From: a bacterium
GTDB lineage: Bacteria; UBA8248; JACPRG01; G963555815
Assembly (NCBI GenBank): GCA_965261595.1
Contig: CBDHDG010000007.1
Span: forward strand, 608,001 to 672,000
Direction: 5' to 3'
DNA length: 64,000 nucleotides
Under the pieces are notes generated by a model. It searched no databases, was not told the origin of the DNA, and worked only from the letters and a program-made list of their open reading frames with translations. Numbering within the stretch: position 1 is the stretch's first letter; the number at the start of each line of letters is the position of its first letter. This document shows, one piece after another, positions 1 through 64,000 of the stretch. Made by a program: the position numbers and the translations under genes.

Positions 1-71
1 GTTTGAACCCTTCGGGCGATCGCATAACCCGCCACAAGCTCTCCGGCCACCGGCTGCCTTTCGGATTGAGA

Positions 72-896
72 TCATTCACCGGCCGGCGCCCCCGCAACGA
101 TCATAAACATGATCTCCGTCTTATTCGGTAAATCTTTCCGGTTGAGCATCATATGATTTCCGTTGAAGATTTTGAGCGGAAACAGATCCTTCGCGAGGGC
201 CGCGAAGGCGTTGGGGCCCGTCGTGTCGAAATGCATGGGGATGACCAGCGGCGGGCGGACCTGCTGAATCACCTTGATGGCGTCCGGAGGGCTCAGCGCG
301 CCGATCGTGCCGATGGGGATGAAAAGGACATCGATGCGGCCGAGTCTATCGAGGGTTTCTTGACCGAGCAGGTGATTCAGGTTGCCCAGGTGGGCGACGC
401 ACAATCCCGCGACCTCAATCACAAAGATGGAATTGATGTAGTATTTTTGGCCGTCGATATCGGTCGGATTCGTCGGGATGTTGAAAATCCGGGCGTCTTT
501 GAGCCGGAAATCCACCTTGGCCTTCCCCCCTTTCGGATTCCAGCCGAGGAAGACCTTGACGCCGCCCGAGTCCAGGCCCCGAACGCTGTGGGTCGGATGC
601 GGGTTGCTCATGGTCACGATGTCGGGCAGGGCCGGTGGAAGATTCCGGGCGTTGTAGTCCGTGAAGAGGGTGGCACCGCCGGGTGTCTCGAAGAAAAAGC
701 TGGAGTGTCCGGCGAATATCACCCGCAAATAGCCCGACGGGACGGCGGGAAGTCCGTGAGCGGAAACGCGCACGATCCCCGGACCGGCGGACGGCGTTTC
801 GCCCTTCACCATGTTGAGCACGCATGCCCCCCAGGCGGACCCGGCCGACAGGATCAGCGGCAGGGCGGCCATGAAATGAAACGACCGTCTTACCAT
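72..896 (-). CDS. Exported MBL-fold (Lactamase_B_3-like) hydrolase, paralog 1
   Basis: Motifs GHSSF, TMSNPHPTH, VAHLGNL, IPMHF; N-terminal signal-like stretch; start taken at ATG 896. Confidence 0.75.
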   Translation of the reverse strand: MVRRSFHFMAALPLILSAGSAWGACVLNMVKGETPSAGPGIVRVSAHGLPAVPSGYLRVIFAGHSSFFFETPGGATLFTDYNARNLPPALPDIVTMSNPHPTHSVRGLDSGGVKVFLGWNPKGGKAKVDFRLKDARIFNIPTNPTDIDGQKYYINSIFVIEVAGLCVAHLGNLNHLLGQETLDRLGRIDVLFIPIGTIGALSPPDAIKVIQQVRPPLVIPMHFDTTGPNAFAALAKDLFPLKIFNGNHMMLNRKDLPNKTEIMFMIVAGAPAGE

Positions 897-968
897 CTCC
901 GCACAAGCTTCAAGGAATCGGGGCAAAGCCGCGTCTCCTTAAAAAGGCCATCAGGACCCCCCTCTGTG

Positions 969-1787
969 TCACCGCCCCCGCAGGAACACGACCTCCGTAC
1001 GGCGCGGGAGGGTCTTGCGGCTGACGAGCAGGTGGTCCTTGTCATGGACCTTCACCGGAAACATTTGTCCCGCGAGGGCGCCGAAAACACTCGGGCCCAT
1101 GAAATCGTACTGCATTGGAATCACGATGGCGGGACCGATCTGCCGGATAAGCCGGAGGGCGTCGGCGTGATTGAGCGTCCAGGAGCCGTCGGCGGATATG
1201 AAGAGGACATCGATCCGTCCGAGGGCCCGGAGGGTCTTCTTGTCGAGGAGGTGTCTGAGATTGCCCAGGTGGGCGACGCACAGCCCGGCCGCCTCCACGA
1301 CGAAAATGGAATTGCCGTTCGTCCGGACGCCGCCGAAGTCGCTGAAGTTCGTCGCGACGTTGAAGACCTTCGCGTCCTTGATCCTCACGTCCACACGGGC
1401 GACGCCCCCTTTGGGGTCCCAGCCGCGCAAGGGATGGGTGACGGCCGGGTCGATGGCGCCCGAGCTGTGCAGGTGGTGGGCGTTGCTCATCGTCGCCGCG
1501 TCGGGTGTCCAGGCGGGCGGAGCCTGGTCGTTGTAATCCGTGACGATCGAGGCGCCCCCCGGCGTCTCGACCAGAAAGCTGGAATGGCCGAGGTAGGTGA
1601 CGCGAAGATGACCCGGCGGGACCGGCGCGGGTCTGTGCGAGGAAACCCTCTGAATCCACGGAACGCGCTCGGCCACGTTCAGGACGCATGCCCCCAAAGC
1701 ACCCTTGGGGATGAGGGCGAACACAACCGCGGCCCCGACAAAGGCCAAACACCTGAGGAAAGATCCCCGCGACTCGATGTCCCGCAT
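969..1787 (-). CDS. Exported MBL-fold hydrolase, paralog 2
   Basis: YLGHSSF, TMSNAHHLH, VAHLGNL, IPMQY; collinear with 72-896. Confidence 0.75.
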   Translation of the reverse strand: MRDIESRGSFLRCLAFVGAAVVFALIPKGALGACVLNVAERVPWIQRVSSHRPAPVPPGHLRVTYLGHSSFLVETPGGASIVTDYNDQAPPAWTPDAATMSNAHHLHSSGAIDPAVTHPLRGWDPKGGVARVDVRIKDAKVFNVATNFSDFGGVRTNGNSIFVVEAAGLCVAHLGNLRHLLDKKTLRALGRIDVLFISADGSWTLNHADALRLIRQIGPAIVIPMQYDFMGPSVFGALAGQMFPVKVHDKDHLLVSRKTLPRRTEVVFLRGR

Positions 1788-2043
1788 CCTTCCGTTTTTT
1801 ATCAGGTGGGTCGGGCATCCCGCCCGACCCTTGCCGGGCAGGATGCCCGGCCTACCCCGCGCTCGGCGAATGGGTGGACCCGCTATCGGACATCGCTCCT
1901 CTGCCATCCCTTGCGTCCAATGGTTGGTGAGAAATGCAGGCCAAAGTCTCCGCGCGGCGCCGTTGATGTAGAAGCGGCGCCGGGGTCAGTGTTCCCTTTT
2001 AAATTAACACGGTCCATTATCAGATAAATTCCTAAAATGCAGT

Positions 2044-2072
2044 TTGACAGCGGGTCGCACGGCAAGTATCAT
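2044..2072 (+). promoter_or_regulatory. Sigma70-type promoter candidate
   Basis: TTGACA-17nt-TATCAT upstream of the regulator at 2123. Confidence 0.55.
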
Positions 2073-2122
2073 CCCATGATATAAAATTCCACTCCCAAGA
2101 ATCCTCTCGGACTGGGAAGGCC

Positions 2123-2692
2123 ATGGAAGGTACAGTCTCTATCGAGGAAACGGTGGGGACGCGGATACGCGATCTCCGCAAAGCCCGGCGTTTCACGCTC
2201 GAACAACTGGCCGAGCGCGCAGGCATTTCGAAGAGCGTCCTGTCGAAGATCGAGAACGGCAAGGTGAGCTCGCCCATCTCGACTTACACCCGGATCTCCT
2301 CGGCCCTGAACGTATCCCTGTCGGACATGTTCAGCGAAGAGAACGGCGAGGACCCCTCCCTCGTCCGGAAGGGAGACCGAAAACCGCTCTCCCATACTGA
2401 CACGCAGTTCGGCTACACCTATTACTCGCTCTCGCCCAGCCGGCTGGGCAGACGGATGGCCCCCTTCCTGTTGATCTACCCCCATGACCTGCCTGAAATT
2501 CCCACCGCTCATCATTCGGGCGAGGAGTTTTTGTTCATCCTGAAGGGGGACCTGGAATTCGTGTACGAGGAGAAGACGCTGATTCTCTCGGAGGGGGACA
2601 GCCTTTACATCGACGCCCAGACGCTTCACAGCGCTCGGGCGCTCGGCGGCCGGGAGTGTGAAGTCCTCGTCATCGGAACCTCGAACCCCTGA
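2123..2692 (+). CDS. XRE-family HTH regulator with cupin domain
   Basis: TLEQLAERAGISKSVLSKIENG HTH; HSGEEF...GDSLY cupin. Confidence 0.9.
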   Translation: MEGTVSIEETVGTRIRDLRKARRFTLEQLAERAGISKSVLSKIENGKVSSPISTYTRISSALNVSLSDMFSEENGEDPSLVRKGDRKPLSHTDTQFGYTYYSLSPSRLGRRMAPFLLIYPHDLPEIPTAHHSGEEFLFILKGDLEFVYEEKTLILSEGDSLYIDAQTLHSARALGGRECEVLVIGTSNP

Positions 2693-2709
2693 CCGAAACG
2701 GGAGGAAAG

Positions 2710-3867
2710 ATGGCGCTCGACTATCACCGATTCCCGAAGGCGGAGTACGAAAGCCGGTGGGGGAACGCCCAAAGGCGGATGGCCGAGGCCGGCCTCGACG
2801 CCCTCCTCATCACCGAGAGGGCCAACTACGTTTACTTCTGCGGCGGCAACCCGGACTTCTCCTTCTCCCGGCCGACGACCTTCATCCTTCCCGAGTCGGG
2901 GGCGCCGGTTTGCGTCGTTCAGCAATTCTTCCGGGACCTGACCGCCCGGAGCGCCTACGTGGACGACGTTCGGGTGTACGACACGCTGGGCGGCGCGCCC
3001 ATCGGGATGATCGCCGGGGCGTTGAAGGACCTCGGGGCGGCCGCGGGGAAGGTCGGCTGCGAGTTGGGCTACGAACAGCGTCTCGGCGTCTCGGCGGAGG
3101 ATTTCCAGGCCCTCGGAAAGGCCCTGCCGGGCGCGACGCTGACCGACGGCTCGGGGGTGATCTGGGGCTGCCGGATGGTGAAATCACCCGCCGAGGCCGC
3201 GCGTCTGCGCGAAGCCGGGCGCATCACGGGCGAGGTCTACGAGGCCCTGTTCCCGACCGTCCGCCCCGGCATGACCGAGACCGAGATCGTCGATCGGTTC
3301 CTCCGGATGCACATGAGCCGCGGGGGCGGCTCGCCCTGGTTCCTCATCAACTCCGGTCCCGAAAACTACGACATCCCCTGTGGGGGGCCGGCCGGACGGA
3401 CGCTCCAGGCCGGTGACGTTCTCTGGATGGACGGAGGATGCTGCGTGGGGGATTACTGGTCGGACTACACGCGGATGCTCTTCCTGGGCGAGCCCACGGA
3501 CGATCAGCGCAAGGTCTACGACCTCATCACCGGCGTCACGCGAAAGACGGTCGAGGCCGTGCGGCCCGGCGTCCGGTGCTCCGACCTCCAGGCGCTGAAC
3601 GACCGGCTGTTCGAGGAGGCGGGATACGACTACAACGAGATCAACTTCGCCGGCGGACGGATCGGCCACGGCTTGGGGACGATGATCACCGAACCGCCCC
3701 ATGTCGCGGCCTATGACGACACGGTCCTGGAGCCCGGAATGGCCATCACCATCGAGCCCGGCTGGATGCGGGACGATGGCTGCTTCCACGTCGAGGACAA
3801 TGTCCTCGTCATCGAGGATGGGTGCGAGATCCTGAGCCGGTGCCCGCGTGATTTGTGGGTGGTTTGA
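2710..3867 (+). CDS. M24 family (Xaa-Pro peptidase/creatinase-like) protein
   Basis: Creatinase-type N domain; SDYTR, GHGLG, IEPG, HVED motifs. Confidence 0.88.
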   Translation: MALDYHRFPKAEYESRWGNAQRRMAEAGLDALLITERANYVYFCGGNPDFSFSRPTTFILPESGAPVCVVQQFFRDLTARSAYVDDVRVYDTLGGAPIGMIAGALKDLGAAAGKVGCELGYEQRLGVSAEDFQALGKALPGATLTDGSGVIWGCRMVKSPAEAARLREAGRITGEVYEALFPTVRPGMTETEIVDRFLRMHMSRGGGSPWFLINSGPENYDIPCGGPAGRTLQAGDVLWMDGGCCVGDYWSDYTRMLFLGEPTDDQRKVYDLITGVTRKTVEAVRPGVRCSDLQALNDRLFEEAGYDYNEINFAGGRIGHGLGTMITEPPHVAAYDDTVLEPGMAITIEPGWMRDDGCFHVEDNVLVIEDGCEILSRCPRDLWVV

Positions 3868-3875
3868 GCGAGGCG

Positions 3876-4250
3876 CCAGGGGGGGGACATTTTGAAAACT
3901 GTCCCCCCCCCTGGACCCCCCCTCTCGAAAACGTTCGGCGGCCAAGCTGTAAGCTTGGCCTTACCCGCGCTTGGAGGGACGATTCCACTTCGCGCGTTTG
4001 TTTGGCGCGGCCAAAAAACCTGCCTGCGTCAGACAAATGGAGGTTGGGCTCCAACCTGCGGGCCGGTTAGCCCTTCGCTCGGAAGAGAATTGGCCGCCTT
4101 CCAAAGACAAGCGGGAATGCGGACATTCGGTGGCGGCTTACCGCAATCGCCCACTTAACTTTTTAAGACAAATCGGAGGGCCGTGCGCCAGAGAAGTTAT
4201 CATGAGCAAAACCCCTCCACCCGTAGCTTGGCCGGCACGCAAGTGCCCAG
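3876..4250 (+). repeat. 375-bp structured intergenic element, copy A
   Basis: First ~90 bp and last ~100 bp match the reverse complement of 13901-14275; several hairpins. Confidence 0.85.
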
Positions 4251-4265
4251 GACTTGGAGTGCGTT

Positions 4266-6038
4266 ATGCCTAATTTAGCGGACATTGTGGACGAGGTTAT
4301 CCGGACAGACGTATTGATTGCGGGAACCGAAGGGGCCGGCGCCCGGGCGGCGATCTCGGCCCACGACGCGGGGGCCTCGGTCACCTGCGTGACCAAGGGA
4401 TTCGTCGGCAAAAGCGGCGCCACCCTCACGGCCGACGCCGACATCGACGTAGACAGCCGGACGTGCATCAAGCTCTTCAACCTGCCCGGCCATCCCGACG
4501 ACAGCGTTCAGACCTTCTTTGAGGACATGGTCCACGAGGGGGACTGGATCAACAACCAACGCCTCGTCGAGGTTCACGCCGAAGAGGCCGGACCGCGAAT
4601 CAAGGACCTGGTCGACTGGGGCATCCGCATCGAGCGCCTGACCCACGCGCCGGGCCACCGGTACCCGCGCGGCATCTGGATCGAAGGCCCCGAGTTCGCC
4701 CGGGTCCTCACCCAGGAAATCAAGAAACGGCCCGGCATCCAGCTCGTCGAGACCTTCATGCTCACCGACATCCTAACGAGCGGCGGCCGGTGCGTCGGGG
4801 CCATCGGGCTAGATTACCGCCGCGGCAAGATCATCGCTTTCGAGGCTTCGGCGGTGATCCTGTGCACGGGCGGGGCCATGCGGATGTACCGGTACACCAC
4901 CGCGCCGGAAGAGCTGACGGGGGACGGCCTGGCCGCCGCCTACCGGGCGGGGGCGGAGCTTCAGGACATGGAGTTCCCCATGTTCCTGCCTTACATCCTC
5001 ATCAAGCCCGACGCCGTCAACAGCATCGATTTCCCCTACCTGCTGGCGCACTTCCTCGACGCCAAAGCCCTGAACCGCGCGGGCCAGGAGTACATGATCA
5101 AGTGGGACCGGCTGCGCATGACGAAGAGCACGCGGGACGTCAACGCCATCGCCCAAATGATGGAGGTCCTCGAAGGACGCGGAAGCCCCAACGACGGGAC
5201 CTATCTCTCGCTCAAGCATATTCCCCGAAACATCCTGGAGCGAGGCTCGCAGTGGCTGCCGAAGATGATCGCGAAGTGGCGCTACGGGGCCTTCAAGATG
5301 AAGGAGTTCCTGCCCGACCTTTCCCAGGACGCCATCGAGTGCGCCCCGGCTTGCCACTTCTGGAACGGGGGGATCAAGATCACCGAGGACTGCGAGACCA
5401 ACCTCCCCGGTCTCTACGCGGCGGGAGAAGGGACCGCCGGCACGCACGGGAGCAACCGGGTGTCGGGCAACGCCCTGACGATGACCCAGGTCCTCGGGCC
5501 CAGGGCCGGTGAAGCGACGGCCAAATTCGTGAAAGAGCACGGCCGCGCGGAAGTGGACGCCGAACAGGCCGCGGTGTTCGCCGAGAAAATCCGGGCGCCG
5601 CTGAACCGCAAGTCCGGCGCGAGCCCCATCGAGATCCGCAAGGAGACCCGCCGGCTCTCTCACCTCTACCTGAACGCCGTGCGGGACGGGGACAATCTCA
5701 AGAGCACCCTCGAGAGGGTCGAGGAGCTGCAGAAACAGGAAAAAACCGTCCGCACCAAAAACCCGGACCTGCGACAATACAACATGGAGTGGATCGAGGC
5801 CCTCCAGACGGAGAACCTCCTGACCGTCATGGAGATGGTCGGCAAGGCGAGCCTGATGCGCGAGGAGAGCCGGGGCGCCATGTTCCGGCGGGACTTCAAT
5901 GACACCGACGGCGTGAACTGGTTGAAGAACATCATCGTCTATCAGGAAGGCGAGCAGATGAATTTCCGGACGGAGCCCGTCGTCGTCACAACGATGGAGC
6001 TGCCGCGCAAGGTGTACAAATACTGGGACGCGGAGTGA
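4266..6038 (+). CDS. Succinate dehydrogenase/fumarate reductase-family flavoprotein, non-canonical
   Basis: GTEGAG FAD motif, TGDG, STRD, HFWNGG, HGSNRVSGNAL, REESRG C-terminal domain. Confidence 0.85.
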   Translation: MPNLADIVDEVIRTDVLIAGTEGAGARAAISAHDAGASVTCVTKGFVGKSGATLTADADIDVDSRTCIKLFNLPGHPDDSVQTFFEDMVHEGDWINNQRLVEVHAEEAGPRIKDLVDWGIRIERLTHAPGHRYPRGIWIEGPEFARVLTQEIKKRPGIQLVETFMLTDILTSGGRCVGAIGLDYRRGKIIAFEASAVILCTGGAMRMYRYTTAPEELTGDGLAAAYRAGAELQDMEFPMFLPYILIKPDAVNSIDFPYLLAHFLDAKALNRAGQEYMIKWDRLRMTKSTRDVNAIAQMMEVLEGRGSPNDGTYLSLKHIPRNILERGSQWLPKMIAKWRYGAFKMKEFLPDLSQDAIECAPACHFWNGGIKITEDCETNLPGLYAAGEGTAGTHGSNRVSGNALTMTQVLGPRAGEATAKFVKEHGRAEVDAEQAAVFAEKIRAPLNRKSGASPIEIRKETRRLSHLYLNAVRDGDNLKSTLERVEELQKQEKTVRTKNPDLRQYNMEWIEALQTENLLTVMEMVGKASLMREESRGAMFRRDFNDTDGVNWLKNIIVYQEGEQMNFRTEPVVVTTMELPRKVYKYWDAE

Positions 6039-6045
6039 GGAGACC

Positions 6046-6414
6046 ATGGCGAAGACTTACACGGTGAAACTCGAGCGGTATAATCCGGATGCCGATAAGG
6101 AACCCTACTACGACGACTTCCAGGTGCCCATCGAGGAAGGCTGGAGCCTCCTCAACGTCCTGGCCTACATCTACGAGGAGCTGGATCCCTCGGTTTGTTA
6201 TTACGGCTCCTGCCGGGTCGGCAAGTGCGTCGCCTGCCACGTCAAGGTCAACGGAAAAACCCGCCTGGCCTGCACCGAAATCGCGGGACGGGAGGACATG
6301 ACCATCGAGCCCCTGCCCAGCGTCCGGGACACCTTCATCCGGGACGTGGTGCTCGACTGGTCCCAGGTCCGCCCCGCCGGCAGAACCGGGATGAGCGACG
6401 ACGAGGTGGATTAG
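6046..6414 (+). CDS. SdhB/FrdB-like protein with the [2Fe-2S] domain only
   Basis: SCRVGKCVAC...RLAC, IEPLP, IRD; ends at 122 aa. Confidence 0.85.
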   Translation: MAKTYTVKLERYNPDADKEPYYDDFQVPIEEGWSLLNVLAYIYEELDPSVCYYGSCRVGKCVACHVKVNGKTRLACTEIAGREDMTIEPLPSVRDTFIRDVVLDWSQVRPAGRTGMSDDEVD

Positions 6415-6449
6415 GCCTGCCCGGTTTCACGGAAACGGGAGCACAAAGG

Positions 6450-7448
6450 ATGGCGCGGACCTCCGCACCAATAAACGAAATCGCCGTCTGGCCGGCGTTG
6501 GCGCAATTCTGGCATCCGGTGGCCTACGCCCATGAGGTGACCGACAAGCCGGTCCCTCTTACGCTCCTCGGAGAGGAGATCATTGTCTGCCGGCTGGGGA
6601 AAGAAGTCCAAGCCTTCGCCGACCTGTGCGTCCACCGGGGAACCCCCCTCTCCTTGGGGTGGATCGAGGGGGAGGAGATCATCTGCGCCTACCACGGCTG
6701 GTCCTACAACCGCGAGGGCGAATGCACCCGAATTCCCTCGATTCCCCCGGAGCACCCCATCCCCAAAAGGGCCTGCCTGACCCGCTATCCGGCCCGCGAG
6801 CGATACGGCATCGTTTGGGTCTGCCTGTCCGATGAGCCCCGCGCGCCCGTCCCCGAATACCCGGCCTATGAAGACCCGAACTACCACATCGTTATCCGCG
6901 ACAGGGGTCTCTGGAAGTGCGGTGCGGCGCGGGGAATCGAGAACTTCATCGATCTCGGACATTTTTCCTGGGTTCATGAAGACATCCTGGGAACCCGGGA
7001 CCTCCCGCTGACGCCCGAGATGCACATTGAACGGCACGGCGAGGAGCTTCGCTTCCACTGCGATTGCCTGCCGGACCGGATTCATCCGGTGGCCCACCGG
7101 CGGAACTACAGGCTGGCCCGCCCCTTTTCGATTTACAACTGGAAGGAGCAGGAGGGGGCCGATCGTCAGGAGGTGCTCGTCTTTCTCTGCACGCCGCACA
7201 CCGAGAAGGAGTGCACCTGGTTCTTCCTGATCGCCCGGAACTATGACCCCGACGCGGACAAGGGAGAGGGCGAGGGGCAGGAGAACCTCTACAAGCTCAT
7301 CCTCGAACAGGACCAGGCCATCGTCGAGCGTCAGCGGCCCGAGGCCCTTCCGCTGGACCTGCGGGAGGAGCTCCACGTGAAGGGGCCGGACGCCATCGCC
7401 CTCGAATACAGGAGGTTTCTCGCCGAGCTCGGCGTGGATGTGGCTTAG
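6450..7448 (+). CDS. Rieske non-heme iron oxygenase (VanA/demethylase-like alpha subunit)
   Basis: CVHRG...CAYHGW Rieske motif; ENFIDLGHFSWVH mononuclear Fe motif; RBS before ATG 6450. Confidence 0.9.
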   Translation: MARTSAPINEIAVWPALAQFWHPVAYAHEVTDKPVPLTLLGEEIIVCRLGKEVQAFADLCVHRGTPLSLGWIEGEEIICAYHGWSYNREGECTRIPSIPPEHPIPKRACLTRYPARERYGIVWVCLSDEPRAPVPEYPAYEDPNYHIVIRDRGLWKCGAARGIENFIDLGHFSWVHEDILGTRDLPLTPEMHIERHGEELRFHCDCLPDRIHPVAHRRNYRLARPFSIYNWKEQEGADRQEVLVFLCTPHTEKECTWFFLIARNYDPDADKGEGEGQENLYKLILEQDQAIVERQRPEALPLDLREELHVKGPDAIALEYRRFLAELGVDVA

Positions 7449-7661
7449 TCTTCGGAAATGGCCGGCCCGCGTCCTCTTGTTCGGACCGGCCTGCTTCATT
7501 CAGTATGGGTGAAATCCAACAGGGCCGACCGCGCGGCCTTGCGGTTGCCCCGGCTTCCCGAAAGCGGACGGGCCTGATTCTCTCCGGCTTCCATCGCGCG
7601 TCGGGAGACGCCGCTTGATCATGAGCGGCGCTCCGCACCTTCAGCAGCCTGTGAGAATCCG

Positions 7662-8536
7662 ATGAGTCTCCTGTTCATCGCCGAAATCCTCGCCTTGGTC
7701 ACGGCTGTCCTCTTCGCCACGGGGGATTTTGTCGGGCGGCTCGCCATCCGGCACGCGCCGCCGTACATGGGGGGCTCATGTCGGCGGCCGTGGGGTGCGT
7801 CGTGTTCGGCGCCGCATGGCTGGCGATCCCTTCGACCGTCCCGCTCAACCTGCCGGGTGTGGTGTGGTTCTTTTTTGCGGGACTGATTCACCCCGCGTTC
7901 GGATTCATTATCCTGTTGAAGGCGTTCGAGAAGGCCGGGGTCGGCCGCTCGGCCGCAATCCTGGGGACCGGCCCGTTTTTCAGTGTGGCCATCGCCATCC
8001 TCTTCCTCGGCGAGCAGCCGACCTGGTTTGTGCTCGGCGGCACGCTGTTGATTGTCCTGGGGGTTGTCTGCGTCAGTCTGGAGGAAGGAACGGAAGGCCC
8101 CGTCAAGTGGAAGAGCTTGGGCTACCCGTTCTTAACGGCGTTCTTGTTCGGCCTCGCGCCCGTACTCAGGAAGTCGGGTTTGAATCACATCCCCTCCCCG
8201 ATGGTCGGCATGGCCATTTCCTCCTTGTCCGGAACGGTTTGTCTGCTGGCCTGCGCGGGGTTTTTCCCGGCCGGGCGGCGGTTCAACGGCAACCGAAGAG
8301 GGATCGGGCTCTATACCATCTCCGGAGCCCTCTTCGCCCTGGGTGTTTATACGTATTTCTCGGCCCTCGAAAAGGGGGATGTTTCGATCGTTGTGCCTCT
8401 CCTTTTCACGCATACGCTGATGCTGCTCGTCCTGGTTCACTTTTTCCTTCGGCAATTTGAACGGCTCGCGCCGCGGCTCGCGGGCGGCGCGGTCTTGATC
8501 GTCTGCGGAGCGGTGGTCATCACAACGCTCGGGTAG
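7662..8536 (+). pseudogene. EamA/DMT transporter, frameshifted near 7770
   Basis: N-terminus in the 7662 frame, remainder in the 7778 frame; shift at a G run; paralogous to 8613-9494. Confidence 0.8.
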
Positions 8537-8612
8537 GGCGCGCACATCCGCCTCCCCCCTCGCCCGGGCGCCCGGAAGGCGGAGAGGCCGGTTTTCGGAG
8601 ACTGGACATTCC

Positions 8613-9494
8613 ATGATGAGCTTCTTGGATCTCGCGCAAACCCTGGCGGTTATCGTGGCGATCATATTCGCCGTCGGAGACATCCTCGGCCGGCTTGCCG
8701 TCCGTCATTCCACGCCCTACACGGGAGCACTGTTGGGCACGCTCGCCGGACTGGTTTTATTTGCCCTGATCGCCCTGGGATCCGGGTCCTGGGTGGCCGT
8801 CAACCTCGCGGGGATCTCCTGGTTCGTTGTGGCGGGGGTGTTCTATCCCGGTTTCGGCTACATCGCGATTTTCAAGGCCTTCGAGCGTGTGGGCGTCGCG
8901 CGGACGGCGGCGGTCCTGGGCATGTCGCCGATGATCAGCGTCGGCATCGCCATCCTGTTCCTGGGGGAGCGGCCGGGATTCTTCGTGCTTTGCGGGACGG
9001 TCCTGATTGTTCTGGGGGTCGTGAGCATCAGCCTGGAAAAGGTTGACGGGGAGGGGAGGATGTCCTTCAGGAAACTGCTCTGGCCCATCCTGACGGCCGT
9101 CTGCTTCGGCGTCACCCCCATCCTCAGGAAAACCGGTCTCCACTATCTTCCTTCCCCGGTGATGGGTATGTTGTTCTCCTCGATCGGCGGCATGTTTGTC
9201 CTCCTGGCCTGCATCGGGCTTATTCCCCGCGCGCAACGATTCAGCCGCCATCGCCTGGGCGGGGTTCAATTTATCCTCACGGGCCTCATTTACGCCCTGG
9301 CGGTCTATCTCTACTTCGTGGCCCTGAGCAAAGGGCCGGTTTCGCTCGTGGCGCCGCTCGTTTTGACTTATCCCCTCTTCGTGCTAATCATGATGGCCTT
9401 GGCGTTCAGAAAACTGGAGCGGATCACGCCGCGTCTGATCGTGGGGGCGCTTTTGACCGTTGCCGGGGCGGGGGTGATTACCGGCCTTGGCTAG
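8613..9494 (+). CDS. EamA/DMT transporter
   Basis: About 10 TM segments, LFLGERP motif, two EamA halves. Confidence 0.88.
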   Translation: MMSFLDLAQTLAVIVAIIFAVGDILGRLAVRHSTPYTGALLGTLAGLVLFALIALGSGSWVAVNLAGISWFVVAGVFYPGFGYIAIFKAFERVGVARTAAVLGMSPMISVGIAILFLGERPGFFVLCGTVLIVLGVVSISLEKVDGEGRMSFRKLLWPILTAVCFGVTPILRKTGLHYLPSPVMGMLFSSIGGMFVLLACIGLIPRAQRFSRHRLGGVQFILTGLIYALAVYLYFVALSKGPVSLVAPLVLTYPLFVLIMMALAFRKLERITPRLIVGALLTVAGAGVITGLG

Positions 9495-9770
9495 CGGAGT
9501 CAATGGTTCCGCGGGACCACGCCCGAATCAAGACTGCCTACAAGGGGAAATCTCCGCCGGGGTGGTATAAGATGACGGAGCCATCCAGCGTGATTCTGGA
9601 CACAAAACCTCTTTGAAGCGGCATCACCCATGCATGACGCCATCCTCAGATCGGTATTGATTTTCTCTTTTCGATGAGCGATGGAAACGAACATCAAAGA
9701 GGGAAATCCGATATCTCCCAAGTGAATTCCGGGGGTTTTCCATACCCTCCGCAAGGGGAAAAGGAGTGTC

Positions 9771-10454
9771 GTGACTTTGGCCACTTTGCAACCTTTGCAG
9801 AAAAAGCTGCTTTCAGAAAACGTGGTGGGGGCCATCCGGACCGCCATCTTGAACCGGGATTTGGAGATGGGCCAACGGCTGGTGGAGACCGAGCTGGCCG
9901 AGCAGTTGCGCGTCAGCCGCGGCCCCATCCGGGAGGCCCTTCGCCTTCTGGCGGCCGAGGGCCTGGTGCTCATCAACGCCCATCGGGGGACCTTCGTCCT
10001 CAAGCCCACGGAAGTGGACGTGGAAGAGATCTACAGCCTGCGCGAAACCCTGGAGGTCCTGGCGATTCAGCGGGTCGTGCGGCTGGCCTCCGATGAGGAG
10101 GTCGACTCGCTCGGCGCCATCGGAGAACGATTCAATGTCGTTGCGCCGGGAAAAAATGTCAGCCAGCTTGTCGAGCTGGACATGGAGTTCCACGGCCGGC
10201 TGTTCCATCTCGCCCGGCATCGGCGGGTTCTGAATAACTGGTCCGCTCTCCAGTCGCAGGTCCGTCTGTGCATCGCCGCCAGTATGGATCAGCATGAGAA
10301 ACGTCCGATCTCGTTCCTCGGACAGGACCATGCGGTGATCGTTCAGGCCGTCCGGGACCGCGACGCCGAGACCGCCGGCCGCCTGCTGGGCCAGCACATC
10401 CAAAAGGGGGCCGAATTCGTCCGGAGGGCGATGCAATCCGTCTCGAAGTCGTAG
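9771..10454 (+). CDS. GntR/FCD transcriptional regulator
   Basis: ETELAEQLRVSRGPIREAL; FCD domain with FH and DH. Confidence 0.9.
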   Translation: MTLATLQPLQKKLLSENVVGAIRTAILNRDLEMGQRLVETELAEQLRVSRGPIREALRLLAAEGLVLINAHRGTFVLKPTEVDVEEIYSLRETLEVLAIQRVVRLASDEEVDSLGAIGERFNVVAPGKNVSQLVELDMEFHGRLFHLARHRRVLNNWSALQSQVRLCIAASMDQHEKRPISFLGQDHAVIVQAVRDRDAETAGRLLGQHIQKGAEFVRRAMQSVSKS

Positions 10455-10557
10455 GGACCCCCGGGTCTTCTCCGCGCGGGCATTCCGATGCCGCCGGTCG
10501 ATTGGGCCGGAAGAAAGAGATTCGAGGTTCAAAGCAAGACAAAGGGAGTGAGTTGCC

Positions 10558-11451
10558 ATGCTGAGCGCGGAAACACTTCGGGGCGTTTATTCAGCCATCG
10601 TGACGTCCTTCCAAGGGGATGAGACGCTCGACGAGGGGGCGCTCCGCAAGCAGACAGAGTACGTCATCGAGAACGGCGTCCACGCCATCATGTCCACGGG
10701 CGGGACGGGCGAGTTCCCCCACATGACCCGGGAAGAGAGAAAAGCGGCCAATGCCGTCATCACGGACCAGGCGGCCGGCCGGATCCCGATCATCGCCGGA
10801 ACGGCGGGATGCAGCACGCGGGAAGCCGTCTTTCTGTCCCAGGACGCCCAGGATGCGGGCGCGGCGGCCGTCATCCTCACCCCGACCTACTACTTCAAGA
10901 TTCCCGAGGAGGGGCTGAAGCGGCACTTCTTCGACGTGGCCGAAGCCCTGGACATTCCGGTCGTGATTTACAACAATCCGCTTTACACGGGCAATCCCAT
11001 GTCGCCGTCTCTCATGGCGGAAATCATGGAGCACCGGAACATCATCGGCGGAAAGCTGAGTCAGGACGACATGGGGCAGCTTGTCGAGACCCTCCGGATC
11101 ACCCGCGGCCGGGTGTCCGTGAACACCGGGATCGACAGCCAGTTCTACCCGGCCCTCTGCGTAGGCTCGCGGGGGATATTCTCCACGGCCTCCTGTGTCA
11201 TCCCCCGGCAGATGGCGGACATCTACGACCACTTCCTCGCGGGCCGTCACGAAGAAGCCCGCGAGCTCCACATGAAGGTCCAGGTCCTCAACCGCTTCCT
11301 CGAGTACGACCCCGGATACGTCGCGCCCGCCAAGGAAGCGCTGGCCATGCTGGGCATCCCCTGCGGCGCCGCCCGCAAACCGTTGCCGCCCCTCACGGAC
11401 GAGCAGCGCGCGGGCGTGAAAGCCGCCCTGCAAGCGCTGGGCATGCTCTGA
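10558..11451 (+). CDS. DapA/NAL-family class I aldolase/lyase
   Basis: GGTGE, IYNNP, Schiff-base K in GGKLS, RKPL; substrate unknown. Confidence 0.85.
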   Translation: MLSAETLRGVYSAIVTSFQGDETLDEGALRKQTEYVIENGVHAIMSTGGTGEFPHMTREERKAANAVITDQAAGRIPIIAGTAGCSTREAVFLSQDAQDAGAAAVILTPTYYFKIPEEGLKRHFFDVAEALDIPVVIYNNPLYTGNPMSPSLMAEIMEHRNIIGGKLSQDDMGQLVETLRITRGRVSVNTGIDSQFYPALCVGSRGIFSTASCVIPRQMADIYDHFLAGRHEEARELHMKVQVLNRFLEYDPGYVAPAKEALAMLGIPCGAARKPLPPLTDEQRAGVKAALQALGML

Positions 11452-11505
11452 GACCCGAATCGACTCTCCCCGGTCCGAGAAGAGACCGGCGGGGGAACGC
11501 GCCCG

Positions 11506-12729
11506 GTGAGTCCTAAGCTTCCGCCGATCGATCCGGATTACACCGTCGGACTCCTGACCGATTTGGTCCGGATCAACAGCGTCAACCCGATGACCTCCCA
11601 GGGGGCCGCGGCTTCGGATGGCCCGGGACCGCCCGGAGAATCCCGGATCGCGGCCCGGTTGGCCGAGGCCATGATGGACCTCGGGGCCGAAGTCGAGATC
11701 ACGCCCGCCGATGAGGCGGGAGAGGAGGCCGACCGGCGGCCGAACGTCATGGGCCGTTGGCCGGGAGAGGGGCGGGGGGCGCGGCCCGGTCCGGAGATCG
11801 TTCTCTGCTCTCACCTGGACACCGTCGGGGTGGCGGGCATGGAGGCCCCCTTCGATCCCGCCGTCCGGGACGGTCGGGTCTTCGGCCGGGGGTCCCTCGA
11901 CGCCAAGGGCCAGTTGGTGATGTTCCTGGCCGCCCTCCACGCCGCGCGGAAGATGGAGGAGCCGCTTCCAGCGAACGTGACGATCGCCGCCGTCAGCGAC
12001 GAGGAAGACCAGAGCGTCGGGGCGCGAAGCATTTTAAAAACGCTTCAGGGGGATTTTTGCATCATCGGGGAGCCGACCGGTCTGGACCTGGTCCTGGCGC
12101 ATAAAGGCTTCTGCTGGATCGAGATCGAGACGTTCGGCAGGGCGGTCCACGGCAGCGTTCCCGAACAGGGAATAGACGCCATCGCCAAGATGGCCGAGGT
12201 CATCCGGGCCGTCGAGGGATTGAAACCGTCTTTGAGGGAGCGCGTCCATCCGCTGCTCGATCACCCCATGATCCACATGGGCGTCATCGAGGGGGGCTCG
12301 GGCGTCAGCACGGTCCCCGACCATTGCCGCCTGACCCTGGAGGTGAGGATGTGTTTGCGGGAGGAGGCCGAGGGAATTTTCGCGGAAATTCGTGATATCC
12401 TGCGTCGCCTCTCGGGGGTCGACCCGGACCTGAAGGCCGAGGCCCGGCTGGGCGTCGTCCGCCAACCCATGGAAATCGATCCGGATCATCCCCTGGTGTC
12501 GGGACTCGCCGCCGCCGTGGAGGCCGCGCTCGGCAAGCCGCCCGCCAGAAACGTCATGGGGGCGTGGACGGACGCCGGGTATTTCGCGGAGAAGATCCCC
12601 ACCGTGGTCTTCGGACCGGGCGACCTGGGCCTCGCCCACTCCAAGGAAGAATTCGTCCCCATCGAAGAGATCGTCCGGGGTGCCGCCGCCGTTCTGCGGT
12701 TATTGACTTCTCCTCCCACAATGGAATGA
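11506..12729 (+). CDS. M20 ArgE/DapE-family deacylase
   Basis: SHLDTV, GRGSLDAKG, DEE, GEPT, AHSKEE. Confidence 0.88.
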   Translation: MSPKLPPIDPDYTVGLLTDLVRINSVNPMTSQGAAASDGPGPPGESRIAARLAEAMMDLGAEVEITPADEAGEEADRRPNVMGRWPGEGRGARPGPEIVLCSHLDTVGVAGMEAPFDPAVRDGRVFGRGSLDAKGQLVMFLAALHAARKMEEPLPANVTIAAVSDEEDQSVGARSILKTLQGDFCIIGEPTGLDLVLAHKGFCWIEIETFGRAVHGSVPEQGIDAIAKMAEVIRAVEGLKPSLRERVHPLLDHPMIHMGVIEGGSGVSTVPDHCRLTLEVRMCLREEAEGIFAEIRDILRRLSGVDPDLKAEARLGVVRQPMEIDPDHPLVSGLAAAVEAALGKPPARNVMGAWTDAGYFAEKIPTVVFGPGDLGLAHSKEEFVPIEEIVRGAAAVLRLLTSPPTME

Positions 12730-12736
12730 ACCGGAA

Positions 12737-13870
12737 ATGAGCGAAACGAAAAGTCCCGTCGGCGAAATCCTGCGCAGAGGCATGGAGTCCCTTTCCCCGC
12801 TGGCGCCGATTGCCGACGCGGCGGAGGTGAAGCGAAGGTCCGGCCGGGAGGTGGCCCGCATCGGGACCAACGAGAACCCGATGGCCCCATCCCCGGCGGC
12901 CGTCGCGGCGGCCGGGCGGGCGCTCCAGGAGCCCAACCGCTATCCCGACCCGATGAGCCGAGAGCTTCGGGAGGCCATCGGAGCTCATCACGGCCTGACG
13001 GCCGGGCACGTCTTCGTGGGCAACGGGGGCGATGAGGTCATTTCGGTCTTTTCCCGCGCCCTCCTCAACGAAGAGGACGAGGTCCTCATCCCCTGGCCGG
13101 CCTTCTCGACGTATGTGGTCACCGCCCAGGTGGCGGGGGCGCAAGTGATCCTCAGTCCGCTGAAGGACCACGCCATCGACGTGGACGACGTCCTGTCCCG
13201 AATCACGGACCGGACGAAGCTCCTTTATCTCTGCAATCCCAACAACCCGACCGCGACGATGCTGGCCCCGGAGGACTTCGAGCGGATCGCCGCGGCCGTT
13301 CCCGCGCGCGCCGTCGTCATTTCCGATGAGGCCTACCGGGATTTTGTGGAGGACGAGGTCCCCTATGCCGACACCGTGGGCCGGCTCCGGAGGGGGGACG
13401 CCCCGCATCTGCTGATCGTCAAGACCTTCTCCAAGGTCTACGCGCTGGCGGGGTTGCGCGTGGGCTACCTCCTGGGCGATCCCGAGGTGATCGCCCACCT
13501 GTTCCGCGCCAAGGAGTTCTTCAACGTCAACCGGGTCGCCCAGGCGGCGGCCCAAGCGGCGCTGGAGGATGAGGAACACTATCAAAAGAGCCGCGCGTTC
13601 ATCATCGGGGAGCGCAGATACATCGAAGCCGAGATCAGAGAGCGGGGTCTTCGATACGTCCCGTCGCAGACCAATTTCATTCTGATCGAGATCGGCGGAC
13701 AGGATGAGGCCGACGCGGTGTTCGAAAGGCTCCTGGACCGGGGGATCCTGGCCCGCGCCGGAAAGGGATTCGGGGCGCCCGGAACGGTCCGTATCTCAAT
13801 CGGAACGCGCGAGGAGAACGAGCGGGTCCTGGCGGTGTTGATTGAAGGCCACACATCACGAGGGCCTTGA
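12737..13870 (+). CDS. hisC: Histidinol-phosphate aminotransferase-like PLP enzyme
   Basis: NENP, NRYPD, CNPNNPT, DEAY, KTFSKVYALAGLRVGY. Confidence 0.8.
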   Translation: MSETKSPVGEILRRGMESLSPLAPIADAAEVKRRSGREVARIGTNENPMAPSPAAVAAAGRALQEPNRYPDPMSRELREAIGAHHGLTAGHVFVGNGGDEVISVFSRALLNEEDEVLIPWPAFSTYVVTAQVAGAQVILSPLKDHAIDVDDVLSRITDRTKLLYLCNPNNPTATMLAPEDFERIAAAVPARAVVISDEAYRDFVEDEVPYADTVGRLRRGDAPHLLIVKTFSKVYALAGLRVGYLLGDPEVIAHLFRAKEFFNVNRVAQAAAQAALEDEEHYQKSRAFIIGERRYIEAEIRERGLRYVPSQTNFILIEIGGQDEADAVFERLLDRGILARAGKGFGAPGTVRISIGTREENERVLAVLIEGHTSRGP

Positions 13871-13900
13871 TGCGGGGGGGGCGCTTGCGTGCCGACCAAA

Positions 13901-14275
13901 CTGGGCGCTTGCGCGCCGGCCAAGCTGCGGATGGAGGGGTTGTGCTTATTACAATCTCCTCTGGCGCACGGTTGTCCGGTTCGTCTCAAAAGGTAAGCGC
14001 ACGAGTGCGGAAATCCAGACACCGAGTGGCCGCCCCAACGTCATTAGGCGATAGTGTGCTTTGCACACTATCGCAAAAACTGACGCTTTGGCCGGATGCT
14101 GCGGCTGCCCTAGGCAGACGGGCATCCGGCCAAAGACACAAGCCATCAAGGGCCACAGCCGACCGGTACAGCCAATCCAACACCCGCCCCGGTAAGGCTA
14201 AAGCCAGAGGCTTGGCCGCCGAAAGTTTTTCGGGGGGGTCCAGGGGGGGCGGTTTTTCAAAAAAGCCCCCCCTGG
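13901..14275 (-). repeat. 375-bp structured intergenic element, copy B (inverted)
   Basis: Reverse-complement homology to 3876-4250 at both ends; terminal hairpin tandemly duplicated at ~13879-13926. Confidence 0.85.
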
Positions 14276-14294
14276 GAGGTGGACGGGAGAAGGT

Positions 14295-15689
14295 ATGAAC
14301 GCGACACCGCCTGATCCGCTCAAAGGGTATCGGGGACGCGCCCTGGAGGCGTTGAAGTCCTTCGGCGTGCGAGTGTGGAGCGAGGTCGAAGCCGAGACCA
14401 AGCGCGGGAAGTTTCACGGGATCATCCTGCCCCGCGCCGAACAGGCCGACGATCGGCACATCGTCCTGAAGCTCCCCACCGGATACAACGTCGGCGTCTC
14501 GGCCGAAAGCCTCCTGGACCTGCGGGAGGTCGGTTACCGGGAAGCCCACTACCAGATCCCCGAGAAAGAGTTCCCGACCGACCCGTCGAAGCCCGACGTG
14601 ACGCTCCTCGGGACGGGCGGGACGATCGCCAGCCGGCTGGACTACCGGACCGGGGCCGTCATCCCGGCCTTCTCGCCGGGGGAGCTCTACGGAGCCGTTC
14701 CGGAGCTGGCCGACATCTGCAACCTCAAGACCATCAAGCTGTACGGCGTATTCAGCGAGAACATCAGGCCCGAGCACTGGATCGGGACGGCGCGCGCCAT
14801 CGAGCGGGAGATCACACACGGGGTGGACGGGATCGTCGTCGGACACGGCACCGACACGATGCACTACACGGCGGCGGCCCTGACCTTCATGGTCCAGGAC
14901 CCGCCGGTCCCCATCGTCCTGGTCGGCTCGCAGAGATCGAGCGACCGGCCGAGCTCGGACGCGGCCCTCAACCTCATTCACGCCACCCACGCCGCCGCCC
15001 GGGGAAAGATCGCGGAGGTCATGGTCTGTATGTTCGGCCCCACCAGCGACGCCTACGCCCTGCTCCACCGGGGGGTCCGGGTCCGGAAGATGCACAGCAG
15101 CTACCGCTCGACCTTCCGGACACTCGGCGACACGCCCCTGGCCAAAATCGAGCGTGACGTCCTGACGTCCATCAAGACCGACTGGCGGCCGAGGAGGGAG
15201 GACCGGAAGGTCCGCGTCGAGACCCGGTTCGAGGAGCGGGTCGCCATCCTCTACTACTACCCCAACATGCATCCCGACGTGCTCGAGGCCTTCATCGACA
15301 ATGGATACAAGGGCATCGTCATCGCCGGCACGGGGTTGGGACACGTCAATAAGCCCCTTTACCCCGCCTTGGAGAAGGCCCGGGACGCGGGAATCCCGGT
15401 GTTCATGACCGTCCAGACCCTTTGGGGATACACACAGATGTACGTCTACGACTCGGGGCGCGACATCCTGGAGCGGGGGGTGATCCCGCTCGGCAACATG
15501 CTCCCCGAAGTGGCCTACGTGAAGCTCGGCTGGGCGCTCGGCCAAACGGACGACCCGGAGGAAGTGAAACGAATCATGCTCACCCCGGTTTCGGACGAGA
15601 TCACCGACCGGGAGCCCCCCAACGGCTACGTCATCCTCCAGGGCGGCCTCCCCGAGGTGGACGAGTTCCTCGGCCGGTATTGGAAATAG
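14295..15689 (+). CDS. gatD: Glu-tRNA(Gln) amidotransferase subunit D
   Basis: GatD N-terminal domain (LKLPTGYNVGV); TGGTIASRLDYRTGAV, HGTDT, SQRSSDRPSSDA, KMHSSYR, PEVAYVKLGWALG. Confidence 0.93.
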   Translation: MNATPPDPLKGYRGRALEALKSFGVRVWSEVEAETKRGKFHGIILPRAEQADDRHIVLKLPTGYNVGVSAESLLDLREVGYREAHYQIPEKEFPTDPSKPDVTLLGTGGTIASRLDYRTGAVIPAFSPGELYGAVPELADICNLKTIKLYGVFSENIRPEHWIGTARAIEREITHGVDGIVVGHGTDTMHYTAAALTFMVQDPPVPIVLVGSQRSSDRPSSDAALNLIHATHAAARGKIAEVMVCMFGPTSDAYALLHRGVRVRKMHSSYRSTFRTLGDTPLAKIERDVLTSIKTDWRPRREDRKVRVETRFEERVAILYYYPNMHPDVLEAFIDNGYKGIVIAGTGLGHVNKPLYPALEKARDAGIPVFMTVQTLWGYTQMYVYDSGRDILERGVIPLGNMLPEVAYVKLGWALGQTDDPEEVKRIMLTPVSDEITDREPPNGYVILQGGLPEVDEFLGRYWK

Positions 15690-15882
15690 CGGCCTGCGCG
15701 CTGACTCGTCTCGACGATTGTGTTAGTAAAAAGCGGATTTCAATGGAAAATGACTTGCTGAACCATTCGTCCGAGGGGCTGGTACGGCGCCCGGCCCCTA
15801 CATTCTGGTAGCGTAGAATCCTTCCACAGATGTAGGGGAGGGGCTCCGCACCCTCCCCCATCACTTCCGCACTGACTGTCGT

Positions 15883-17842
15883 TCAGGTGGTCGGGTCAGC
15901 CGGCCGCGCGGCCTCCCACCGTTCTTCGAGCATGGCCCGAATCTCCCGTCCCTCCCTCCGGCCCCGCACCCGCTTCATCACGAATCCCATGAGGTAAGCG
16001 ACGCGGTTCTCATCGGCGGGGTTGTGCATGGGGGCCTTCCCACGTGAGGCAATGACCTCATCGATGGTCTCCCGCATCTCCTCGTCCGTCAGGGGAGACA
16101 AACCCGCGCCGTTCAGCGCCGCGTCCACTGTCAGACCGGGAGAGCTGGCCAGCCTTTCCAGAAGGCGCGGGATCGCCTCCCGGCCGAACCGGCCGTCTCG
16201 GTAGGCCCGGAAGAGGTCCACCCATTGCTCATCGCCGCAGGTTGTCAGGTCGGCCCCGCCCCCTGCCCCTTCCCCTCTTCCCCCGGCCGCCAGGGCCTTC
16301 CAATCGTGGACCAGCGTGATCCCCGCGAGGAGAGGCGGGACGCCCGTCTCCTCCATGATCCGGTCCAACAGGTTCCCCCGCGTCGAGAAGGCGAGGGCCT
16401 CGATGACGTCCGGCGGCAGCCCCCAGGCCCGGTAGCGGGCCTCCCGCTCCCAGGGCGGCTTCGATCCGGGCGATTCGCTCTTCCTCGACGGGAATCAGCG
16501 GAAGGTCCGTATCGGGATACATCCGGTCCGGTCCGGGAAGGACCCGCTCGAAATCGGTCGTGCCGTCTTTCAGCGCCTGGCGCGTTTCCATTGGGATTCC
16601 CACGGCCGCCTCCCGGCAGCGGGTCTCGATCTCCCGGACGGCCGTTTTGACATCTTCCTCCGGCCCCCAGACGATCAGGAGGGCGTCGGCTGAATCGGCC
16701 CCCGTGACTTCGGCCGCCGCATCCCAGGCGCCGAGGCTCAGCCGCTCCGGATGGCGCGGGTCGGAGGCCTCCCGGCAGAACAGGACAGGCGGCTGGTCGA
16801 GGCAGGCGATGACCCGGACCCGTCCCGCCACGTCCCGCAGGAAGGGCACGCTCTCGCCGCCGGGACCCTCCTGAAGGGACCGGTCGAGGATGCCCGCAAA
16901 GCGCGGAACCCGAACGGCCCACACCGCCCGACCCGCCGCGCGGGCCTTTCGCAGGATGGGATGATCCAATGAGGCGGCCGGCGCCGGGGCGGCGCGGGCG
17001 GAAATGTCCTCGGCCCCGATGCCGCGGCGTTTCAGCTCCTCGCGGATCTCCAGGAGCCCCTTCTGGCGGAGGGCCTCGTTGTGGGTCAGCGGCACGAAGG
17101 CCCTTACCCGCGGGACGCCCTTGATCTCGATCCGGGGCGCTCCGTCGATGCTCACGTTCACGTCCTGGCGGACCGAGCCGATTCCCCGCCGGACCTTTCC
17201 CGTCGAGCGGAGGATTTGCCCGATGCGCCACCCCACCTCGGCCACCTCCCCGGGGGTCCGCATCTCCGGATAGGTGACCACCTCGAACAGGGGCATGCCC
17301 AGCCGGTCCGTGCGGAACGTGATCCGGTGACCCTCGTCCCTCACCTCTCGGCAGGAGTCCTCCTCGATGCTCACCTGAACCACCGGAACCGTGCGGTCCG
17401 CCAGGGGGATTTCTCCTTCCACGCCGATGATGGCGGTTCGCTGAAAGCCGGTCGGAATGCTCCCGTCCAGGTACTGTTTCCGGGTGATGTGAATTTCCCC
17501 CACGATGCTGGAGCGGAACAGCAACGCCATCTCCAGGACGATATCGATCGTCTCGGGGTCCGGCGGAAACGGGGGCGTGTCGTCCATCTCATAGGTGCAA
17601 ACCGTGTCGTTGCGGACCTGATAGACAACCTCCTTGCGGGTCTTGAACTCCATGAGGGCGGTGCCGTCGTATTCGCCCAGCTCCGACAGGGTCGGCCGCA
17701 TGTGGCGAAGGAGCTCGGCGTCGTAACGCGGCGAATACCGGCCCGCCGGGCATCGGCAGAAAAGCTTCCGATCCGTCAGGAGTTGATAATGGACTTCGAG
17801 GCCCGAGCGAAAACCCAGGGCCTGATAATCGAGCTTCCGCAC
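15883..17842 (-). pseudogene. gatE: Glu-tRNA(Gln) amidotransferase subunit E, frameshifted near 16455
   Basis: GLEVHYQL..KLFCRCP, RPTLSELGEYD, DGSIPTGFQRT, RQDVNVSI, insertion domain, PGPDRMYPDTDLP; tail continues in the 15883-16368 frame. Confidence 0.9.
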
Positions 17843-18094
17843 CGCATCGTTCCGAATAGAGGGAAATTCGAAAGGGAGAGATGTCTCGTTACGCGCCGAT
17901 TCTAATCCATCCCGGCGCCCGGCTCAAACCCGGGCTTCGGCGGCCGGGCCGGGTTTTCACCCCGCGGCGAACCGCGTGACTCCGGGGACATTCACGATTA
18001 TATTGAAGGTTTCGCAACACGTCCCGGACCGTCCGCGCACCAAGAGCCGCGGCGGTCGCCCAATCAGCTCCAATCCATTGGCAAGGGGAGAAAC

Positions 18095-19042
18095 ATGCAG
18101 CTTCTGACCTACAAAACGGACGGCGGGGAGAAAGTGGGTCTTCATGTTCAGGGAACGGTGTATGACATTCAGGCTTGTCTGGAGGAGGCGGGGGCGGACC
18201 TGGGCGCGTCTGTTCCTGGAGCCCTTCCGGACCTGAAGGGAATGATCGGCGCGTGGGACCGGTGGGAAGGCCCGCTCCGCGCGCTGGAAGAGAAATTGGA
18301 CGACTTCCGGGATCGGATTGCCGATTCCGCCCGACAACCGGTGCATAAGATCCCTTTCCTTCCGCCGATTCCCCGGCCCGGAAAGAACCCGGTCATGCTC
18401 GGCCGCAACTATCAGGCTCACGCCGACGAGGGCGCCCGGGTCTATGGCCCGGAGATCGGCTCCTCCGTCATCGAGCACCCCATCTATTTCACCAAGGCGG
18501 CCACCAGCCTCATCGGACACCGGGAGGGCGTCATCCACCACGCCGTCACGAATGAGCTGGACTACGAGGTGGAGCTGGCCGTTGTCATGGGCCGCGGCGG
18601 GCGGGCGATTCCGCCCGAGAAGGTCTTCGACCATGTTTTCGGCTATACGGTCTGCAACGATATCTCGGCCCGGGACCTCCAGCACAGACACAACCAGTGG
18701 TTTCTCGGAAAGTCCCTGGACGCCTCCTTCCCCATCGGTCCCTGGATTGTGACGAAAGACGAGATCCCCAATCCGCATTCACTGAACGTCGCCTGCCGCG
18801 TCAACGGGGAGACCCGCCAGGACGCCAACACTTCGGATTTTATTTTCGACATCCCGACCTGCGTATCCGTCTTTTCGCAGGGCGTCTCCTTCGAGGCCGG
18901 AGACATCCTCGCGACGGGGACGCCCGAGGGTTGCGGATTCGGGCTGGACCCTCCCCGGTTTCTGAAACCCGGAGATGTCGTGGAGTGCGAAGTCGAAGGG
19001 GTGGGTTGCCTCGTGAATCCGGTGGTCGCCCCGCCCGCGTAG
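18095..19042 (+). CDS. Fumarylacetoacetate hydrolase family protein
   Basis: GRNY, DYEVEL, NDISARD, GKS, TGTPEG. Confidence 0.92.
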   Translation: MQLLTYKTDGGEKVGLHVQGTVYDIQACLEEAGADLGASVPGALPDLKGMIGAWDRWEGPLRALEEKLDDFRDRIADSARQPVHKIPFLPPIPRPGKNPVMLGRNYQAHADEGARVYGPEIGSSVIEHPIYFTKAATSLIGHREGVIHHAVTNELDYEVELAVVMGRGGRAIPPEKVFDHVFGYTVCNDISARDLQHRHNQWFLGKSLDASFPIGPWIVTKDEIPNPHSLNVACRVNGETRQDANTSDFIFDIPTCVSVFSQGVSFEAGDILATGTPEGCGFGLDPPRFLKPGDVVECEVEGVGCLVNPVVAPPA

Positions 19043-19095
19043 ACCCCCGGCTCCGCTCGCGGGCGCCCCGAAGTGGAGGAAGCCGGATGGCGGAC

Positions 19096-19138
19096 AAAAA
19101 AACCGGAGCGGCCAGCCAGGCCGCTCCGGTTTTTTTTT
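19096..19138. terminator. Bidirectional intrinsic terminator
   Basis: A7-CCGGAGCGGCC-loop-GGCCGCTCCGG-T9 between convergent genes. Confidence 0.85.
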
Positions 19139-19160
19139 ATGAGGCAGACTTACACGTGGT

Positions 19161-20618
19161 TTAGAAGAACCACTGAAGCTTCCAAATCGCCTGCCAGGAG
19201 TTGTCGTTGTTGTTGACCGCCCGGTTGGTTCCACCAGCCACCTGGAGGTCATTCGCCACCGGCGTCCGCAGCTCGCCGTAGTCGCCGGCGATCAGGTAAT
19301 CAAATCCACCGGTCACCGAAACGCCCTTGTAAAGCGTCCAGGTCGCGCTGAAATCGAGTTCCGTGTCGATGTAACGATTACTCTTGAAAGGCGTGGTCCC
19401 CGTCGCCGTCAGGTCCGGACGGGAGTGCGCCGATTAGATGGCCCCGACCGTTCCCTGAACGAGAAGGCTTTTCAGCACCCGGTAGGAACCGTCAAAGGAC
19501 ACCACCGAGACGCCGTTGCCACGCGAGTACCGGCCACCCGTTCCGCCGGTGTTCCCGCCGATGTTCCGCGCGCCGACCGTCAAGGTGTCGTTGTACTTAT
19601 CGCCGAACCAGAGGTCCGTCGGGCCCTTGGAACGCGCGTCGCACCCGCTCTCCCCGGTGATCGGCGAGCAGCCGACCGCGAAGAACTGGTCCTCATTGCT
19701 ATCGTTCTGGTTGGTGTCGCCCGAGGACATCACATAGTTCACCGACAGGTTCGCGGCGCCCAGCGTCACACCACCCTGCAGCCAGAGCACATAGGCGCTG
19801 ACGTCGATGTCGGCCGTGGCGTCCGTGGCGACGCGATCGATTTCGCCGCTCTGGTACACGAAGTCGGCCTTCCCGCTGAAGTTCTTGTAGCGGGCCGAAC
19901 CCGAAATCGCCGGATACCACGACGTGATCTTCTCGGACCGCGTGGCCGTCCGGTTTTGCTCGTGGAACACCACGTACGGCATGATCCGAACGCCCTTCAT
20001 GGGCGAGAACGGCAGCTTGCCGATGTAGACGTCGTCGTCATCGGCGAAGTCCAGACCGAGCGTGCCCGAGGAGGTCTCGTCCCGCTTGTAGACCTCGAAC
20101 CGGGGCTTGAAAATGCCGACCGTTCCAAAGAGCTGGATGCCGAACTCACGCAGGTTGGGCAGACGGCCCACCAGCCCGCGGGGCAGGAAGACGTTGTCGC
20201 GGCCAAACTTGATGAACCAGGGACCCGGCACCATGGGGAGCTTCACCTGGAGGTTGTACACGACGACATCCACATCGGTCCGGCCCGCGATTGCCAGGAA
20301 TCCCGTCCCGAAGTTTACGCCGTCGTCACCGCCAATCTGGTTAAAGTTCCCGATGTCCAACTGGAAGAACATCCGGGCCTTGTCTCCCATCGTCGAGACG
20401 ATGTAGGGACGGAAGACATGATCGTAGTACCGCCACTCATCCCGGCCGAGATCGCCGGGAGCGCCCTTGACCGTATCCAACCGGTCCTGGTTGTTGGAGG
20501 CGATGCCGCGAAAGCGGAACCAACCGCCGAACTTGAAATCCACCTGTGCCGTTGCGGGGACGACGAGCGCCACCATCAACGCAAAGGCAATCAATCCTAA
20601 GGAAATTTTCCGGGTCAT
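19161..20618 (-). pseudogene. Outer-membrane beta-barrel/porin with in-frame TAA at 19434-19436
   Basis: Signal peptide MTRKISLG...PATA; same frame continues after the stop to WKLQWFF with C-terminal Phe. Confidence 0.78.
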
Positions 20619-21029
20619 ACGGGACCTCCCTCTTGATGTCTGGATTTCATACTCCCCGAACCAACTCTCCCGATGAACAGATGTTTCCCCTTTTACCTCC
20701 CTCCCTTTGAGAAGGCGGGATTTATCGAAACCCCGCCGTTGGATGAAACGTTCCCCTTGAGCCTTCAACCGATGATGAGGAAGCAGAGGGCCGAGAACCC
20801 AGCCTCGAACCGTTGGAAGCGGTTGCCGTGGTTGGGGTGATTCCGGTCCCTTTTCCGGTGGTTCCACAGAAAGCCGGGTCTCGGCTTCTCCTCTGCCTTG
20901 GACCTTCTCCAATTTAACCTACGAAGGGATTCATAAAATCCCTCGATCTCCAAGGTCGTTCTTCAAATTGTCTACACCGCAGCCTTTCGCCTTCCGATGA
21001 GAGCGCAAATTACCACCTCCAATTATCAA

Positions 21030-21045
21030 AGCAAGAGCGATGCCA
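21030..21045 (-). promoter_or_regulatory. Sigma54 -24/-12 promoter facing the porin
   Basis: Minus strand TGGCAT-CGCTC-TTGCT; AT-rich tract just upstream (21065-21100). Confidence 0.75.
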
Positions 21046-21241
21046 AACTCATCGGATGGGAGGAAGTATATTTAATCTATTGAAATATAAGGATTTATTA
21101 TCCCATCTCGGAATACCCTTCAGGGTGCGGCTTTTCAACGATGTTGCAATAATCACCCGCCAAAAATCGAATGTTTCCGGGTCTGCTCAGGGATTTCCGG
21201 GGATTTGTCAAAAAACGTTTGATTCACCACATGTCGCACAA

Positions 21242-22285
21242 TCAATCATCCCCTGGCTTTTTGTATCGCTCCAATCTTCGGTAAAGCGTGCTCCGGTCAA
21301 TCCCGAGAATGGAAGCGGCCAACCTCTTGTTTCCCCCTGTCTCCCGGAGGACCAGGAGAACGTGCGCGCGCTCAACCTCCTCCAGGTTTGAGAGGTCCCG
21401 CAGACCGCCCGGCCTTTCCAGCCCGTGCGGACCGCCGCGGTGGGCTTTTCCCGCCGAACGGATCTCCTCCGGCAAATCCTGAATGCGCATGACGGGGTCA
21501 TCGCCGAGGACAAGCGCCCGCTCGATGACGTGCTCGAGCTCTCGGACATTGCCCGGCCAGGAATATGGGATCAGCGCCGACATCACCTCGGGATCCGCCT
21601 CGGCCACCTTCGTCTCTCGCAAGGATTCATACTTGCGAAGGAAATGGCTCACCATCATCGGGACGTCTTCGGTTCGCCGCCTCAGCGGCGGCAACTCGAG
21701 CGTGACGGTGTTCAGCCGAAAGTAGAGGTCCTGCCGGAAGGCCCCCCGCCGGACTTCTTCTTCCAGGTTCCGATTGCAGGCGGTGATGATCCTGACGTCC
21801 ACCCGCATGTGCCGGGTCCCGCCGACGCGACGGATCTCCTGATTTTGCAGCACGCCCAAAAGCTTGGCCTGCGACGCCGGCGATGTGTCCGCGACTTCGT
21901 CCAGAAACAGGGTTCCCCCGTCGGCCGCCTCGAAGAGGCCGGGTTTCGTAGAATCCGCGCCCGTAAAAGCGCCCCTTTCGTGGCCGAACAATTCGCTCTC
22001 AAGCAGCGATTCGGGGAGGGCGCTGCAATTGACGATCAGAAACGGCAAATCGCGCCTCGGGCTCATCCGGTGAATCTCTCTCGCGACCAGCTCCTTGCCG
22101 GTCCCGCTTTCCCCGGACAGGAGAACGGTGGAAGGGGTTCGCGCCACCTTCCGGACCAACCTTTTGATCTCGACCATGGCGGGATGGCGGCCAAGAATTT
22201 CAGATGGGCCGCCAGACATAGCGCCTCCGTCCGTGGATCCCAACGGGTAGAGAGTCCTCGATTCCGGCTTCAACAGCGGATTCAA
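21242..22285 (-). CDS. Sigma54-dependent enhancer-binding protein (AAA+ and Fis HTH)
   Basis: [39 protein letters not shown]. Confidence 0.92.
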
Positions 22286-22760
22286 TAATCCAACCCTTCC
22301 CGCGGAACGGGTCCGGGAAAAAGAAAAGCATCCGGGTCCTGATCCATTTACATGAGCATGGCGGTACTATGACTACGGCACGAACATCCTCCGCAAAGAA
22401 CTCTCTTGCGGGACACCCGTCATTCATAAGAACCAGCCCGGGTCGAAAAAATTTCTTCTTTTCGTTCAATGGCGCGGATGAAGATTGCAATGGGAAAGGT
22501 GAGTCCTGTTCGGAGCCGAAGTCCCGGACAGTGGGAGGGAATCGCGTCCTGAGGCGGGTTCCCGCTCCCGAAAGTCGGGTCGCCGGGGGACGGCCTTCCC
22601 GCGAAATCCGAAGCCCCGAATTCGCGTTCCGACCAAATGGAGCGTTCAAGCAAGTGGATTCAACCTGATTCTTACACCGTCCGAGCATATATTTTTAAAA
22701 TCATTTTGAGATTTCTTCTTTATTTATCCGATGGTTATAGATAATTTGTTAAATTAAAAG

Positions 22761-22789
22761 TTGATGTTTTTCGAATCGGTGGATACTAT
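22761..22789 (+). promoter_or_regulatory. Sigma70-type promoter candidate
   Basis: TTGATG-17nt-TACTAT upstream of 22858. Confidence 0.4.
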
Positions 22790-22857
22790 TCATGTTGTTC
22801 GACACGAGAAATGAGATGTTCCTGACAGCCCTTCGTCAATTGGGACGATGAGCACCT

Positions 22858-23376
22858 ATGGAAAATACGCGGACCCGAATGATCGAAGGAAAGGCCTCGC
22901 CGTTCCTCAAGGCCGGACGGGAATTCCTGTTCTGTTTGCTGGCCATGTCTTTGCTCTTCTCGGGCGGATGCGCCTTACTTCTCGCCGGAGGCGCGACCAG
23001 CACGCTCAAGGGATTGGAGTATTCGGTTGAAAATATCCCCGATAAAAGTTTTACTACGAGTATGTCGACGCTGAAGCTCGCTTCTGTCCAGGCGCTGGAT
23101 GAGATGGCTCTTCAACCTGAAACGCCCGTTCCGACAAAAACGGGCTTCCGCATCTTGGCAGCCACTCCCAAACTTGATATACAAGTTGATCTTGAGCGAG
23201 TCATGGACCGTGTCTCGCGAATCAGCGTGAACGTAAAGAAGGGATTTTTCCGGAAGGATCGCGCGACCGCGGCGGAGATCATCCGAAGAACGGGCGCCGT
23301 GATCGAGCAACAGGTTGCGAAGGTTGAAACGAAAACCGGAAAATATTCAAGTCCCCTGATCCTCATGGTGCCGTAG
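22858..23376 (+). CDS. Lipoprotein, DUF3568-like
   Basis: Lipobox FSGGC; DRATAAEII C-terminal motif. Confidence 0.6.
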   Translation: MENTRTRMIEGKASPFLKAGREFLFCLLAMSLLFSGGCALLLAGGATSTLKGLEYSVENIPDKSFTTSMSTLKLASVQALDEMALQPETPVPTKTGFRILAATPKLDIQVDLERVMDRVSRISVNVKKGFFRKDRATAAEIIRRTGAVIEQQVAKVETKTGKYSSPLILMVP

Positions 23377-23384
23377 CGGCCAGG

Positions 23385-23834
23385 ATGAAACCCATCCACA
23401 ACAGTCAAAGAGAACGTCCAAACCCTCTCGGGCTCCGCGGGCCGGTTGTGCTCCTGTCCGTTTTCCTCCTGTCCGTCTCCCCGCTTTCCGGGTGCGGCGG
23501 CGGGGCCGCGGGGGGGGCGAGGGACGCGGGTGTGGAATACACCTTCATCGGCGTCGCCTACAGAACGGTCCATGCGGACCTGACGGCCGTGAAACGGGCG
23601 GCCGTCCGGGCCCTCAAGCAGCTGGACATGAATCCGAGCGGGGCCGTCAACACCGATCGCGGGGCCAAGGTCCTCGCGGCGACATCTTCTCTGAACATCA
23701 AGGTGGAGATGGAGCGGATCACCTCCCGGGCGACGAAGATTTACGTGGACGCCAAGGCGCGCGTCCTGAGGGAAAAGGCTACGGGCGCGGAAATCCTGCG
23801 CCGGATGCTTGAGAATCTGGGCATCAGGAATTGA
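23385..23834 (+). CDS. Lipoprotein, DUF3568-like (paralog)
   Basis: Lipobox LSGC; EKATGAEIL; similar to 22858-23376. Confidence 0.6.
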   Translation: MKPIHNSQRERPNPLGLRGPVVLLSVFLLSVSPLSGCGGGAAGGARDAGVEYTFIGVAYRTVHADLTAVKRAAVRALKQLDMNPSGAVNTDRGAKVLAATSSLNIKVEMERITSRATKIYVDAKARVLREKATGAEILRRMLENLGIRN

Positions 23835-24788
23835 CACCCTCCATGGCGTTCCCGCTCCCCGAAATACAGGGGGGGCCGAGTGTCCCGAAATCCACCGGGG
23901 GCGCCCGAAACGGCCCGGGGCGGCGAAGCCTTCGGCCCTCCTTGGGTTTTCTCCTTTTCCTGCTGGCGCTTATTCTCCAATCTTCCGGCTGCACGCTGAA
24001 GCGGATCGCCGTCCTCTCCGCGGCGGAAATTGTCGAGGACGCCTTCGCGGCGTTCAACGAGGAGGAAGACCTTGTCATCGCGGAATCCGCCGCCGCTTCG
24101 AATTTGAAACTCCTGGAGGGCCTGCTGAAATCGGAACCGAATCACCGCGGGCTCCTCCTGCTGGCCGCCAGGGGATTCGGATGCCTTCGCCTTCGTGGAG
24201 GAAAAGGCCCCCGGCCGCGCCCGAAGGCTTTACATCCGGGGACGGAACTACGGGCTGCGGCTCCTGCGGCTTTACGGCTTCTCTCCGCCCGCCCACCTGG
24301 ACGACTTCCGCCGGGCGGTCCGAAAGCTCGGGCCCAGGGAGCTGCCGGCGCTTTTTTGGACGGCGTACAATTGGGCCAACTGGATCAACCTGAACCAGAC
24401 CTCGCCCCGGGCGCTGGCCGATCTGCCGCGCGTGGTGGCCATGATGGAGCGCGTGGCGGCCGTGGACGAAACATACTTCTACGGCGGCGCCCACGTTTTT
24501 CTTGGCTCCTATTTCGGAGGCAGACCCAAGATCGCCGGCGGGGACGTCGCCGCCGCCAAACGGCACCTCGACCGCGCGTTGGCGCTTTCCGGCGGAAAGT
24601 TTTTGCCCACTTGGGTGTTTTATGCCCGCTATTACGCGGTCCCCGCCCAGAAGAAGGACATTTACGTGAAGCTGTTGAAGAAGGTGACGGGGGCGCCCGC
24701 CGGGATCCTGCTCTCCGAGCGCCTCGCCAATATCGTCGCCCGCGGGCGGGCCGAGCGCATGCTCGGCGAAGTGGATGAGTACTTCTAA
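23831..24788 (+). pseudogene. TRAP TatT component lipoprotein, frameshifted near 24180
   Basis: Lipobox SSGC, LKLLEGLL..EP, LFWTAYNW, DETYFYG; split over two frames; directly precedes dctP. Confidence 0.75.
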
Positions 24789-25876
24789 TGAACGAACGGA
24801 TGAGATCTTCCCGGCGCCCCCTCCGACCGGCCGGGCCGGCGGTTTTCCTGGGCCTGGCGTTTTCTTTGGCGGCCGTTCTCGGTCTCTTCCACCCGGAGAA
24901 CGCCCCGGCGGCCCGAGAGCATCGGATCAAGTTCGCCACCCTCGCCCCGGAGGGATCGACGTGGATGAACGTCATGCGCGATTTTGCGCGGGCCGTCAAG
25001 GAAAAGACGAACGGAGAAGTCCGCTTCCGGATCTATCCGGGCGGCGTTCAGGGCGACGAAAAGGACGTGGTGCGGAAGATCCGCATCGGACAGCTTCACA
25101 GCGCCGGCTTCACGGGCGTGGGCCTGGGGCAGATCCTTCCCCAGGTCCGGGTACTCGAGCTGCCCTTCCTCTTCTTCCGGGACGCGGAGGTGGACTTCGT
25201 CCATGAACGGATCGACGCCCGGCTGGCTCGGGCCTTCGAGGAGAAGGGGTTTGTCCTCCTCGGCTGGGCGGAGGTGGGGCTTGTGCACATCTTCTCGAAA
25301 AAGCCTGTCCGGACCAAGAGCGATTTGACGGGCCTCAAGCCCTGGGCCTGGGAGGGAGACCCCTTGGCCAAGGCCTACTTCGAGGCCCTCCAGGTGACGC
25401 CGATCTCGTTGTCGGTCATCGACGTTCTGACCTCGCTTCAGACGGGCCTCATCGACACCGTCTACGCCTCGCCGCTCGGCGCCATCGCCCTTCAGTGGTT
25501 CACCAAAGTGAAGTACATGACGGCCCTGCCAATCTCCAACGCCACGGGCGCCATCGTGGTCTCGAAGAAAACCTTCGACCGCCTCACCCCGGACCAACAG
25601 CGGGTCCTGAAAACCGAGGGCAAGCGCCACTTCGATCTCCTGATCCGTCTCAGCCGCGAAGACAACCGAAAATCCATTCAAGAGATCCGCAAAGAGGGCG
25701 TCGAAGTCCTCCCTCTGCCTCCCGCCGACGACCTCCAGGAGTTTATCGACGTCGGCCGCACCACGTGGGAGCGCCTGAGCGGAAGGCTTTACCCGCCGGA
25801 CCTGCTGGCCGAGGTGCTGGACGCGTTGAAAGAATACCGCAAGACCCACCCCCTGCCCGGCGGAGGAGAGAATTGA
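24788..25876 (+). CDS. dctP: TRAP substrate-binding protein
   Basis: KFATLAPEGSTW, YPGGVQGDE, LQTGLID. Confidence 0.9.
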   Translation: MNERMRSSRRPLRPAGPAVFLGLAFSLAAVLGLFHPENAPAAREHRIKFATLAPEGSTWMNVMRDFARAVKEKTNGEVRFRIYPGGVQGDEKDVVRKIRIGQLHSAGFTGVGLGQILPQVRVLELPFLFFRDAEVDFVHERIDARLARAFEEKGFVLLGWAEVGLVHIFSKKPVRTKSDLTGLKPWAWEGDPLAKAYFEALQVTPISLSVIDVLTSLQTGLIDTVYASPLGAIALQWFTKVKYMTALPISNATGAIVVSKKTFDRLTPDQQRVLKTEGKRHFDLLIRLSREDNRKSIQEIRKEGVEVLPLPPADDLQEFIDVGRTTWERLSGRLYPPDLLAEVLDALKEYRKTHPLPGGGEN

Positions 25877-25877
25877 C

Positions 25878-26378
25878 GTGAAGGTCCTTCGGGCCTTCGA
25901 CCGGGGGCTGGCGCGGGCGGAGGGATTTGCGATCGTCGTGTTTCTCGGCGCCATGGTCGGCGTCTCCTTCCTCCAGGTCATTCTAAGAAACTTCTTCCAC
26001 ACCGGCCTGGAAGGGGCGGACACGCTTCTCCGGCACGGGGTTCTCTGGATCGCCCTGCTGGGCGCCTCCCTGGCGACGCGGCAGGCCCGCCATATCCGAA
26101 TCGACATCATTCCCAGGCTGATTCCCGCCGCGCATCAAGCGTGGATCGAACGGATCACCGGCCTCGCCGCCTTCGCGGTTTCGATCTCGCTGGCCGGGGC
26201 GGGCTGGACCCTCGTCCGGCTCGAGCGGGAGGCCCGGACGGTCCTCGCCCTGGGAATTCCCACCTGGGTCGCTCAAGTCATCATCCCTTTGGGCTTCCTG
26301 CTGATTGCGTTTCGGCTGGGACTGATGACGCTTGAAAAGTTTCGGCCGCCCAAGACCGAAGGGGATGAGACTCCGTGA
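25878..26378 (+). CDS. dctQ: TRAP small permease
   Basis: Four TM segments, QVILRN, HIRID. Confidence 0.88.
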   Translation: MKVLRAFDRGLARAEGFAIVVFLGAMVGVSFLQVILRNFFHTGLEGADTLLRHGVLWIALLGASLATRQARHIRIDIIPRLIPAAHQAWIERITGLAAFAVSISLAGAGWTLVRLEREARTVLALGIPTWVAQVIIPLGFLLIAFRLGLMTLEKFRPPKTEGDETP

Positions 26379-27658
26379 TCCTGGCCGCGTCGATCGCCCT
26401 GATCCTCCTGGCCGTTCTCGGGATGCCGTTGTTCGTGGTGATCGGCGGGGCCGCCTTGTTGGGTTTTTATTCCGCCGAAGTCAACGTGGCCGCCATGATG
26501 GTGGATTTTTACCGGATGGCCAGCGCCCCGACCCTGCTGGCCATCCCCCTGTTCACCTTCGCGGGGTACCTGCTGGCGGAAAGCCGCGCGCCCCAGCGGC
26601 TGTTGGCGGTTTCCCGGGCCCTGCTCGGATGGATGCCGGGCGGCGTGGCTCTGGTGACGTTGATCACGTGCGCCGGGTTCACGGCGTTCACCGGGGCCTC
26701 CGGGGCGACGATCGTGGCCCTGGGCGGGTTGTTGTTTCCCATGCTCCAGCAGGAGGGGTTTTCGGAAAGGTTCTCCCTGGGACTGCTGACGACCTCGGGC
26801 AGTCTGGGTCTGTTGTTCGCCCCGAGCCTGCCGCTGATCCTGTACGGCTTGGTGGCCCAGACCCGCGTGGATCATCTCTTTCTGGCGGGATTTTTTCCGG
26901 GACTCCTGATCATCGCGGTTCTGTCCCTTGCCTGCATGCGCGCCGGAAGGGGCTTCGGCCTGAAAGCGGGCAGGCATCCGTTCTCTCTCGCGGAAGCGGG
27001 CCGGGCGATTCAGGGCGCCGCCTGGGAGCTTCCGCTCATCCCCATCATCCTGGTTGGAATATACGGCGGGTTTTTCACGGCGACGGAGGCGGCCGCCGTT
27101 TCGGCGTTCTACCTTCTGGTCGTCGAGGTGTTCATTTACCGGGATCTGGGGCTGAGGCGGGATCTGCCGAGGATCATGCGCGAGAGCATGATCCTGGTGG
27201 GGGGCATCCTGGTCATCCTGGGCGCCGCGTTGGGGTTTACGAGCTTCCTCATCGATGAGGAAGTCCCCATGCGTCTGCTCGCCGTCGCCCGGGAGACGAT
27301 CCACAGCCGGATTGTGTTTCTGATCGCGCTGAACCTGTTTCTGCTTGTCGTGGGGATGATGATGGACATTTTCTCGGCCATCATCGTGGTGGTTCCCCTA
27401 ATTACGCCCATCGCGCGGGAGTTCGGCATCGACCCGGTCCACCTGGGGATCATCTTTCTGACAAACCTGGAAATCGGGTACGCGACACCGCCGGTGGGGC
27501 TGAACCTGTTCATCGCCAGTTACTGATTCGAGAGGCCGGTCACCGAGCTTTACCGGGCGTCGCTCCCGTTTCTCGGCCTCCTGCTGATTGCGCTCATCAT
27601 CATCACCTATTGGCCCGGTCTGAGTCTTTTTCTGGTGGATTGGGTGACCGGCCGGTAA
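26375..27658 (+). pseudogene. dctM: TRAP large permease with in-frame TGA at 27524-27526
   Basis: AIPLFTFAG, TPPVGLNLFIASY*FERPVTELYRA...ITYWPGLSL continues in frame. Confidence 0.85.
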
Positions 27659-27764
27659 GGGCAATCCGGCGGGAGGCGCTTTTTGAAAGGCCCCCCCTAA
27701 AAACCAACGGGTTTGTTAGGATAGTGGGAAGGTCGTGTCTTTGAATGGTCCTTTCCGGTGAGGG

Positions 27765-28730
27765 TTGATGGGCGCCAAGATTCTCAAGCGGTTCACGCAC
27801 ATGGTCGGCGTCCTCGTGATCCTCTCCGTCGTCGTGTACTACATGCTGGGCCTCATGCCCGGCGACCCGGTCGACCTGCTCATCACCTCGCGGCCCAACA
27901 TCACCTCCGAGGACATCGCAAACCTCCGCAGGCTGTACGGCCTGGATCAGCCCATCTATGTCCGCTACCTGAAATGGGTCCGGCAGGTCCTCTCGGGGGA
28001 CCTCGGGTTTTCGCGCACGTACAAGCGCCCCACCGGCGAGATCCTCTTCAGCCGAATCGGGAACACCTTTTGGCTGATGGGGACGGCCTTTCTGATCAGC
28101 CTGGTGGTCGCCATTCCCCTGGGGATATTCTCCGCGTTGCGCCAGTATTCGGTCTTCGATTACGTGGTGAACTTGGGGGCCTTCGCGGGGATCTCGATCC
28201 CCGCCTTCTGGCTAGGTCTTCTGGCCATCATCCTGTTCGCCGAGATCCTGGGCTGGTTTCCGCCCGGGGGGATCCGGACGTACGGCCGCAGCTCGGCGGG
28301 TGATCTCCTCTGGCACCTGACCCTGCCCGCCGCCGTCCTCAGCATTCAGACCGTCGGCCGGTGGACGCGCTACATGCGGAACAGCCTGTTCGACGTCCTG
28401 CGGGCGGACTACATCCGCACGGCCCGGGCCAAGGGCCTGGGGGAGAGCGCCATCATCGGACGGCACGCGCTGAAGAACGCCGCTCTGCCCATGATCACCA
28501 TCCTGGCCCTGTCCATCCCGGAACTGTTCAGCGGGGCGCTCATCACCGAAACGATCTTCGCCTGGCCGGGGATGGGGCGGCTGCTCTACGACTCGGTGAT
28601 CGGCTCCGATTACTACGTCGCGATGATCTCGTTCATGTGTCTGGCGGCGCTGACGCTGTTGTTCAACATGCTCGCCGACTTCGCCTATGGCTTGGTGGAC
28701 CCGCGCCTGCGGCGGGAATCCATCGCCTGA
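27765..28730 (+). CDS. Peptide/nickel ABC permease (OppB/DppB type)
   Basis: MPGDP, DYIRTARAKGL, ETIFAWPGMG. Confidence 0.92.
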   Translation: MMGAKILKRFTHMVGVLVILSVVVYYMLGLMPGDPVDLLITSRPNITSEDIANLRRLYGLDQPIYVRYLKWVRQVLSGDLGFSRTYKRPTGEILFSRIGNTFWLMGTAFLISLVVAIPLGIFSALRQYSVFDYVVNLGAFAGISIPAFWLGLLAIILFAEILGWFPPGGIRTYGRSSAGDLLWHLTLPAAVLSIQTVGRWTRYMRNSLFDVLRADYIRTARAKGLGESAIIGRHALKNAALPMITILALSIPELFSGALITETIFAWPGMGRLLYDSVIGSDYYVAMISFMCLAALTLLFNMLADFAYGLVDPRLRRESIA

Positions 28731-28817
28731 GGATTCGCCGTTTCCAAGGGGGCCTCCCTCCTCTCCCCCCCCCGGGCGATCAGCGACGAAAAGGGGCCCG
28801 CGGGCTCCGGAGAAGAA

Positions 28818-29738
28818 ATGGCTTCCGGGATTTCACAACTCGCCGATTCCGCCACGACGACCCGGTCGGTCTGGCGGGACTTCCGAAGCCACCGCCTGGC
28901 GCTCGCCAGCGCGGCGGTCCTGGGCGTCCTCGTGCTCCTGGCGATTGGCGCGCCGCTGATCTCGGCCCATGTGACGGGGCACGCCTATGACACGACCGAC
29001 CTGACGAACCTCTACGCGAAGCCCTCGATGCGTTACTGGTTCGGCGCGGACGAGCTCGGCCGGGACGTCTTCACCCGCATCCTGTACGGCGGACGGATCT
29101 CGCTCGCCTTCGGGATGCTCGCCGCCTTGGCGTCGGCGGTCCTCGGCGTCGTGATCGGCGGGGCGGCGGGCTTTCACGGCGGGTGGATCGACAACCTCCT
29201 GATGCGTTTCACGGACTCCCTGCTTTCGCTCCCCATTTTGCCGCTGATGATCATCCTGTCGGCCGTCGATCTGGAAAAGGTGCTGGGCATGCCGCCGGGG
29301 GACTACCTGAGCATCCTGCGGCTCATCGCCATCATCGTGTTTTTCAACTGGATGATCATGGCGCGGCTGGTCCGGACGTCGGTCCTGCGGCAGAAGCAGT
29401 GCGAGTTCGTCGAGGCGAGCCGGGCGATGGGGGCGGGGGACCTGAGACTGCTCCTGCTCCACATCCTGCCCAACTGCATCGCCCCCATCATCGTGACGGC
29501 CACGCTCTCGGTCGGCAACATCATCCTCTACGAGTCCGTCCTGAGCTTTCTGGGTCTCGGCATCGTCCCGCCCACGCCGTCCTGGGGGAACATGCTGAAC
29601 AACGCCCAGGAGTACCTGCGATCGGCCCCCTGGCTGGCGATCTATCCCGGCTGCTTCATCCTCCTGACCGTCATGGCGTTCAACTTCCTCGGCGACGGCC
29701 TGCGCGACGCCTTTGATCCGCATGGGCCGAAGGGTTGA
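28818..29738 (+). CDS. Peptide/nickel ABC permease (OppC/DppC type)
   Basis: GADELGRD, EASRAMG, HILPN, GDGLRDAFDP. Confidence 0.92.
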   Translation: MASGISQLADSATTTRSVWRDFRSHRLALASAAVLGVLVLLAIGAPLISAHVTGHAYDTTDLTNLYAKPSMRYWFGADELGRDVFTRILYGGRISLAFGMLAALASAVLGVVIGGAAGFHGGWIDNLLMRFTDSLLSLPILPLMIILSAVDLEKVLGMPPGDYLSILRLIAIIVFFNWMIMARLVRTSVLRQKQCEFVEASRAMGAGDLRLLLLHILPNCIAPIIVTATLSVGNIILYESVLSFLGLGIVPPTPSWGNMLNNAQEYLRSAPWLAIYPGCFILLTVMAFNFLGDGLRDAFDPHGPKG

Positions 29739-29842
29739 AAGCCGAACCCTATCATCTCCATGCTCAGTGGCCCTTTAATTTGGTGGGGTTTTATTTGACG
29801 TGGGAGGAGCTTAGACGATATAAGTGACTAGCAGGGACCGGG

Positions 29843-29867
29843 TTTGTTTACGTCAGACGTAAACAAA
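29843..29867. promoter_or_regulatory. Palindromic operator of the higBA module
   Basis: Perfect TTTGTTTACGTC-A-GACGTAAACAAA just upstream of the toxin RBS. Confidence 0.65.
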
Positions 29868-30034
29868 ATCACCGGAGGCCAAGCACCTTGGAAATAGCCT
29901 TCAATGACAAGAGATTCGGAAATGAGTATAACGATTTCAATAGGTTAAGAAGACGTCACGGCGACCGAAGAGCTAGATTAATCCGTGATTATGCCCTTGA
30001 CACATAGTGCCACAAGGGGTAGTATCTGGGAATT

Positions 30035-30646
30035 ATGCGAAAGCATGTTCTTGTTGTGCTTGGACTTATCGCTGTTTTTAGTGCAGGAAAGGCTGCTGAA
30101 ATGACGTGGCCTGATATAGCAGCACATATCTGGTGGAAGATTGCGTTCGCTACTAGCGCCATCATGGTTATTGTCAGCTACCCCAAAATAGTTTTTGCAC
30201 CGGTCACCATTCCTTTGAATTGGATTAGAAAAAGGTTTCACTCAATTCCAGAAGCAGACCAACAAATTAAGCCAGTAAAGCGCATATATACAGCACGAAC
30301 AGTGGATGAAATGTTTGCGGCAATCAAAAACATGACGGATATTGAAGTCGAACGATTCGCCCAGCCACACATAGGAAAGTGGATTAGGGTTCAAAGCGTT
30401 ATCCGAAATATGCAAAGCGACGATAACTTTTTTTATGTCATGCTTGGAAAGTCGTTAGATCCAATGCCGTATCTCCGTTTTACAAGGGAGAAATGGGGCT
30501 CGTCTCTTGAGACTATGACTCAGGGAGATCGTCTCGCTACCGAAGGGAAAATTACGGGACTAGATCACCTAACGCTGGATATGGATTCTTGTGCGATTGT
30601 AGGGCTGAGAGAGAAAGACGATGTATTACGTCCCATTAAGCGGTAA
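30035..30646 (+). CDS. Passenger membrane protein, possible OB-fold C-terminal domain
   Basis: Low-GC 203-aa ORF inside the TIRs; two N-terminal hydrophobic segments. Confidence 0.65.
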   Translation: MRKHVLVVLGLIAVFSAGKAAEMTWPDIAAHIWWKIAFATSAIMVIVSYPKIVFAPVTIPLNWIRKRFHSIPEADQQIKPVKRIYTARTVDEMFAAIKNMTDIEVERFAQPHIGKWIRVQSVIRNMQSDDNFFYVMLGKSLDPMPYLRFTREKWGSSLETMTQGDRLATEGKITGLDHLTLDMDSCAIVGLREKDDVLRPIKR

Positions 30647-31523
30647 GCCTCTTGTATTCCAGCGGATCGGTGTTCATGATTCGCTTGAGGGTGTCCATGA
30701 ATATGTGGGGGTTGTCGCGGTTGTTGTGTCGCCATTCGAGTTCTTCAAGGTAACGGTCCATATGCTTGACGCTCATCTTGTGGAAGGTTCCGATAATGGA
30801 CCGCTTGAACAGGGACCACACGCCCTCGATGCTGTTGGTGTGAACATCTCCAATCACCCATTCTTCCTCGGAATGGTTAACCGTTTCATGGCGTGTGTCA
30901 TGATCCTCGACACCGATATAGGACTTCAACTCGTCCGTATAGATTGCCTCGGCTTCGTCCTTGACTGTGCGCTGGATGAAGTCATGAAGGGTCTTGCGCC
31001 GAATGTTCGGAATGCGCTGGACGCGGAGCTTCCCACCGCGCTGGATGGCTCCAGCGATCCACTGCTTGTTCCCCCTGTATCCATGCCCCTTGCCCTTCTT
31101 CTTGCCGCCGATCAGGGTTTCATCCACCTCGACAACGCCCACCAGCGTAGGACCTTCAAGGGGGTCATTTCCCATTGCCTCACGAATGCGGTGGCAAAGG
31201 TGCCAAGCCGTACGATATGTGGTTCCGAGAGTTTCCTTCAACTGGTTTGCCGATACCCCTTTCTTCGATACGCACATGAGGTAGATCCCCATGAACCACT
31301 TGCGGAAGGGAAGGCGGGAATCGTGCATGATGGTTCCACTCGTCACGGAAAACTGATATCCGCAACCGTGGCATTGGTATTGATTGCGCTTCGGAATTTC
31401 TCCGATGCTCATATCCCCGCACCGAGTACAGGCAACGCCATTGGGCCAGCGAATTTCCTCAATGGCATTGCGGCATTCGTCATCGTTTTTGTACTTGTCC
31501 AGCATGGAAAGGAGGCTTTGCAT
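30636..31523 (-). CDS. IS1595-family transposase
   Basis: CxxC...CxxC Zn ribbon, VEVDET, YTDE, HTNSIEGVWS, YLEE. Confidence 0.93.
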   Translation of the reverse strand: MQSLLSMLDKYKNDDECRNAIEEIRWPNGVACTRCGDMSIGEIPKRNQYQCHGCGYQFSVTSGTIMHDSRLPFRKWFMGIYLMCVSKKGVSANQLKETLGTTYRTAWHLCHRIREAMGNDPLEGPTLVGVVEVDETLIGGKKKGKGHGYRGNKQWIAGAIQRGGKLRVQRIPNIRRKTLHDFIQRTVKDEAEAIYTDELKSYIGVEDHDTRHETVNHSEEEWVIGDVHTNSIEGVWSLFKRSIIGTFHKMSVKHMDRYLEELEWRHNNRDNPHIFMDTLKRIMNTDPLEYKRLTA

Positions 31524-31977
31524 GGGTCAAGAGGCTCCTAAGAAAAAGGAACGGAAACTTCCCAAAGATGCGCTAAAGCATGACGACATGCACCTGATGA
31601 CGTGCATTTTCGGGGAAGAAGTGATGGCCGAAGTAGACCGTATCGTCAAAGAAAAATCTGATGATTCAGGGGATGAGTAGCTCATACCCTATAATATACA
31701 TCTTGTGGCACTATGTGTCAAGGGCATAATCACGGATTAATCAGGCTCCGTCTCGATGACCTAGCCGCCGCAAACAACTTGACTGTCATGCGAACCCTTC
31801 CCTAAGCTCGCTGTCACGAATTGAAAGGCAAATTGAAGGGGGATTTGTCTGTAGATCTTGACCACCCCTATAGGCTCCTCTTCCGACCGGCAGATAACCC
31901 TCCACCGCTGAAGCCGGATGGCGGACTGGACTGGGAGAAGGTCAACCGGATCGAGGTTCTCAGAGTGAAAGACACCC

Positions 31978-32949
31978 ATGGTTAGTTCCTATAAGAACGA
32001 ATATGTCCCGGATTTCGTAACCCATCCGGGGGAAACCCTTCTAGAGGCTCTTCAGGCATTCGGTATGTCCCAAACGAAGCTTGCGAAGCTTACCGGTCGC
32101 GAAAAGAAAACAATCAACGAGATCGTCAAAGGCAAGGCGTCCATAACTCCCGAAACAGCCCTGCAATTAGAAAGGGTCTTGGGGATTCCTACTGGCTTTT
32201 GGATCGCTCGTGAGCGACTGTATCGGGAATCCCTAGATCCGAATGGGGAGGAGCAAGTGTTCGAAGGCGAGGAGGAACGGCCATCCATCATATGGAAGCT
32301 GATCAACAAGCTGGCACCTGACTCCAAAAAGGTCGGCGAATGGGTTGCCGAACTGAAGCGCGAAAATCCAGACCTCTCTCGAGATGAGTTAGCCGAGTAT
32401 ATTGGGGATCAAATCATTTGGGACTACACTAAGCAGGGTGCTGCACTCGCTATACCAGGAACGATTCCTGGACTCGGAACCCTTGTACAGATCGCAACAG
32501 AAGCCGGAACAGGATCTTTAGACATCGCGCTCATGGTGCGGAACCAAGCCTATCTAGTCTTTGCCATTGGTCACTGTTTCGGAATCAAAGGAAGAGAAAT
32601 TCTGATTCAAGACATCCTCATTTGTATTGGCCTCTGGACAAACGCGCTGGTTCTCAGCAAATCCGGCTTCGTGCGCATAGGCACCAAAGTTATCGAGGCA
32701 AACTTTAAGAAGAGGTTTCCAGGCAAGATATTGCAAGCCATCAACAAAAAGGTGGGAACAACGGTTCTCACGAAGTATGGAACCAAACGAGGAGGTATTG
32801 CAATCGGAAAGTTGATTCCTTTTGGCGGGGGTGTTGTTGTTGGCGGAGGTTTCAACTACATCATGATGAAGCGATTCAAAACAAGTTCCATAAAGTACTT
32901 GCGTGGAAAAATTGAGAAAAGGCAATCACTGACGAAAGCTGACAGCTAG
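31978..32949 (+). CDS. higA: HigA-type HTH antitoxin fused to an EcsC-like domain
   Basis: HPGETL...ITPETALQLERVLG; C-terminal part IPGLGT...KLIPFGGGVVVGGGFN. Confidence 0.72.
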   Translation: MVSSYKNEYVPDFVTHPGETLLEALQAFGMSQTKLAKLTGREKKTINEIVKGKASITPETALQLERVLGIPTGFWIARERLYRESLDPNGEEQVFEGEEERPSIIWKLINKLAPDSKKVGEWVAELKRENPDLSRDELAEYIGDQIIWDYTKQGAALAIPGTIPGLGTLVQIATEAGTGSLDIALMVRNQAYLVFAIGHCFGIKGREILIQDILICIGLWTNALVLSKSGFVRIGTKVIEANFKKRFPGKILQAINKKVGTTVLTKYGTKRGGIAIGKLIPFGGGVVVGGGFNYIMMKRFKTSSIKYLRGKIEKRQSLTKADS

Positions 32950-33372
32950 CAATTCGCTACAGCAGATCGTAAATGGGATCAGACACTATTTTCGCGCAAC
33001 CCAGATGCGGGCCAAGATCGTCAGGTGCCCTCGCGAATGTCTCTGGTCCAGTTCGGTAGATAGCATGAGGTCAGGTCTCACATTCCAACAAATAAATGAT
33101 CCGCCTCTTGGTTCAGTTGTGTTTGACTCACCCGTCTCCCCGATTTGTGCCCTGGGTATCCCGACTCAAATCGGAATTGTGCGACTTACGCATGTGACGT
33201 TGGCCCCTTGGGACGACTCATTCATGCAGTAAACTCCGGGAGGCGGTTGGATGAATGAGATTCACTCCGGTGAAGATTCATCCCTGCTCTTGGAATGACA
33301 CATTGGGGCATTTGGAACCCCTCAAAATCGTTCTTCCGCAACCTGCTAGTGTATCGTCCTTTAAATAAGTTA

Positions 33373-35680
33373 GGCGATTGTAAAAGATATGACACCGGAT
33401 TAGGCTGGTGTCGTGGACCTGAAGAGCTTTGAAGTCCTTGTAAAATCGGAAGCTACAGCGAGACGCCATCTGCTCATGGCGTGTCAGAAAAACGGGCGTA
33501 AAATCTGCCCTCGTTGTGAGGGTCGAAAACGCTACGTTTTGGGCACGCGGGGGCGCTTTCGCTGCGCTGGGTGTCGGTACACCTTCGGGCCGTTCACGGG
33601 CCGCTGGCTGGGCCAACTTCGCCTCTCGGCCCGGCAGTGGCTTTGGGTGGTGAAGCTCTTTGAGCTGGAGGTCTCGGCCCGCAAGATGGCCCAGCAACTC
33701 GCCGTGAGCTATCCGACAGCGCTGCGGGCCGTGACGACGCTCAGGCGCAGTCTTGTGGCCGGCACGCCGGGGGGACAGGAGCTTCTTCGAGGGGAGGTGG
33801 AGGCGGACGAGGCCTACTTCGGGGGCAAGCGCAAGGGCAAGAGAGGCCGAGGCGCAGCGGGTAAAGTCCCTGTTTTCGGCATATTGGAGCGGGGCGGCCG
33901 GGTGAAGGTGGAGGCGGTCGGCAACGTCAAGGCCCAGACCCTTTTGGCCTCCACCGTGAAGTTGGTCCGTCGGGGCAGCGTGGTCTACACCGACCGCTAC
34001 CGGGTCTATGACGCCCTGATGTTCTGCGGCTATCGCCACTTGCGGGTGGATCATGATCGGCGCTTCTCCCCCGCTCTAGGGTTTTGTTGGACACTCGATT
34101 GATCCATGATTCATGGAGAAAGGGGTGTCGCGATGAACGAACAAAAGCAAGAGGGGGCTTTGGCGGAGGGCGCCCGCAGGGCGAACGGAGCCAAGGCCCC
34201 AGGGCATCGCAGTGAGCGGGGTCGGTTCTCCTGCCAGCGCAAGCGGGAGGCGGTCCTGCGTCTTTTGCGGGGCGAGAGCCTGGAGACGCTCTGCCGCGAG
34301 TTGGGCACGACAGCGGCTCGGCTTTCCGCCTGGCGCGAGGCGTTCCTTCGCGGGGGCGAGGCGGCGCTCAAAGCCCGCCCGGCGGATGAGCGGGCCGAGG
34401 AGAACGCCCGGCTCAAGGCCAAGGTGGGCGAACTCACGATGGAGGGCGAGGTCCTGCGGGAGAAGATCGACCGCCTGGAGGCCGGCCGCCCTTTAGCCGG
34501 CAGGAGGTGGAGGCGATGAGTCAGGCCCGCTTCACCTCCACGGGCAGAGCCTACGGCCTGAAGCGGGTGTGCGCCCTTTGGGGCTTGGCGCGCTCCACGG
34601 TCTACGCGCAACGGCGGCGAGAGGCGGTCCCCGTTCATGAACGCCCCACGCCCAATAAGCGCGGCCCTGTGGGCCCGTGCACCGATGCGGAACTCCTCGG
34701 CCACATCCGGCAGGTCCTGGAGGACTCTCCCTTCCATGGCGAGGGCTACCGCAAGGTGTGGGCGAGGCTGCGCTTCGCGGGCATCCGCACCAGCAAGGAG
34801 CGGGTGCGTCGCCTGATGCGGGAGGCGGGGCTTCAGGCCCCCCACCGGGTGGGCAAACCCCGAGGTCCCAAGGCCCACAACGGGACCATCCGCACCGAGC
34901 GGCCCGACCGAATGTGGGGCACGGACATGACGACGACGGTGACCACCGAGGAGGGGGTGGCCTCGGTGTTCGTGGCGGTGGATCACTGCTCGGTGGACTG
35001 CGTGGGGATCCATGCGGCCAAGAGCGGCAACCGCTTCGAGGCCCTGGAGCCGATCCGGCAGGGGGTCGCCGAGCGCTTCGCCGGCTTGGAGGCGGACGTC
35101 GCCGAGGGGCTTAAAGTTCGTCACGACCACGGCCCCGCCTATCTGTCCGATGACTTTCAGCGGGAGATCACCTACCTGGGCATGACCAGTTCGCCCAGCT
35201 TCGTGCGGGCGCCCGAGGGAAATGGCTACTGTGAGTGGTTTATCCGCATCTTGAAGGAGAATCTCCTGTGGGTGCGCTCTTTCGCCACCGTAGAGGAACT
35301 GCGGTGGGCGCTGCTTGAGTTCAAGAACCTGTACAACCATCATTGGATTCTCGAGGGCTACGGCTACCGAACGCCGGCCCAGGCAAGGCAGGAAAAACTC
35401 GCTCAAGTTGCGGAGGCCGCATGAGGTCGAATACCCTCACCCGAGTGTCCAATAACCCAGGGGCGGTCCACTTCAGTCGGGGCAAAGTGCACATCAACGG
35501 CCTGGAAGGCTTTTGGGCCTACGCCAAGGAGAGGCTCATCAAACATCATGGGGTGTCCAAAGAGCGGTTCCCCCTCTACCTGAAGGAGATGGAATTCCGT
35601 TACAATCACCGACACCAGGATCTCTTTCCCCTGGTGGTCCAACATCTCACTCAATTAGTGTCAAAACCTTTATAATTCCC
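33373..35680 (+). mobile_element. IS1595-family element, transposase split by IS3
   Basis: 8-bp TSD ATAAGTTA (33365-33372, 35681-35688); imperfect TIRs; VEADE..YTD joined to HINGLEGFW. Confidence 0.88.
34067..35470 (+). mobile_element. IS3-family element copy 1 (1404 bp; orfA 34133-34519, orfB 34516-35424)
   Basis: HTH orfA, rve integrase orfB (WGTD, HDHG, GYCE); TSD CTTC. Confidence 0.93.
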
Positions 35681-35738
35681 ATAAGTTATTTAAGTATACG
35701 GCCCAATCTGGTATCTTCCCCTCGAAAGGAGGATGCCC

Positions 35739-36700
35739 ATGCGACTCGGACGACCCATGCCCCCGGTGGACCTGACGGACGGACAGCGCGAACAACTTCA
35801 GGCCCTGGGCGCCTCCCGCCCCTTCCCTCACGGCCTGGTGAGGCGGGCGCGGATTGTGCTCCTGGCCGCCCGCGCTCGATCTCCGATGAACGGGTCGCCG
35901 AGGCGGACCGAAAGACCCTGAAGACCAAGCCGCCCGACGGCACCCATTGGAGCTGCCGCACCCTGGCCGAGGCGACTGGCCTTTCCAAATCCACGGTCAA
36001 TCGCATCTGGCGGGCCTTCGCCCTTCAGCCCCATCGCCAAAAGCATTTCAAGCTCTCCACCGACCCCTTCTTTGTCGAGAAGGTCCGCGACATCGTGAGG
36101 CTCTACCTCAATCCGCCCGACAAGGCGCTGGTCTTGTGCGTGGACGAAAAAAGCCAGATCCAGGCCCTGGACCGCACCCAGCCCCTTTTGCCCCTGGGTC
36201 TGGGCTATGTCGAGGGCGTGACGCACGACTATGTTCGCAACGGCATCACGACGCTGTTCGTGGCGCTGGACATCGCCACCGGAGAGGTGCTCGGGCAATG
36301 CAAACGCCGTCATCGTCACCAGGAATTCCTTGCGTTCCTGCGCCACATCGACGCCAACGTCCCTGCGGATTTAGCGCTCCACCTCATTGTGGACAACTAC
36401 GCCACGCACAAGCACGCCAAGGTGCGAGCGTGGCTGGCGGCGCGCCCGCGCTATCATGTGCACTACGCGCCCACCTACGCCTCGTGGCTGAATCAGGTGG
36501 AGATTTGGTTTGACCTCATCACCCAACGGGTCATCCGCCGCGGGACGTTTCGGAGTGTGAAGGACTTGGTTGACAACATTGAAGCGTTTGTCCAACAGTA
36601 CAATGCGAAAGCCACTCCGTTTAGGTGGGTCGCCACGGCCGATTCGATCTTCGAGAAACTCGGACGACTTTGTAAATGTATTTCCGGGACGCGACACTAG
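35739..36700 (+). pseudogene. IS630 transposase with internal deletion/frameshift near 35870
   Basis: VDEKSQIQAL, DNYATHK, SWLNQVE; N-terminus in another frame. Confidence 0.85.
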
Positions 36701-36954
36701 AATTGCGTAAGCGATGAACCAGCCTCCATCCATTAGGGATCCGTCCATTCCACCAAAACCCTCTGCTCCAGGGATAGAAGACCCCCGTCCATCAATACGA
36801 ATCGGGGCGGTATATGACCCCCGGTGTTATGCGATTGAGGACCCCTGGAGGAAGTGCTAGGATCGCCATGCGCATTATTCGTGGCGGTGCCGTCGCACAC
36901 GCCTCCAGGGGGTTCTGTCTGTTGGAAGGCCAATCTTCAGCCAAACCCCCGCAT

Positions 36955-36972
36955 TGTTCAATATATTGAACA
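36955..36972. promoter_or_regulatory. Perfect 18-bp palindrome, putative repressor operator
   Basis: TGTTCAATATATTGAACA overlapping a leftward TTGACA-17nt-AACAAT. Confidence 0.55.
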
Positions 36973-36998
36973 GACTGTCAAGCGGGAATTTCACGATA

Positions 36999-37469
36999 TT
37001 GGACAGAGAATTTGTTAACCGATTGCGGATGGTAGCGGGTCAAAGATCCGTTCGTGAGGTTGGTAAGGCGGTCCAACGGCCCTATACGACCATCCACAGC
37101 TATTTGAAGGAGGAGCGCGAGCCACCCGCGTCTTTCATCGCCGACTTCTGCCGGGCGTTTGAGATTTCAGAGCACTGGCTCTTAACAGGCGAGGGCCCAA
37201 TGCAGCAGGTCGGTGTAAAGTCCTCCGAAGAACTGAATACCCCTGTCGCCAGGGAGGCCACACGGTCGTACAAGGCCGGCACAGGTCGAGATCTCAACGA
37301 ACTCTTTGACCGCCAGATGGGAATCCTGAAGCACATCCGGTCTATGGGAAAAGAGGGCAGGGAATTCGCCGATGTGGTCGCGGCCCTGATTCAGCTAAAG
37401 GAAAAGGACCTGAAGAAATACAGGGCGTTGATGACACTTTTCGACGTCGGGAAGAAATCCGTGAACTGA
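36999..37469 (+). CDS. CI-like HTH repressor
   Basis: RLR...TIHSYLKEEREP...ISEHWLLTGEGPM; start uncertain (36954 or 36999). Confidence 0.7.
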   Translation: MDREFVNRLRMVAGQRSVREVGKAVQRPYTTIHSYLKEEREPPASFIADFCRAFEISEHWLLTGEGPMQQVGVKSSEELNTPVAREATRSYKAGTGRDLNELFDRQMGILKHIRSMGKEGREFADVVAALIQLKEKDLKKYRALMTLFDVGKKSVN

Positions 37470-37707
37470 CAGCAGCCACGCCCACACGGACTCCCCCTTG
37501 AATAAGCAACCGCCCCTCGACATTTTCAGCCCGGGCCCGCCGCCTAAACACACAGAATCTCATTTCCCAACCCCTTATTTTTCCGCTTCTCCTGAAATCC
37601 ACTTCCCCCCCCTTTCCTGGCCGGGAAGAAAAGAGGGCGCCGCGTTGACGCGCTTTGACCTGCGTGCTATGAGGGTGCGGCCTATTCCAACTTGAGGGGA
37701 ATCCGTC

Positions 37708-38088
37708 TTGCAAAAAGAGGTGATTCACTCCGCCAAAGTCCCCCCCGCGAAGGTCCCCCTCTCCCAGGGCGTCAAGCTGGGGGACATGGTCTATTGCTCC
37801 GGACAGTTGGGCAACGACCCGGCGACCGGACAGCTCGTTCCGGGCGGCATCGGCCCGGAGACGCGGCAGGTGTGTGAAAACCTGAAGGCCGTCCTCGAAG
37901 CTGCGGGATCTTCGCTCGACAAGGCCGTCAAGGTGACCATCTTCCTGGCGGACCTGAGCGAGATGATCGAGATGAACAACGTCTTCAACGAATATTTCCC
38001 GAAGGACCCGCCCGCGCGGACGACCCTGGCCGTGAAGGACCTCATCGGCGGCGCGCGTCTCGAAATCGAGCTGACGGCGCCTCTGTAG
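37708..38088 (+). CDS. ridA: RidA family imine deaminase
   Basis: SGQ, NLKAVLEAAG, PPART, EIE. Confidence 0.9.
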   Translation: MQKEVIHSAKVPPAKVPLSQGVKLGDMVYCSGQLGNDPATGQLVPGGIGPETRQVCENLKAVLEAAGSSLDKAVKVTIFLADLSEMIEMNNVFNEYFPKDPPARTTLAVKDLIGGARLEIELTAPL

Positions 38089-38125
38089 CGCCGTCACCCG
38101 TTGAAAAAGCGCGTGGGAGTCTCCG

Positions 38126-38834
38126 ATGGCCGAGAAGAACGGCTTGGCGTGTTTCTTCAAAAACCAAGTTGCGCATTGGGCTTTGCTTCTCGTGTTGTTG
38201 GGGATTACGTGGGCCGTCCGCTCACAGATGGAAGCGGGGGATTCCGGCTTTCTTGGTCTAAGCGTCCGGTTCTGGTTTCTCCTCTCCCTGGGCGTCCCGA
38301 TTCTGCATCAGGTTTTCATCTGGGGGGTTTGGAGAGCGGAGCTTTGTTATTCGGCCGTGACCGGGACGTTCGGAACAAAGGGATTCGAGTGCTACGCGAT
38401 CCTTTTCTCTATCCTCGGCATCTCACGGGTCCTCGCGGTTCTCGGCTTGGGGATCGCCGACTTTCAAAGCCTGGGCCCTGCCCCCCGCCCTCACGGTCGC
38501 GCTCTTGGTCCTGCTCACGCCGCCGGCGGCGTACCTGGGTTTTTCCGTCGCGAAATACTTCGGGGCTCGGCGGGCGTTCGGGATCGACCACTTCGACGCG
38601 GCCTATCGAAACAAACCGCTCGAGAAGCGGGGGATCTTCAAATACACCCGAAACGGCATGTACTGGTACGGATTCCTCATCTTCTGGGTCATGGCGATCG
38701 CTTGCAATTCCCGCTTGGCCCTTCTGCTGGCATTTTTCAACCACGCTTACATTTGGGTCCATTATCACTGTACGGAGAAGCCCGATCTGCGAATCCTCTA
38801 CGGCAATCGCCGAACCGCTTCCAATGAAACCTGA
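38126..38834 (+). pseudogene. Phospholipid methyltransferase (PEMT)-like membrane protein, frameshifted near 38475
   Basis: GIDHFD...GIFKYTRNGMY...HYHCTEKPD; split over two frames. Confidence 0.7.
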
Positions 38835-38855
38835 ACCCCAAAAGGTCCGATTGAA

Positions 38856-39353
38856 ATGAGCCAATCCGTCGTGGGTGTCGTCATGGGCAGCGACAGCGAC
38901 CATCCGGTCATGTCGGAGGCCCTTTCCGTTCTGGACGAGCTCGGAATCCCTTACGAATTCCTGGTCGCCTCGGCCCACCGGACGCCGGACCGGGTCAGGG
39001 AGTACGTCCGCAAGGCCGAAGCCGGGGGGACGAAGGTCTTCATCGCGGGAGCGGGCGGCGCCGCGCACCTGGCGGGCGTCATCGCGGCGGAGACCCTCCG
39101 TCCCGTCATCGGCGTGCCGCTGGACAGCGCCCTGGGCGGGATCGATTCGGTCCTCTCAACGGTTCAGATGCCCAAGGGCGTCCCCGTCGCGACGATGTCC
39201 ATCGGCCGGGCCGGGGCGCAGAACGCCGCTCTCCTGGCCGCGGCGATCCTCGCCCTGAGCGACGCCGACCTCGCCGCCCGCCTGAAGGCCCGCCGCGAGC
39301 GGACGGCCGCCGAGGTTACGGAGAAATCGAAACGCGTCGGGGGTCTCGGGTGA
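38856..39353 (+). CDS. purE: N5-CAIR mutase
   Basis: MGSDSD, SAHRTP, AAHLAG, VQMPKGVPVA. Confidence 0.96.
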   Translation: MSQSVVGVVMGSDSDHPVMSEALSVLDELGIPYEFLVASAHRTPDRVREYVRKAEAGGTKVFIAGAGGAAHLAGVIAAETLRPVIGVPLDSALGGIDSVLSTVQMPKGVPVATMSIGRAGAQNAALLAAAILALSDADLAARLKARRERTAAEVTEKSKRVGGLG

Positions 39354-39985
39354 CCGTCCGCCGGTTGTCCGCCGATCCCGCAGGCCCCGATGGCCCGGCC
39401 CTGGAAGAAGCGGCGCGGATCATCCGCGGCGGAGGGCTCGTCGCCGTCCCCACTGAAACCTTCTACGCCCTGGCCGCCGACGGCCTCGACCGCGAAGCCG
39501 TCGCGCGTGCCCTGTCGGCGAAGGGGCGGGAGGAGCGGAAACCCACGGGACTGCTGTTGAGCGGCGTTGAGATGTTGGAACGGGTGGCTGAAAATATCCC
39601 GGACGCGGCCCGAATCCTCATGAAACGCTTCTGGCCGGGGCCGCTCAGCCTGATTTTTCCCGGCCGGCCGGACCTCCCGTCCGGCGTGCTGGGGGAGGGC
39701 CGCGGCGTCAGCGCGCGCGCGCCCGGATCGGCGGTGGCCCTGGAAGTCGTGAGGCTCGCCGGACGCCCGGTGACGGCGACGAGCGCCAACCGGGCGGGGG
39801 AAAATCCGCCGAGGACGGCGGATGACGTCGAACAGAGTCTTGGAGACCTTCTGGACGCCGTCCTCGACGGGGGGGAGACGCCCGGCGGCTCGCCCTCTAC
39901 GCTTGTGGATGTTCGGGGGGAAAAACCCATCCTCATCCGGGAAGGGGAGATCCCCTGGGAAGCGGTGATCTCCTCTTTGCGGTAA
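39350..39985 (+). CDS. tsaC: L-threonylcarbamoyladenylate synthase
   Basis: PTETFYAL, KGR, FWPGPL, TSAN, STLVD. Confidence 0.92.
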   Translation: MTVRRLSADPAGPDGPALEEAARIIRGGGLVAVPTETFYALAADGLDREAVARALSAKGREERKPTGLLLSGVEMLERVAENIPDAARILMKRFWPGPLSLIFPGRPDLPSGVLGEGRGVSARAPGSAVALEVVRLAGRPVTATSANRAGENPPRTADDVEQSLGDLLDAVLDGGETPGGSPSTLVDVRGEKPILIREGEIPWEAVISSLR

Positions 39986-40043
39986 GGCGGCTTCCCGGGC
40001 CGTGATAAAATAACTGTTTTTGCACCCACACCGAGGAGCGTCG

Positions 40044-41180
40044 ATGTCCAAGTACAAACACATACACGGAACGTCCAAGAATGTCCGCCGCGTCGGGCGG
40101 ATCGACATTCCGGGGGGCGGGCAGGTGACCGTCGTCGACAAGCGGGCCTACATCGGCCACATGGGGGCGCCGCACGGGACGACGCTCCTGGACGTCTCGG
40201 ACCCCAAGAACATCCGCACGCTCTCGCATGTCGAGATCCCCGAAGGCGTCCACACCCACAAGGTTCGCGCGCACGGCGACATCATGGTGACCAACGTCGA
40301 GCGGTACGGGAAGGGAAGCACGGCCCAGGGCGGATTAAAGATCTACGATGTCTCCAACCCCGCGAAGCCTCAGGAAATCGCCTTCTTCCACGCGACGGAG
40401 GGCGGCGTCCACCGGTTCGACTTCGACGGACGGTATGTTTACTTCTCCCCTTTCATGGAGGGCTACCGGGGGAACATCGTCCTGATCGCCGATCTCAACA
40501 AGCCGGAGAAGCCGGAGGAGGTGGGCCGGTGGTGGCTGCCGGGCCAGTGGACCGCCGGGGGGGAAACACCCGATTGGGAGGGCACGCGCCACAAGTGCCA
40601 TCACCCCCTCAAGATGGGCGACCGGCTCTACGTCAGTTATTGGCTCGGCGGATTCGTCATCCTGGATATTTCGGACATGACCCGGCCCCAAATGTTGAGC
40701 CACGTCGACTGGAGCCCGCCCTACCCCTGTCCGACGCACACGGCGCTGCCCATCCCCCACGAGATCCGGGGCCGGAAGTTCATGGCGGCCACGGACGAGG
40801 ACGTGGGGGACCGGCTGGCCTCCAAGCCCAACGGCTGGTTCTGGATGGTGGACATCACCGATGAGACGAACCCCGTCCCCGTCTCCACCTGGTCCTATCC
40901 CCAGGACCACGACTTCGACCCGAACGAATGGTTCGGCGCGCATCAGCCCCAGGAGCAGGTCTACGACCACAACCTCCTGTCCCTGACCTGGTTCGCCGGA
41001 GGAATGCGCCTCCTGGACATCAGCAACCCGTACCGCCCCGAAGAAGTCGGCCATTTCGTCCCCAAGCCCGGCAAGGGCCAGACGATGGTCCAGAGCAACG
41101 ACGTCTTCATGGACTCGGACGGATTGATCTATCTGCTGGATCGGTTCGACGGGTTGGAGATTCTGGAATACACAGGCTGA
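40044..41180 (+). CDS. LVIVD-repeat protein
   Basis: Repeated LLDVSDP/ILDISD/LDISNP motifs, HTHK, THT, FGAH. Confidence 0.8.
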   Translation: MSKYKHIHGTSKNVRRVGRIDIPGGGQVTVVDKRAYIGHMGAPHGTTLLDVSDPKNIRTLSHVEIPEGVHTHKVRAHGDIMVTNVERYGKGSTAQGGLKIYDVSNPAKPQEIAFFHATEGGVHRFDFDGRYVYFSPFMEGYRGNIVLIADLNKPEKPEEVGRWWLPGQWTAGGETPDWEGTRHKCHHPLKMGDRLYVSYWLGGFVILDISDMTRPQMLSHVDWSPPYPCPTHTALPIPHEIRGRKFMAATDEDVGDRLASKPNGWFWMVDITDETNPVPVSTWSYPQDHDFDPNEWFGAHQPQEQVYDHNLLSLTWFAGGMRLLDISNPYRPEEVGHFVPKPGKGQTMVQSNDVFMDSDGLIYLLDRFDGLEILEYTG

Positions 41181-41325
41181 CCCCGGCGCGGCCGGCCGGC
41201 GGGGCGCTTGCTCCGGAGAATCCCATTTCTCCGGAAACCACCGAGAAAACCCTTTGGATCGCTGAAGAACAGAAGCCTGATCCCGGATTCGGCGGGCGGC
41301 GTCGAACCATGCGCGGAAAAAACGC

Positions 41326-42075
41326 TCAGGCCCCAACTTCCTCCATCACCGCGTCGGGGATGTCGAAGTTGGCGTAGACGTTCTGGACATCATCTTGATC
41401 TTCCAGAGCCTCCATCAGCCGGAGGACCTGTCGGGCCTTGTCGGCGTCGAGCGCGACCGTGTTCTGGGGGACCATCGTCTGCTCCGCGGAGGACAGGGGG
41501 ATATCCTGTTCGGTCAGCGTATCCCGGACGGTCTCGAACGACTCGGGGTCGGTTGTGACCTCGAAGCACCCATCTTCCTTCGTGAGATCTTCCGCGCCGG
41601 CCTCCAGGGCGATTTCCATCAGCCGATCCTCATCCGCCCGGTCGGCATCGATGAGAATAACGCCCTTCATCTCGAATATCCACGCCACCCCCCCGGTCTC
41701 GCCCAGGTTTCCGCCGTTCTTGGAAAAGATGTTACGAATTTCCGCTACGGTCCGGTTCCGGTTGTCTGTCAAGACATGGGTCAGAACCGCGACCCCGCCC
41801 GGCCCATAGCCCTCGTAGGTCACTTCATCGTACGTAACGCCCTCGAGCTCGCCCGCGCCCTTCAGGATGGCCCGCTCGATGTTGTCCTGAGGCATGTTGG
41901 CGGCCTTGCCCGCGGCGATCGCCGTGCGAAGCCTCGGATTGGCGTCCGGATCCTTTCCGCCCATCCGGGCCGATACGGTGATCTCCTTGATCAACTTGGT
42001 GAAAATCTTCCCCCGCTTGGCGTCTGTCGCCGCTTTTTTGTGCTTGATGCTGGACCACTTTGAATGCCCGGACAC
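41326..42075 (-). CDS. yebC: YebC/PmpR family protein
   Basis: [29 protein letters not shown]. Confidence 0.96.
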
Positions 42076-42426
42076 GACCCTCGACCCCTTCCGCCAGAGA
42101 AAAGAATCATCCTTTCACGAAGCGCCGTTCAGAAAACGGAGAATGACATCCAATTATCATCCGGTCCCCGAAAAGTCAAGGATGCCCGCGCGTGATGGGT
42201 GAGCTTTGATCATTCGACAAGTCGGTCCCCTCGATTGTGATCGACCGTCAATACCGAATCCGTAGTTCCAAATGGAACGGAAACCGGATGATTCACTTAA
42301 CCGCGTTTTCTTCTGTTGTCAGTATTAACGCCTAGGTGGAAATTACATGGCACGTGATTTGCAACGCCTGCACGCAGGAAGCGGAAAGAAATTGTCAATT
42401 CCTGCTTTGGTTAGAGGATTTCTTTC

Positions 42427-43335
42427 ATGCGATTCCACCGCCGATTGAGACGAACGGGACTCCGCGGCTGGGCCGGCGCCCTCCTAAGGGCGGGCATGTT
42501 GATGACCGAAATCTCCGGTTGCGTTGTTTCCAACCCGTCCCTCAGCAAGCTCGAACGCCGGCTGGAAAGCAAGCTTGCCGCTCTGAAAAGCGATGGAGAT
42601 TACGACTACAACACCTTCCTCGTCGATGGGAAAAAAGTCAATCTTGAGCGGACTCTCCGCTCGATGTTCATCTTGAAACCGATCGCGGAATTCGAAATGA
42701 GCAACGGCCAAGTGGTGCACACGGCCAGCCAGGCCACAGGGGTCGTCCTTTTCGATCGCTACGTGCTCACCGTGGATCACGCTGTATCCAACTACACCCT
42801 CGAACTCAAATCCACCCGGGGGGAAAACTTGACCCCCGTCCGGAGGACGAAGCAAGAGACCTTCATCTTCGTAAACGGGACCCCCCACCGCCTCCACAGC
42901 CTCTTGAGAGACCGGCGCACCGACGTCGCCCTGTTCCGCCTCCCCAACGGGCTGAAACTTCCCAGCTTCCCCTACGAAATCGGAAACAGCGACGACCTGC
43001 TCGTAGGTCACTTCATCTACGTGGTGGGAAATCCGATGAACATGGGGTTCAACGTCCGGGAGGGGATCGTCAGCACCGTCAGGGCCCCCGAGCGGCTCAG
43101 CGTCATCAACGCCGTTCCCGCCAACGCCTTCATGGTCAGCAACGGCCTGAACCCGGGCGACAGCGGGACGCCCGCCATCGCCATCCGCGACGGCCGATTC
43201 GAGCTGGTCGGCCTGACGCAGGGAACCTTTTTGACGGGCCAACGGCTCGGCTGGGTCATCCGGATCAACTCCATCCTGGATAAAATCCGGCCCTACATCG
43301 CCCGCATCCGCACGGCCCGCCGCAACCTCCCCTGA
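42427..43335 (+). CDS. Trypsin-like serine protease, probably lipoprotein
   Basis: LTVDH, DVAL, NPGDSG triad; start uncertain. Confidence 0.8.
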   Translation: MRFHRRLRRTGLRGWAGALLRAGMLMTEISGCVVSNPSLSKLERRLESKLAALKSDGDYDYNTFLVDGKKVNLERTLRSMFILKPIAEFEMSNGQVVHTASQATGVVLFDRYVLTVDHAVSNYTLELKSTRGENLTPVRRTKQETFIFVNGTPHRLHSLLRDRRTDVALFRLPNGLKLPSFPYEIGNSDDLLVGHFIYVVGNPMNMGFNVREGIVSTVRAPERLSVINAVPANAFMVSNGLNPGDSGTPAIAIRDGRFELVGLTQGTFLTGQRLGWVIRINSILDKIRPYIARIRTARRNLP

Positions 43336-43501
43336 ACCTCCAGCCGTTCCAACCCCTCTTCCAAAGAGACTTCGATCCCGTGGTATAATCAGGGCGTCCA
43401 TCGAGACATGGGGGCGCCGGGGGCGAGGGTCCGGACCTCTGAATCCCGGTCGGGGCTTTTTCCTCGGGAATTTCTCACGAAAAGCAATCCGGAGGAAGCG
43501 G

Positions 43502-43924
43502 GTGACGAGAGGCGCGCTTTCCGCACCAAAACTCAACCGCCGCCAGCGGCGCGTTTTTTGGGCCGTCGCTGGCGGACTCCTCGGTCTCACGTTTTTTCTG
43601 CACTTCTGGTACTTTCCCCGTTTCAGCGGACCGGCCGGCCGTGAGCGGCCTCGAAGGGTCGAGGGCCGGGTGATTCGGAAAGACACCTCTCGGGACCAGG
43701 ACGGCCGGGAGGTTGTCCGCGTCACCTATCGGTTCCGAACCACGGACCGGCGCTCCGTCGAGGGTCAGGCGTCGGAGACCGGGAAGCGGCTCGGGACCCT
43801 CCGATTGGGGGACAGGGTCTGGGTCCTCTATTCGGAATCGGACCCGCGCCGGAATCGTCTGGCCGCGGGATACGCCCCCCCGGCCGCCCCGGCCGCGCCC
43901 GGGCCGAATGCGGGCTCCCGCTGA
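43502..43924 (+). CDS. Membrane protein, DUF3592-like
   Basis: One TM segment then VTYRF...GDRVWVLY..DP. Confidence 0.55.
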   Translation: MTRGALSAPKLNRRQRRVFWAVAGGLLGLTFFLHFWYFPRFSGPAGRERPRRVEGRVIRKDTSRDQDGREVVRVTYRFRTTDRRSVEGQASETGKRLGTLRLGDRVWVLYSESDPRRNRLAAGYAPPAAPAAPGPNAGSR

Positions 43925-43958
43925 TCGGGAGGAACGTCGGAAGGAAAGGCCGTCCCGG

Positions 43959-44840
43959 ATGCCGAAACAATCCAAAACCTCTTCCGCCCCGATTGACGCG
44001 CTCATCTCTCTGATGGGCGACCCGGACCCGCACGTCTGGCCACCCGTCGAAAAGCAACTGCTCAAGCTGGGCGGGGAAACGCGGGATTCCCTGTGGAAAG
44101 CGGCGGAGGGAGACGACAGCTCCCTCGTCCGAATGAGGGCGCGGGAGGTCCTGGCCAAAATTCATGCCGAGGGCTTAACGGACAGCTTCAGAAATTGGGT
44201 CGACCCGGGCCGGCCCGAGCATGACCTGGAGGAGGGGTGGTTCCTTTTGACGAAGCTGGAATTTCCCGGACTGGACGAAGGGGCCTACCGCCGGAAACTG
44301 GATGAGATGGCCGCCGACCTGGACCCGCTCCTCCAGGGCGCCGGGGACCTCGACGCCCTCAAGGTCTTCCAGCGGTATGTCCATTTCGAGAAGGAATTTC
44401 GCGGAAACGTCCAGGGATATCACGAAGCGGAAAACAGCTACATCAACGGCCTCCTGGACCGCCGACTCGGAATTCCCATCAGCCTGTCTTCGCTTTACCT
44501 GTTGATCTCCCGGCGGGTGGGTCTCCCTTTCGAGGGGATCTCCGCTCCGGGGCATTTCCTTCTGCGATACCGAAGGGACGGAGCGGGAAAGGATCCCGTT
44601 TACATCGATCCCTTTCACGGCGGAAGGAACCTGAGCCGGAAGGAGTGTGCGGCGTTTATCCGGTCCATGGGGCATGTCGCCGGGCGCGAGCTGGACACGC
44701 CGGTGAACAACCGTCACATTCTTGCGCGGATGTGCCGGAACCTGGCCGGGATCTATGGCGCCTCCGGTCCCGCGCAAAAAGCGGAGCGGCTGATCGCGTG
44801 GATCGACATCCTCGGGTCCGCCGGTCCTTCGAACGCCTGA
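43959..44840 (+). CDS. SirB1/transglutaminase-like protein
   Basis: FRGN..Y...NSY, RRLGIPISL, PGHFLL, YIDPF. Confidence 0.85.
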   Translation: MPKQSKTSSAPIDALISLMGDPDPHVWPPVEKQLLKLGGETRDSLWKAAEGDDSSLVRMRAREVLAKIHAEGLTDSFRNWVDPGRPEHDLEEGWFLLTKLEFPGLDEGAYRRKLDEMAADLDPLLQGAGDLDALKVFQRYVHFEKEFRGNVQGYHEAENSYINGLLDRRLGIPISLSSLYLLISRRVGLPFEGISAPGHFLLRYRRDGAGKDPVYIDPFHGGRNLSRKECAAFIRSMGHVAGRELDTPVNNRHILARMCRNLAGIYGASGPAQKAERLIAWIDILGSAGPSNA

Positions 44841-45039
44841 TCGGCAACGGGCGGACGCCTGATCCGCGCATACGGGAAAGACACAGCTCGATTCATATCA
44901 CGAGGCCGAACGGAACATCCACCGGGCATCTCCACCCCTTTGGTTGGAGATGCCGAGAGCCGGAATTCCGCCCCATGGACCGCGAGAGAAGCGGAACGGG
45001 ATGTCCCGCCGAGATGGGGCCGGTTCGCAGGAGAAAACG

Positions 45040-45351
45040 ATGGAGAACAAAACGCCGCAGGAATTGAGTCAAACGCACTTGGAATCCGCAGAGGCCGCAA
45101 TGGAGAGCGGGGACGCCCGGAAGGCGCTGGAGTCCGCCTGCGAGGCCTATGAAGTCTGTCCGGACCACTACCCCGCCAATTACAACGCCCTTGCGCTGGC
45201 CGTGAAGTGCATGGAGAAATTGGACATCGCGGAGGAGGCCCAGGCCCTGCGCGAAACGATGCAAAAGCTCCTCTTCGAGCATGACACCAAGCCTCATGCC
45301 GAAGGGGAAGCCCGCGCCAAACACGCGCTGAATAAAGACAAGAAACCCTAG
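45040..45351 (+). CDS. Small helical hypothetical protein
   Basis: RBS AGGAG, ATG 45040, coding-like composition. Confidence 0.6.
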   Translation: MENKTPQELSQTHLESAEAAMESGDARKALESACEAYEVCPDHYPANYNALALAVKCMEKLDIAEEAQALRETMQKLLFEHDTKPHAEGEARAKHALNKDKKP

Positions 45352-45379
45352 CGCGCATTTCTCACAACCGTTCGGCCAA

Positions 45380-46669
45380 ATGGCTATCCCTCAACGGGCC
45401 CGAAAGCGTAACGTCAAATGGAACCTGCCTCCGGCCGGGGCGGCGTTGCTCTTGTGGATGGTCCAAGGCTGCGCCCTGGACACCATTCCCTACCTCTTCC
45501 GGCTCGCGGTGAATCAGGCCAGCCTTCTCTCCCAAAGGCGGCCCATCGGAGCGGTTCTCAAAGATCCAAAGGCGGTCCTTGACCCGGAGGCCAGGAAGCG
45601 CCTCAGGCTTGTCGCCGAGGTCCGGGAATTCTCCCGCCGCATCGGTTTGACGCCGGGGGGCGCTTACACCCAGTATGCCCCGGTCCGCCTCGAGGTCTTC
45701 GTCGTCACGGCGGCCGAGCGGACCCGCTTGAAGCGCCGCACCTGGTGGTGGCCGATACTCGGCACCGTGCCGTACAAGGGCTTTTTCACCAAAGCGGGGG
45801 CGGCGGACGAAGCGCGAAAACTCCGCGCCCAATCGCTGGACACCCATGTCCGGACGGTCCGGGCCTACAGCACGCTGGGCTGGTTCGACGACCCGGTCGT
45901 TCCGGCGATGCTGAAGGGCGGGCTGGGACCTTTTGTCGGCGTCCTGATTCACGAGTCCGTCCACGCCACGTTCTTTCGGAAGGGCAACGCCCCGTTCAAC
46001 GAGCAGGCGGCGGTCCTCGTCGAGCGGGAGGGCGCAAAACGGTTCCTTCGGGAAAAATTCGGGCGGGACTCAAAGGCGATCGGACGATATCAAAGGAGGC
46101 TGGCGAAGGGCGAGCGGTTTCTGGAGACCCTGGACGGCCTTCACGCGGAACTCTCCCGCCTCTATCGGAGCCGGCGCACCGACGCCGAGAAGCTCTCGCG
46201 GCGCAAAGACATCTTCGGAAAATTCCTCGCGGCCCATCCCGCCATCGCCCGGCGCCTGCGGCGGGATGAAAAATCCACCGGGCTGCGGACCGAGTTGAAC
46301 AACGCCTACCTTCTTTCCTACCGGCTTTACTTCGCGAACCGGGACCGGATGCGGAGGATCTTCGACCGAATCGGCCGGGATCTCCCCAAGATGGTCAGCC
46401 TTATCAAACGGGCCGCGGAAGCCGAAGGCGACCCTTTCGAGGCGTTGGAGAGGTTGGCCGGGAATCTTCGCGCAAAACCGTCGCCGGTTGGCCGTGCAAA
46501 TCCCTCCCCCCCCCCGACTTTCCTTTTGGCGGGGGATGCGGAATCATCGGCCCCCGCACGGAATCGCGGCGGGCCGCGTCGATCCGGCTCATCGGGCGTT
46601 CGGCCGGCCGACGCTCAATTTTCCAATTCGGATTTCACTTTCAACTTGAGCGCGATGAACGTCGCGTGA
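45380..46669 (+). CDS. Putative zinc aminopeptidase (DUF2265-like)
   Basis: VPYKGFF, AYSTLGWFDDP, HESVH, FNE; 3' end overlaps the next gene. Confidence 0.8.
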   Translation: MAIPQRARKRNVKWNLPPAGAALLLWMVQGCALDTIPYLFRLAVNQASLLSQRRPIGAVLKDPKAVLDPEARKRLRLVAEVREFSRRIGLTPGGAYTQYAPVRLEVFVVTAAERTRLKRRTWWWPILGTVPYKGFFTKAGAADEARKLRAQSLDTHVRTVRAYSTLGWFDDPVVPAMLKGGLGPFVGVLIHESVHATFFRKGNAPFNEQAAVLVEREGAKRFLREKFGRDSKAIGRYQRRLAKGERFLETLDGLHAELSRLYRSRRTDAEKLSRRKDIFGKFLAAHPAIARRLRRDEKSTGLRTELNNAYLLSYRLYFANRDRMRRIFDRIGRDLPKMVSLIKRAAEAEGDPFEALERLAGNLRAKPSPVGRANPSPPPTFLLAGDAESSAPARNRGGPRRSGSSGVRPADAQFSNSDFTFNLSAMNVA

Positions 46670-47073
46670 TCGATCCGCAGGAGGCGGTGCAGCTTCTTTG
46701 TCATGTAATCCTCGAACTTGTCCATCGTCCCGTCGGCGTAGACCACCTTCCAGATCATCTCCATGACCTCGAATTTCTGCTCCCGGGTCAAGGCTTGGTT
46801 GACCTGGCTCGCGAAAGACCACACGTCGGTGGATTTCCGGTGCTCCTCCCGGGCGGCTTCGATGAGGTCGCGCACGCCCGCGTCGGTCAAGTCGAAACGG
46901 CCCTTCAGCACCTGGACGATCTTCTGAAATTCCTCCGGGAAGAGGTTGTCGTCCGCCATGGCGGTCTCGACCAGGAGGGCGCACATAGCCATCCGCAGCT
47001 CCGCCTCGGGCTTTGCGGACGGCTCCCCTTTTTCCGAATCAGCGCCGAAGATGCGCCTCAGGCTGTCCAACAT
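46615..47073 (-). CDS. TerB family protein
   Basis: ALLVETAMAD, WKVVYADG..DKFE. Confidence 0.85.
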   Translation of the reverse strand: MLDSLRRIFGADSEKGEPSAKPEAELRMAMCALLVETAMADDNLFPEEFQKIVQVLKGRFDLTDAGVRDLIEAAREEHRKSTDVWSFASQVNQALTREQKFEVMEMIWKVVYADGTMDKFEDYMTKKLHRLLRIDHATFIALKLKVKSELEN

Positions 47074-47246
47074 GTTCTTGTTTCTCCTGATTCAGAAAAC
47101 CGGTCGGGGAACATCCCCAACCGTCATCTGTTTATTTTACGGGCTTTTATCCGGCCGCCGCCGGCATGGTACCATAGGTCTCGAATGACAAGCGGACGCC
47201 ATGAGGCCGGACGTTCGATATCGGCGGGGGACCGAGAGAGAGAGCC

Positions 47247-50176
<2,930 letters not shown>

Positions 50177-50739
50177 CGGGCACGCCCCCATTCGTATCGC
50201 GTCTCAAATTGCGGTAGTGTCCTAATTTGGATTTTGAGGGTGAGAATTAAGCTTGGTCGAGGAAACCAATTTTGGTTTTGTCGTCTGACTTGGTGAAGAG
50301 ATTGAGAAGTCCACTAACCTTTGAGATCATGAAATCAAGATCGCACCAACGTGAACCCTTATGGACCGTGATGTCTTTTCTTTCAACGCGAAATTTTGTA
50401 AGGCCTAGCCAAGCCCCTCAAGGTCCGAAACAATGTCGTGATAATCATCTATGAAATCGCCGTAGGCAAGTTCTCCTGGATTGGATGCTTTTCTCTGGGC
50501 CAAGCTGTCCCTGAGCCCCACAAGCCGAGCGTATGCCATCCGAATCAGAACATCAGCGGTCATTCTTCAGGCTCCTCGGGCTCAGGTTCTTCCTGCGGTG
50601 GTTCTTTGGCAATCTTCGCCAAAACCCGCTTGGCAACCTCAATGTTGGCTTCCAGGATTTCAATTTCATCTGTTCCCGGTCTCTCCCCTGAAATCACCAG
50701 TTCTGCCGTGGTGCCATCTGAGAGCGGCCAGGCAAACTC

Positions 50740-50900
50740 CTTGACCCATGCATTCAGCAAAACGCTGGAAAATCTCCAGGCGGCTCTCGCCGTGCATTTC
50801 GCATGGTACAACTTCGGGCGGGTTCATGGGAGCCTGAGGATCACGCTCGCCCAGGAGGCGGGAATCACAGACCATATTTGGACGTGGGAGGAAATGCTGA
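50740..50900 (+). pseudogene. C-terminal fragment of an IS1-like transposase
   Basis: THAFSKTLENLQAALAVHFAWYNFGRVHGSL..T.AQEAGITDHIW. Confidence 0.6.
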
Positions 50901-51213
50901 ATTGGTCAAAATGGTTTTCTGTTATTCTCCCAGTTGCTTTGCTGCTTCAACCGCGTCAAAGTCTCTCTGTGCCCTTTCGCGTTCCGCCTTGATATCCTCA
51001 TAGGGCATTTTTGTTGCGATGCCAGGGTTACCCATAACGACAACCCCTATAACGAAGGTTTCTTTAATCAATTCACGAGCGAGGTGTCTAAGGTCATTGT
51101 CGATTAGCTTTCTACCCGTAAAAAAGGCAACAGCCAGAAAAGAGTAAAACACACATGCGCCAACACCGAAGGCTGTAATTCTTTTCCAGTTTGTGCTACC
51201 TTTAGCGTTGTCG

Positions 51214-52617
51214 TCCCCCGCTCTAGGGTTTTGTTGGACACTCGATTGATCCATGATTCATGGAGAAAGGGGTGTCGCGATGAACGAACAAAAGCAAGAG
51301 GGGGCTTTGGCGGAGGGCGCCCGCAGGGCGAACGGAGCCAAGGCCCCAGGGCATCGCAGTGAGCGGGGTCGGTTCTCCTGCCAGCGCAAGCGGGAGGCGG
51401 TCCTGCGTCTTTTGCGGGGCGAGAGCCTGGAGACGCTCTGCCGCGAGTTGGGCACGACAGCGGCTCGGCTTTCCGCCTGGCGCGAGGCGTTCCTTCGCGG
51501 GGGCGAGGCGGCGCTCAAAGCCCGCCCGGCGGATGAGCGGGACGAGGAGAACGCCCGGCTCAAGGCCAAGGTGGGCGAACTCACGATGGAGGGCGAGGTC
51601 CTGCGGGAGAAGATCGACCGCCTGGAGGCCGGCCGCCCTTTAGCCGGCAGGAGGTGGAGGCGATGAGTCAGGCCCGCTTCACCTCCACGGGCAGAGCCTA
51701 CGGCCTGAAGCGGGTGTGCGCCCTTTGGGGCTTGGCGCGCTCCACGGTCTACGCGCAACGGCGGCGAGAGGCGGTCCCCGTTCATGAACGCCCCACGCCC
51801 AATAAGCGCGGCCCTGTGGGCCCGTGCACCGATGCGGAACTCCTCGGCCACATCCGGCAGGTCCTGGAGGACTCTCCCTTCCATGGCGAGGGCTACCGCA
51901 AGGTGTGGGCGAGGCTGCGCTTCGCGGGCATCCGCACCAGCAAGGAGCGGGTGCGTCGCCTGATGCGGGAGGCGGGGCTTCAGGCCCCCCACCGGGTGGG
52001 CAAACCCCGAGGTCCCAAGGCCCACAACGGGACCATCCGCACCGAGCGGCCCGACCGAATGTGGGGCACGCACATGACGACGACGGTGACCACCGAGGAG
52101 GGGATGGCCTCGGTGTTCGTGGCGGTGGATCACTGCTCGGTGGACTGCGTGGGGATCCATGCGGCCAAGAGCGGCAACCGCTTCGAGGCCCTGGAGCCGA
52201 TCCGGCAGGGGGTCGCCGAGCGCTTCGCCGGCTTGGAGGCGGACGTCGCCGAGGGGCTTAAAGTTCGTCACGACCACGGCCCCGCCTATCTGTCCGATGA
52301 CTTTCAGCGGGAGATCGCCTACCTGGGCATGACCAGTTCGCCCAGCTTCGTGCGGGCGCCCGAGGGAAATGGCTACTGTGAGTGGTTCATCCGCATCTTG
52401 AAGGAGAATCTCCTGTGGGTGCGCTCTTTCGCCACCGTAGAGGAACTGCGGTGGGCGCTGCTTGAGTTCAAGAACCTGTACAACCATCATTGGATTCTCG
52501 AGGGCTACGGCTACCGAACGCCGGCCCAGGCAAGGCAGGAAAAACTCGCTCAAGTTGCGGAGGCCGCATGAGGTCGAATACCCTCACCCGAGTGTCCAAT
52601 AACCCAGGGGCGGTCCA
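51214..52617 (+). mobile_element. IS3-family element copy 2 (1404 bp)
   Basis: Near-identical to 34067-35470; flanks GTCG/CCGT, no TSD. Confidence 0.93.
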
Positions 52618-54798
52618 CCGTGTTGTTCACCCCATTCTTCATCCTCGTGTTGCCGCTCATCAGCGGAAAGTCGATCCCGCCGGTCGAGGCCATTTACCTG
52701 GGCCTGCTGATCGAGGTCTGCGGGTTCGGCAGCGCCACGCTGGGTTACCACCGCCAGAAGGTGATCGATTACCGGGCGTCGGGGTACGCCATGCTGTGGG
52801 CCGTGCCCTTCGCGATCGGGGTGTCTCTGTTCGCCCACAAGGCACCCGAGGGCTGGCTGCTTTTCATCCTGGGCGCCGCGCTCCTCGTCATGGCCGCCCT
52901 GATGCGCTTCGCCCACAAGACGCCAGAGCTCGGCGTCCCGCCGGAAGCGTCCCCGCACGGGCGCAGGCTCGAGGACTCGATGGGGAAGGTGTACGCGTAC
53001 AACTTCCGCCGGACCCCGGTGGGCGCGCTCATCTCCGCCCTGGGCGGGGTGTTCGTGGGGTTTGTCGGCGTCGGTGTGGGCGAGTTCAAGACAACGTACT
53101 TCATCCTGGGGTAGAAGATGCCCGCCCGGGTTTCGGTGGCCTCGGGGGTGCCGGTGGTGATGGCGACGGTGACGGCGGCGGTGCTCGCGCGGATCGTCGT
53201 CACGGGAACCGGGATGGCGGATTTCAGCGTGCCCTGGAACATCGCGGCGATGTGCATCCCGGCGGTCCTCATCGGCGGGCAGATCGCGCCCCTCATCAAC
53301 CGCCACCTGAACCCCAACCGCATCAAGCTGATGGACCGCCCCTGGGTTATTGGACACTCGGGTGAGGGTATTCGACCTCATGCGGCCTCCGCAACTTGAG
53401 CGAGTTTTTCCTGCCTTGCCTGGGCCGGCGTTCGGTAGCCGTAGCCCTCGAGAATCCAATGATGGTTGTACAGGTTCTTGAACTCAAGCAGCGCCCACCG
53501 CAGTTCCTCTACGGTGGCGAAAGAGCGCACCCACAGGAGATTCTCCTTCAAGATGCGGATAAACCACTCACAGTAGCCATTTCCCTCGGGCGCCCGCACG
53601 AAGCTGGGCGAACTGGTCATGCCCAGGTAGGCGATCTCCCGCTGAAAGTCATCGGACAGATAGGCGGGGCCGTGGTCGTGACGAACTTTAAGCCCCTCGG
53701 CGACGTCCGCCTCCAAGCCGGCGAAGCGCTCGGCGACCCCCTGCCGGATCGGCTCCAGGGCCTCGAAGCGGTTGCCGCTCTTGGCCGCATGGATCCCCAC
53801 GCAGTCCACCGAGCAGTGATCCACCGCCACGAACACCGAGGCCACCCCCTCCTCGGTGGTCACCGTCGTCGTCATGTCCGTGCCCCACATTCGGTCGGGC
53901 CGCTCGGTGCGGATGGTCCCGTTGTGGGCCTTGGGACCTCGGGGTTTGCCCACCCGGTGGGGGGCCTGAAGCCCCGCCTCCCGCATCAGGCGACGCACCC
54001 GCTCCTTGCTGGTGCGGATGCCCGCGAAGCGCAGCCTCGCCCACACCTTGCGGTAGCCCTCGCCATGGAAGGGAGAGTCCTCCAGGACCTGCCGGATGTG
54101 GCCGAGGAGTTCCGCATCGGTGCACGGGCCCACAGGGCCGCGCTTATTGGGCGTGGGGCGTTCATGAACGGGGACCGCCTCTCGCCGCCGTTGCGCGTAG
54201 ACCGTGGAGCGCGCCAAGCCCCAAAGGGCGCACACCCGCTTCAGGCCGTAGGCTCTGCCCGTGGAGGTGAAGCGGGCCTGACTCATCGCCTCCACCTCCT
54301 GCCGGCTAAAGGGCGGCCGGCCTCCAGGCGGTCGATCTTCTCCCGCAGGACCTCGCCCTCCATCGTGAGTTCGCCCACCTTGGCCTTGAGCCGGGCGTTC
54401 TCCTCGGCCCGCTCATCCGCCGGGCGGGCTTTGAGCGCCGCCTCGCCCCCGCGAAGGAACGCCTCGCGCCAGGCGGAAAGCCGAGCCGCTGTCGTGCCCA
54501 ACTCGCGGCAGAGCGTCTCCAGGCTCTCGCCCCGCAAAAGACGCAGGACCGCCTCCCGCTTGCGCTGGCAGGAGAACCGACCCCGCTCACTGCGATGCCA
54601 TGGGGCCTTGGCTCCGTTCGCCCTGCGGGCGCCCTCCGCCAAAGCCCCCTCTTGCTTTTGTTCGTTCATCGCGACACCCCTTTCTCCATGAATCATGGAT
54701 CAATCGAGTGTCCAACAAAACCCTAGAGCGGGGGACTGATCCTGTTCGTCCTGTTCTGTGTCGTGGGGTTGATCCTCATCTTTCGGGGTCTTTTTTAG
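52618..54798 (+). pseudogene. TauE/SafE (TSUP) permease, 5'-truncated, internal TAG, split by IS3 copy 3
   Basis: LFTPFF, GFVGVGVGE, GGQIAP; resumes after the IS as LILFVLFCVVGLILIFRGLF*. Confidence 0.75.
53332..54735 (-). mobile_element. IS3-family element copy 3 (1404 bp)
   Basis: Inverted near-identical copy; TSD CTGA (53328-53331, 54736-54739). Confidence 0.93.
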
Positions 54799-54990
54799 AA
54801 TCAAGAGCCCCGGGGGGCGGGCGCGGGTCGGATGATCCTCCAGCCCGCCATCCGATGGCGGCCAAGATGGCCGCCCCACCGGGTCAAGCCCTAGACCTAT
54901 CGGCTTGGCCTGCTCGCGGAGTGCATCGGTCCGCCAACCGTCCGCCTTTCCGCGCGGAACGCTCGTTTCTTTGGCCGAAATTCAGACAAA

Positions 54991-55501
54991 GTGTGCCCCT
55001 GGCAGCTTGTCTGCCAGTGCCGCCGCTTCGCTGAGGCGCACACCCGACTTCCCCGGCCGTAATCCCGCCCAACGGGAAATCCCGCCTTGCAACTCAATGC
55101 TCCGGGCCGGTTGGCCTTCCGGATTCCCTCGTTCTAAGTAATATACCTTATTTCCAGGATCTTCCAAACATTCAACCCATTGATTTCATTTCTTCTCCGT
55201 CTTTGGCTTTGTATCGTACTTTTTTATTGATCGACGCCCTTCGGCGGGGAGAATGTTACCGATCATCCCATTGAACCCCAAAAAAACCGACAAACCGCCA
55301 GGCGTTTCCCCCACCGCCCTTAGCCGTATGGACTGTCACGTTCATCCTTTTCCCGCCTCGGAAATCTAATTTTTCCCCTTACAGATAAGCGAAATCAATA
55401 CGAATACAATTAAAATATCGCTTCTCTCGTCGATCACATTCGGGATTGGGGTCAGGCACCCGTTTGAGGCGGCACTGGCGGTCAAGCCGCCAGTGGCACA
55501 C
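54991..55501. repeat. Inverted pair of 34-bp REP-like hairpins (54991-55024, 55468-55501)
   Basis: GTGTGCCCCTGGCAGCTTGTCTGCCAGTGCCGCC versus reverse complement GTGTGCCACTGGCGGCTTGACCGCCAGTGCCGCC. Confidence 0.65.
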
Positions 55502-55764
55502 TCCCTTGAAAAATAGGGGCGCGTTCACGCACCCACCCACTTTGTCATTCCGACCGAGGGGCCAACCGGCCCAAGAGTCAACCGACTCAAGGGCCGATAA
55601 ACCCCGACGAAGAATCTCGGGTTGAGGTGTACCGAACGGGAAACCTCCACGACGGAGGGAACACAGCGAGATCCTCACGCGGGGATTTTCAATCCCCGCT
55701 CAGGATGACAACCTCCTCAATCAACGGGGGAGGGGGTTCTGCTATCAAAAAAGCCCCCAAGAAT

Positions 55765-56046
55765 TCAACGATTCCCGGTTGATTTGTCTTCGCCCTTCAA
55801 CGCATCCAAGACAGCCCGGCGGACGGCCTCTTTCAGGTCCTTGTCCTGGAAAACGACCGTTTCGTGACGGCCTCCGCGCGAGGCGACGGTCGGATAGGAT
55901 AGATACCGTCCCCCCTTCTCCGTCTCGACGACCTGGATTCCCCGGACCAGGACCTGGCCGTCCAGCTCGACCTCGGCGTACGCGCGGACCGTTCCGCCCG
56001 GGATCGGGGCTTCGAAGGGGGTGACGCTGACCGACGTGATTTTCAT
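55765..56046 (-). CDS. spoVG: SpoVG family protein
   Basis: MKITSV...RAYAEV..D...VRGIQVV..KGG.YLSYP. Confidence 0.75.
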   Translation of the reverse strand: MKITSVSVTPFEAPIPGGTVRAYAEVELDGQVLVRGIQVVETEKGGRYLSYPTVASRGGRHETVVFQDKDLKEAVRRAVLDALKGEDKSTGNR

Positions 56047-56264
56047 TCAGATCCCCTCACAATCTTTCGGGGGGGGGGGGCAACCGCGCTCGCCCCGATC
56101 CTACAGCTTTTTGACCCGGGTTTGGCCGAATGCGGGAGGTCCCCCCCCTCCCCCGTCTTTCCCGGTTCGATGGTGGTAGAATAAGCCTTTCCCCTTGGCG
56201 CGATCATCCAGCGCGTTCTAAATACCGTCGGAGAAATTCGTTCATCTTCGCTCAGGCTGGGACC

Positions 56265-56519
56265 ATGCTGCGGTTAATTCTTTACTTGGCGGCCGCGTAT
56301 ATTTTGTGGGTCGCGCTCGGCGCCGTCTTCCGGGGAATCGGCCGGATCGCCGAGCGGCAAAAACGGATCTCGGGCGAGGACCTCGTCCGGTGCGCCGCGT
56401 GCGGGACGTATGTCCCGAAATCGGACATTGTGAGGCGCAAGGGGCATGATTTTTGCGGAAAAGAGTGTGCGGAGAAGGGCCGTGGGCGCGACAGTCCCGA
56501 TTCGAAGGAAGCGCCCTGA
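56265..56519 (+). CDS. Small membrane protein with Cys-rich (TRASH/PP0621-like) domain
   Basis: TM segment then LVRCAACGTYVP...FCGKEC. Confidence 0.7.
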   Translation: MLRLILYLAAAYILWVALGAVFRGIGRIAERQKRISGEDLVRCAACGTYVPKSDIVRRKGHDFCGKECAEKGRGRDSPDSKEAP

Positions 56520-56696
56520 CACCCCCCCCTTCCCCCCCTGGACAGGTTCCGGGGGAAATCCTATATACAAAACCTGTGTTTTCTCTAAAGAGGTTAGCCT
56601 TCCGTGTTCCCCCAACCGGCTGAGTGACGCACCCTTTGGATTGCGCTCCGGGGAGCCGAATGGTTCGCCGCCGCCGGCCGGGAGAGACGCGCGTGG

Positions 56697-59438
56697 GTGA
56701 GGCCCGGCGGCGGGCCGGACATGCGGTCCGAACGCCGCGAGAGGAGTCGTGGAAAGTTGGGTAACGGGGTCAGCAAGGAGAGCGACGTAGCCAAATTCGA
56801 TTCCGCCGAGCTTCACGAATGGCTTGAGTCCCTGAACTACGTCCTCCAAAGCGGCGGTCCGGAACACGTCAAAGAGTTGTTGAACACCCTTTACCTTCAC
56901 GCCTACCAGCGCGGCGTCCGACTGCCCTTTTCCGCCAACACCCCTTACGTCAACACCATCCCCATCGAAGACCAGCCCCCGTTTCCCGGCAACCGGGAGA
57001 TCGAGCGGCGCATGAAGAGCCTGACCCGCTGGAACGCCATGGCCATGGTCGTCCGGGCCAACCGGCACGAGGACGGCATCGGCGGACACATCTCCACCTA
57101 CGCCTCAGCCGCGACCTTGTACGAGATCGGCTTCAACCACTTCTTCCGGGGCAAGGGAGACAACCACGACGGAGACCAGATCTACTTCCAGGGCCACGCC
57201 TCGCCGGGCATCTACGCCCGCGCCTTCCTGGAAGGCCGGCTGAGCCAACAGCAGCTTGAGAACTTCCGCCGCGAGCTGAGTCCCAAGGGCGGGCTGTCTT
57301 CCTACCCGCACCCCCGGCTGATGCCCGATCTGTGGGAATTCCCGACCGTTTCGATGGGGCTCGCCCCCATCCAGGCCATCTACCAGGCGCGGTTCAACCG
57401 CTACCTGGAGGACCGGGGTCTCAAAGAGGACACCGGCGCCAAGGTGTGGGCGTTCCTGGGGGACGGCGAGATGGACGAGCCCGAGGCCCTGGGCGCCATC
57501 TCCCTGGCCGCGCGCGCCCGGCTGGACAACCTCATTTTCGTCATCAACTGCAACCTCCAGCGCCTCGACGGCCCGGTGCGCGGCAACGGCAAGATCATTC
57601 AGGAGCTGGAACGGGCCTTCCGCGGGACCGGCTGGAACGTCATCAAGGTCCTGTGGGGAGAGGACTGGGACCCCCTGTTTGCCAAGGACGAAGATGGCCT
57701 GCTGGCGAAGCGGCTGGAAGAGGTCGTGGACGGCTGGTCCCAGAAATACACCGTCGAGGACGGCGCGTTCATCCGCAAACACCTCTTCGGCGTGGACCCC
57801 CGAATTCTGGAGATGGTCAAAGACCTCAGCGACGAGGAGATCCGCAAGATGCGTCGGGGCGGGCACGACCCCGAGAAGGTTTACGCCGCCTACAAGGCCG
57901 CCGTCGAGCACAAGGGGCCCCCGACGGTCATCCTGGCGAGGACCATCAAGGGCTACGGCCTCGGCGAGAGCGGCGAGGGAAAAAACATCACCCACCAGCA
58001 GAAGAAGATGAACGAAGGCGAGCTCCGCGAGTTCCGCGCGCGCTTCGGCATCCCGATCTCCGACGAAGACCTGGCGGACGCGCCGTTTTACCGGCCCCCC
58101 GAGGACAGCCCCGAAATCGTTTACCTGAAAGAGCGCCGCACAGCCCTGGGCGGACCCGTGCCGTCGCGCGTCGTCCGGTGCGAGCCCATCGAGCCTCCGT
58201 CCGAGGAGATGTTGGACGAGTTCTACGAGGGCACGGGCGGACGCGGGATGGCCACCACCATGGCCTTCGTGCGGATCCTCTCCAAGCTGCTCAAAGACGA
58301 GAAACTCGGCAAGCTCATCGTCCCCATCGTCCCCGACGAGGCCCGGACCTTCGGCATGGAATCCCTGTTCCGGCAGGTCGGAATCTACTCCCACGTGGGG
58401 CAGAACTACGAGCCCGTCGACGCCGACAACCTACTCTATTACAAAGAAGCCCGGGACGGACAGATCCTGGAGGAGGGGATCACCGAGGCGGGCGGGATGT
58501 CGTCCTTCATCGCCGCGGGGACGGCCTACGCCACCCACGGCGTCAACACCATCCCCTTTTACATCTACTACTCCATGTTCGGCTTCCAGCGGATCGGCGA
58601 CCTGATCTGGTCGGCGGCGGACATGGGGGTTCGGGGGTTTTTGGTGGGCGGAACGGCCGGGCGGACCACACTGGCGGGCGAGGGCCTCCAGCACCAGGAC
58701 GGCCACAGCCACCTGCTGGCCTATCCCGTGCCGAACCTGTGCGCGTACGACGTGGCCTTCGCTTACGAGCTGGCGGTGATCATCCGAGACGGCATCCGCC
58801 GGATGTATCAGGACCAGGAGCAGATTTTCTACTACCTGACCGTCGAGAACGAGAGCTACCCGATGGGCGCCATGCCGGCGGGCGTGAAAGAGGGCATCCT
58901 GAAGGGGATGTACAAGCTCAGCGCCTCGGAGAACGGAAAGGCCGATCACCGCGCACAGTTGTTCGGCTCCGGCGCCATCGTGAACGAGGCGGTCAAAGCC
59001 GGGCAAATCCTGGAAGAGAAGTATGGCGTGGCCGCGGACGTCTGGAGCGTGACGAGCCACAAAGAGCTGCGGCGCGACGCGCTCGCCGTTGAGCGGTGGA
59101 ACCTGCTCCATCCCGGCGAGACGCCCCGGATCCCCTACATCACCCGGATCCTTCAGAACGAGCCGGGGGTCTTCGTGGCAACCTCCGACTATGTGAAAAC
59201 ACTGCCCGATTCCATCAGCCGGTGGTTCCCGAAACCGCTGATCTCCCTGGGAACGGACGGATTCGGATTGAGCGAGAGCCGGGCGGCCCTGCGGGACCAC
59301 TTCGAGATCGACGCGAGGTACATCACCCTGGCGACACTGACCGCGCTGATGCGGGAAGGGAAGATCGAACCGGATGCCGTCCGGCAGGCCGTCAAGGACC
59401 TGAACATCGATCCCGAAAAACGGGACCCCATGGCCTAG
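56697..59438 (+). CDS. aceE: Pyruvate dehydrogenase E1, homodimeric type
   Basis: GGHISTY, GDGEMDEPE, PDEARTFG, GEGLQHQDG; start uncertain. Confidence 0.96.
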   Translation: MRPGGGPDMRSERRERSRGKLGNGVSKESDVAKFDSAELHEWLESLNYVLQSGGPEHVKELLNTLYLHAYQRGVRLPFSANTPYVNTIPIEDQPPFPGNREIERRMKSLTRWNAMAMVVRANRHEDGIGGHISTYASAATLYEIGFNHFFRGKGDNHDGDQIYFQGHASPGIYARAFLEGRLSQQQLENFRRELSPKGGLSSYPHPRLMPDLWEFPTVSMGLAPIQAIYQARFNRYLEDRGLKEDTGAKVWAFLGDGEMDEPEALGAISLAARARLDNLIFVINCNLQRLDGPVRGNGKIIQELERAFRGTGWNVIKVLWGEDWDPLFAKDEDGLLAKRLEEVVDGWSQKYTVEDGAFIRKHLFGVDPRILEMVKDLSDEEIRKMRRGGHDPEKVYAAYKAAVEHKGPPTVILARTIKGYGLGESGEGKNITHQQKKMNEGELREFRARFGIPISDEDLADAPFYRPPEDSPEIVYLKERRTALGGPVPSRVVRCEPIEPPSEEMLDEFYEGTGGRGMATTMAFVRILSKLLKDEKLGKLIVPIVPDEARTFGMESLFRQVGIYSHVGQNYEPVDADNLLYYKEARDGQILEEGITEAGGMSSFIAAGTAYATHGVNTIPFYIYYSMFGFQRIGDLIWSAADMGVRGFLVGGTAGRTTLAGEGLQHQDGHSHLLAYPVPNLCAYDVAFAYELAVIIRDGIRRMYQDQEQIFYYLTVENESYPMGAMPAGVKEGILKGMYKLSASENGKADHRAQLFGSGAIVNEAVKAGQILEEKYGVAADVWSVTSHKELRRDALAVERWNLLHPGETPRIPYITRILQNEPGVFVATSDYVKTLPDSISRWFPKPLISLGTDGFGLSESRAALRDHFEIDARYITLATLTALMREGKIEPDAVRQAVKDLNIDPEKRDPMA

Positions 59439-59453
59439 CGGCCGGAATCCATT

Positions 59454-60731
59454 ATGACGACGGAATTCAAGCTGCCCAACCTCGGTGAAAACATCGAATC
59501 AGGCGACGTCCTGAAGGTCCTGGTGTCCGCCGGGGACAAAATCGAAAAAGAACAAACCGTTATCGAGCTCGAGACGGACAAGGCCGCCATCGAAGTGCCT
59601 TCGCCCGTGAGCGGGATCGTCAGCGCGGTCCACATCCATGTGGGCGAAAAGGCCGCCGTGGGACAGCTCATCCTGACGGTGGAGACCGACGGCGCGGCGG
59701 AAGACGCGGTGCCGTCCGGGCCGCCGGAAGCGCCTCCCCCCCCTCCCCCCCCCGAGGCGGAAGAGGCCTCCCCGGCACCACCGGAAGCGCCCGCCGAGGC
59801 GCCCGCGCCACCGGACGATGGCGAGGGGGTCTCCGTCGCGGCAACGCCCTCGGTCCGGCGTCAGGCGCGCGAGATCGGCGTCGACCTTCAGACCGTGAAA
59901 GGGACAAGACGCGGCGGCCGCATCTCCGTTGCCGACGTCAAGGCGCACGCCAAATCGGCCCTACAGGGAAGAGGCGCGGCCCCGGCGGGCGTAGCGGCGC
60001 TCGTCCCCCTCCCGGATTTCACAAAGTGGGGAAAGGTCGAGCGCCGGCCCATGTCCGGCGTCCGGCGCGCGACGGCCGCGCACCTGTCCAGGGCATGGGC
60101 GACGATCCCCCACGTGACCCAGTGCGACAAGGCCGACATCACTGCGCTGGAGAAGCTCCGCAAACGCTACGGGAAGAAGGCCGAAGCCGCGGGCGGAAAG
60201 CTGACGGTCACGGCCATCATCCTGAAACTGCTCGCCTCGGCCCTGAAGGTCTATCCCCAGTTCAACGCCAGCGTGGACGCCGCCAACGAAGAGGTGATTT
60301 ACAAAGAATACGTCCACATCGGCGTCGCGGTCGATACCGAGCGGGGCCTGCTGGTCCCGGTCATCCGGGACGTGGACCGGAAAAACATCATCCGGCTTTC
60401 CGTCGAGCTGAGCGAGGCCGCCGGGAAGGCCAGAGAAGGGAAGCTGTCCATCGACGAAATGCGGGGCGGCTCGATGACCATCACCAACCTGGGCGGGATC
60501 GGGGGGACGCACTTCACGCCGATCATCAACGCGCCCGAGGTCGCCATCCTGGGGGTCTCCCGCGGCGGCGTCGAGCCCGTCCATATCGACGGGGAATTCC
60601 AGCCGCGCGTGATGCTGCCCCTGTCCCTGTCCTACGACCACCGCCTGATCGACGGGGCCGACGCCGCGCGCTTCCTACGGTGGCTGGCCGAGGCCCTGGA
60701 GAACCCCTTCCTGGCCTTCCTGGAAGGGTAA
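59454..60731 (+). CDS. aceF: Dihydrolipoamide acetyltransferase E2
   Basis: One lipoyl domain ETDKA, Pro/Ala linker, DHRLIDG. Confidence 0.93.
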   Translation: MTTEFKLPNLGENIESGDVLKVLVSAGDKIEKEQTVIELETDKAAIEVPSPVSGIVSAVHIHVGEKAAVGQLILTVETDGAAEDAVPSGPPEAPPPPPPPEAEEASPAPPEAPAEAPAPPDDGEGVSVAATPSVRRQAREIGVDLQTVKGTRRGGRISVADVKAHAKSALQGRGAAPAGVAALVPLPDFTKWGKVERRPMSGVRRATAAHLSRAWATIPHVTQCDKADITALEKLRKRYGKKAEAAGGKLTVTAIILKLLASALKVYPQFNASVDAANEEVIYKEYVHIGVAVDTERGLLVPVIRDVDRKNIIRLSVELSEAAGKAREGKLSIDEMRGGSMTITNLGGIGGTHFTPIINAPEVAILGVSRGGVEPVHIDGEFQPRVMLPLSLSYDHRLIDGADAARFLRWLAEALENPFLAFLEG

Positions 60732-60738
60732 TCCCGAC

Positions 60739-62166
60739 ATGAGCGAAGAATCCGGCGCGACAGAAGTGGCCGTCCTCGGAGGCGGACCGGGCGGGTACGC
60801 GGCGGCGTTCCGGGCCGCGGACCTCGGCAAGCGGGTCGCCCTCATCGATGAGGGCGAGAATCCGGGGGGCGTTTGCCTGTACCGGGGTTGCATCCCGTCC
60901 AAGGCCCTGCTCCACGTGGCCAAGGTGATCGCCGAATCCCGCGAGGCCGCCGCGTGGGGCGTCGAGTTTTCGCCCCCCAAGATCGACCTGAACAGGATGC
61001 GCGCCTGGAAAGAGGACATCGTGACGAAGCTGACCGCGGGCGTGGGGCAGCTCTCCAAGGCCCGGGGCGTCCGCTTCGTCCGGGGCCGGGGGAAATTCCT
61101 CGACGCCGGGACGCTGCGTGTCGAGCGGTCCGCGGGCGGCGAAGAGGACATTCCCTTCGAGCGCGCCATCATCGCCGCCGGCTCCCGGCCCTTCATCCCT
61201 CCGGGTCTTTCGTTGGAATCGGCCCGGCTCATGGATTCGACCTCCGCGCTGGCGCTGAAAGACGCGCCCGAGTCCCTCCTGGTCGTCGGCGGGGGCTACA
61301 TCGGCCTCGAGCTGGGCAGCGTGTACGCCGCCCTGGGCGCCCGGGTGACGGTCGTCGAGATGACCGCGGGCCTGCTGCCCGGGGCCGACCGGGACTTGGT
61401 CAACATCCTCGCCAAGCGGCTGGAGAAAACCCTTCACGCCGTCCTGCTCAATACGAAGGTCGCCGGGATGAAAGAAGTGAAGGGCGGCATTCAGGCCCGG
61501 CTCGAGGGCGAAGGCGCGGCGCCGGCCGAGGCGGTGTTCGAGAAAGTCCTGGTCGCCGTGGGACGCGCGCCCAATTCCGGCGGATTGGGGCTGGAGAACA
61601 CGAAGGTCGAGATCGACGAGAAGGGGTTCATCAAAACGGACGCCCAGCGGCGGACGGCGGAAGACAACATCTTCGCCATCGGCGACGTGGCGGGCGAGCC
61701 CATGCTCGCGCACAAGGCCACGCACGAAGGCCGGGTGGCGGCGGAGGCGATCGCGGGCGCAAAGGCGGCCTTCGAGCCGGCCGCCATTCCCGCCGTCGTC
61801 TTCACCGACCCGGAGATCGCCTGGTGCGGCCTCACCGAGACCGCCGCCAAGGTGGAGAAGATCCCCGTCCAAGTGGCCCGCTTCCCCTGGGCGGCTTCCG
61901 GCAGGGCCCAGACCCTGGGACAGAGCGACGGCGTCACGAAGCTTGTCATCGACCCCGAGACGGAGCGGGTCCTGGGCGTCGGCATCTGCGGAAGCGGCGC
62001 GGGAGAGCTGATCGCCGAGGGCGTCCTGGCGGTGGAGATGGCCGCCGTGGCGGCGGACGTGGGCCTGAGCATTCATCCGCACCCCACGCTCTCGGAGACC
62101 CTCATGGAATCCGCCGACGTCTTCTTCGGCACGAGCACGCACATTTATCGGCCGAAGCGGGGGTGA
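60739..62166 (+). CDS. lpdA: Dihydrolipoamide dehydrogenase
   Basis: GGGPGG, CLYRGC, HPHPTLSE. Confidence 0.96.
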   Translation: MSEESGATEVAVLGGGPGGYAAAFRAADLGKRVALIDEGENPGGVCLYRGCIPSKALLHVAKVIAESREAAAWGVEFSPPKIDLNRMRAWKEDIVTKLTAGVGQLSKARGVRFVRGRGKFLDAGTLRVERSAGGEEDIPFERAIIAAGSRPFIPPGLSLESARLMDSTSALALKDAPESLLVVGGGYIGLELGSVYAALGARVTVVEMTAGLLPGADRDLVNILAKRLEKTLHAVLLNTKVAGMKEVKGGIQARLEGEGAAPAEAVFEKVLVAVGRAPNSGGLGLENTKVEIDEKGFIKTDAQRRTAEDNIFAIGDVAGEPMLAHKATHEGRVAAEAIAGAKAAFEPAAIPAVVFTDPEIAWCGLTETAAKVEKIPVQVARFPWAASGRAQTLGQSDGVTKLVIDPETERVLGVGICGSGAGELIAEGVLAVEMAAVAADVGLSIHPHPTLSETLMESADVFFGTSTHIYRPKRG

Positions 62167-62334
62167 GCGCCGGTCCCGGCCCCGTCACGGCGCCGGCGCC
62201 CGGCGGCCCGCTTCCAATCCGGGCGGCGCCTTCCGCGATCCCGCCCGGTGGGTGTATATTGAACTGCGTGGAATCGCCGGCATGGGCGGCGAAGACGACC
62301 GAAACCCATTCCATTGAAATCCTGGAGAAAACGC

Positions 62335-63009
62335 ATGAAATTCTTCCTGGACACGGCGGACGTCGAGGAAATCCGCGAAGGCGTGGACCTGGGGCTGATC
62401 GACGGCGTGACGACGAACCCCAGCCTCATCGCCCGAGAGGGCAAGGACTACCGGAAAGCCCTGGAGGAGGTCTGCGCGGTGTGCGAGGGGCCGGTGAGCG
62501 CCGAGGTCCTGAGCGAGGACTTCGAGGGGATGCTCGTCGAAGGGCGCGACCTGTCCCAGATCGCCGGCAACATCGTGGTCAAAGTCCCCCTGGGCCCGCC
62601 GGGACTCAAGGCCACGCGCCGGTTCAGCGAGGAAGGCATCCCGGTCAACGTCACGCTGTGCTTCTCCGCCACCCAGGCCCTCCTGGCGGCCAAAGCGGGG
62701 GCTGCGTACATCAGCCCCTTCGTCGGCCGGCTGGACGACATCAGCCACTCCGGCATGGAGCTGGTCGAGGAGATCCTCGCCATCTATGACAACTACGGCT
62801 ACGAGACCGAGGTCCTCGTCGCCAGCGTCCGGAACCCCATCCACGTCCTGCAGGCCGCCCTGGCCGGCGCCGACGTGGTGACATTGCCCTTCGCCGTCCT
62901 CAAGCAGATGCTCCACCATCCCCTGACGGACAAGGGACTCAAGAAATTCCTGGCGGACTGGAAGGCGGCGAATCGCAACTTCATGACGGAAGAGGCCGAG
63001 GAACGATAA
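62335..63009 (+). CDS. Transaldolase/fructose-6-phosphate aldolase family
   Basis: [31 protein letters not shown]. Confidence 0.92.
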
Positions 63010-63018
63010 GGAGGCGAT

Positions 63019-63270
63019 ATGCCCATTTACGAATATGCGTGCGCCGATTGCGAGGGGGTGTTCGAAAAACTGATCATGGGCGCCCCGGGAAAGAACGGAA
63101 ACGCGAAAGCCGTCACCTGCCCGTCCTGCGACTCGGCCTCGGTGGCCAAAAAGTTCTCCAGTTTCGCAGTGAAATCCGATTACGTCCCCATCTCCACGGG
63201 CGCCGGCAAGCCGGCCGGGGGGGGAGGGGGAGGCGGAGGCTGCTGCGGGGGGTTCTGCGGCTGCGGCTAG
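63019..63270 (+). CDS. FmdB-family zinc ribbon protein
   Basis: MPIYEYAC..C...CP.C, Gly/Cys-rich tail. Confidence 0.85.
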   Translation: MPIYEYACADCEGVFEKLIMGAPGKNGNAKAVTCPSCDSASVAKKFSSFAVKSDYVPISTGAGKPAGGGGGGGGCCGGFCGCG

Positions 63271-63445
63271 AGTGCCGGCCGTCTACAACGTTCCGCGCCT
63301 TCTCGCCGGGGCGGCGATTCGACCCGCCGGCCTGTGACACCTGTAACACCATCGCCCGGCGGGCCGGAAGCCCGCCTGACCCGTTCCCGTGGCCCGAAGG
63401 ACGCATCGCGCGGTCCCGCGGGCCCTTTTTTCGTCCCGCCATGAT

Positions 63446-64000
63446 ATGAACACCTTCTCCAGCGCAGCCGTCGAGGCGAAAGACCTCGTGAAGCGGTTCG
63501 GCAGCTTGACCGCCGTGGACCGGATCGGTTTCGAGGCCCGGGCGGGGGAGTGCTTCGGCTTCCTCGGCCCCAACGGCGCCGGAAAAACCTCGACGATGAA
63601 GATGATCCATTGCGCCTCGCCGGTGACGGAGGGGACGCTGCGCGTCCTGGGGATGGACGTCCGAACCTCGGCGAGGGCAATCAAGCGGCGGCTCGGCGTC
63701 GTCCCCCAGGAGACCAACCTGGACCCGGACCTTCCGGTCCGGCGGAATTTGCTGACCTACGCCCGGTACTTCGGCCTGCCCCGGGCCGTGGCCGCGGAGC
63801 GGGCCGACCGTCTCCTCGAGACCCTCGAGTTGGCCGGGCGGGCGAACGCCAGGGTGGACGTCCTCTCGGGCGGGATGAAGCGGCGTCTCCTCATCGCCCG
63901 GGCTCTCATCCACGAGCCGAAGCTCCTGATCCTGGACGAGCCCACGACCGGCCTCGACCCGCAGGCCCGCCACCTCATCTGGCAGCGCCTCCGGCGATTG
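63446..64000 (+). CDS. ABC transporter ATPase (NodI/DrrA-like), truncated by the window end
   Basis: GPNGAGKT, LSGGMKRR, LDEPTTGLDPQAR. Confidence 0.9.
   Translation, partial: MNTFSSAAVEAKDLVKRFGSLTAVDRIGFEARAGECFGFLGPNGAGKTSTMKMIHCASPVTEGTLRVLGMDVRTSARAIKRRLGVVPQETNLDPDLPVRRNLLTYARYFGLPRAVAAERADRLLETLELAGRANARVDVLSGGMKRRLLIARALIHEPKLLILDEPTTGLDPQARHLIWQRLRRL

Follow-up and report, generated by a model that had tools for sequence, protein, structure and literature searches.

Two 375-bp stretches stand in inverted orientation within a 64,000-nt window, the whole stretch of bacterial DNA analysed here: copy A at 3876-4250 on the forward strand and copy B at 13901-14275 on the reverse strand. 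Their ends resemble each other and their cores do not, which raises the question of what kind of element they represent. A first-pass annotation took them for a single 375-bp structured unit, a mobile repeat or an RNA family with a fixed scaffold and a variable insert. Its description of the pair is accurate. By BLAST, the 3' ends are homologous (79.1% over 134 nt, E 3e-23), as are the 5' ends (79.4% over 68 nt, E 5e-8), and the cores give no alignment. Both copies are also rich in hairpins, with fold z-scores of -3.9 (A) and -6.7 (B) and an equally good fold in 0 of 100 shuffles. The idea of non-autonomous repeats with covarying hairpins survives, but that of a single 375-bp unit does not. 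A and B are very probably nested composites of two dispersed, non-coding, non-autonomous, lineage-specific repeat families, X and Y. What was read as a scaffold is, at the 5' end, the left end of X and, at the 3' end, the separate module Y, which sits inside the right-end hairpin of X; the supposed insert is the X interior, which differs among subfamilies and is exchanged between copies. Nor are there just two copies, since both component families are dispersed, dozens of times each, through the genome of this uncultured bacterium. The two lengths are indeed equal, but by coincidence: ten loci with an X left end plus Y span 248-371 bp, and the true extents of A and B are wider, about 3871-4255 and about 13874-14280.

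X is a MITE/REPIN-like element of 145-470 bp that has no coding capacity. Each of its ~55-nt terminal inverted repeats has an 8-nt terminus on the outside, a conserved stretch on the inside, and a G-run/C-run hairpin between the two; two or three more hairpins follow one another in the space between the repeats. A profile search (E<1e-4) finds 83 X ends in the genome; 16 close inverted pairs of ends lie less than 520 bp apart, and the sequence of copy A matches 65 places in its own genome. Y is an asymmetric module of 70-150 nt with a GCAA-loop hairpin at its end, present in 48 copies in the same kind of search (E<1e-4). Of the 44 near-full Y copies, 11 have an X left end on their own strand and under 350 nt upstream. 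Y is found also alone and in tandem, with three in a row at C7:1038483-1038695, and the modules of both families can stand singly or in tandem and point either way relative to the genes.

Copy A, read on the forward strand, begins with an X left end at 3871-3935 (end model 3880-3935, E 4.9e-10), in which the conserved 8-nt terminus (3871-3878) leads into the G-run/C-run hairpin (3879-3911) and then into the inner portion of the inverted repeat. It is followed by hairpin H2 (3939-3961), a perfect 9-bp stem with a 3-nt loop. The segment CGGCCAAGCT lies at 3939-3948, as first described, and AGCTTGGCCG, the distant partner proposed for it, at 4225-4234. The X interior (3962-4118) is delimited by BLAST and by the orthologous region of the sister species G001. 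Up to 4027 this interior is common to one X subfamily, and positions 12-158 of A match C1:136881, C7:733560, C7:587948, C5:621960, and C7:606210 at 72-80% (BLAST). From about 4028 to 4118 it is without significant match elsewhere in the genome and is kept at the orthologous site of G001. The long form of Y, aligned to five other copies, occupies 4119-4250 and contains the short-form core at 4167-4248 (Y model E 1e-20), including the GCAA-loop hairpin at 4234-4247, which is present as annotated and differs in copy B by the swap of one pair. After Y, a short C-run and an 8-nt terminus (4245-4255) form the outer half of the X right end; this tail scores 5/8 against the outward-reading X terminus automatically, when one base off register, and 8/8 after a shift by manual reading. 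The copy is sense to a FAD_binding_2 flavoprotein gene, whose ATG (4266) was correctly placed 15 nt downstream.

Copy B lies on the reverse strand, antisense to both adjoining genes, as had been noted. Its X left end spans 14221-14280 (end model 14221-14272, E 4.1e-13), with the 8-nt terminus at 14273-14280 and the G-run at 14266-14272, and is located 22 nt upstream of the ATG of a GatD/asparaginase-like gene (Pfam). H2 (14196-14218, from the sequence and the alignment to the G001 ortholog) is imperfect in this copy. Hairpin H3 (14086-14135) has an outer stem of 14 bp, 14135-14122 with 14099-14086, plus an inner stem; it is formed in the minimum-energy fold and recurs in other X copies. The perfect 12-bp stem of H4 (14048-14074), which pairs 14074-14063 with 14059-14048, is a hypervariable palindrome of X, and at the orthologous site in G001 it is rewritten and again perfect. 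Both of these stems had been predicted. The long form of Y (13901-14033) aligns to that of A by BLAST at 79% over 134 nt, and its short-form core lies at 13903-13984 (Y model E 9.5e-20). Beyond it, at 13874-13900, the sequence contains a partial duplicate of the Y terminal hairpin and then a run of seven C, the outer arm of the X right-end hairpin, so that B ends 3 nt from the TGA of an aminotransferase gene (gene end 13870). A further remnant of the 5' hairpin, suspected near 27670-27700, is real: it is a solo X end hairpin at 27671-27698 on the forward strand (E 1.6e-6 in a 181-nt search) in which the end model covers the hairpin part only, model positions 2-31 of 52. Before it stand TAA and an A-rich stretch.

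Comparison of two orthologous sites in G000 and G001 places Y in the centre of the X right-end hairpin. In G000 this hairpin is plain at one site and carries an 18-nt insert at the other; G001 has at both sites the outer hairpin half, then Y, and the same flank, and the inner G-run before Y is plainly readable at the first. At the site with two legible junctions, Y is bounded on one side by the inner G-run and on the other by the outer half of the X end hairpin. Inside this hairpin Y always takes the same orientation. Considered as a possible IS200/IS605-derived (PATE-like) element, Y has no inverted ends; it carries one subterminal hairpin at the 3' side and perhaps another at the 5' side, and a search for an IS200/IS605 element with Y-like ends found none. 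Modules are also exchanged at orthologous sites. At the B site, G001 has a replaced H4 stem, a replaced Y middle, one swapped pair in the Y hairpin, and an additional 75-nt module, between flanks that are 90-93% identical. The A site holds neither X nor Y in G004 and G006, is rearranged in G001, and in G003 carries an X with a B-like core plus Y.

The internal hairpins of X are maintained with great precision. Among 33 H4 hairpins there are 27 distinct stems, in which 570 of 575 pairs are Watson-Crick; an arm pairs with its own partner at 99.5%, compared with 72% for the partner arm of another copy. H2 is similar (34 hairpins, 12 distinct stems, 294/297 pairs Watson-Crick). The internal stems of X thus covary strongly. 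Only 3 of the 575 H4 pairs are G-T, as expected of a DNA palindrome rather than an RNA stem. Y gives a covariation score of 0.160 versus 0.148 for shuffles, 25 of 500 of which reach it, and has one truly covarying pair; several of its variable pairs are G-U on this strand (U-G 16, G-U 13, U-G 5).

Elements are found chiefly beside gene ends. Of 92 loci, 30 lie between convergent genes, 56 between co-directional genes, and 6 between divergent ones, compared with 714, 2890, and 718 such gaps in the background. A gene 3' end is faced by 61 of the 83 X ends (median distance 13 nt) and a gene start by the other 22. The stop of an ORF of at least 120 codons lies within 20 nt of 46/81 ends but of only 122/3000 random positions. 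Among the 48 Y 3' ends, 30 face the 3' end of a gene and just 5 come within 60 nt of a gene start. This placement, together with the snug fit in eight element-filled convergent gaps, where 8-20 nt remain at either side of the element (convergent gaps lacking one measure 205 nt in the median), suggests that X, with or without Y, has possibly been co-opted by the host as a 3'-end cassette, a tentative reading that is compatible with a selfish origin. Located only a few bases past stop codons, the end hairpins would make transcripts more stable or terminate them, or would delay ribosomes at termination, and selection would keep the stems perfect. Old copies are still 99% paired, and age combined with intact perfect stems may point to a host function rather than selfish spread. 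The outward flank past each end hairpin is pyrimidine-rich because the inward flank is purine-rich. There is a precedent in E. coli: according to PMC12306157, an earlier study located 260 of 496 REPs at most 15 nt from a stop codon, and these REPs are reported there to stall ribosomes. Against such a cassette, a consensus scan of A and B detected no canonical terminator at their end hairpins; its few matches to intrinsic terminators fall elsewhere and are close in number to those in shuffles, and the stem and the T-rich stretch after it are not directly adjacent. The ends that face gene starts also argue against it, as does the over-representation of TAA at abutting stops (21/60 versus 686/3646 predicted genes), an excess that may be a mere reflection of the A-rich terminus of the element. 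The low fold energies, the covarying stems, the G-U pairs of Y, and the position of A, sense to a gene 15 nt downstream, would also suit genes or cis-regulatory parts of a structured non-coding RNA whose scaffold is fixed and whose insert varies. Two RNA-library contigs lie here, one over 3978-4165 and one over 4027-4329, and the second continues into the flavoprotein gene; such contigs, which do not show ends or strand, are in themselves no evidence of transcription. A dedicated structured RNA is nevertheless unlikely, and this account of A and B is a distinctly poor one. In the 64-kb window no Rfam family reaches its gathering score; relaxing the limit to E 10 yields only miRNA-type hairpins at least 31 bits under their cut-offs, the best an animal miRNA model at 26.6 bits with a cut-off of 58. 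No promoter-like site was found. Moreover, X is symmetric, its two ends being inverted, the modules are found singly or in tandem and in both orientations with few Y 3' ends near gene starts, G-T pairs are scarce in H4, and the covariation of Y is barely above that of shuffles.

It had also been proposed that the inverted pair might form a switch for inversion of the 9.6-kb gene cluster that separates A from B. The two are mutually inverted, with ~79% identity over 68 and 134 nt, and one contig (run X1) joins 3909 to 14244. However, the joint, whose short side measures just 25 nt, falls within a palindromic end hairpin common to 83 copies and is missing from run X5, and repeats are known to yield such joints. 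In both DNA runs, contigs at the inner sides of A and B follow the reference arrangement. In G004 and G006, the flavoprotein and aminotransferase genes share a strand at a distance of 8.7-9.6 kb, and the peptidase gene adjoining A keeps its place as well. Homologous recombination finds a poor substrate in 79% identity over about 130 nt. With order and strand the same in two relatives, a switch is exceedingly improbable. In its ~55-nt terminal inverted repeats, its size, its lack of coding sequence, and its many copies, X resembles a classical MITE, one that descends from a DDE insertion sequence and is mobilised by the transposase of that element acting on the inverted ends. This origin is improbable: no target duplication was detected at fixed offsets in 15 pairs (at most 4/15 two-base matches) or at free offsets in 26 elements, whose longest flank repeats match the shuffled null, and the genome contains no larger element with the same ends. 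The duplications may have been lost from old copies. The ends of DDE transposons are seldom palindromic hairpins themselves, and those of X are.

The families X and Y would have spread in the past as hairpin-forming single strands, with no target duplication. The agent may have been an enzyme acting in trans, for which an HUH Y1 transposase (RAYT or IS200 type) is the most plausible, though tentative, candidate; spread by recombination and gene conversion alone is conceivable but doubtful, and a lost DDE transposase is unlikely. No autonomous element was detected among long-range end pairs in the genome or beside Y1 and IS110-family transposase loci; the four end pairs 1.4-2.9 kb apart enclose ordinary genes and no transposase. 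Across 12 Y1 transposase loci in G000, G003, and G006, an X end occurs within 1.5 kb of none and Y near one; G001 carries X and Y, and no Y1 transposase was found in its incomplete assembly. The genome's three RAYT-like genes have different, unrelated inverted repeats on their flanks, and these repeats, too, recur in the genome. The elements now appear to be old, inherited vertically, and for the most part no longer mobile. Even the closest paralog pairs are only 68-88% identical (25 of 26 loci gave a pair), and a search for near-identical copies found none. Recombination between copies has probably shuffled the modules, which would account for conserved ends with a different core.

The range of the families is narrow. 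X or Y matches occur in 4 of 41 related genomes, all of family f1, and a pattern search of 185,579 species genomes gave 18 hits, of which 11, from four MAG assemblies, carry a full end. One presence/absence site was found among 20 G001 loci. Its junction repeat of 4-5 nt coincides with the element's own C-run, so deletion in G000 fits as well as insertion in G001; no donor copy of more than 80% identity was found for it.

Several known systems resemble X and Y. REPINs are much shorter than X, which has several separate internal hairpins. Like REPs and REPINs with their RAYTs, X forms high-copy extragenic palindromes and inverted doublets with compensated changes. Two conserved inverted ends around a spacer constrained mainly to hairpin formation are shared with REPINs (PMC3116915); further likenesses to REP/REPIN-RAYT systems (PMC2817692, PMC8266576) are old age, vertical inheritance, a position near gene 3' ends, and, in X, no target duplication seen. 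REP palindromes carry a GTAG or CGTC tag at one end (PMC3733652), whereas the X end alignment contains neither. The majority consensus before the Y hairpin is CCGCAGC, with GTAG there in copy A only, and, unlike in REP/REPIN-RAYT systems, no Y1 transposase gene in G000, G003, or G006 is flanked by X or Y. BIMEs and BOX elements join a few modules in varying order and number and form tandem arrays of one module. X and Y share with these mosaic repeats of E. coli (BIMEs) and pneumococcus (BOX; PMC2817692, PMC3049150) their hairpin-rich, intergenic character. In contrast to these, their sequences are unrelated, X has long inverted ends, and Y is nested at a defined point in the X hairpin rather than merely adjoining it. 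Correia elements belong to the bacterial MITEs, on which general reviews exist (PMC2229807, PMC3184786). They have terminal inverted repeats, a length below 500 bp, many copies near genes, and transcripts that can fold into long hairpins; X differs in that it lacks a parent insertion sequence and any target duplication, whether TA or another, and in that its ends are themselves hairpins. ISPpu9 (IS110/IS1111) inserts into REP palindromes, and its non-coding parts are reported to be present in extra genome copies, the solo Ssr9 (PMC12288879, PMC11187229). Y is similar in its position inside a repeated palindrome and in its fixed orientation, but it encodes nothing, and none of the nine IS110-family loci in the genome has X or Y within 1.5 kb. 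A literature search found no published description of the family. X and Y are an ordinary kind of repeat DNA, and the family itself is lineage-specific and new.

Copies A (3876-4250, plus strand) and B (13901-14275, minus strand), described in the first-pass annotation as two inverted copies of one 375-bp structured element, are present as stated: in BLAST, their 3' ends are 79.1% alike over 134 nt (E 3e-23), their 5' ends are 79.4% alike over 68 nt, and their cores do not align. The stems named there were all found, including the GCAA-loop hairpin with its one-pair swap, as were the two complementary 10-mers at 3939-3948 and 4225-4234, and both stretches fold better than their shuffles (z -3.9 and -6.7). 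The notion of a two-copy element, on the other hand, was refuted. A alone matches 65 places in its own genome (G000), and A and B jointly give 187 BLAST alignments there. Because the 5' parts and the 3' parts match different sets of places, they were modelled separately, giving two dispersed non-coding families: X, a MITE/REPIN-like repeat with inverted ends, and Y, a smaller module. The 5' hairpin remnant noted near 27670-27700 is a solo X end hairpin.

Copy A is flanked by genes for an M24 peptidase and a FAD-binding flavoprotein, and copy B by genes for an aminotransferase and a GatD/asparaginase-like protein. The last of these genes (14295-15689) encodes GatD_N plus asparaginase domains, an architecture better known from archaea. 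The Rfam search yielded no match at the gathering score or at E values up to 10, promoter and terminator scans at the elements gave nothing above shuffle level, and copy B had no match in plasmid and phage collections. Contigs from the RNA libraries, which carry no strand, end, or level information, leave 3742-3977 uncovered in the RNA runs, which proves nothing. A dedicated RNA gene at either copy is unlikely. Some 90 intergenic loci of this genome, along with many others in three relatives, can be labelled repeats rather than candidate RNA genes. The proposed inversion of the cluster between A and B found no support, and a contig joint in the reads linking 3909 to 14244 was judged a repeat artefact. 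Short-read assemblies are interrupted at the X end hairpins: in both DNA runs, contigs end at 3881-3908 and 14246-14268, and contigs of the sister species (G001) and of a further relative (G003) terminate in these repeats.

Terminal inverted repeats of about 55 nt bound X. Each comprises a terminus of 8 nt (of 81 ends, 59 have A at position -8 and 67 have C at position -3), together with a G-run/C-run hairpin and an inner part that is conserved. Searched with an end profile, the genome gives 89 matches at E up to 0.01 (83 at E<1e-4), and in 16 inverted pairs the ends are separated by less than 520 bp. Element length ranges from 145 to 470 bp, and the interiors hold the hairpins H2, H3, and H4 in combinations specific to the subfamily. 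Some ends also carry inserts, one of 20 nt in 12 ends and another, located in the hairpin, in 3. A third small module (~60-75 nt, with a hairpin built on GGCGGCC...GGCCGCC) is seen inside some X elements (G000:C6:1118200-1118270; in G001, the B site, L125:2680-2760, and the A site, L055), and it can be present or absent at the same site between the sister species.

Y is 70-150 nt long and ends in the GCAA-loop hairpin. Its profile matches the genome 50 times (48 at E<1e-4). Copies occur singly, in tandem (three at C7:1038483-1038695), or downstream of a same-strand X left end, the last class comprising 11 of 44 near-full copies, A and B among them. Identical Y doublets also lie near both ends of contig C1 (C1:14015-14116 and C1:221811-221912), with identical flanks and inverted orientation; a large inverted duplication would explain this, as would an assembly artefact.

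The relationship between Y and X emerges from a comparison of 20 G001 X loci with the same sites in G000, two of which differ in a telling manner. At C7:767103-767343, the X right-end hairpin is plain in G000, and in G001 the G-run is followed by about 150 nt that include Y, then by the outer half-hairpin and the same flank. At C6:419623-420089, the G000 hairpin has an 18-nt insert, and in G001 the outer half-hairpin is followed directly by Y in matching orientation. Copies A and B conform to this pattern, in which Y sits within the X right-end hairpin. In the tail of B, a partial copy of the hairpin and a run of seven C come after Y, and a stop codon lies 3 nt away; in that of A, the corresponding sequence is a short C-run and an 8-nt stretch fitting the outward terminus. 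Among Y tails generally, 12 of 47 have a C-run of at least 5 C after them, and only 3 of 47 fit the X terminus at 7 or more of 8 positions, against a background of 2.8%. Such a genome-wide tally is no proof of nesting on its own, and the case for nesting rests on the two orthologous comparisons together with the anatomy of A and B.

The stems of X are variable in sequence and almost perfect in pairing. Among the 33 H4 hairpins, 27 different stems (12-19 bp) occur, with 575 pairs in all, of which 570 are Watson-Crick, 3 are G-T, and 2 are mismatches; an H4 5' arm pairs at 99.5% with its own partner versus 72% with the partner from another copy. For H2 (34 hairpins, 12 stems), 294 of 297 pairs are Watson-Crick. 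The near-absence of G-T pairs fits better with DNA palindromes or templated correction than with selection on RNA only. In Y, the RNAalifold consensus is limited to the terminal hairpin and a long-range helix of 4 bp, and beyond these no consistent internal helix was found; a candidate helix, 40-43/63-66, was dropped, as only 64% of cells pair. Only one pair truly covaries (G-C 21, A-U 12, A-C 4, G-U 1), and the covariation score is barely above that of shuffles (0.160 vs 0.148), being reached by 25 of 500.

Among 26 longer loci, no pair exceeds 88% identity over 100 nt or more, and most best pairs lie at 70-82%. G001 carries elements at sites A, B, and C7:800114 too, with flanks that are 90-95% identical. 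The low paralog identity and the shared sites indicate that most copies are older than the G000/G001 split. At orthologous sites, X/Y interiors change faster than the flanks: at the B site in G001, another perfect palindrome forms the H4 stem, Y differs in its middle and has a compensated swap in its hairpin, and there is an extra 75-nt module. Neither X nor Y is present at the A site of G004 or G006; the site is rearranged in G001, and in G003 it contains both Y and an X whose core resembles that of B. Conserved ends around different cores would thus result from module exchange. Of the 41 related genomes searched, 4 have X/Y matches (G000, G001, G003, and G006, all of one family); G002, G004, and G005 gave none. 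A scan of 185,579 species genomes for an 18-base motif returned 18 stretches, 11 with a full end, from four MAG assemblies.

Gene positions around the elements come from a rough gene caller made for this analysis. The 92 X/Y loci occupy 30 convergent, 56 co-directional, and 6 divergent gaps, against background numbers of 714, 2890, and 718. Of 83 X ends, 61 point towards the 3' end of a gene, with a median distance of 13 nt. In a check using open frames only, with no gene calls, an ORF of at least 120 codons stops within 20 nt of the outer G-run at 46 of 81 ends versus 122 of 3000 random positions. Convergent gaps filled by an element (n=8) leave 8-20 nt on each side; element-free ones have a median length of 205 nt. 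At one filled convergent gap, the neighbours' stops are at the same place in element-free relatives, and so the element truncated neither gene. TAA makes up a larger share of the abutting stops (21 of 60) than of the stops of predicted genes (686 of 3646; chi-square on counts ~14, 2 df). According to one account, E. coli REPs likewise lie close to stop codons (PMC12306157). The elements may possibly have acquired a role at gene 3' ends, which would be compatible with a selfish origin.

Searches for the means of movement gave no target duplications and no autonomous partner for X; four long-range end pairs enclose ordinary genes. In the empty-site search, the orthologous sites in G004 and G006 were too diverged to give boundaries. 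Only one site is occupied in G001 but empty in G000; it has a 4-5-nt junction repeat that coincides with the C-run of the element itself, and no donor of more than 80% identity was found, so that an insertion in G001 is no more likely than a deletion in G000. Of five matches to Y1_Tnp (HUH Y1 transposases) in the genome, three are flanked by their own inverted repeats and none is tied to X, and the link to RAYT was rejected. No X end lies near any of 12 Y1 transposase loci in three genomes, nor near any of 9 IS110-family (DEDD) loci; an IS110-family link for Y was sought, and rejected when none was found. Y1 genes turned up in G000, G003, and G006 but in none of G001, G002, G004, and G005, a loose co-occurrence with X/Y among kin that G001 breaks.

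Other repeats share these genomes. The three Y1 genes with flanking inverted repeats are RAYT-like and lie outside the window (G000:C6:336158-336906, C7:1197002-1197605, and C7:693212-693787); their repeats are also dispersed (8, 57, and 10 exact genome copies), and they appear to be separate REP-RAYT systems of the classical type, with no relation to X or Y. An IS110-family (DEDD) transposase gene is present in four copies, 98-99.9% identical, inside a repeat of more than 4 kb (G000:C3:35103-36209, C6:1022898-1024004, C6:1335881-1336987, and C6:1547693-1548799). Within the window, a ~1.4-kb repeat in three 100% identical copies, two direct and one inverted (34067-35470, 51213-52617, and 53332-54736), is probably an insertion sequence, and 1.8 kb between 52-nt inverted repeats that are 92% complementary (29970-31748) is likely another. 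Beside a G001 X locus (L143:218-795) lies an unrelated repeat of ~250-280 bp, with more than 25 G000 copies at ~77-80% identity. About 1.5 kb adjoining an X element at G000:C4:438953-440475 is absent from the orthologous place in G001 (L148, G001:C58).

A bolder reading, which we consider rather improbable as a whole, would make X more than junk, a 3'-end cassette with copy-corrected stems and Y a parasite of that repeat. X would be ancient, vertically inherited, and two-sided, having replaced whole intergenic spacers and leaving a few bases after each stop codon. Copy correction, by one arm templating the other or by exchange of cassettes between copies, would keep the palindromes perfect and run faster than the neighbouring genes diverge. 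Y, in this view, would be an independent single-strand element able to recognise the loop of the X end hairpin and insert itself there, with one of the genome's HUH Y1 enzymes moving it.

X and Y offer clean material on the long-term upkeep of perfect pairing in variable stems, on a small module occupying the centre of another repeat's hairpin, and on repeats packed against stop codons; none of these points by itself opens a long-standing question. A limited literature search found no published description of either family. The variable yet perfect stems and the module nested in another repeat's hairpin are worth a note. X departs from REPINs in that neither a cognate RAYT nor the GTAG or CGTC tag was found, and from classical MITEs in that neither a target duplication nor a parent element was found. 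The families are new and lineage-specific, and of a known repeat kind: REP/REPIN sequences and the mosaic repeats BIME and BOX are the closest, with classical MITEs more distant.

Follow-up and report, generated by a model that had tools for sequence, protein, structure and literature searches.

A probable resident GatDE tRNA amidotransferase, accessory to GatCAB, in a marine bacterium whose assembled strain carries a broken gatE

We analyzed a 64,000-nucleotide stretch of DNA (hereafter, the window), part of a 1.38-Mb contig of a marine bacterium, in which two neighboring genes encode the subunits of the tRNA-dependent amidotransferase GatDE. The gatD gene lies on the plus strand and gatE faces it on the minus strand (17842–15883), so that the two are convergent. 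The features of the locus are as follows.

13871–14294, no strand: spacer between hisC and gatD with two dispersed repeat modules; context, outside the enzyme
14295–15689, plus strand: gatD, intact, 464 amino acids; GatD N-terminal domain and asparaginase-like glutaminase domains
15883–16451, minus strand: 3′ part of gatE, in another frame; helical domain and YqeY-like tail (three-frame translation)
16451/16452, minus strand: deletion junction; loss of 14 bp, with the sole surviving copy of a 9-bp direct repeat at 16452–16460 (AGGGCGGCT on the plus strand)
16452–17842, minus strand: 5′ part of gatE, in-frame residues 1–464; GatB/GatE catalytic cradle and inserted domain
17899–17927, minus strand: promoter-like site upstream of gatE; TTGAGC, 17-nt spacer, TAGAAT

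The promoter consensus scan returned two sites, as against 0.4 expected in shuffled sequence, and these are consensus matches only. The genome carries a complete bacterial SSU rRNA (1606.5 bits) and a tmRNA, which together with the 1.38-Mb contig confirm that the genes sit in a bacterial chromosome.

The gatD open reading frame (ORF) exceeded the cut-offs of two GatD profiles, scoring 507.2 bits on the equivalog profile TIGR02153 (cut-off 324) and 506.2 bits on NF003217 (cut-off 310). Its Pfam layout comprises GatD_N (residues 29–72), Asparaginase (102–289) and Asparaginase_C (315–428), and the full GatD of the original prediction is thus borne out. The protein aligned end to end with GatD of M. 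thermautotrophicus (2d6f_A; 438 bits, residues 11–439) and matched the P. abyssi structure 1zq1_A at 394 bits. Three motifs, TGGTIAS at 107, HGTDTM at 184 and RKMH at 264, are identical in the alignments to both structures; by our own reading of these motifs, they would supply the residues of the catalytic triad. We also considered a type I asparaginase, AnsA, as the product, and rejected it: the TIGR00519 score of 389.7 bits falls below the roughly 507 bits of the GatD equivalogs, and the protein has the GatD_N domain. Relatives carry AnsA-like genes only about 31% identical to GatD, which form the outgroup of the GatD tree with a branch length of 2.1. In comparison with G001, a genome of the same genus, the dN/dS of gatD was 0.12 and that of the N-terminal part of gatE 0.18, compared with 0.25 for hisC.

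The gatE gene is present as two ORFs, 17842–16229 (537 amino acids) and 16368–15883 (161 amino acids). The first runs out of frame for 73 amino acids beyond residue 464 before its stop at 16229, and its match to the GatE model ends at about residue 460. It scored 354.4 bits on TIGR00134 (cut-off 319.55) and 415.2 bits on NF003107, below that model's cut-off of 456 because the tail lies in the other frame. Within the 5′ part, Pfam GatB_N covers residues 14–457, the structures 1zq1_C and 2d6f_C were matched at 277 and 273 bits, and an ungapped alignment to 2d6f_C with an offset of 3 places H18, E160 and E187 at His15, Glu157 and Glu184, described in passages of PMC2330236 as the Mg-binding residues of M. 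thermautotrophicus GatE. The 3′ part matched positions 513–625 of NF003107 (51.7 bits) and Pfam GatB_Yqey (43.1 bits), the YqeY-like domain being the one that, in the same passages, binds the tRNA D-loop (PMC2330236). GatB was rejected as the identity of this gene, with 89.8 bits on TIGR00133 against a cut-off of 314.8. The profile comparison against GatB and AnsA therefore returned a true GatD and a true GatE. Thus, the original prediction of a full GatE held for its identity, while its single full reading frame gave way to two frames separated by a 14-bp deletion, and its account had missed the strand of gatE.

GatD relatives are encoded at no fewer than 573 loci in the genome_contigs collection. 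The best 80 are 65–74% identical to the window's GatD; two bear archaeal titles and the remainder are bacterial, with carriers assigned by record title to Ignavibacteria, Bacteroidota, Zixibacteria, Aminicenantes, Fermentibacteria, Cloacimonadota and others. Together with the bacterial 16S rRNA and tmRNA of the host, this distribution shows that the pair is not confined to archaea. Within the phylum of the window, gatD was found in 9 of 51 genomes, all of one class, and in 7 of 15 genera. We then placed seven of these nine copies in a quick tree with SH-aLRT support, rooted on the AnsA-like outgroup. They formed one clade (support 100) with a bacterial sister (96). All bacterial sequences grouped with one archaeal subset (99), separately from 21 typical archaeal sequences of one archaeal phylum, and archaeal sequences branch at the base of the mixed clade. 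Consistent with this topology, the window's GatD is 40–46% identical to the 21 typical archaeal proteins and 55–70% to the second archaeal subset. The archaeal status of two genomes, G041 and G042, rests on their record titles and on the presence of GatD in 38 of 41 genomes of the phylum of G041; searches with the archaeal SSU model returned no rRNA from either. The original prediction of an old interdomain transfer is compatible with this tree as regards an ancient archaeal origin, with the direction left unproven, but the immediate source is not archaeal, as the copies of the phylum nest within bacteria. In the same check of archaeal status, genes flanking locus L097 resembled Vhu/Mvh-type hydrogenase and HdrA, at scores below cut-offs, and the flanks of L074 were uninformative.

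Next, we surveyed the routes to Gln-tRNA and Asn-tRNA. The host encodes gatA (637.8 bits), gatB (585.2 bits; contig C6, 403580–405010) and a single gltX, whereas profile searches of its genome returned no glnS or asnS above cut-off; neither of the two ORFs upstream of gatA, where gatC was sought, had a Pfam match. According to passages of PMC2330236, in bacteria that lack both synthetases it is GatCAB that produces Gln-tRNA as well as Asn-tRNA. Across the 41 genomes of the phylum sample searched for these genes, GatB was found in 39, including all seven that carry GatD, and neither glnS nor asnS was found in any (0/41 each). Given GatB in 39/41 genomes and GatD in 9/51, GatDE is an accessory to GatCAB rather than its replacement. 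The first base pair of tRNA(Gln), which the original prediction had proposed to compare with archaeal identity elements, proved to differ: both host tRNA(Gln) genes have U1-A72, as does tRNA(Asn), whereas M. thermautotrophicus GatDE is described, in the portions of PMC2330236 and PMC9499178 concerned, as recognizing A1-U72. It follows that the host enzyme either recognizes its tRNA in another manner or acts on a different substrate.

Taken together, we favor, at a probability of about 0.8, a resident bacterial GatDE that is accessory to GatCAB, derives from a bacterial clade and has a freshly broken gatE in the assembled strain. GatD would be the asparaginase-like, ammonia-releasing subunit and GatE, which would bind the mischarged tRNA, the GatB-like kinase and amidotransferase subunit. 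The pair falls within a large clade of bacterial GatDE; the copies of the phylum nest inside the bacterial radiation and have since been held under purifying selection, and the enzyme would act in this lineage as an accessory tRNA-dependent amidotransferase beside GatCAB. In the assembled strain, a slippage-type deletion of 14 bp between 9-bp direct repeats throws gatE out of frame beyond residue 464 and removes the tRNA-holding helical and YqeY-like domains, a loss that is probably tolerated because GatCAB covers the function. The identity of the genes, the break and its restriction to the strain, the presence of gatA and gatB and the distribution of the pair are observed directly. We infer from sequence the enzymatic activity of the pair, its substrate (Glu-tRNA(Gln), Asp-tRNA(Asn) or both), its redundancy with GatCAB and its loss of function; GatDE is most likely inactive in the assembled strain. 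The U1-A72 pair of both tRNA(Gln) genes, the small set of sequences that show the deletion and the gatC not located upstream of gatA weigh against this reading. The patchy distribution (9/51), combined with strong conservation, likewise argues for some benefit beyond plain redundancy.

A different substrate is the alternative that survives best. In archaea, GatDE supplies Gln-tRNA and GatCAB supplies Asn-tRNA. Bacterial GatDE, the window's copy included, may instead work mainly on Asp-tRNA(Asn), or on both substrates, in a reversal of this division of labor; we regard this as a real but minority possibility. The evidence comes chiefly from the class of genome G094 (101 genomes, of which 21 carry GatD and 80 do not). 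GlnRS was found in 20 of the 21 GatD carriers as against 28 of the 80 non-carriers, and no AsnRS was found in 8/21 versus 5/80 and no GatB in 6/21 versus 6/80. In three genomes (G102, G115 and G166), GatD occurs with GlnRS, and neither GatB nor AsnRS was found, making GatDE the sole route to Asn-tRNA(Asn) found there; two others (G094 and G165) have GatD and AsnRS, with GatB and AsnB not found (asnA was searched in G094 only). Similarly, five carriers from three phyla, by record title, all have GlnRS and AsnRS, and three of the five lack GatB. The common U1-A72 end of tRNA(Asn) and both tRNA(Gln) in the window's own genome (G000) also suits this reading. However, the support consists of co-occurrence among related, non-independent genomes, some of them in the G094 class probably incomplete, and absence of AsnB does not follow GatD (7/21 carriers versus 19/80 non-carriers). 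M. thermautotrophicus GatDE, moreover, rejects Asp-tRNA(Asn) in the passages of PMC2330236 that describe it, and the window's phylum, with GlnRS and AsnRS in 0/41 genomes, cannot separate the two substrates. In its extended form, which we advance tentatively, the bacterial GatDE clade adapted to the U1-A72 end common to tRNA(Gln) and tRNA(Asn) and now acts as an Asp-tRNA(Asn) or dual amidotransferase; it would substitute for GatCAB, or for AsnRS plus asparagine synthetase, in bacteria with GlnRS, and in the window's phylum would be a conditionally useful second amidotransferase gained and lost by strains, of which the recent 14-bp deletion would be an instance. The original prediction had allowed that the pair was repurposed, an option that thereby gains some support from co-occurrence in the G094 class.

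We also weighed whether the break in gatE belongs to the organism or to its assembly. A single GatE polypeptide carrying the cradle, inserted and helical domains and the YqeY-like tail is absent from the window and present in all six relatives examined; stop-to-stop frames of 658–672 amino acids are open in four of them (G001, G003, G008 and G083). The intact proteins of G001 and G008 each reach 498 bits on NF003107 (cut-off 456), and intact same-genus GatE matches the archaeal structures of M. thermautotrophicus (2D6F) and P. abyssi (1ZQ1) at 317 and 340 bits. In DNA alignments to the window, G001 and G003 carry 14 extra bases between two copies of the repeat. The same 14 nucleotides are present in contigs from public runs X18 (depth 13 of 13) and X2 (9.59 of 9.59), which are about 99.8% identical to the window with eight other letter differences each. 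They are absent from a contig of run X15 (0 of 4.2 depth) whose sequence is identical to the window, and run X1 shows 0 of 7.92 depth with them at position 16451, a figure that comes from short pieces only (depth in 9 of 30 bins) and is left out of account. The deletion-bearing data thus comprise the window and one contig of X15. The break in gatE is therefore specific to the strain.

An assembly or consensus artefact over an intact gene is an improbable account of this pattern. In its favor, X15, the one run in agreement with the window (word share 1.00), probably represents the source sample and contributes a contig at a depth of just 4.2, and gatE is intact in every relative examined and in two near-identical strains. 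On the other hand, the same 14 nucleotides are missing from two assemblies, the window and the independently built X15 contig, and one repeat copy and its spacer are cleanly gone from between 9-bp repeats, a pattern typical of replication slippage and unlike homopolymer miscalls. Still less likely is that the two frames form a working split protein or are joined by programmed frameshifting. The second frame is indeed open from 16451 to 15883, but its earliest candidate start codon, a TTG at 16368, would cost a split protein the beginning of the helical domain; a split gatE was seen in no relative examined, and the shift stems from a deletion that the near-identical strains do not have.

Equally hard to sustain is the proposal, raised in the original prediction, that GatDE replaced the bacterial route as the main Glu-tRNA(Gln) amidotransferase. 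Some amidotransferase is needed, given that no GlnRS was found in the host genome; yet both gatA and gatB were recovered with full scores, so that GatDE is not the host's sole enzyme of this kind, the phylum sample has gatB in 39/41 genomes and gatD in just 7/41, and gatE is broken in the very strain in question.

Finally, we examined the join between the locus and its surroundings. The two 2-kb bins containing gatD and gatE have GC contents of 0.644 and 0.674, and the adjoining bins 0.650 and 0.625, in agreement with the high GC shared with neighboring genes noted at the outset. The order argE-hisC-gatD/gatE-FAH is common to the window and G001; contigs from other runs are unbroken across 14246–18500, and 8.5-kb contigs of X15 and X18 span gatD and gatE and reach into the FAH gene. 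In all four runs, contigs end in the hisC–gatD spacer with raised depth and loose ends, and a blastn search of the genome with this spacer returned 72 matching pieces, with about 30–35 copies over 13,911–13,951 and 14,191–14,271. An archaeal contaminant or chimeric contig, for which one could cite an estimated genome contamination of 5.57% and these breaks directly upstream of gatD, is the least credible alternative of all, as the breaks coincide with a repeat of about 30 genomic copies, the gene order recurs in G001, the X15 and X18 contigs join gatD, gatE and the FAH gene, GC equals that of the flanks, and the seven of the nine phylum copies placed in the tree form one clade. The check for a chimeric contig accordingly revealed no join.

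The resident bacterial GatDE described here can be compared with three known systems. It shares with archaeal GatDE (2D6F, 1ZQ1) the domain order of both subunits, end-to-end alignment, the threonine motifs of GatD and the His/Glu/Glu set of GatE; it differs in that its host is a bacterium with U1-A72 tRNA(Gln) and with gatA and gatB alongside, and in that the pair is dispensable, gatE being frameshifted in the assembled strain. With the wider bacterial GatDE clade it has in common the adjacency of gatE and gatD, the tree clade and the 65–74% identity of GatD among the best 80 loci. The genes are convergent in the window, in all six phylum relatives examined and in the sister locus L023, whereas at 66 of the 80 outside loci gatE precedes gatD on the same strand; furthermore, the outside carriers checked have GlnRS and AsnRS, neither of which was found in the window's phylum. 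Bacterial GatCAB performs the same chemistry with a paralogous tRNA-binding subunit (GatE scores about 90 bits on the GatB model), but its ammonia-releasing subunit is the amidase GatA and not an asparaginase-like protein, the enzyme requires GatC, and GatCAB is near-universal in the phylum (39/41) where GatDE is patchy (9/51). In Thermus, Deinococcus and Bdellovibrio, GatCAB serves asparagine biosynthesis. Parts of PMC4206432 describe GatCAB as kept beside AsnRS and GlnRS in these genera; an amidotransferase thus persists there despite both synthetases, as in the five outside GatDE carriers, the enzyme in the former being GatCAB.

Passages of two reviews treat GatDE as restricted to archaea and argue from this restriction for the last common ancestor and for co-evolution of GatDE with archaeal tRNA(Gln) (PMC2330236, PMC9499178). 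In the titles and abstracts found by a literature search on GatDE, there was no description of bacterial GatDE, and PMC13047044 only cites Sheppard and Soll 2008. NCBI family models already name such bacterial genes. Reviews overlook a large bacterial clade of which the pair is an unexceptional member. The single locus is ordinary, whereas the large conserved clade as a whole undercuts the archaea-only picture. The locus indicates that a lineage without detected GlnRS or AsnRS can house GatDE together with gatA and gatB, and that the pair would be dispensable enough for one slippage event to have cost a strain the enzyme where near-identical strains retain it. Any activity of the host GatDE must be on U1-A72 tRNAs, and the co-occurrence in the G094 class leads to a testable hypothesis, namely that bacterial GatDE may make Asn-tRNA.

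Profile matches of three open reading frames (ORFs) establish that gatD and gatE both exist in the window. The original prediction of a full GatDE pair therefore stands for gene content. It missed two features of the second gene: gatE runs on the minus strand, converging with gatD, and its coding sequence falls into two frames. The ORFs and flanking genes are these:

14295-15689, plus strand: gatD ORF, 464 aa
17842-16229, minus strand: first gatE ORF, 537 aa, overlapping the 161-aa ORF
16368-15883, minus strand: second gatE ORF, 161 aa, overlapping the 537-aa ORF
10558-13870 and 18095-19042: flanking genes (DapA-like aldolase, ArgE/DapE-family deacylase, HisC-type aminotransferase, FAH-family hydrolase)

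The gatD product, which comprises GatD_N and both asparaginase domains in Pfam, scored 507.2 bits on TIGR02153 and 506.2 bits on NF003217, where the cut-offs are 324 and 310; on the type I asparaginase subfamily model it obtained less, 389.7 bits. Its residues 11-439 aligned with GatD of M. thermautotrophicus (2d6f_A, 438 bits), the P. abyssi protein (1zq1_A) gave 394 bits, and the TGGTIAS, HGTDTM and RKMH motifs of both archaeal GatDs were retained. The 537-aa ORF reached 354.4 bits on TIGR00134 (cut-off 319.55) and 415.2 bits on NF003107 (cut-off 456), its match to the GatE model stopping at about residue 460, and the 161-aa ORF corresponded to positions 513-625 of the GatE model and to Pfam GatB_Yqey. 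The GatB model scored only 89.8 bits against the 537-aa ORF, under its cut-off of 314.8; the two proteins are thus distinguished from AnsA and GatB, as originally predicted. Against the same-genus genome G001, dN/dS was 0.12 for gatD, 0.18 for the N-terminal part of gatE and 0.25 for neighbouring hisC; gatD and gatE were kept by purifying selection until very recently.

Three-frame translation placed the frame jump of gatE directly past '...EERIARIEAAL'. Alignment with G001 and the same-family genome G003 revealed that the window lacks 14 bp that in these relatives are bracketed by a 9-bp direct repeat, of which the window keeps one copy; the junction (16451/16452) follows in-frame residue 464 and is succeeded by 73 out-of-frame residues. 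Both parts of gatE share one frame in all six relatives of the phylum examined, and the four that were fetched (G001, G003, G008 and G083) have open stop-to-stop frames of 658-672 aa, with the G001 and G008 proteins scoring 498 bits on NF003107. The stretch occurs in 20 public sequencing runs from 13 studies (seawater, marine, hydrothermal-vent and sponge metagenomes, and coded organisms), four of which were taken for contig comparison, X1 being covered too thinly for any call. Contigs from X18 (8,586 nt, depth 13) and X2 (2,803 nt, depth 9.59) each carried 14 extra letters behind 16451 and eight other letters unlike the window, whereas the X15 contig (8,572 nt, depth 4.2) was the same as the window, without the 14 letters. 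X15 (word share 1.00) is probably the source sample of the window. The deletion is therefore genuine in the X15 sample and limited to that strain, and near-identical strains from other samples retain an intact gatE. According to PMC2330236, the helical and YqeY-like domains of GatE bind the tRNA D-loop; the deletion, of slippage type, strips both domains from GatE and most likely knocks out GatDE in this strain.

The two bins holding gatD and gatE have GC contents of 0.644 and 0.674, against 0.650 and 0.625 in the adjoining bins, in agreement with the high GC noted originally. G001 shares the gene order argE, hisC, gatD, convergent gatE and FAH hydrolase, and contigs of all four runs break solely within the hisC-gatD spacer (13871-14294). 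A chimeric contig is ruled out by the matching GC, the synteny with G001 and the restriction of breaks to this multi-copy repeat. The spacer consists of two dispersed modules (about 13,900-13,980 and 14,070-14,290), each with about 30-35 diverged copies in the host genome, and resembles an intergenic repeat family of the REP or MITE type; in the run contigs its depth is raised and loose ends are abundant. A 143-aa ORF over it (13867-14298) is spurious. The genes flanking gatD and gatE belong to amino-acid metabolism, the HisC-type aminotransferase scoring 303.6 bits, over its cut-off. Because this neighbourhood is common only to the same-genus genome, it provides no evidence of a functional link.

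The host genome (6.17 Mb, seven contigs, completeness 96.7%, contamination 5.6%) contains a complete bacterial SSU rRNA (1606.5 bits), and its tmRNA bears the tag ADQELALAA. An inventory recovered gatA (637.8 bits) and, immediately behind it on contig C6, gatB (585.2 bits), as well as a single bacterial gltX (553.5 bits) with tRNA-Gln(CUG) and tRNA-Glu(CUC) immediately downstream. Profile searches of this genome found neither glnS (best match 65 bits, the gltX itself) nor asnS (best match 105 bits), and gatC was not located, the two ORFs upstream of gatA having no Pfam match. The gltX cluster, on one strand at C3:279286-280952, outside the window, places a candidate non-discriminating GluRS together with both its tRNA substrates; a G1-U72 wobble tops the acceptor stem in the tRNA-Glu(CUC) of this cluster. 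ARAGORN also called oversized 'tRNAs' of 89-97 nt (Glu-TTC C5:360254, Glu-CTC C7:131504, Lys-TTT C4:822511, Ile-TAT C6:63141, Pro-CGG C6:889829), of which both Glu calls look false because they fold with poor stems and lack a CCA-like end, and a tRNA-SeC at C6:845075.

In the host, U1-A72 is present in tRNA(Asn) and in the two tRNA(Gln) genes; position 1 is G1 in tRNA(Glu) and tRNA(Asp). According to PMC2330236, U1-A72 is the element read by bacterial GatCAB, which makes both products in bacteria that have neither synthetase; for GatDE of M. thermautotrophicus the recognised elements are A1-U72 and the D-loop. In the host tRNA(Gln), the first base pair thus departs from the archaeal identity element.

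GatD exceeded the cut-off in 9 of 51 genomes of the lineage (the same 51 make up both its class and its phylum set), spanning 7/15 genera and 3/4 families, and in none of the 23 genomes of the largest genus. In a 41-genome phylum sample, gatB was found in 39, gatD in 7, and glnS and asnS in none. GatDE is thus accessory in this phylum, where GatCAB is near-universal and has not been displaced, contrary to the takeover of the bacterial Gln-tRNA route that was proposed as one option.

Searching species-representative genomes yielded at least 593 pattern matches, at least 573 encoding GatD relatives. The best 80 of these were 65-74% identical to the window's GatD and came from genomes titled Ignavibacteria, Bacteroidota, Zixibacteria, Aminicenantes, Fermentibacteria, Cloacimonadota, Myxococcota, Phycisphaerae, Calditrichota and others. 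Among these 80 loci, gatE preceded gatD on the same strand in 66, one (L023) was convergent like the window, two, both archaeal-titled, were divergent, and 11 had no gatE within the fetched DNA (7 of them with <2 kb upstream). A literature search found no description of a bacterial GatDE.

A quick IQ-TREE phylogeny (LG+G4, SH-aLRT support only, subject to a long-branch warning) comprised 79 rows. The window's phylum supplied 7, and the 80 outside loci supplied 40, namely those with odd numbers plus L074, minus truncated L039. A further 29 came from the 30 loci of the phylum to which the archaeal-titled genome G041 belongs (G041's own duplicate, L202, being dropped), and 3 were AnsA-like outgroup sequences. 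GatDs of the window's phylum formed a single clade (100) sister to bacterial L023 (96). All bacterial rows grouped with eight G041-phylum and two archaeal-titled rows (99 without L209, 88 with it), with archaeal L209, then L193, L208, L210 and L211, at the base; 21 typical archaeal rows fell outside, and one archaeal group lay within the bacterial rows with weak support (80-91). Identity of the window's GatD is 40-46% against the 21 typical rows and 55-70% against the remaining archaeal rows. The window locus is a resident member of a bacterial GatDE clade. The predicted old interdomain transfer fits the basal archaeal rows, as a putative transfer from one archaeal subgroup to bacteria with later spread among them. 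GatD occurs in 38/41 genomes of G041's phylum, where two kinds coexist (L188-L217; 21 rows at 40-46% and nine loci at 55-70% identity to the window's protein) and G050 and G072 each hold two copies over the cut-off, pointing to paralogy or to gene transfer inside the archaea.

Five outside carriers were scored: G093 (Aminicenantes-titled), G094-G096 (Ignavibacteria-titled) and G097 (Phycisphaerae-titled). All five had glnS (one in three pieces) and asnS, two had gatB, two had asnB over the cut-off and none had asnA. The class of G094 was then scored as 101 genomes.

Counts in the class of G094 (all 101 genomes; 21 GatD-positive; 80 GatD-negative)
GatB not found: 12; 6; 6
AsnRS not found: 13; 8; 5
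GlnRS found: 48; 20; 28
AsnB not found: 26; 7; 19

Among its 53 GlnRS-less genomes, 50 had GatB and only one had GatD. These counts, a lead rather than a test because the genomes are related and completeness figures are not given, are hard to square with GatDE as mainly a Gln-tRNA route. G102, G115 and G166 encode GatD and GlnRS without GatB or AsnRS; provided that the three genomes are complete, they have no way other than GatDE of making Asn-tRNA(Asn). GatD and AsnRS occur without GatB or AsnB in G094 and G165. The five lowest full-length GatB scores (G126, G136, G146, G156 and G176; 418-510 bits, the rest about 520-625) all belong to GatD-positive genomes, four of them AsnRS-less; possible readings are divergence or specialisation of GatCAB alongside GatDE, or simply membership of the five genomes in a single clade. 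In GatD-positive G162 (C45:508058-510945), glnS (508058-509644, plus strand) and gatD (509743-510945, minus strand) converge about 100 bp apart.

Taken together, the window's GatDE would be an accessory, possibly redundant amidotransferase in a GatCAB-reliant lineage. Until a short time ago the enzyme probably acted on Glu-tRNA(Gln), Asp-tRNA(Asn) or both, since the tRNA(Gln) and tRNA(Asn) genes alike carry U1-A72. Taken singly, the locus is ordinary.
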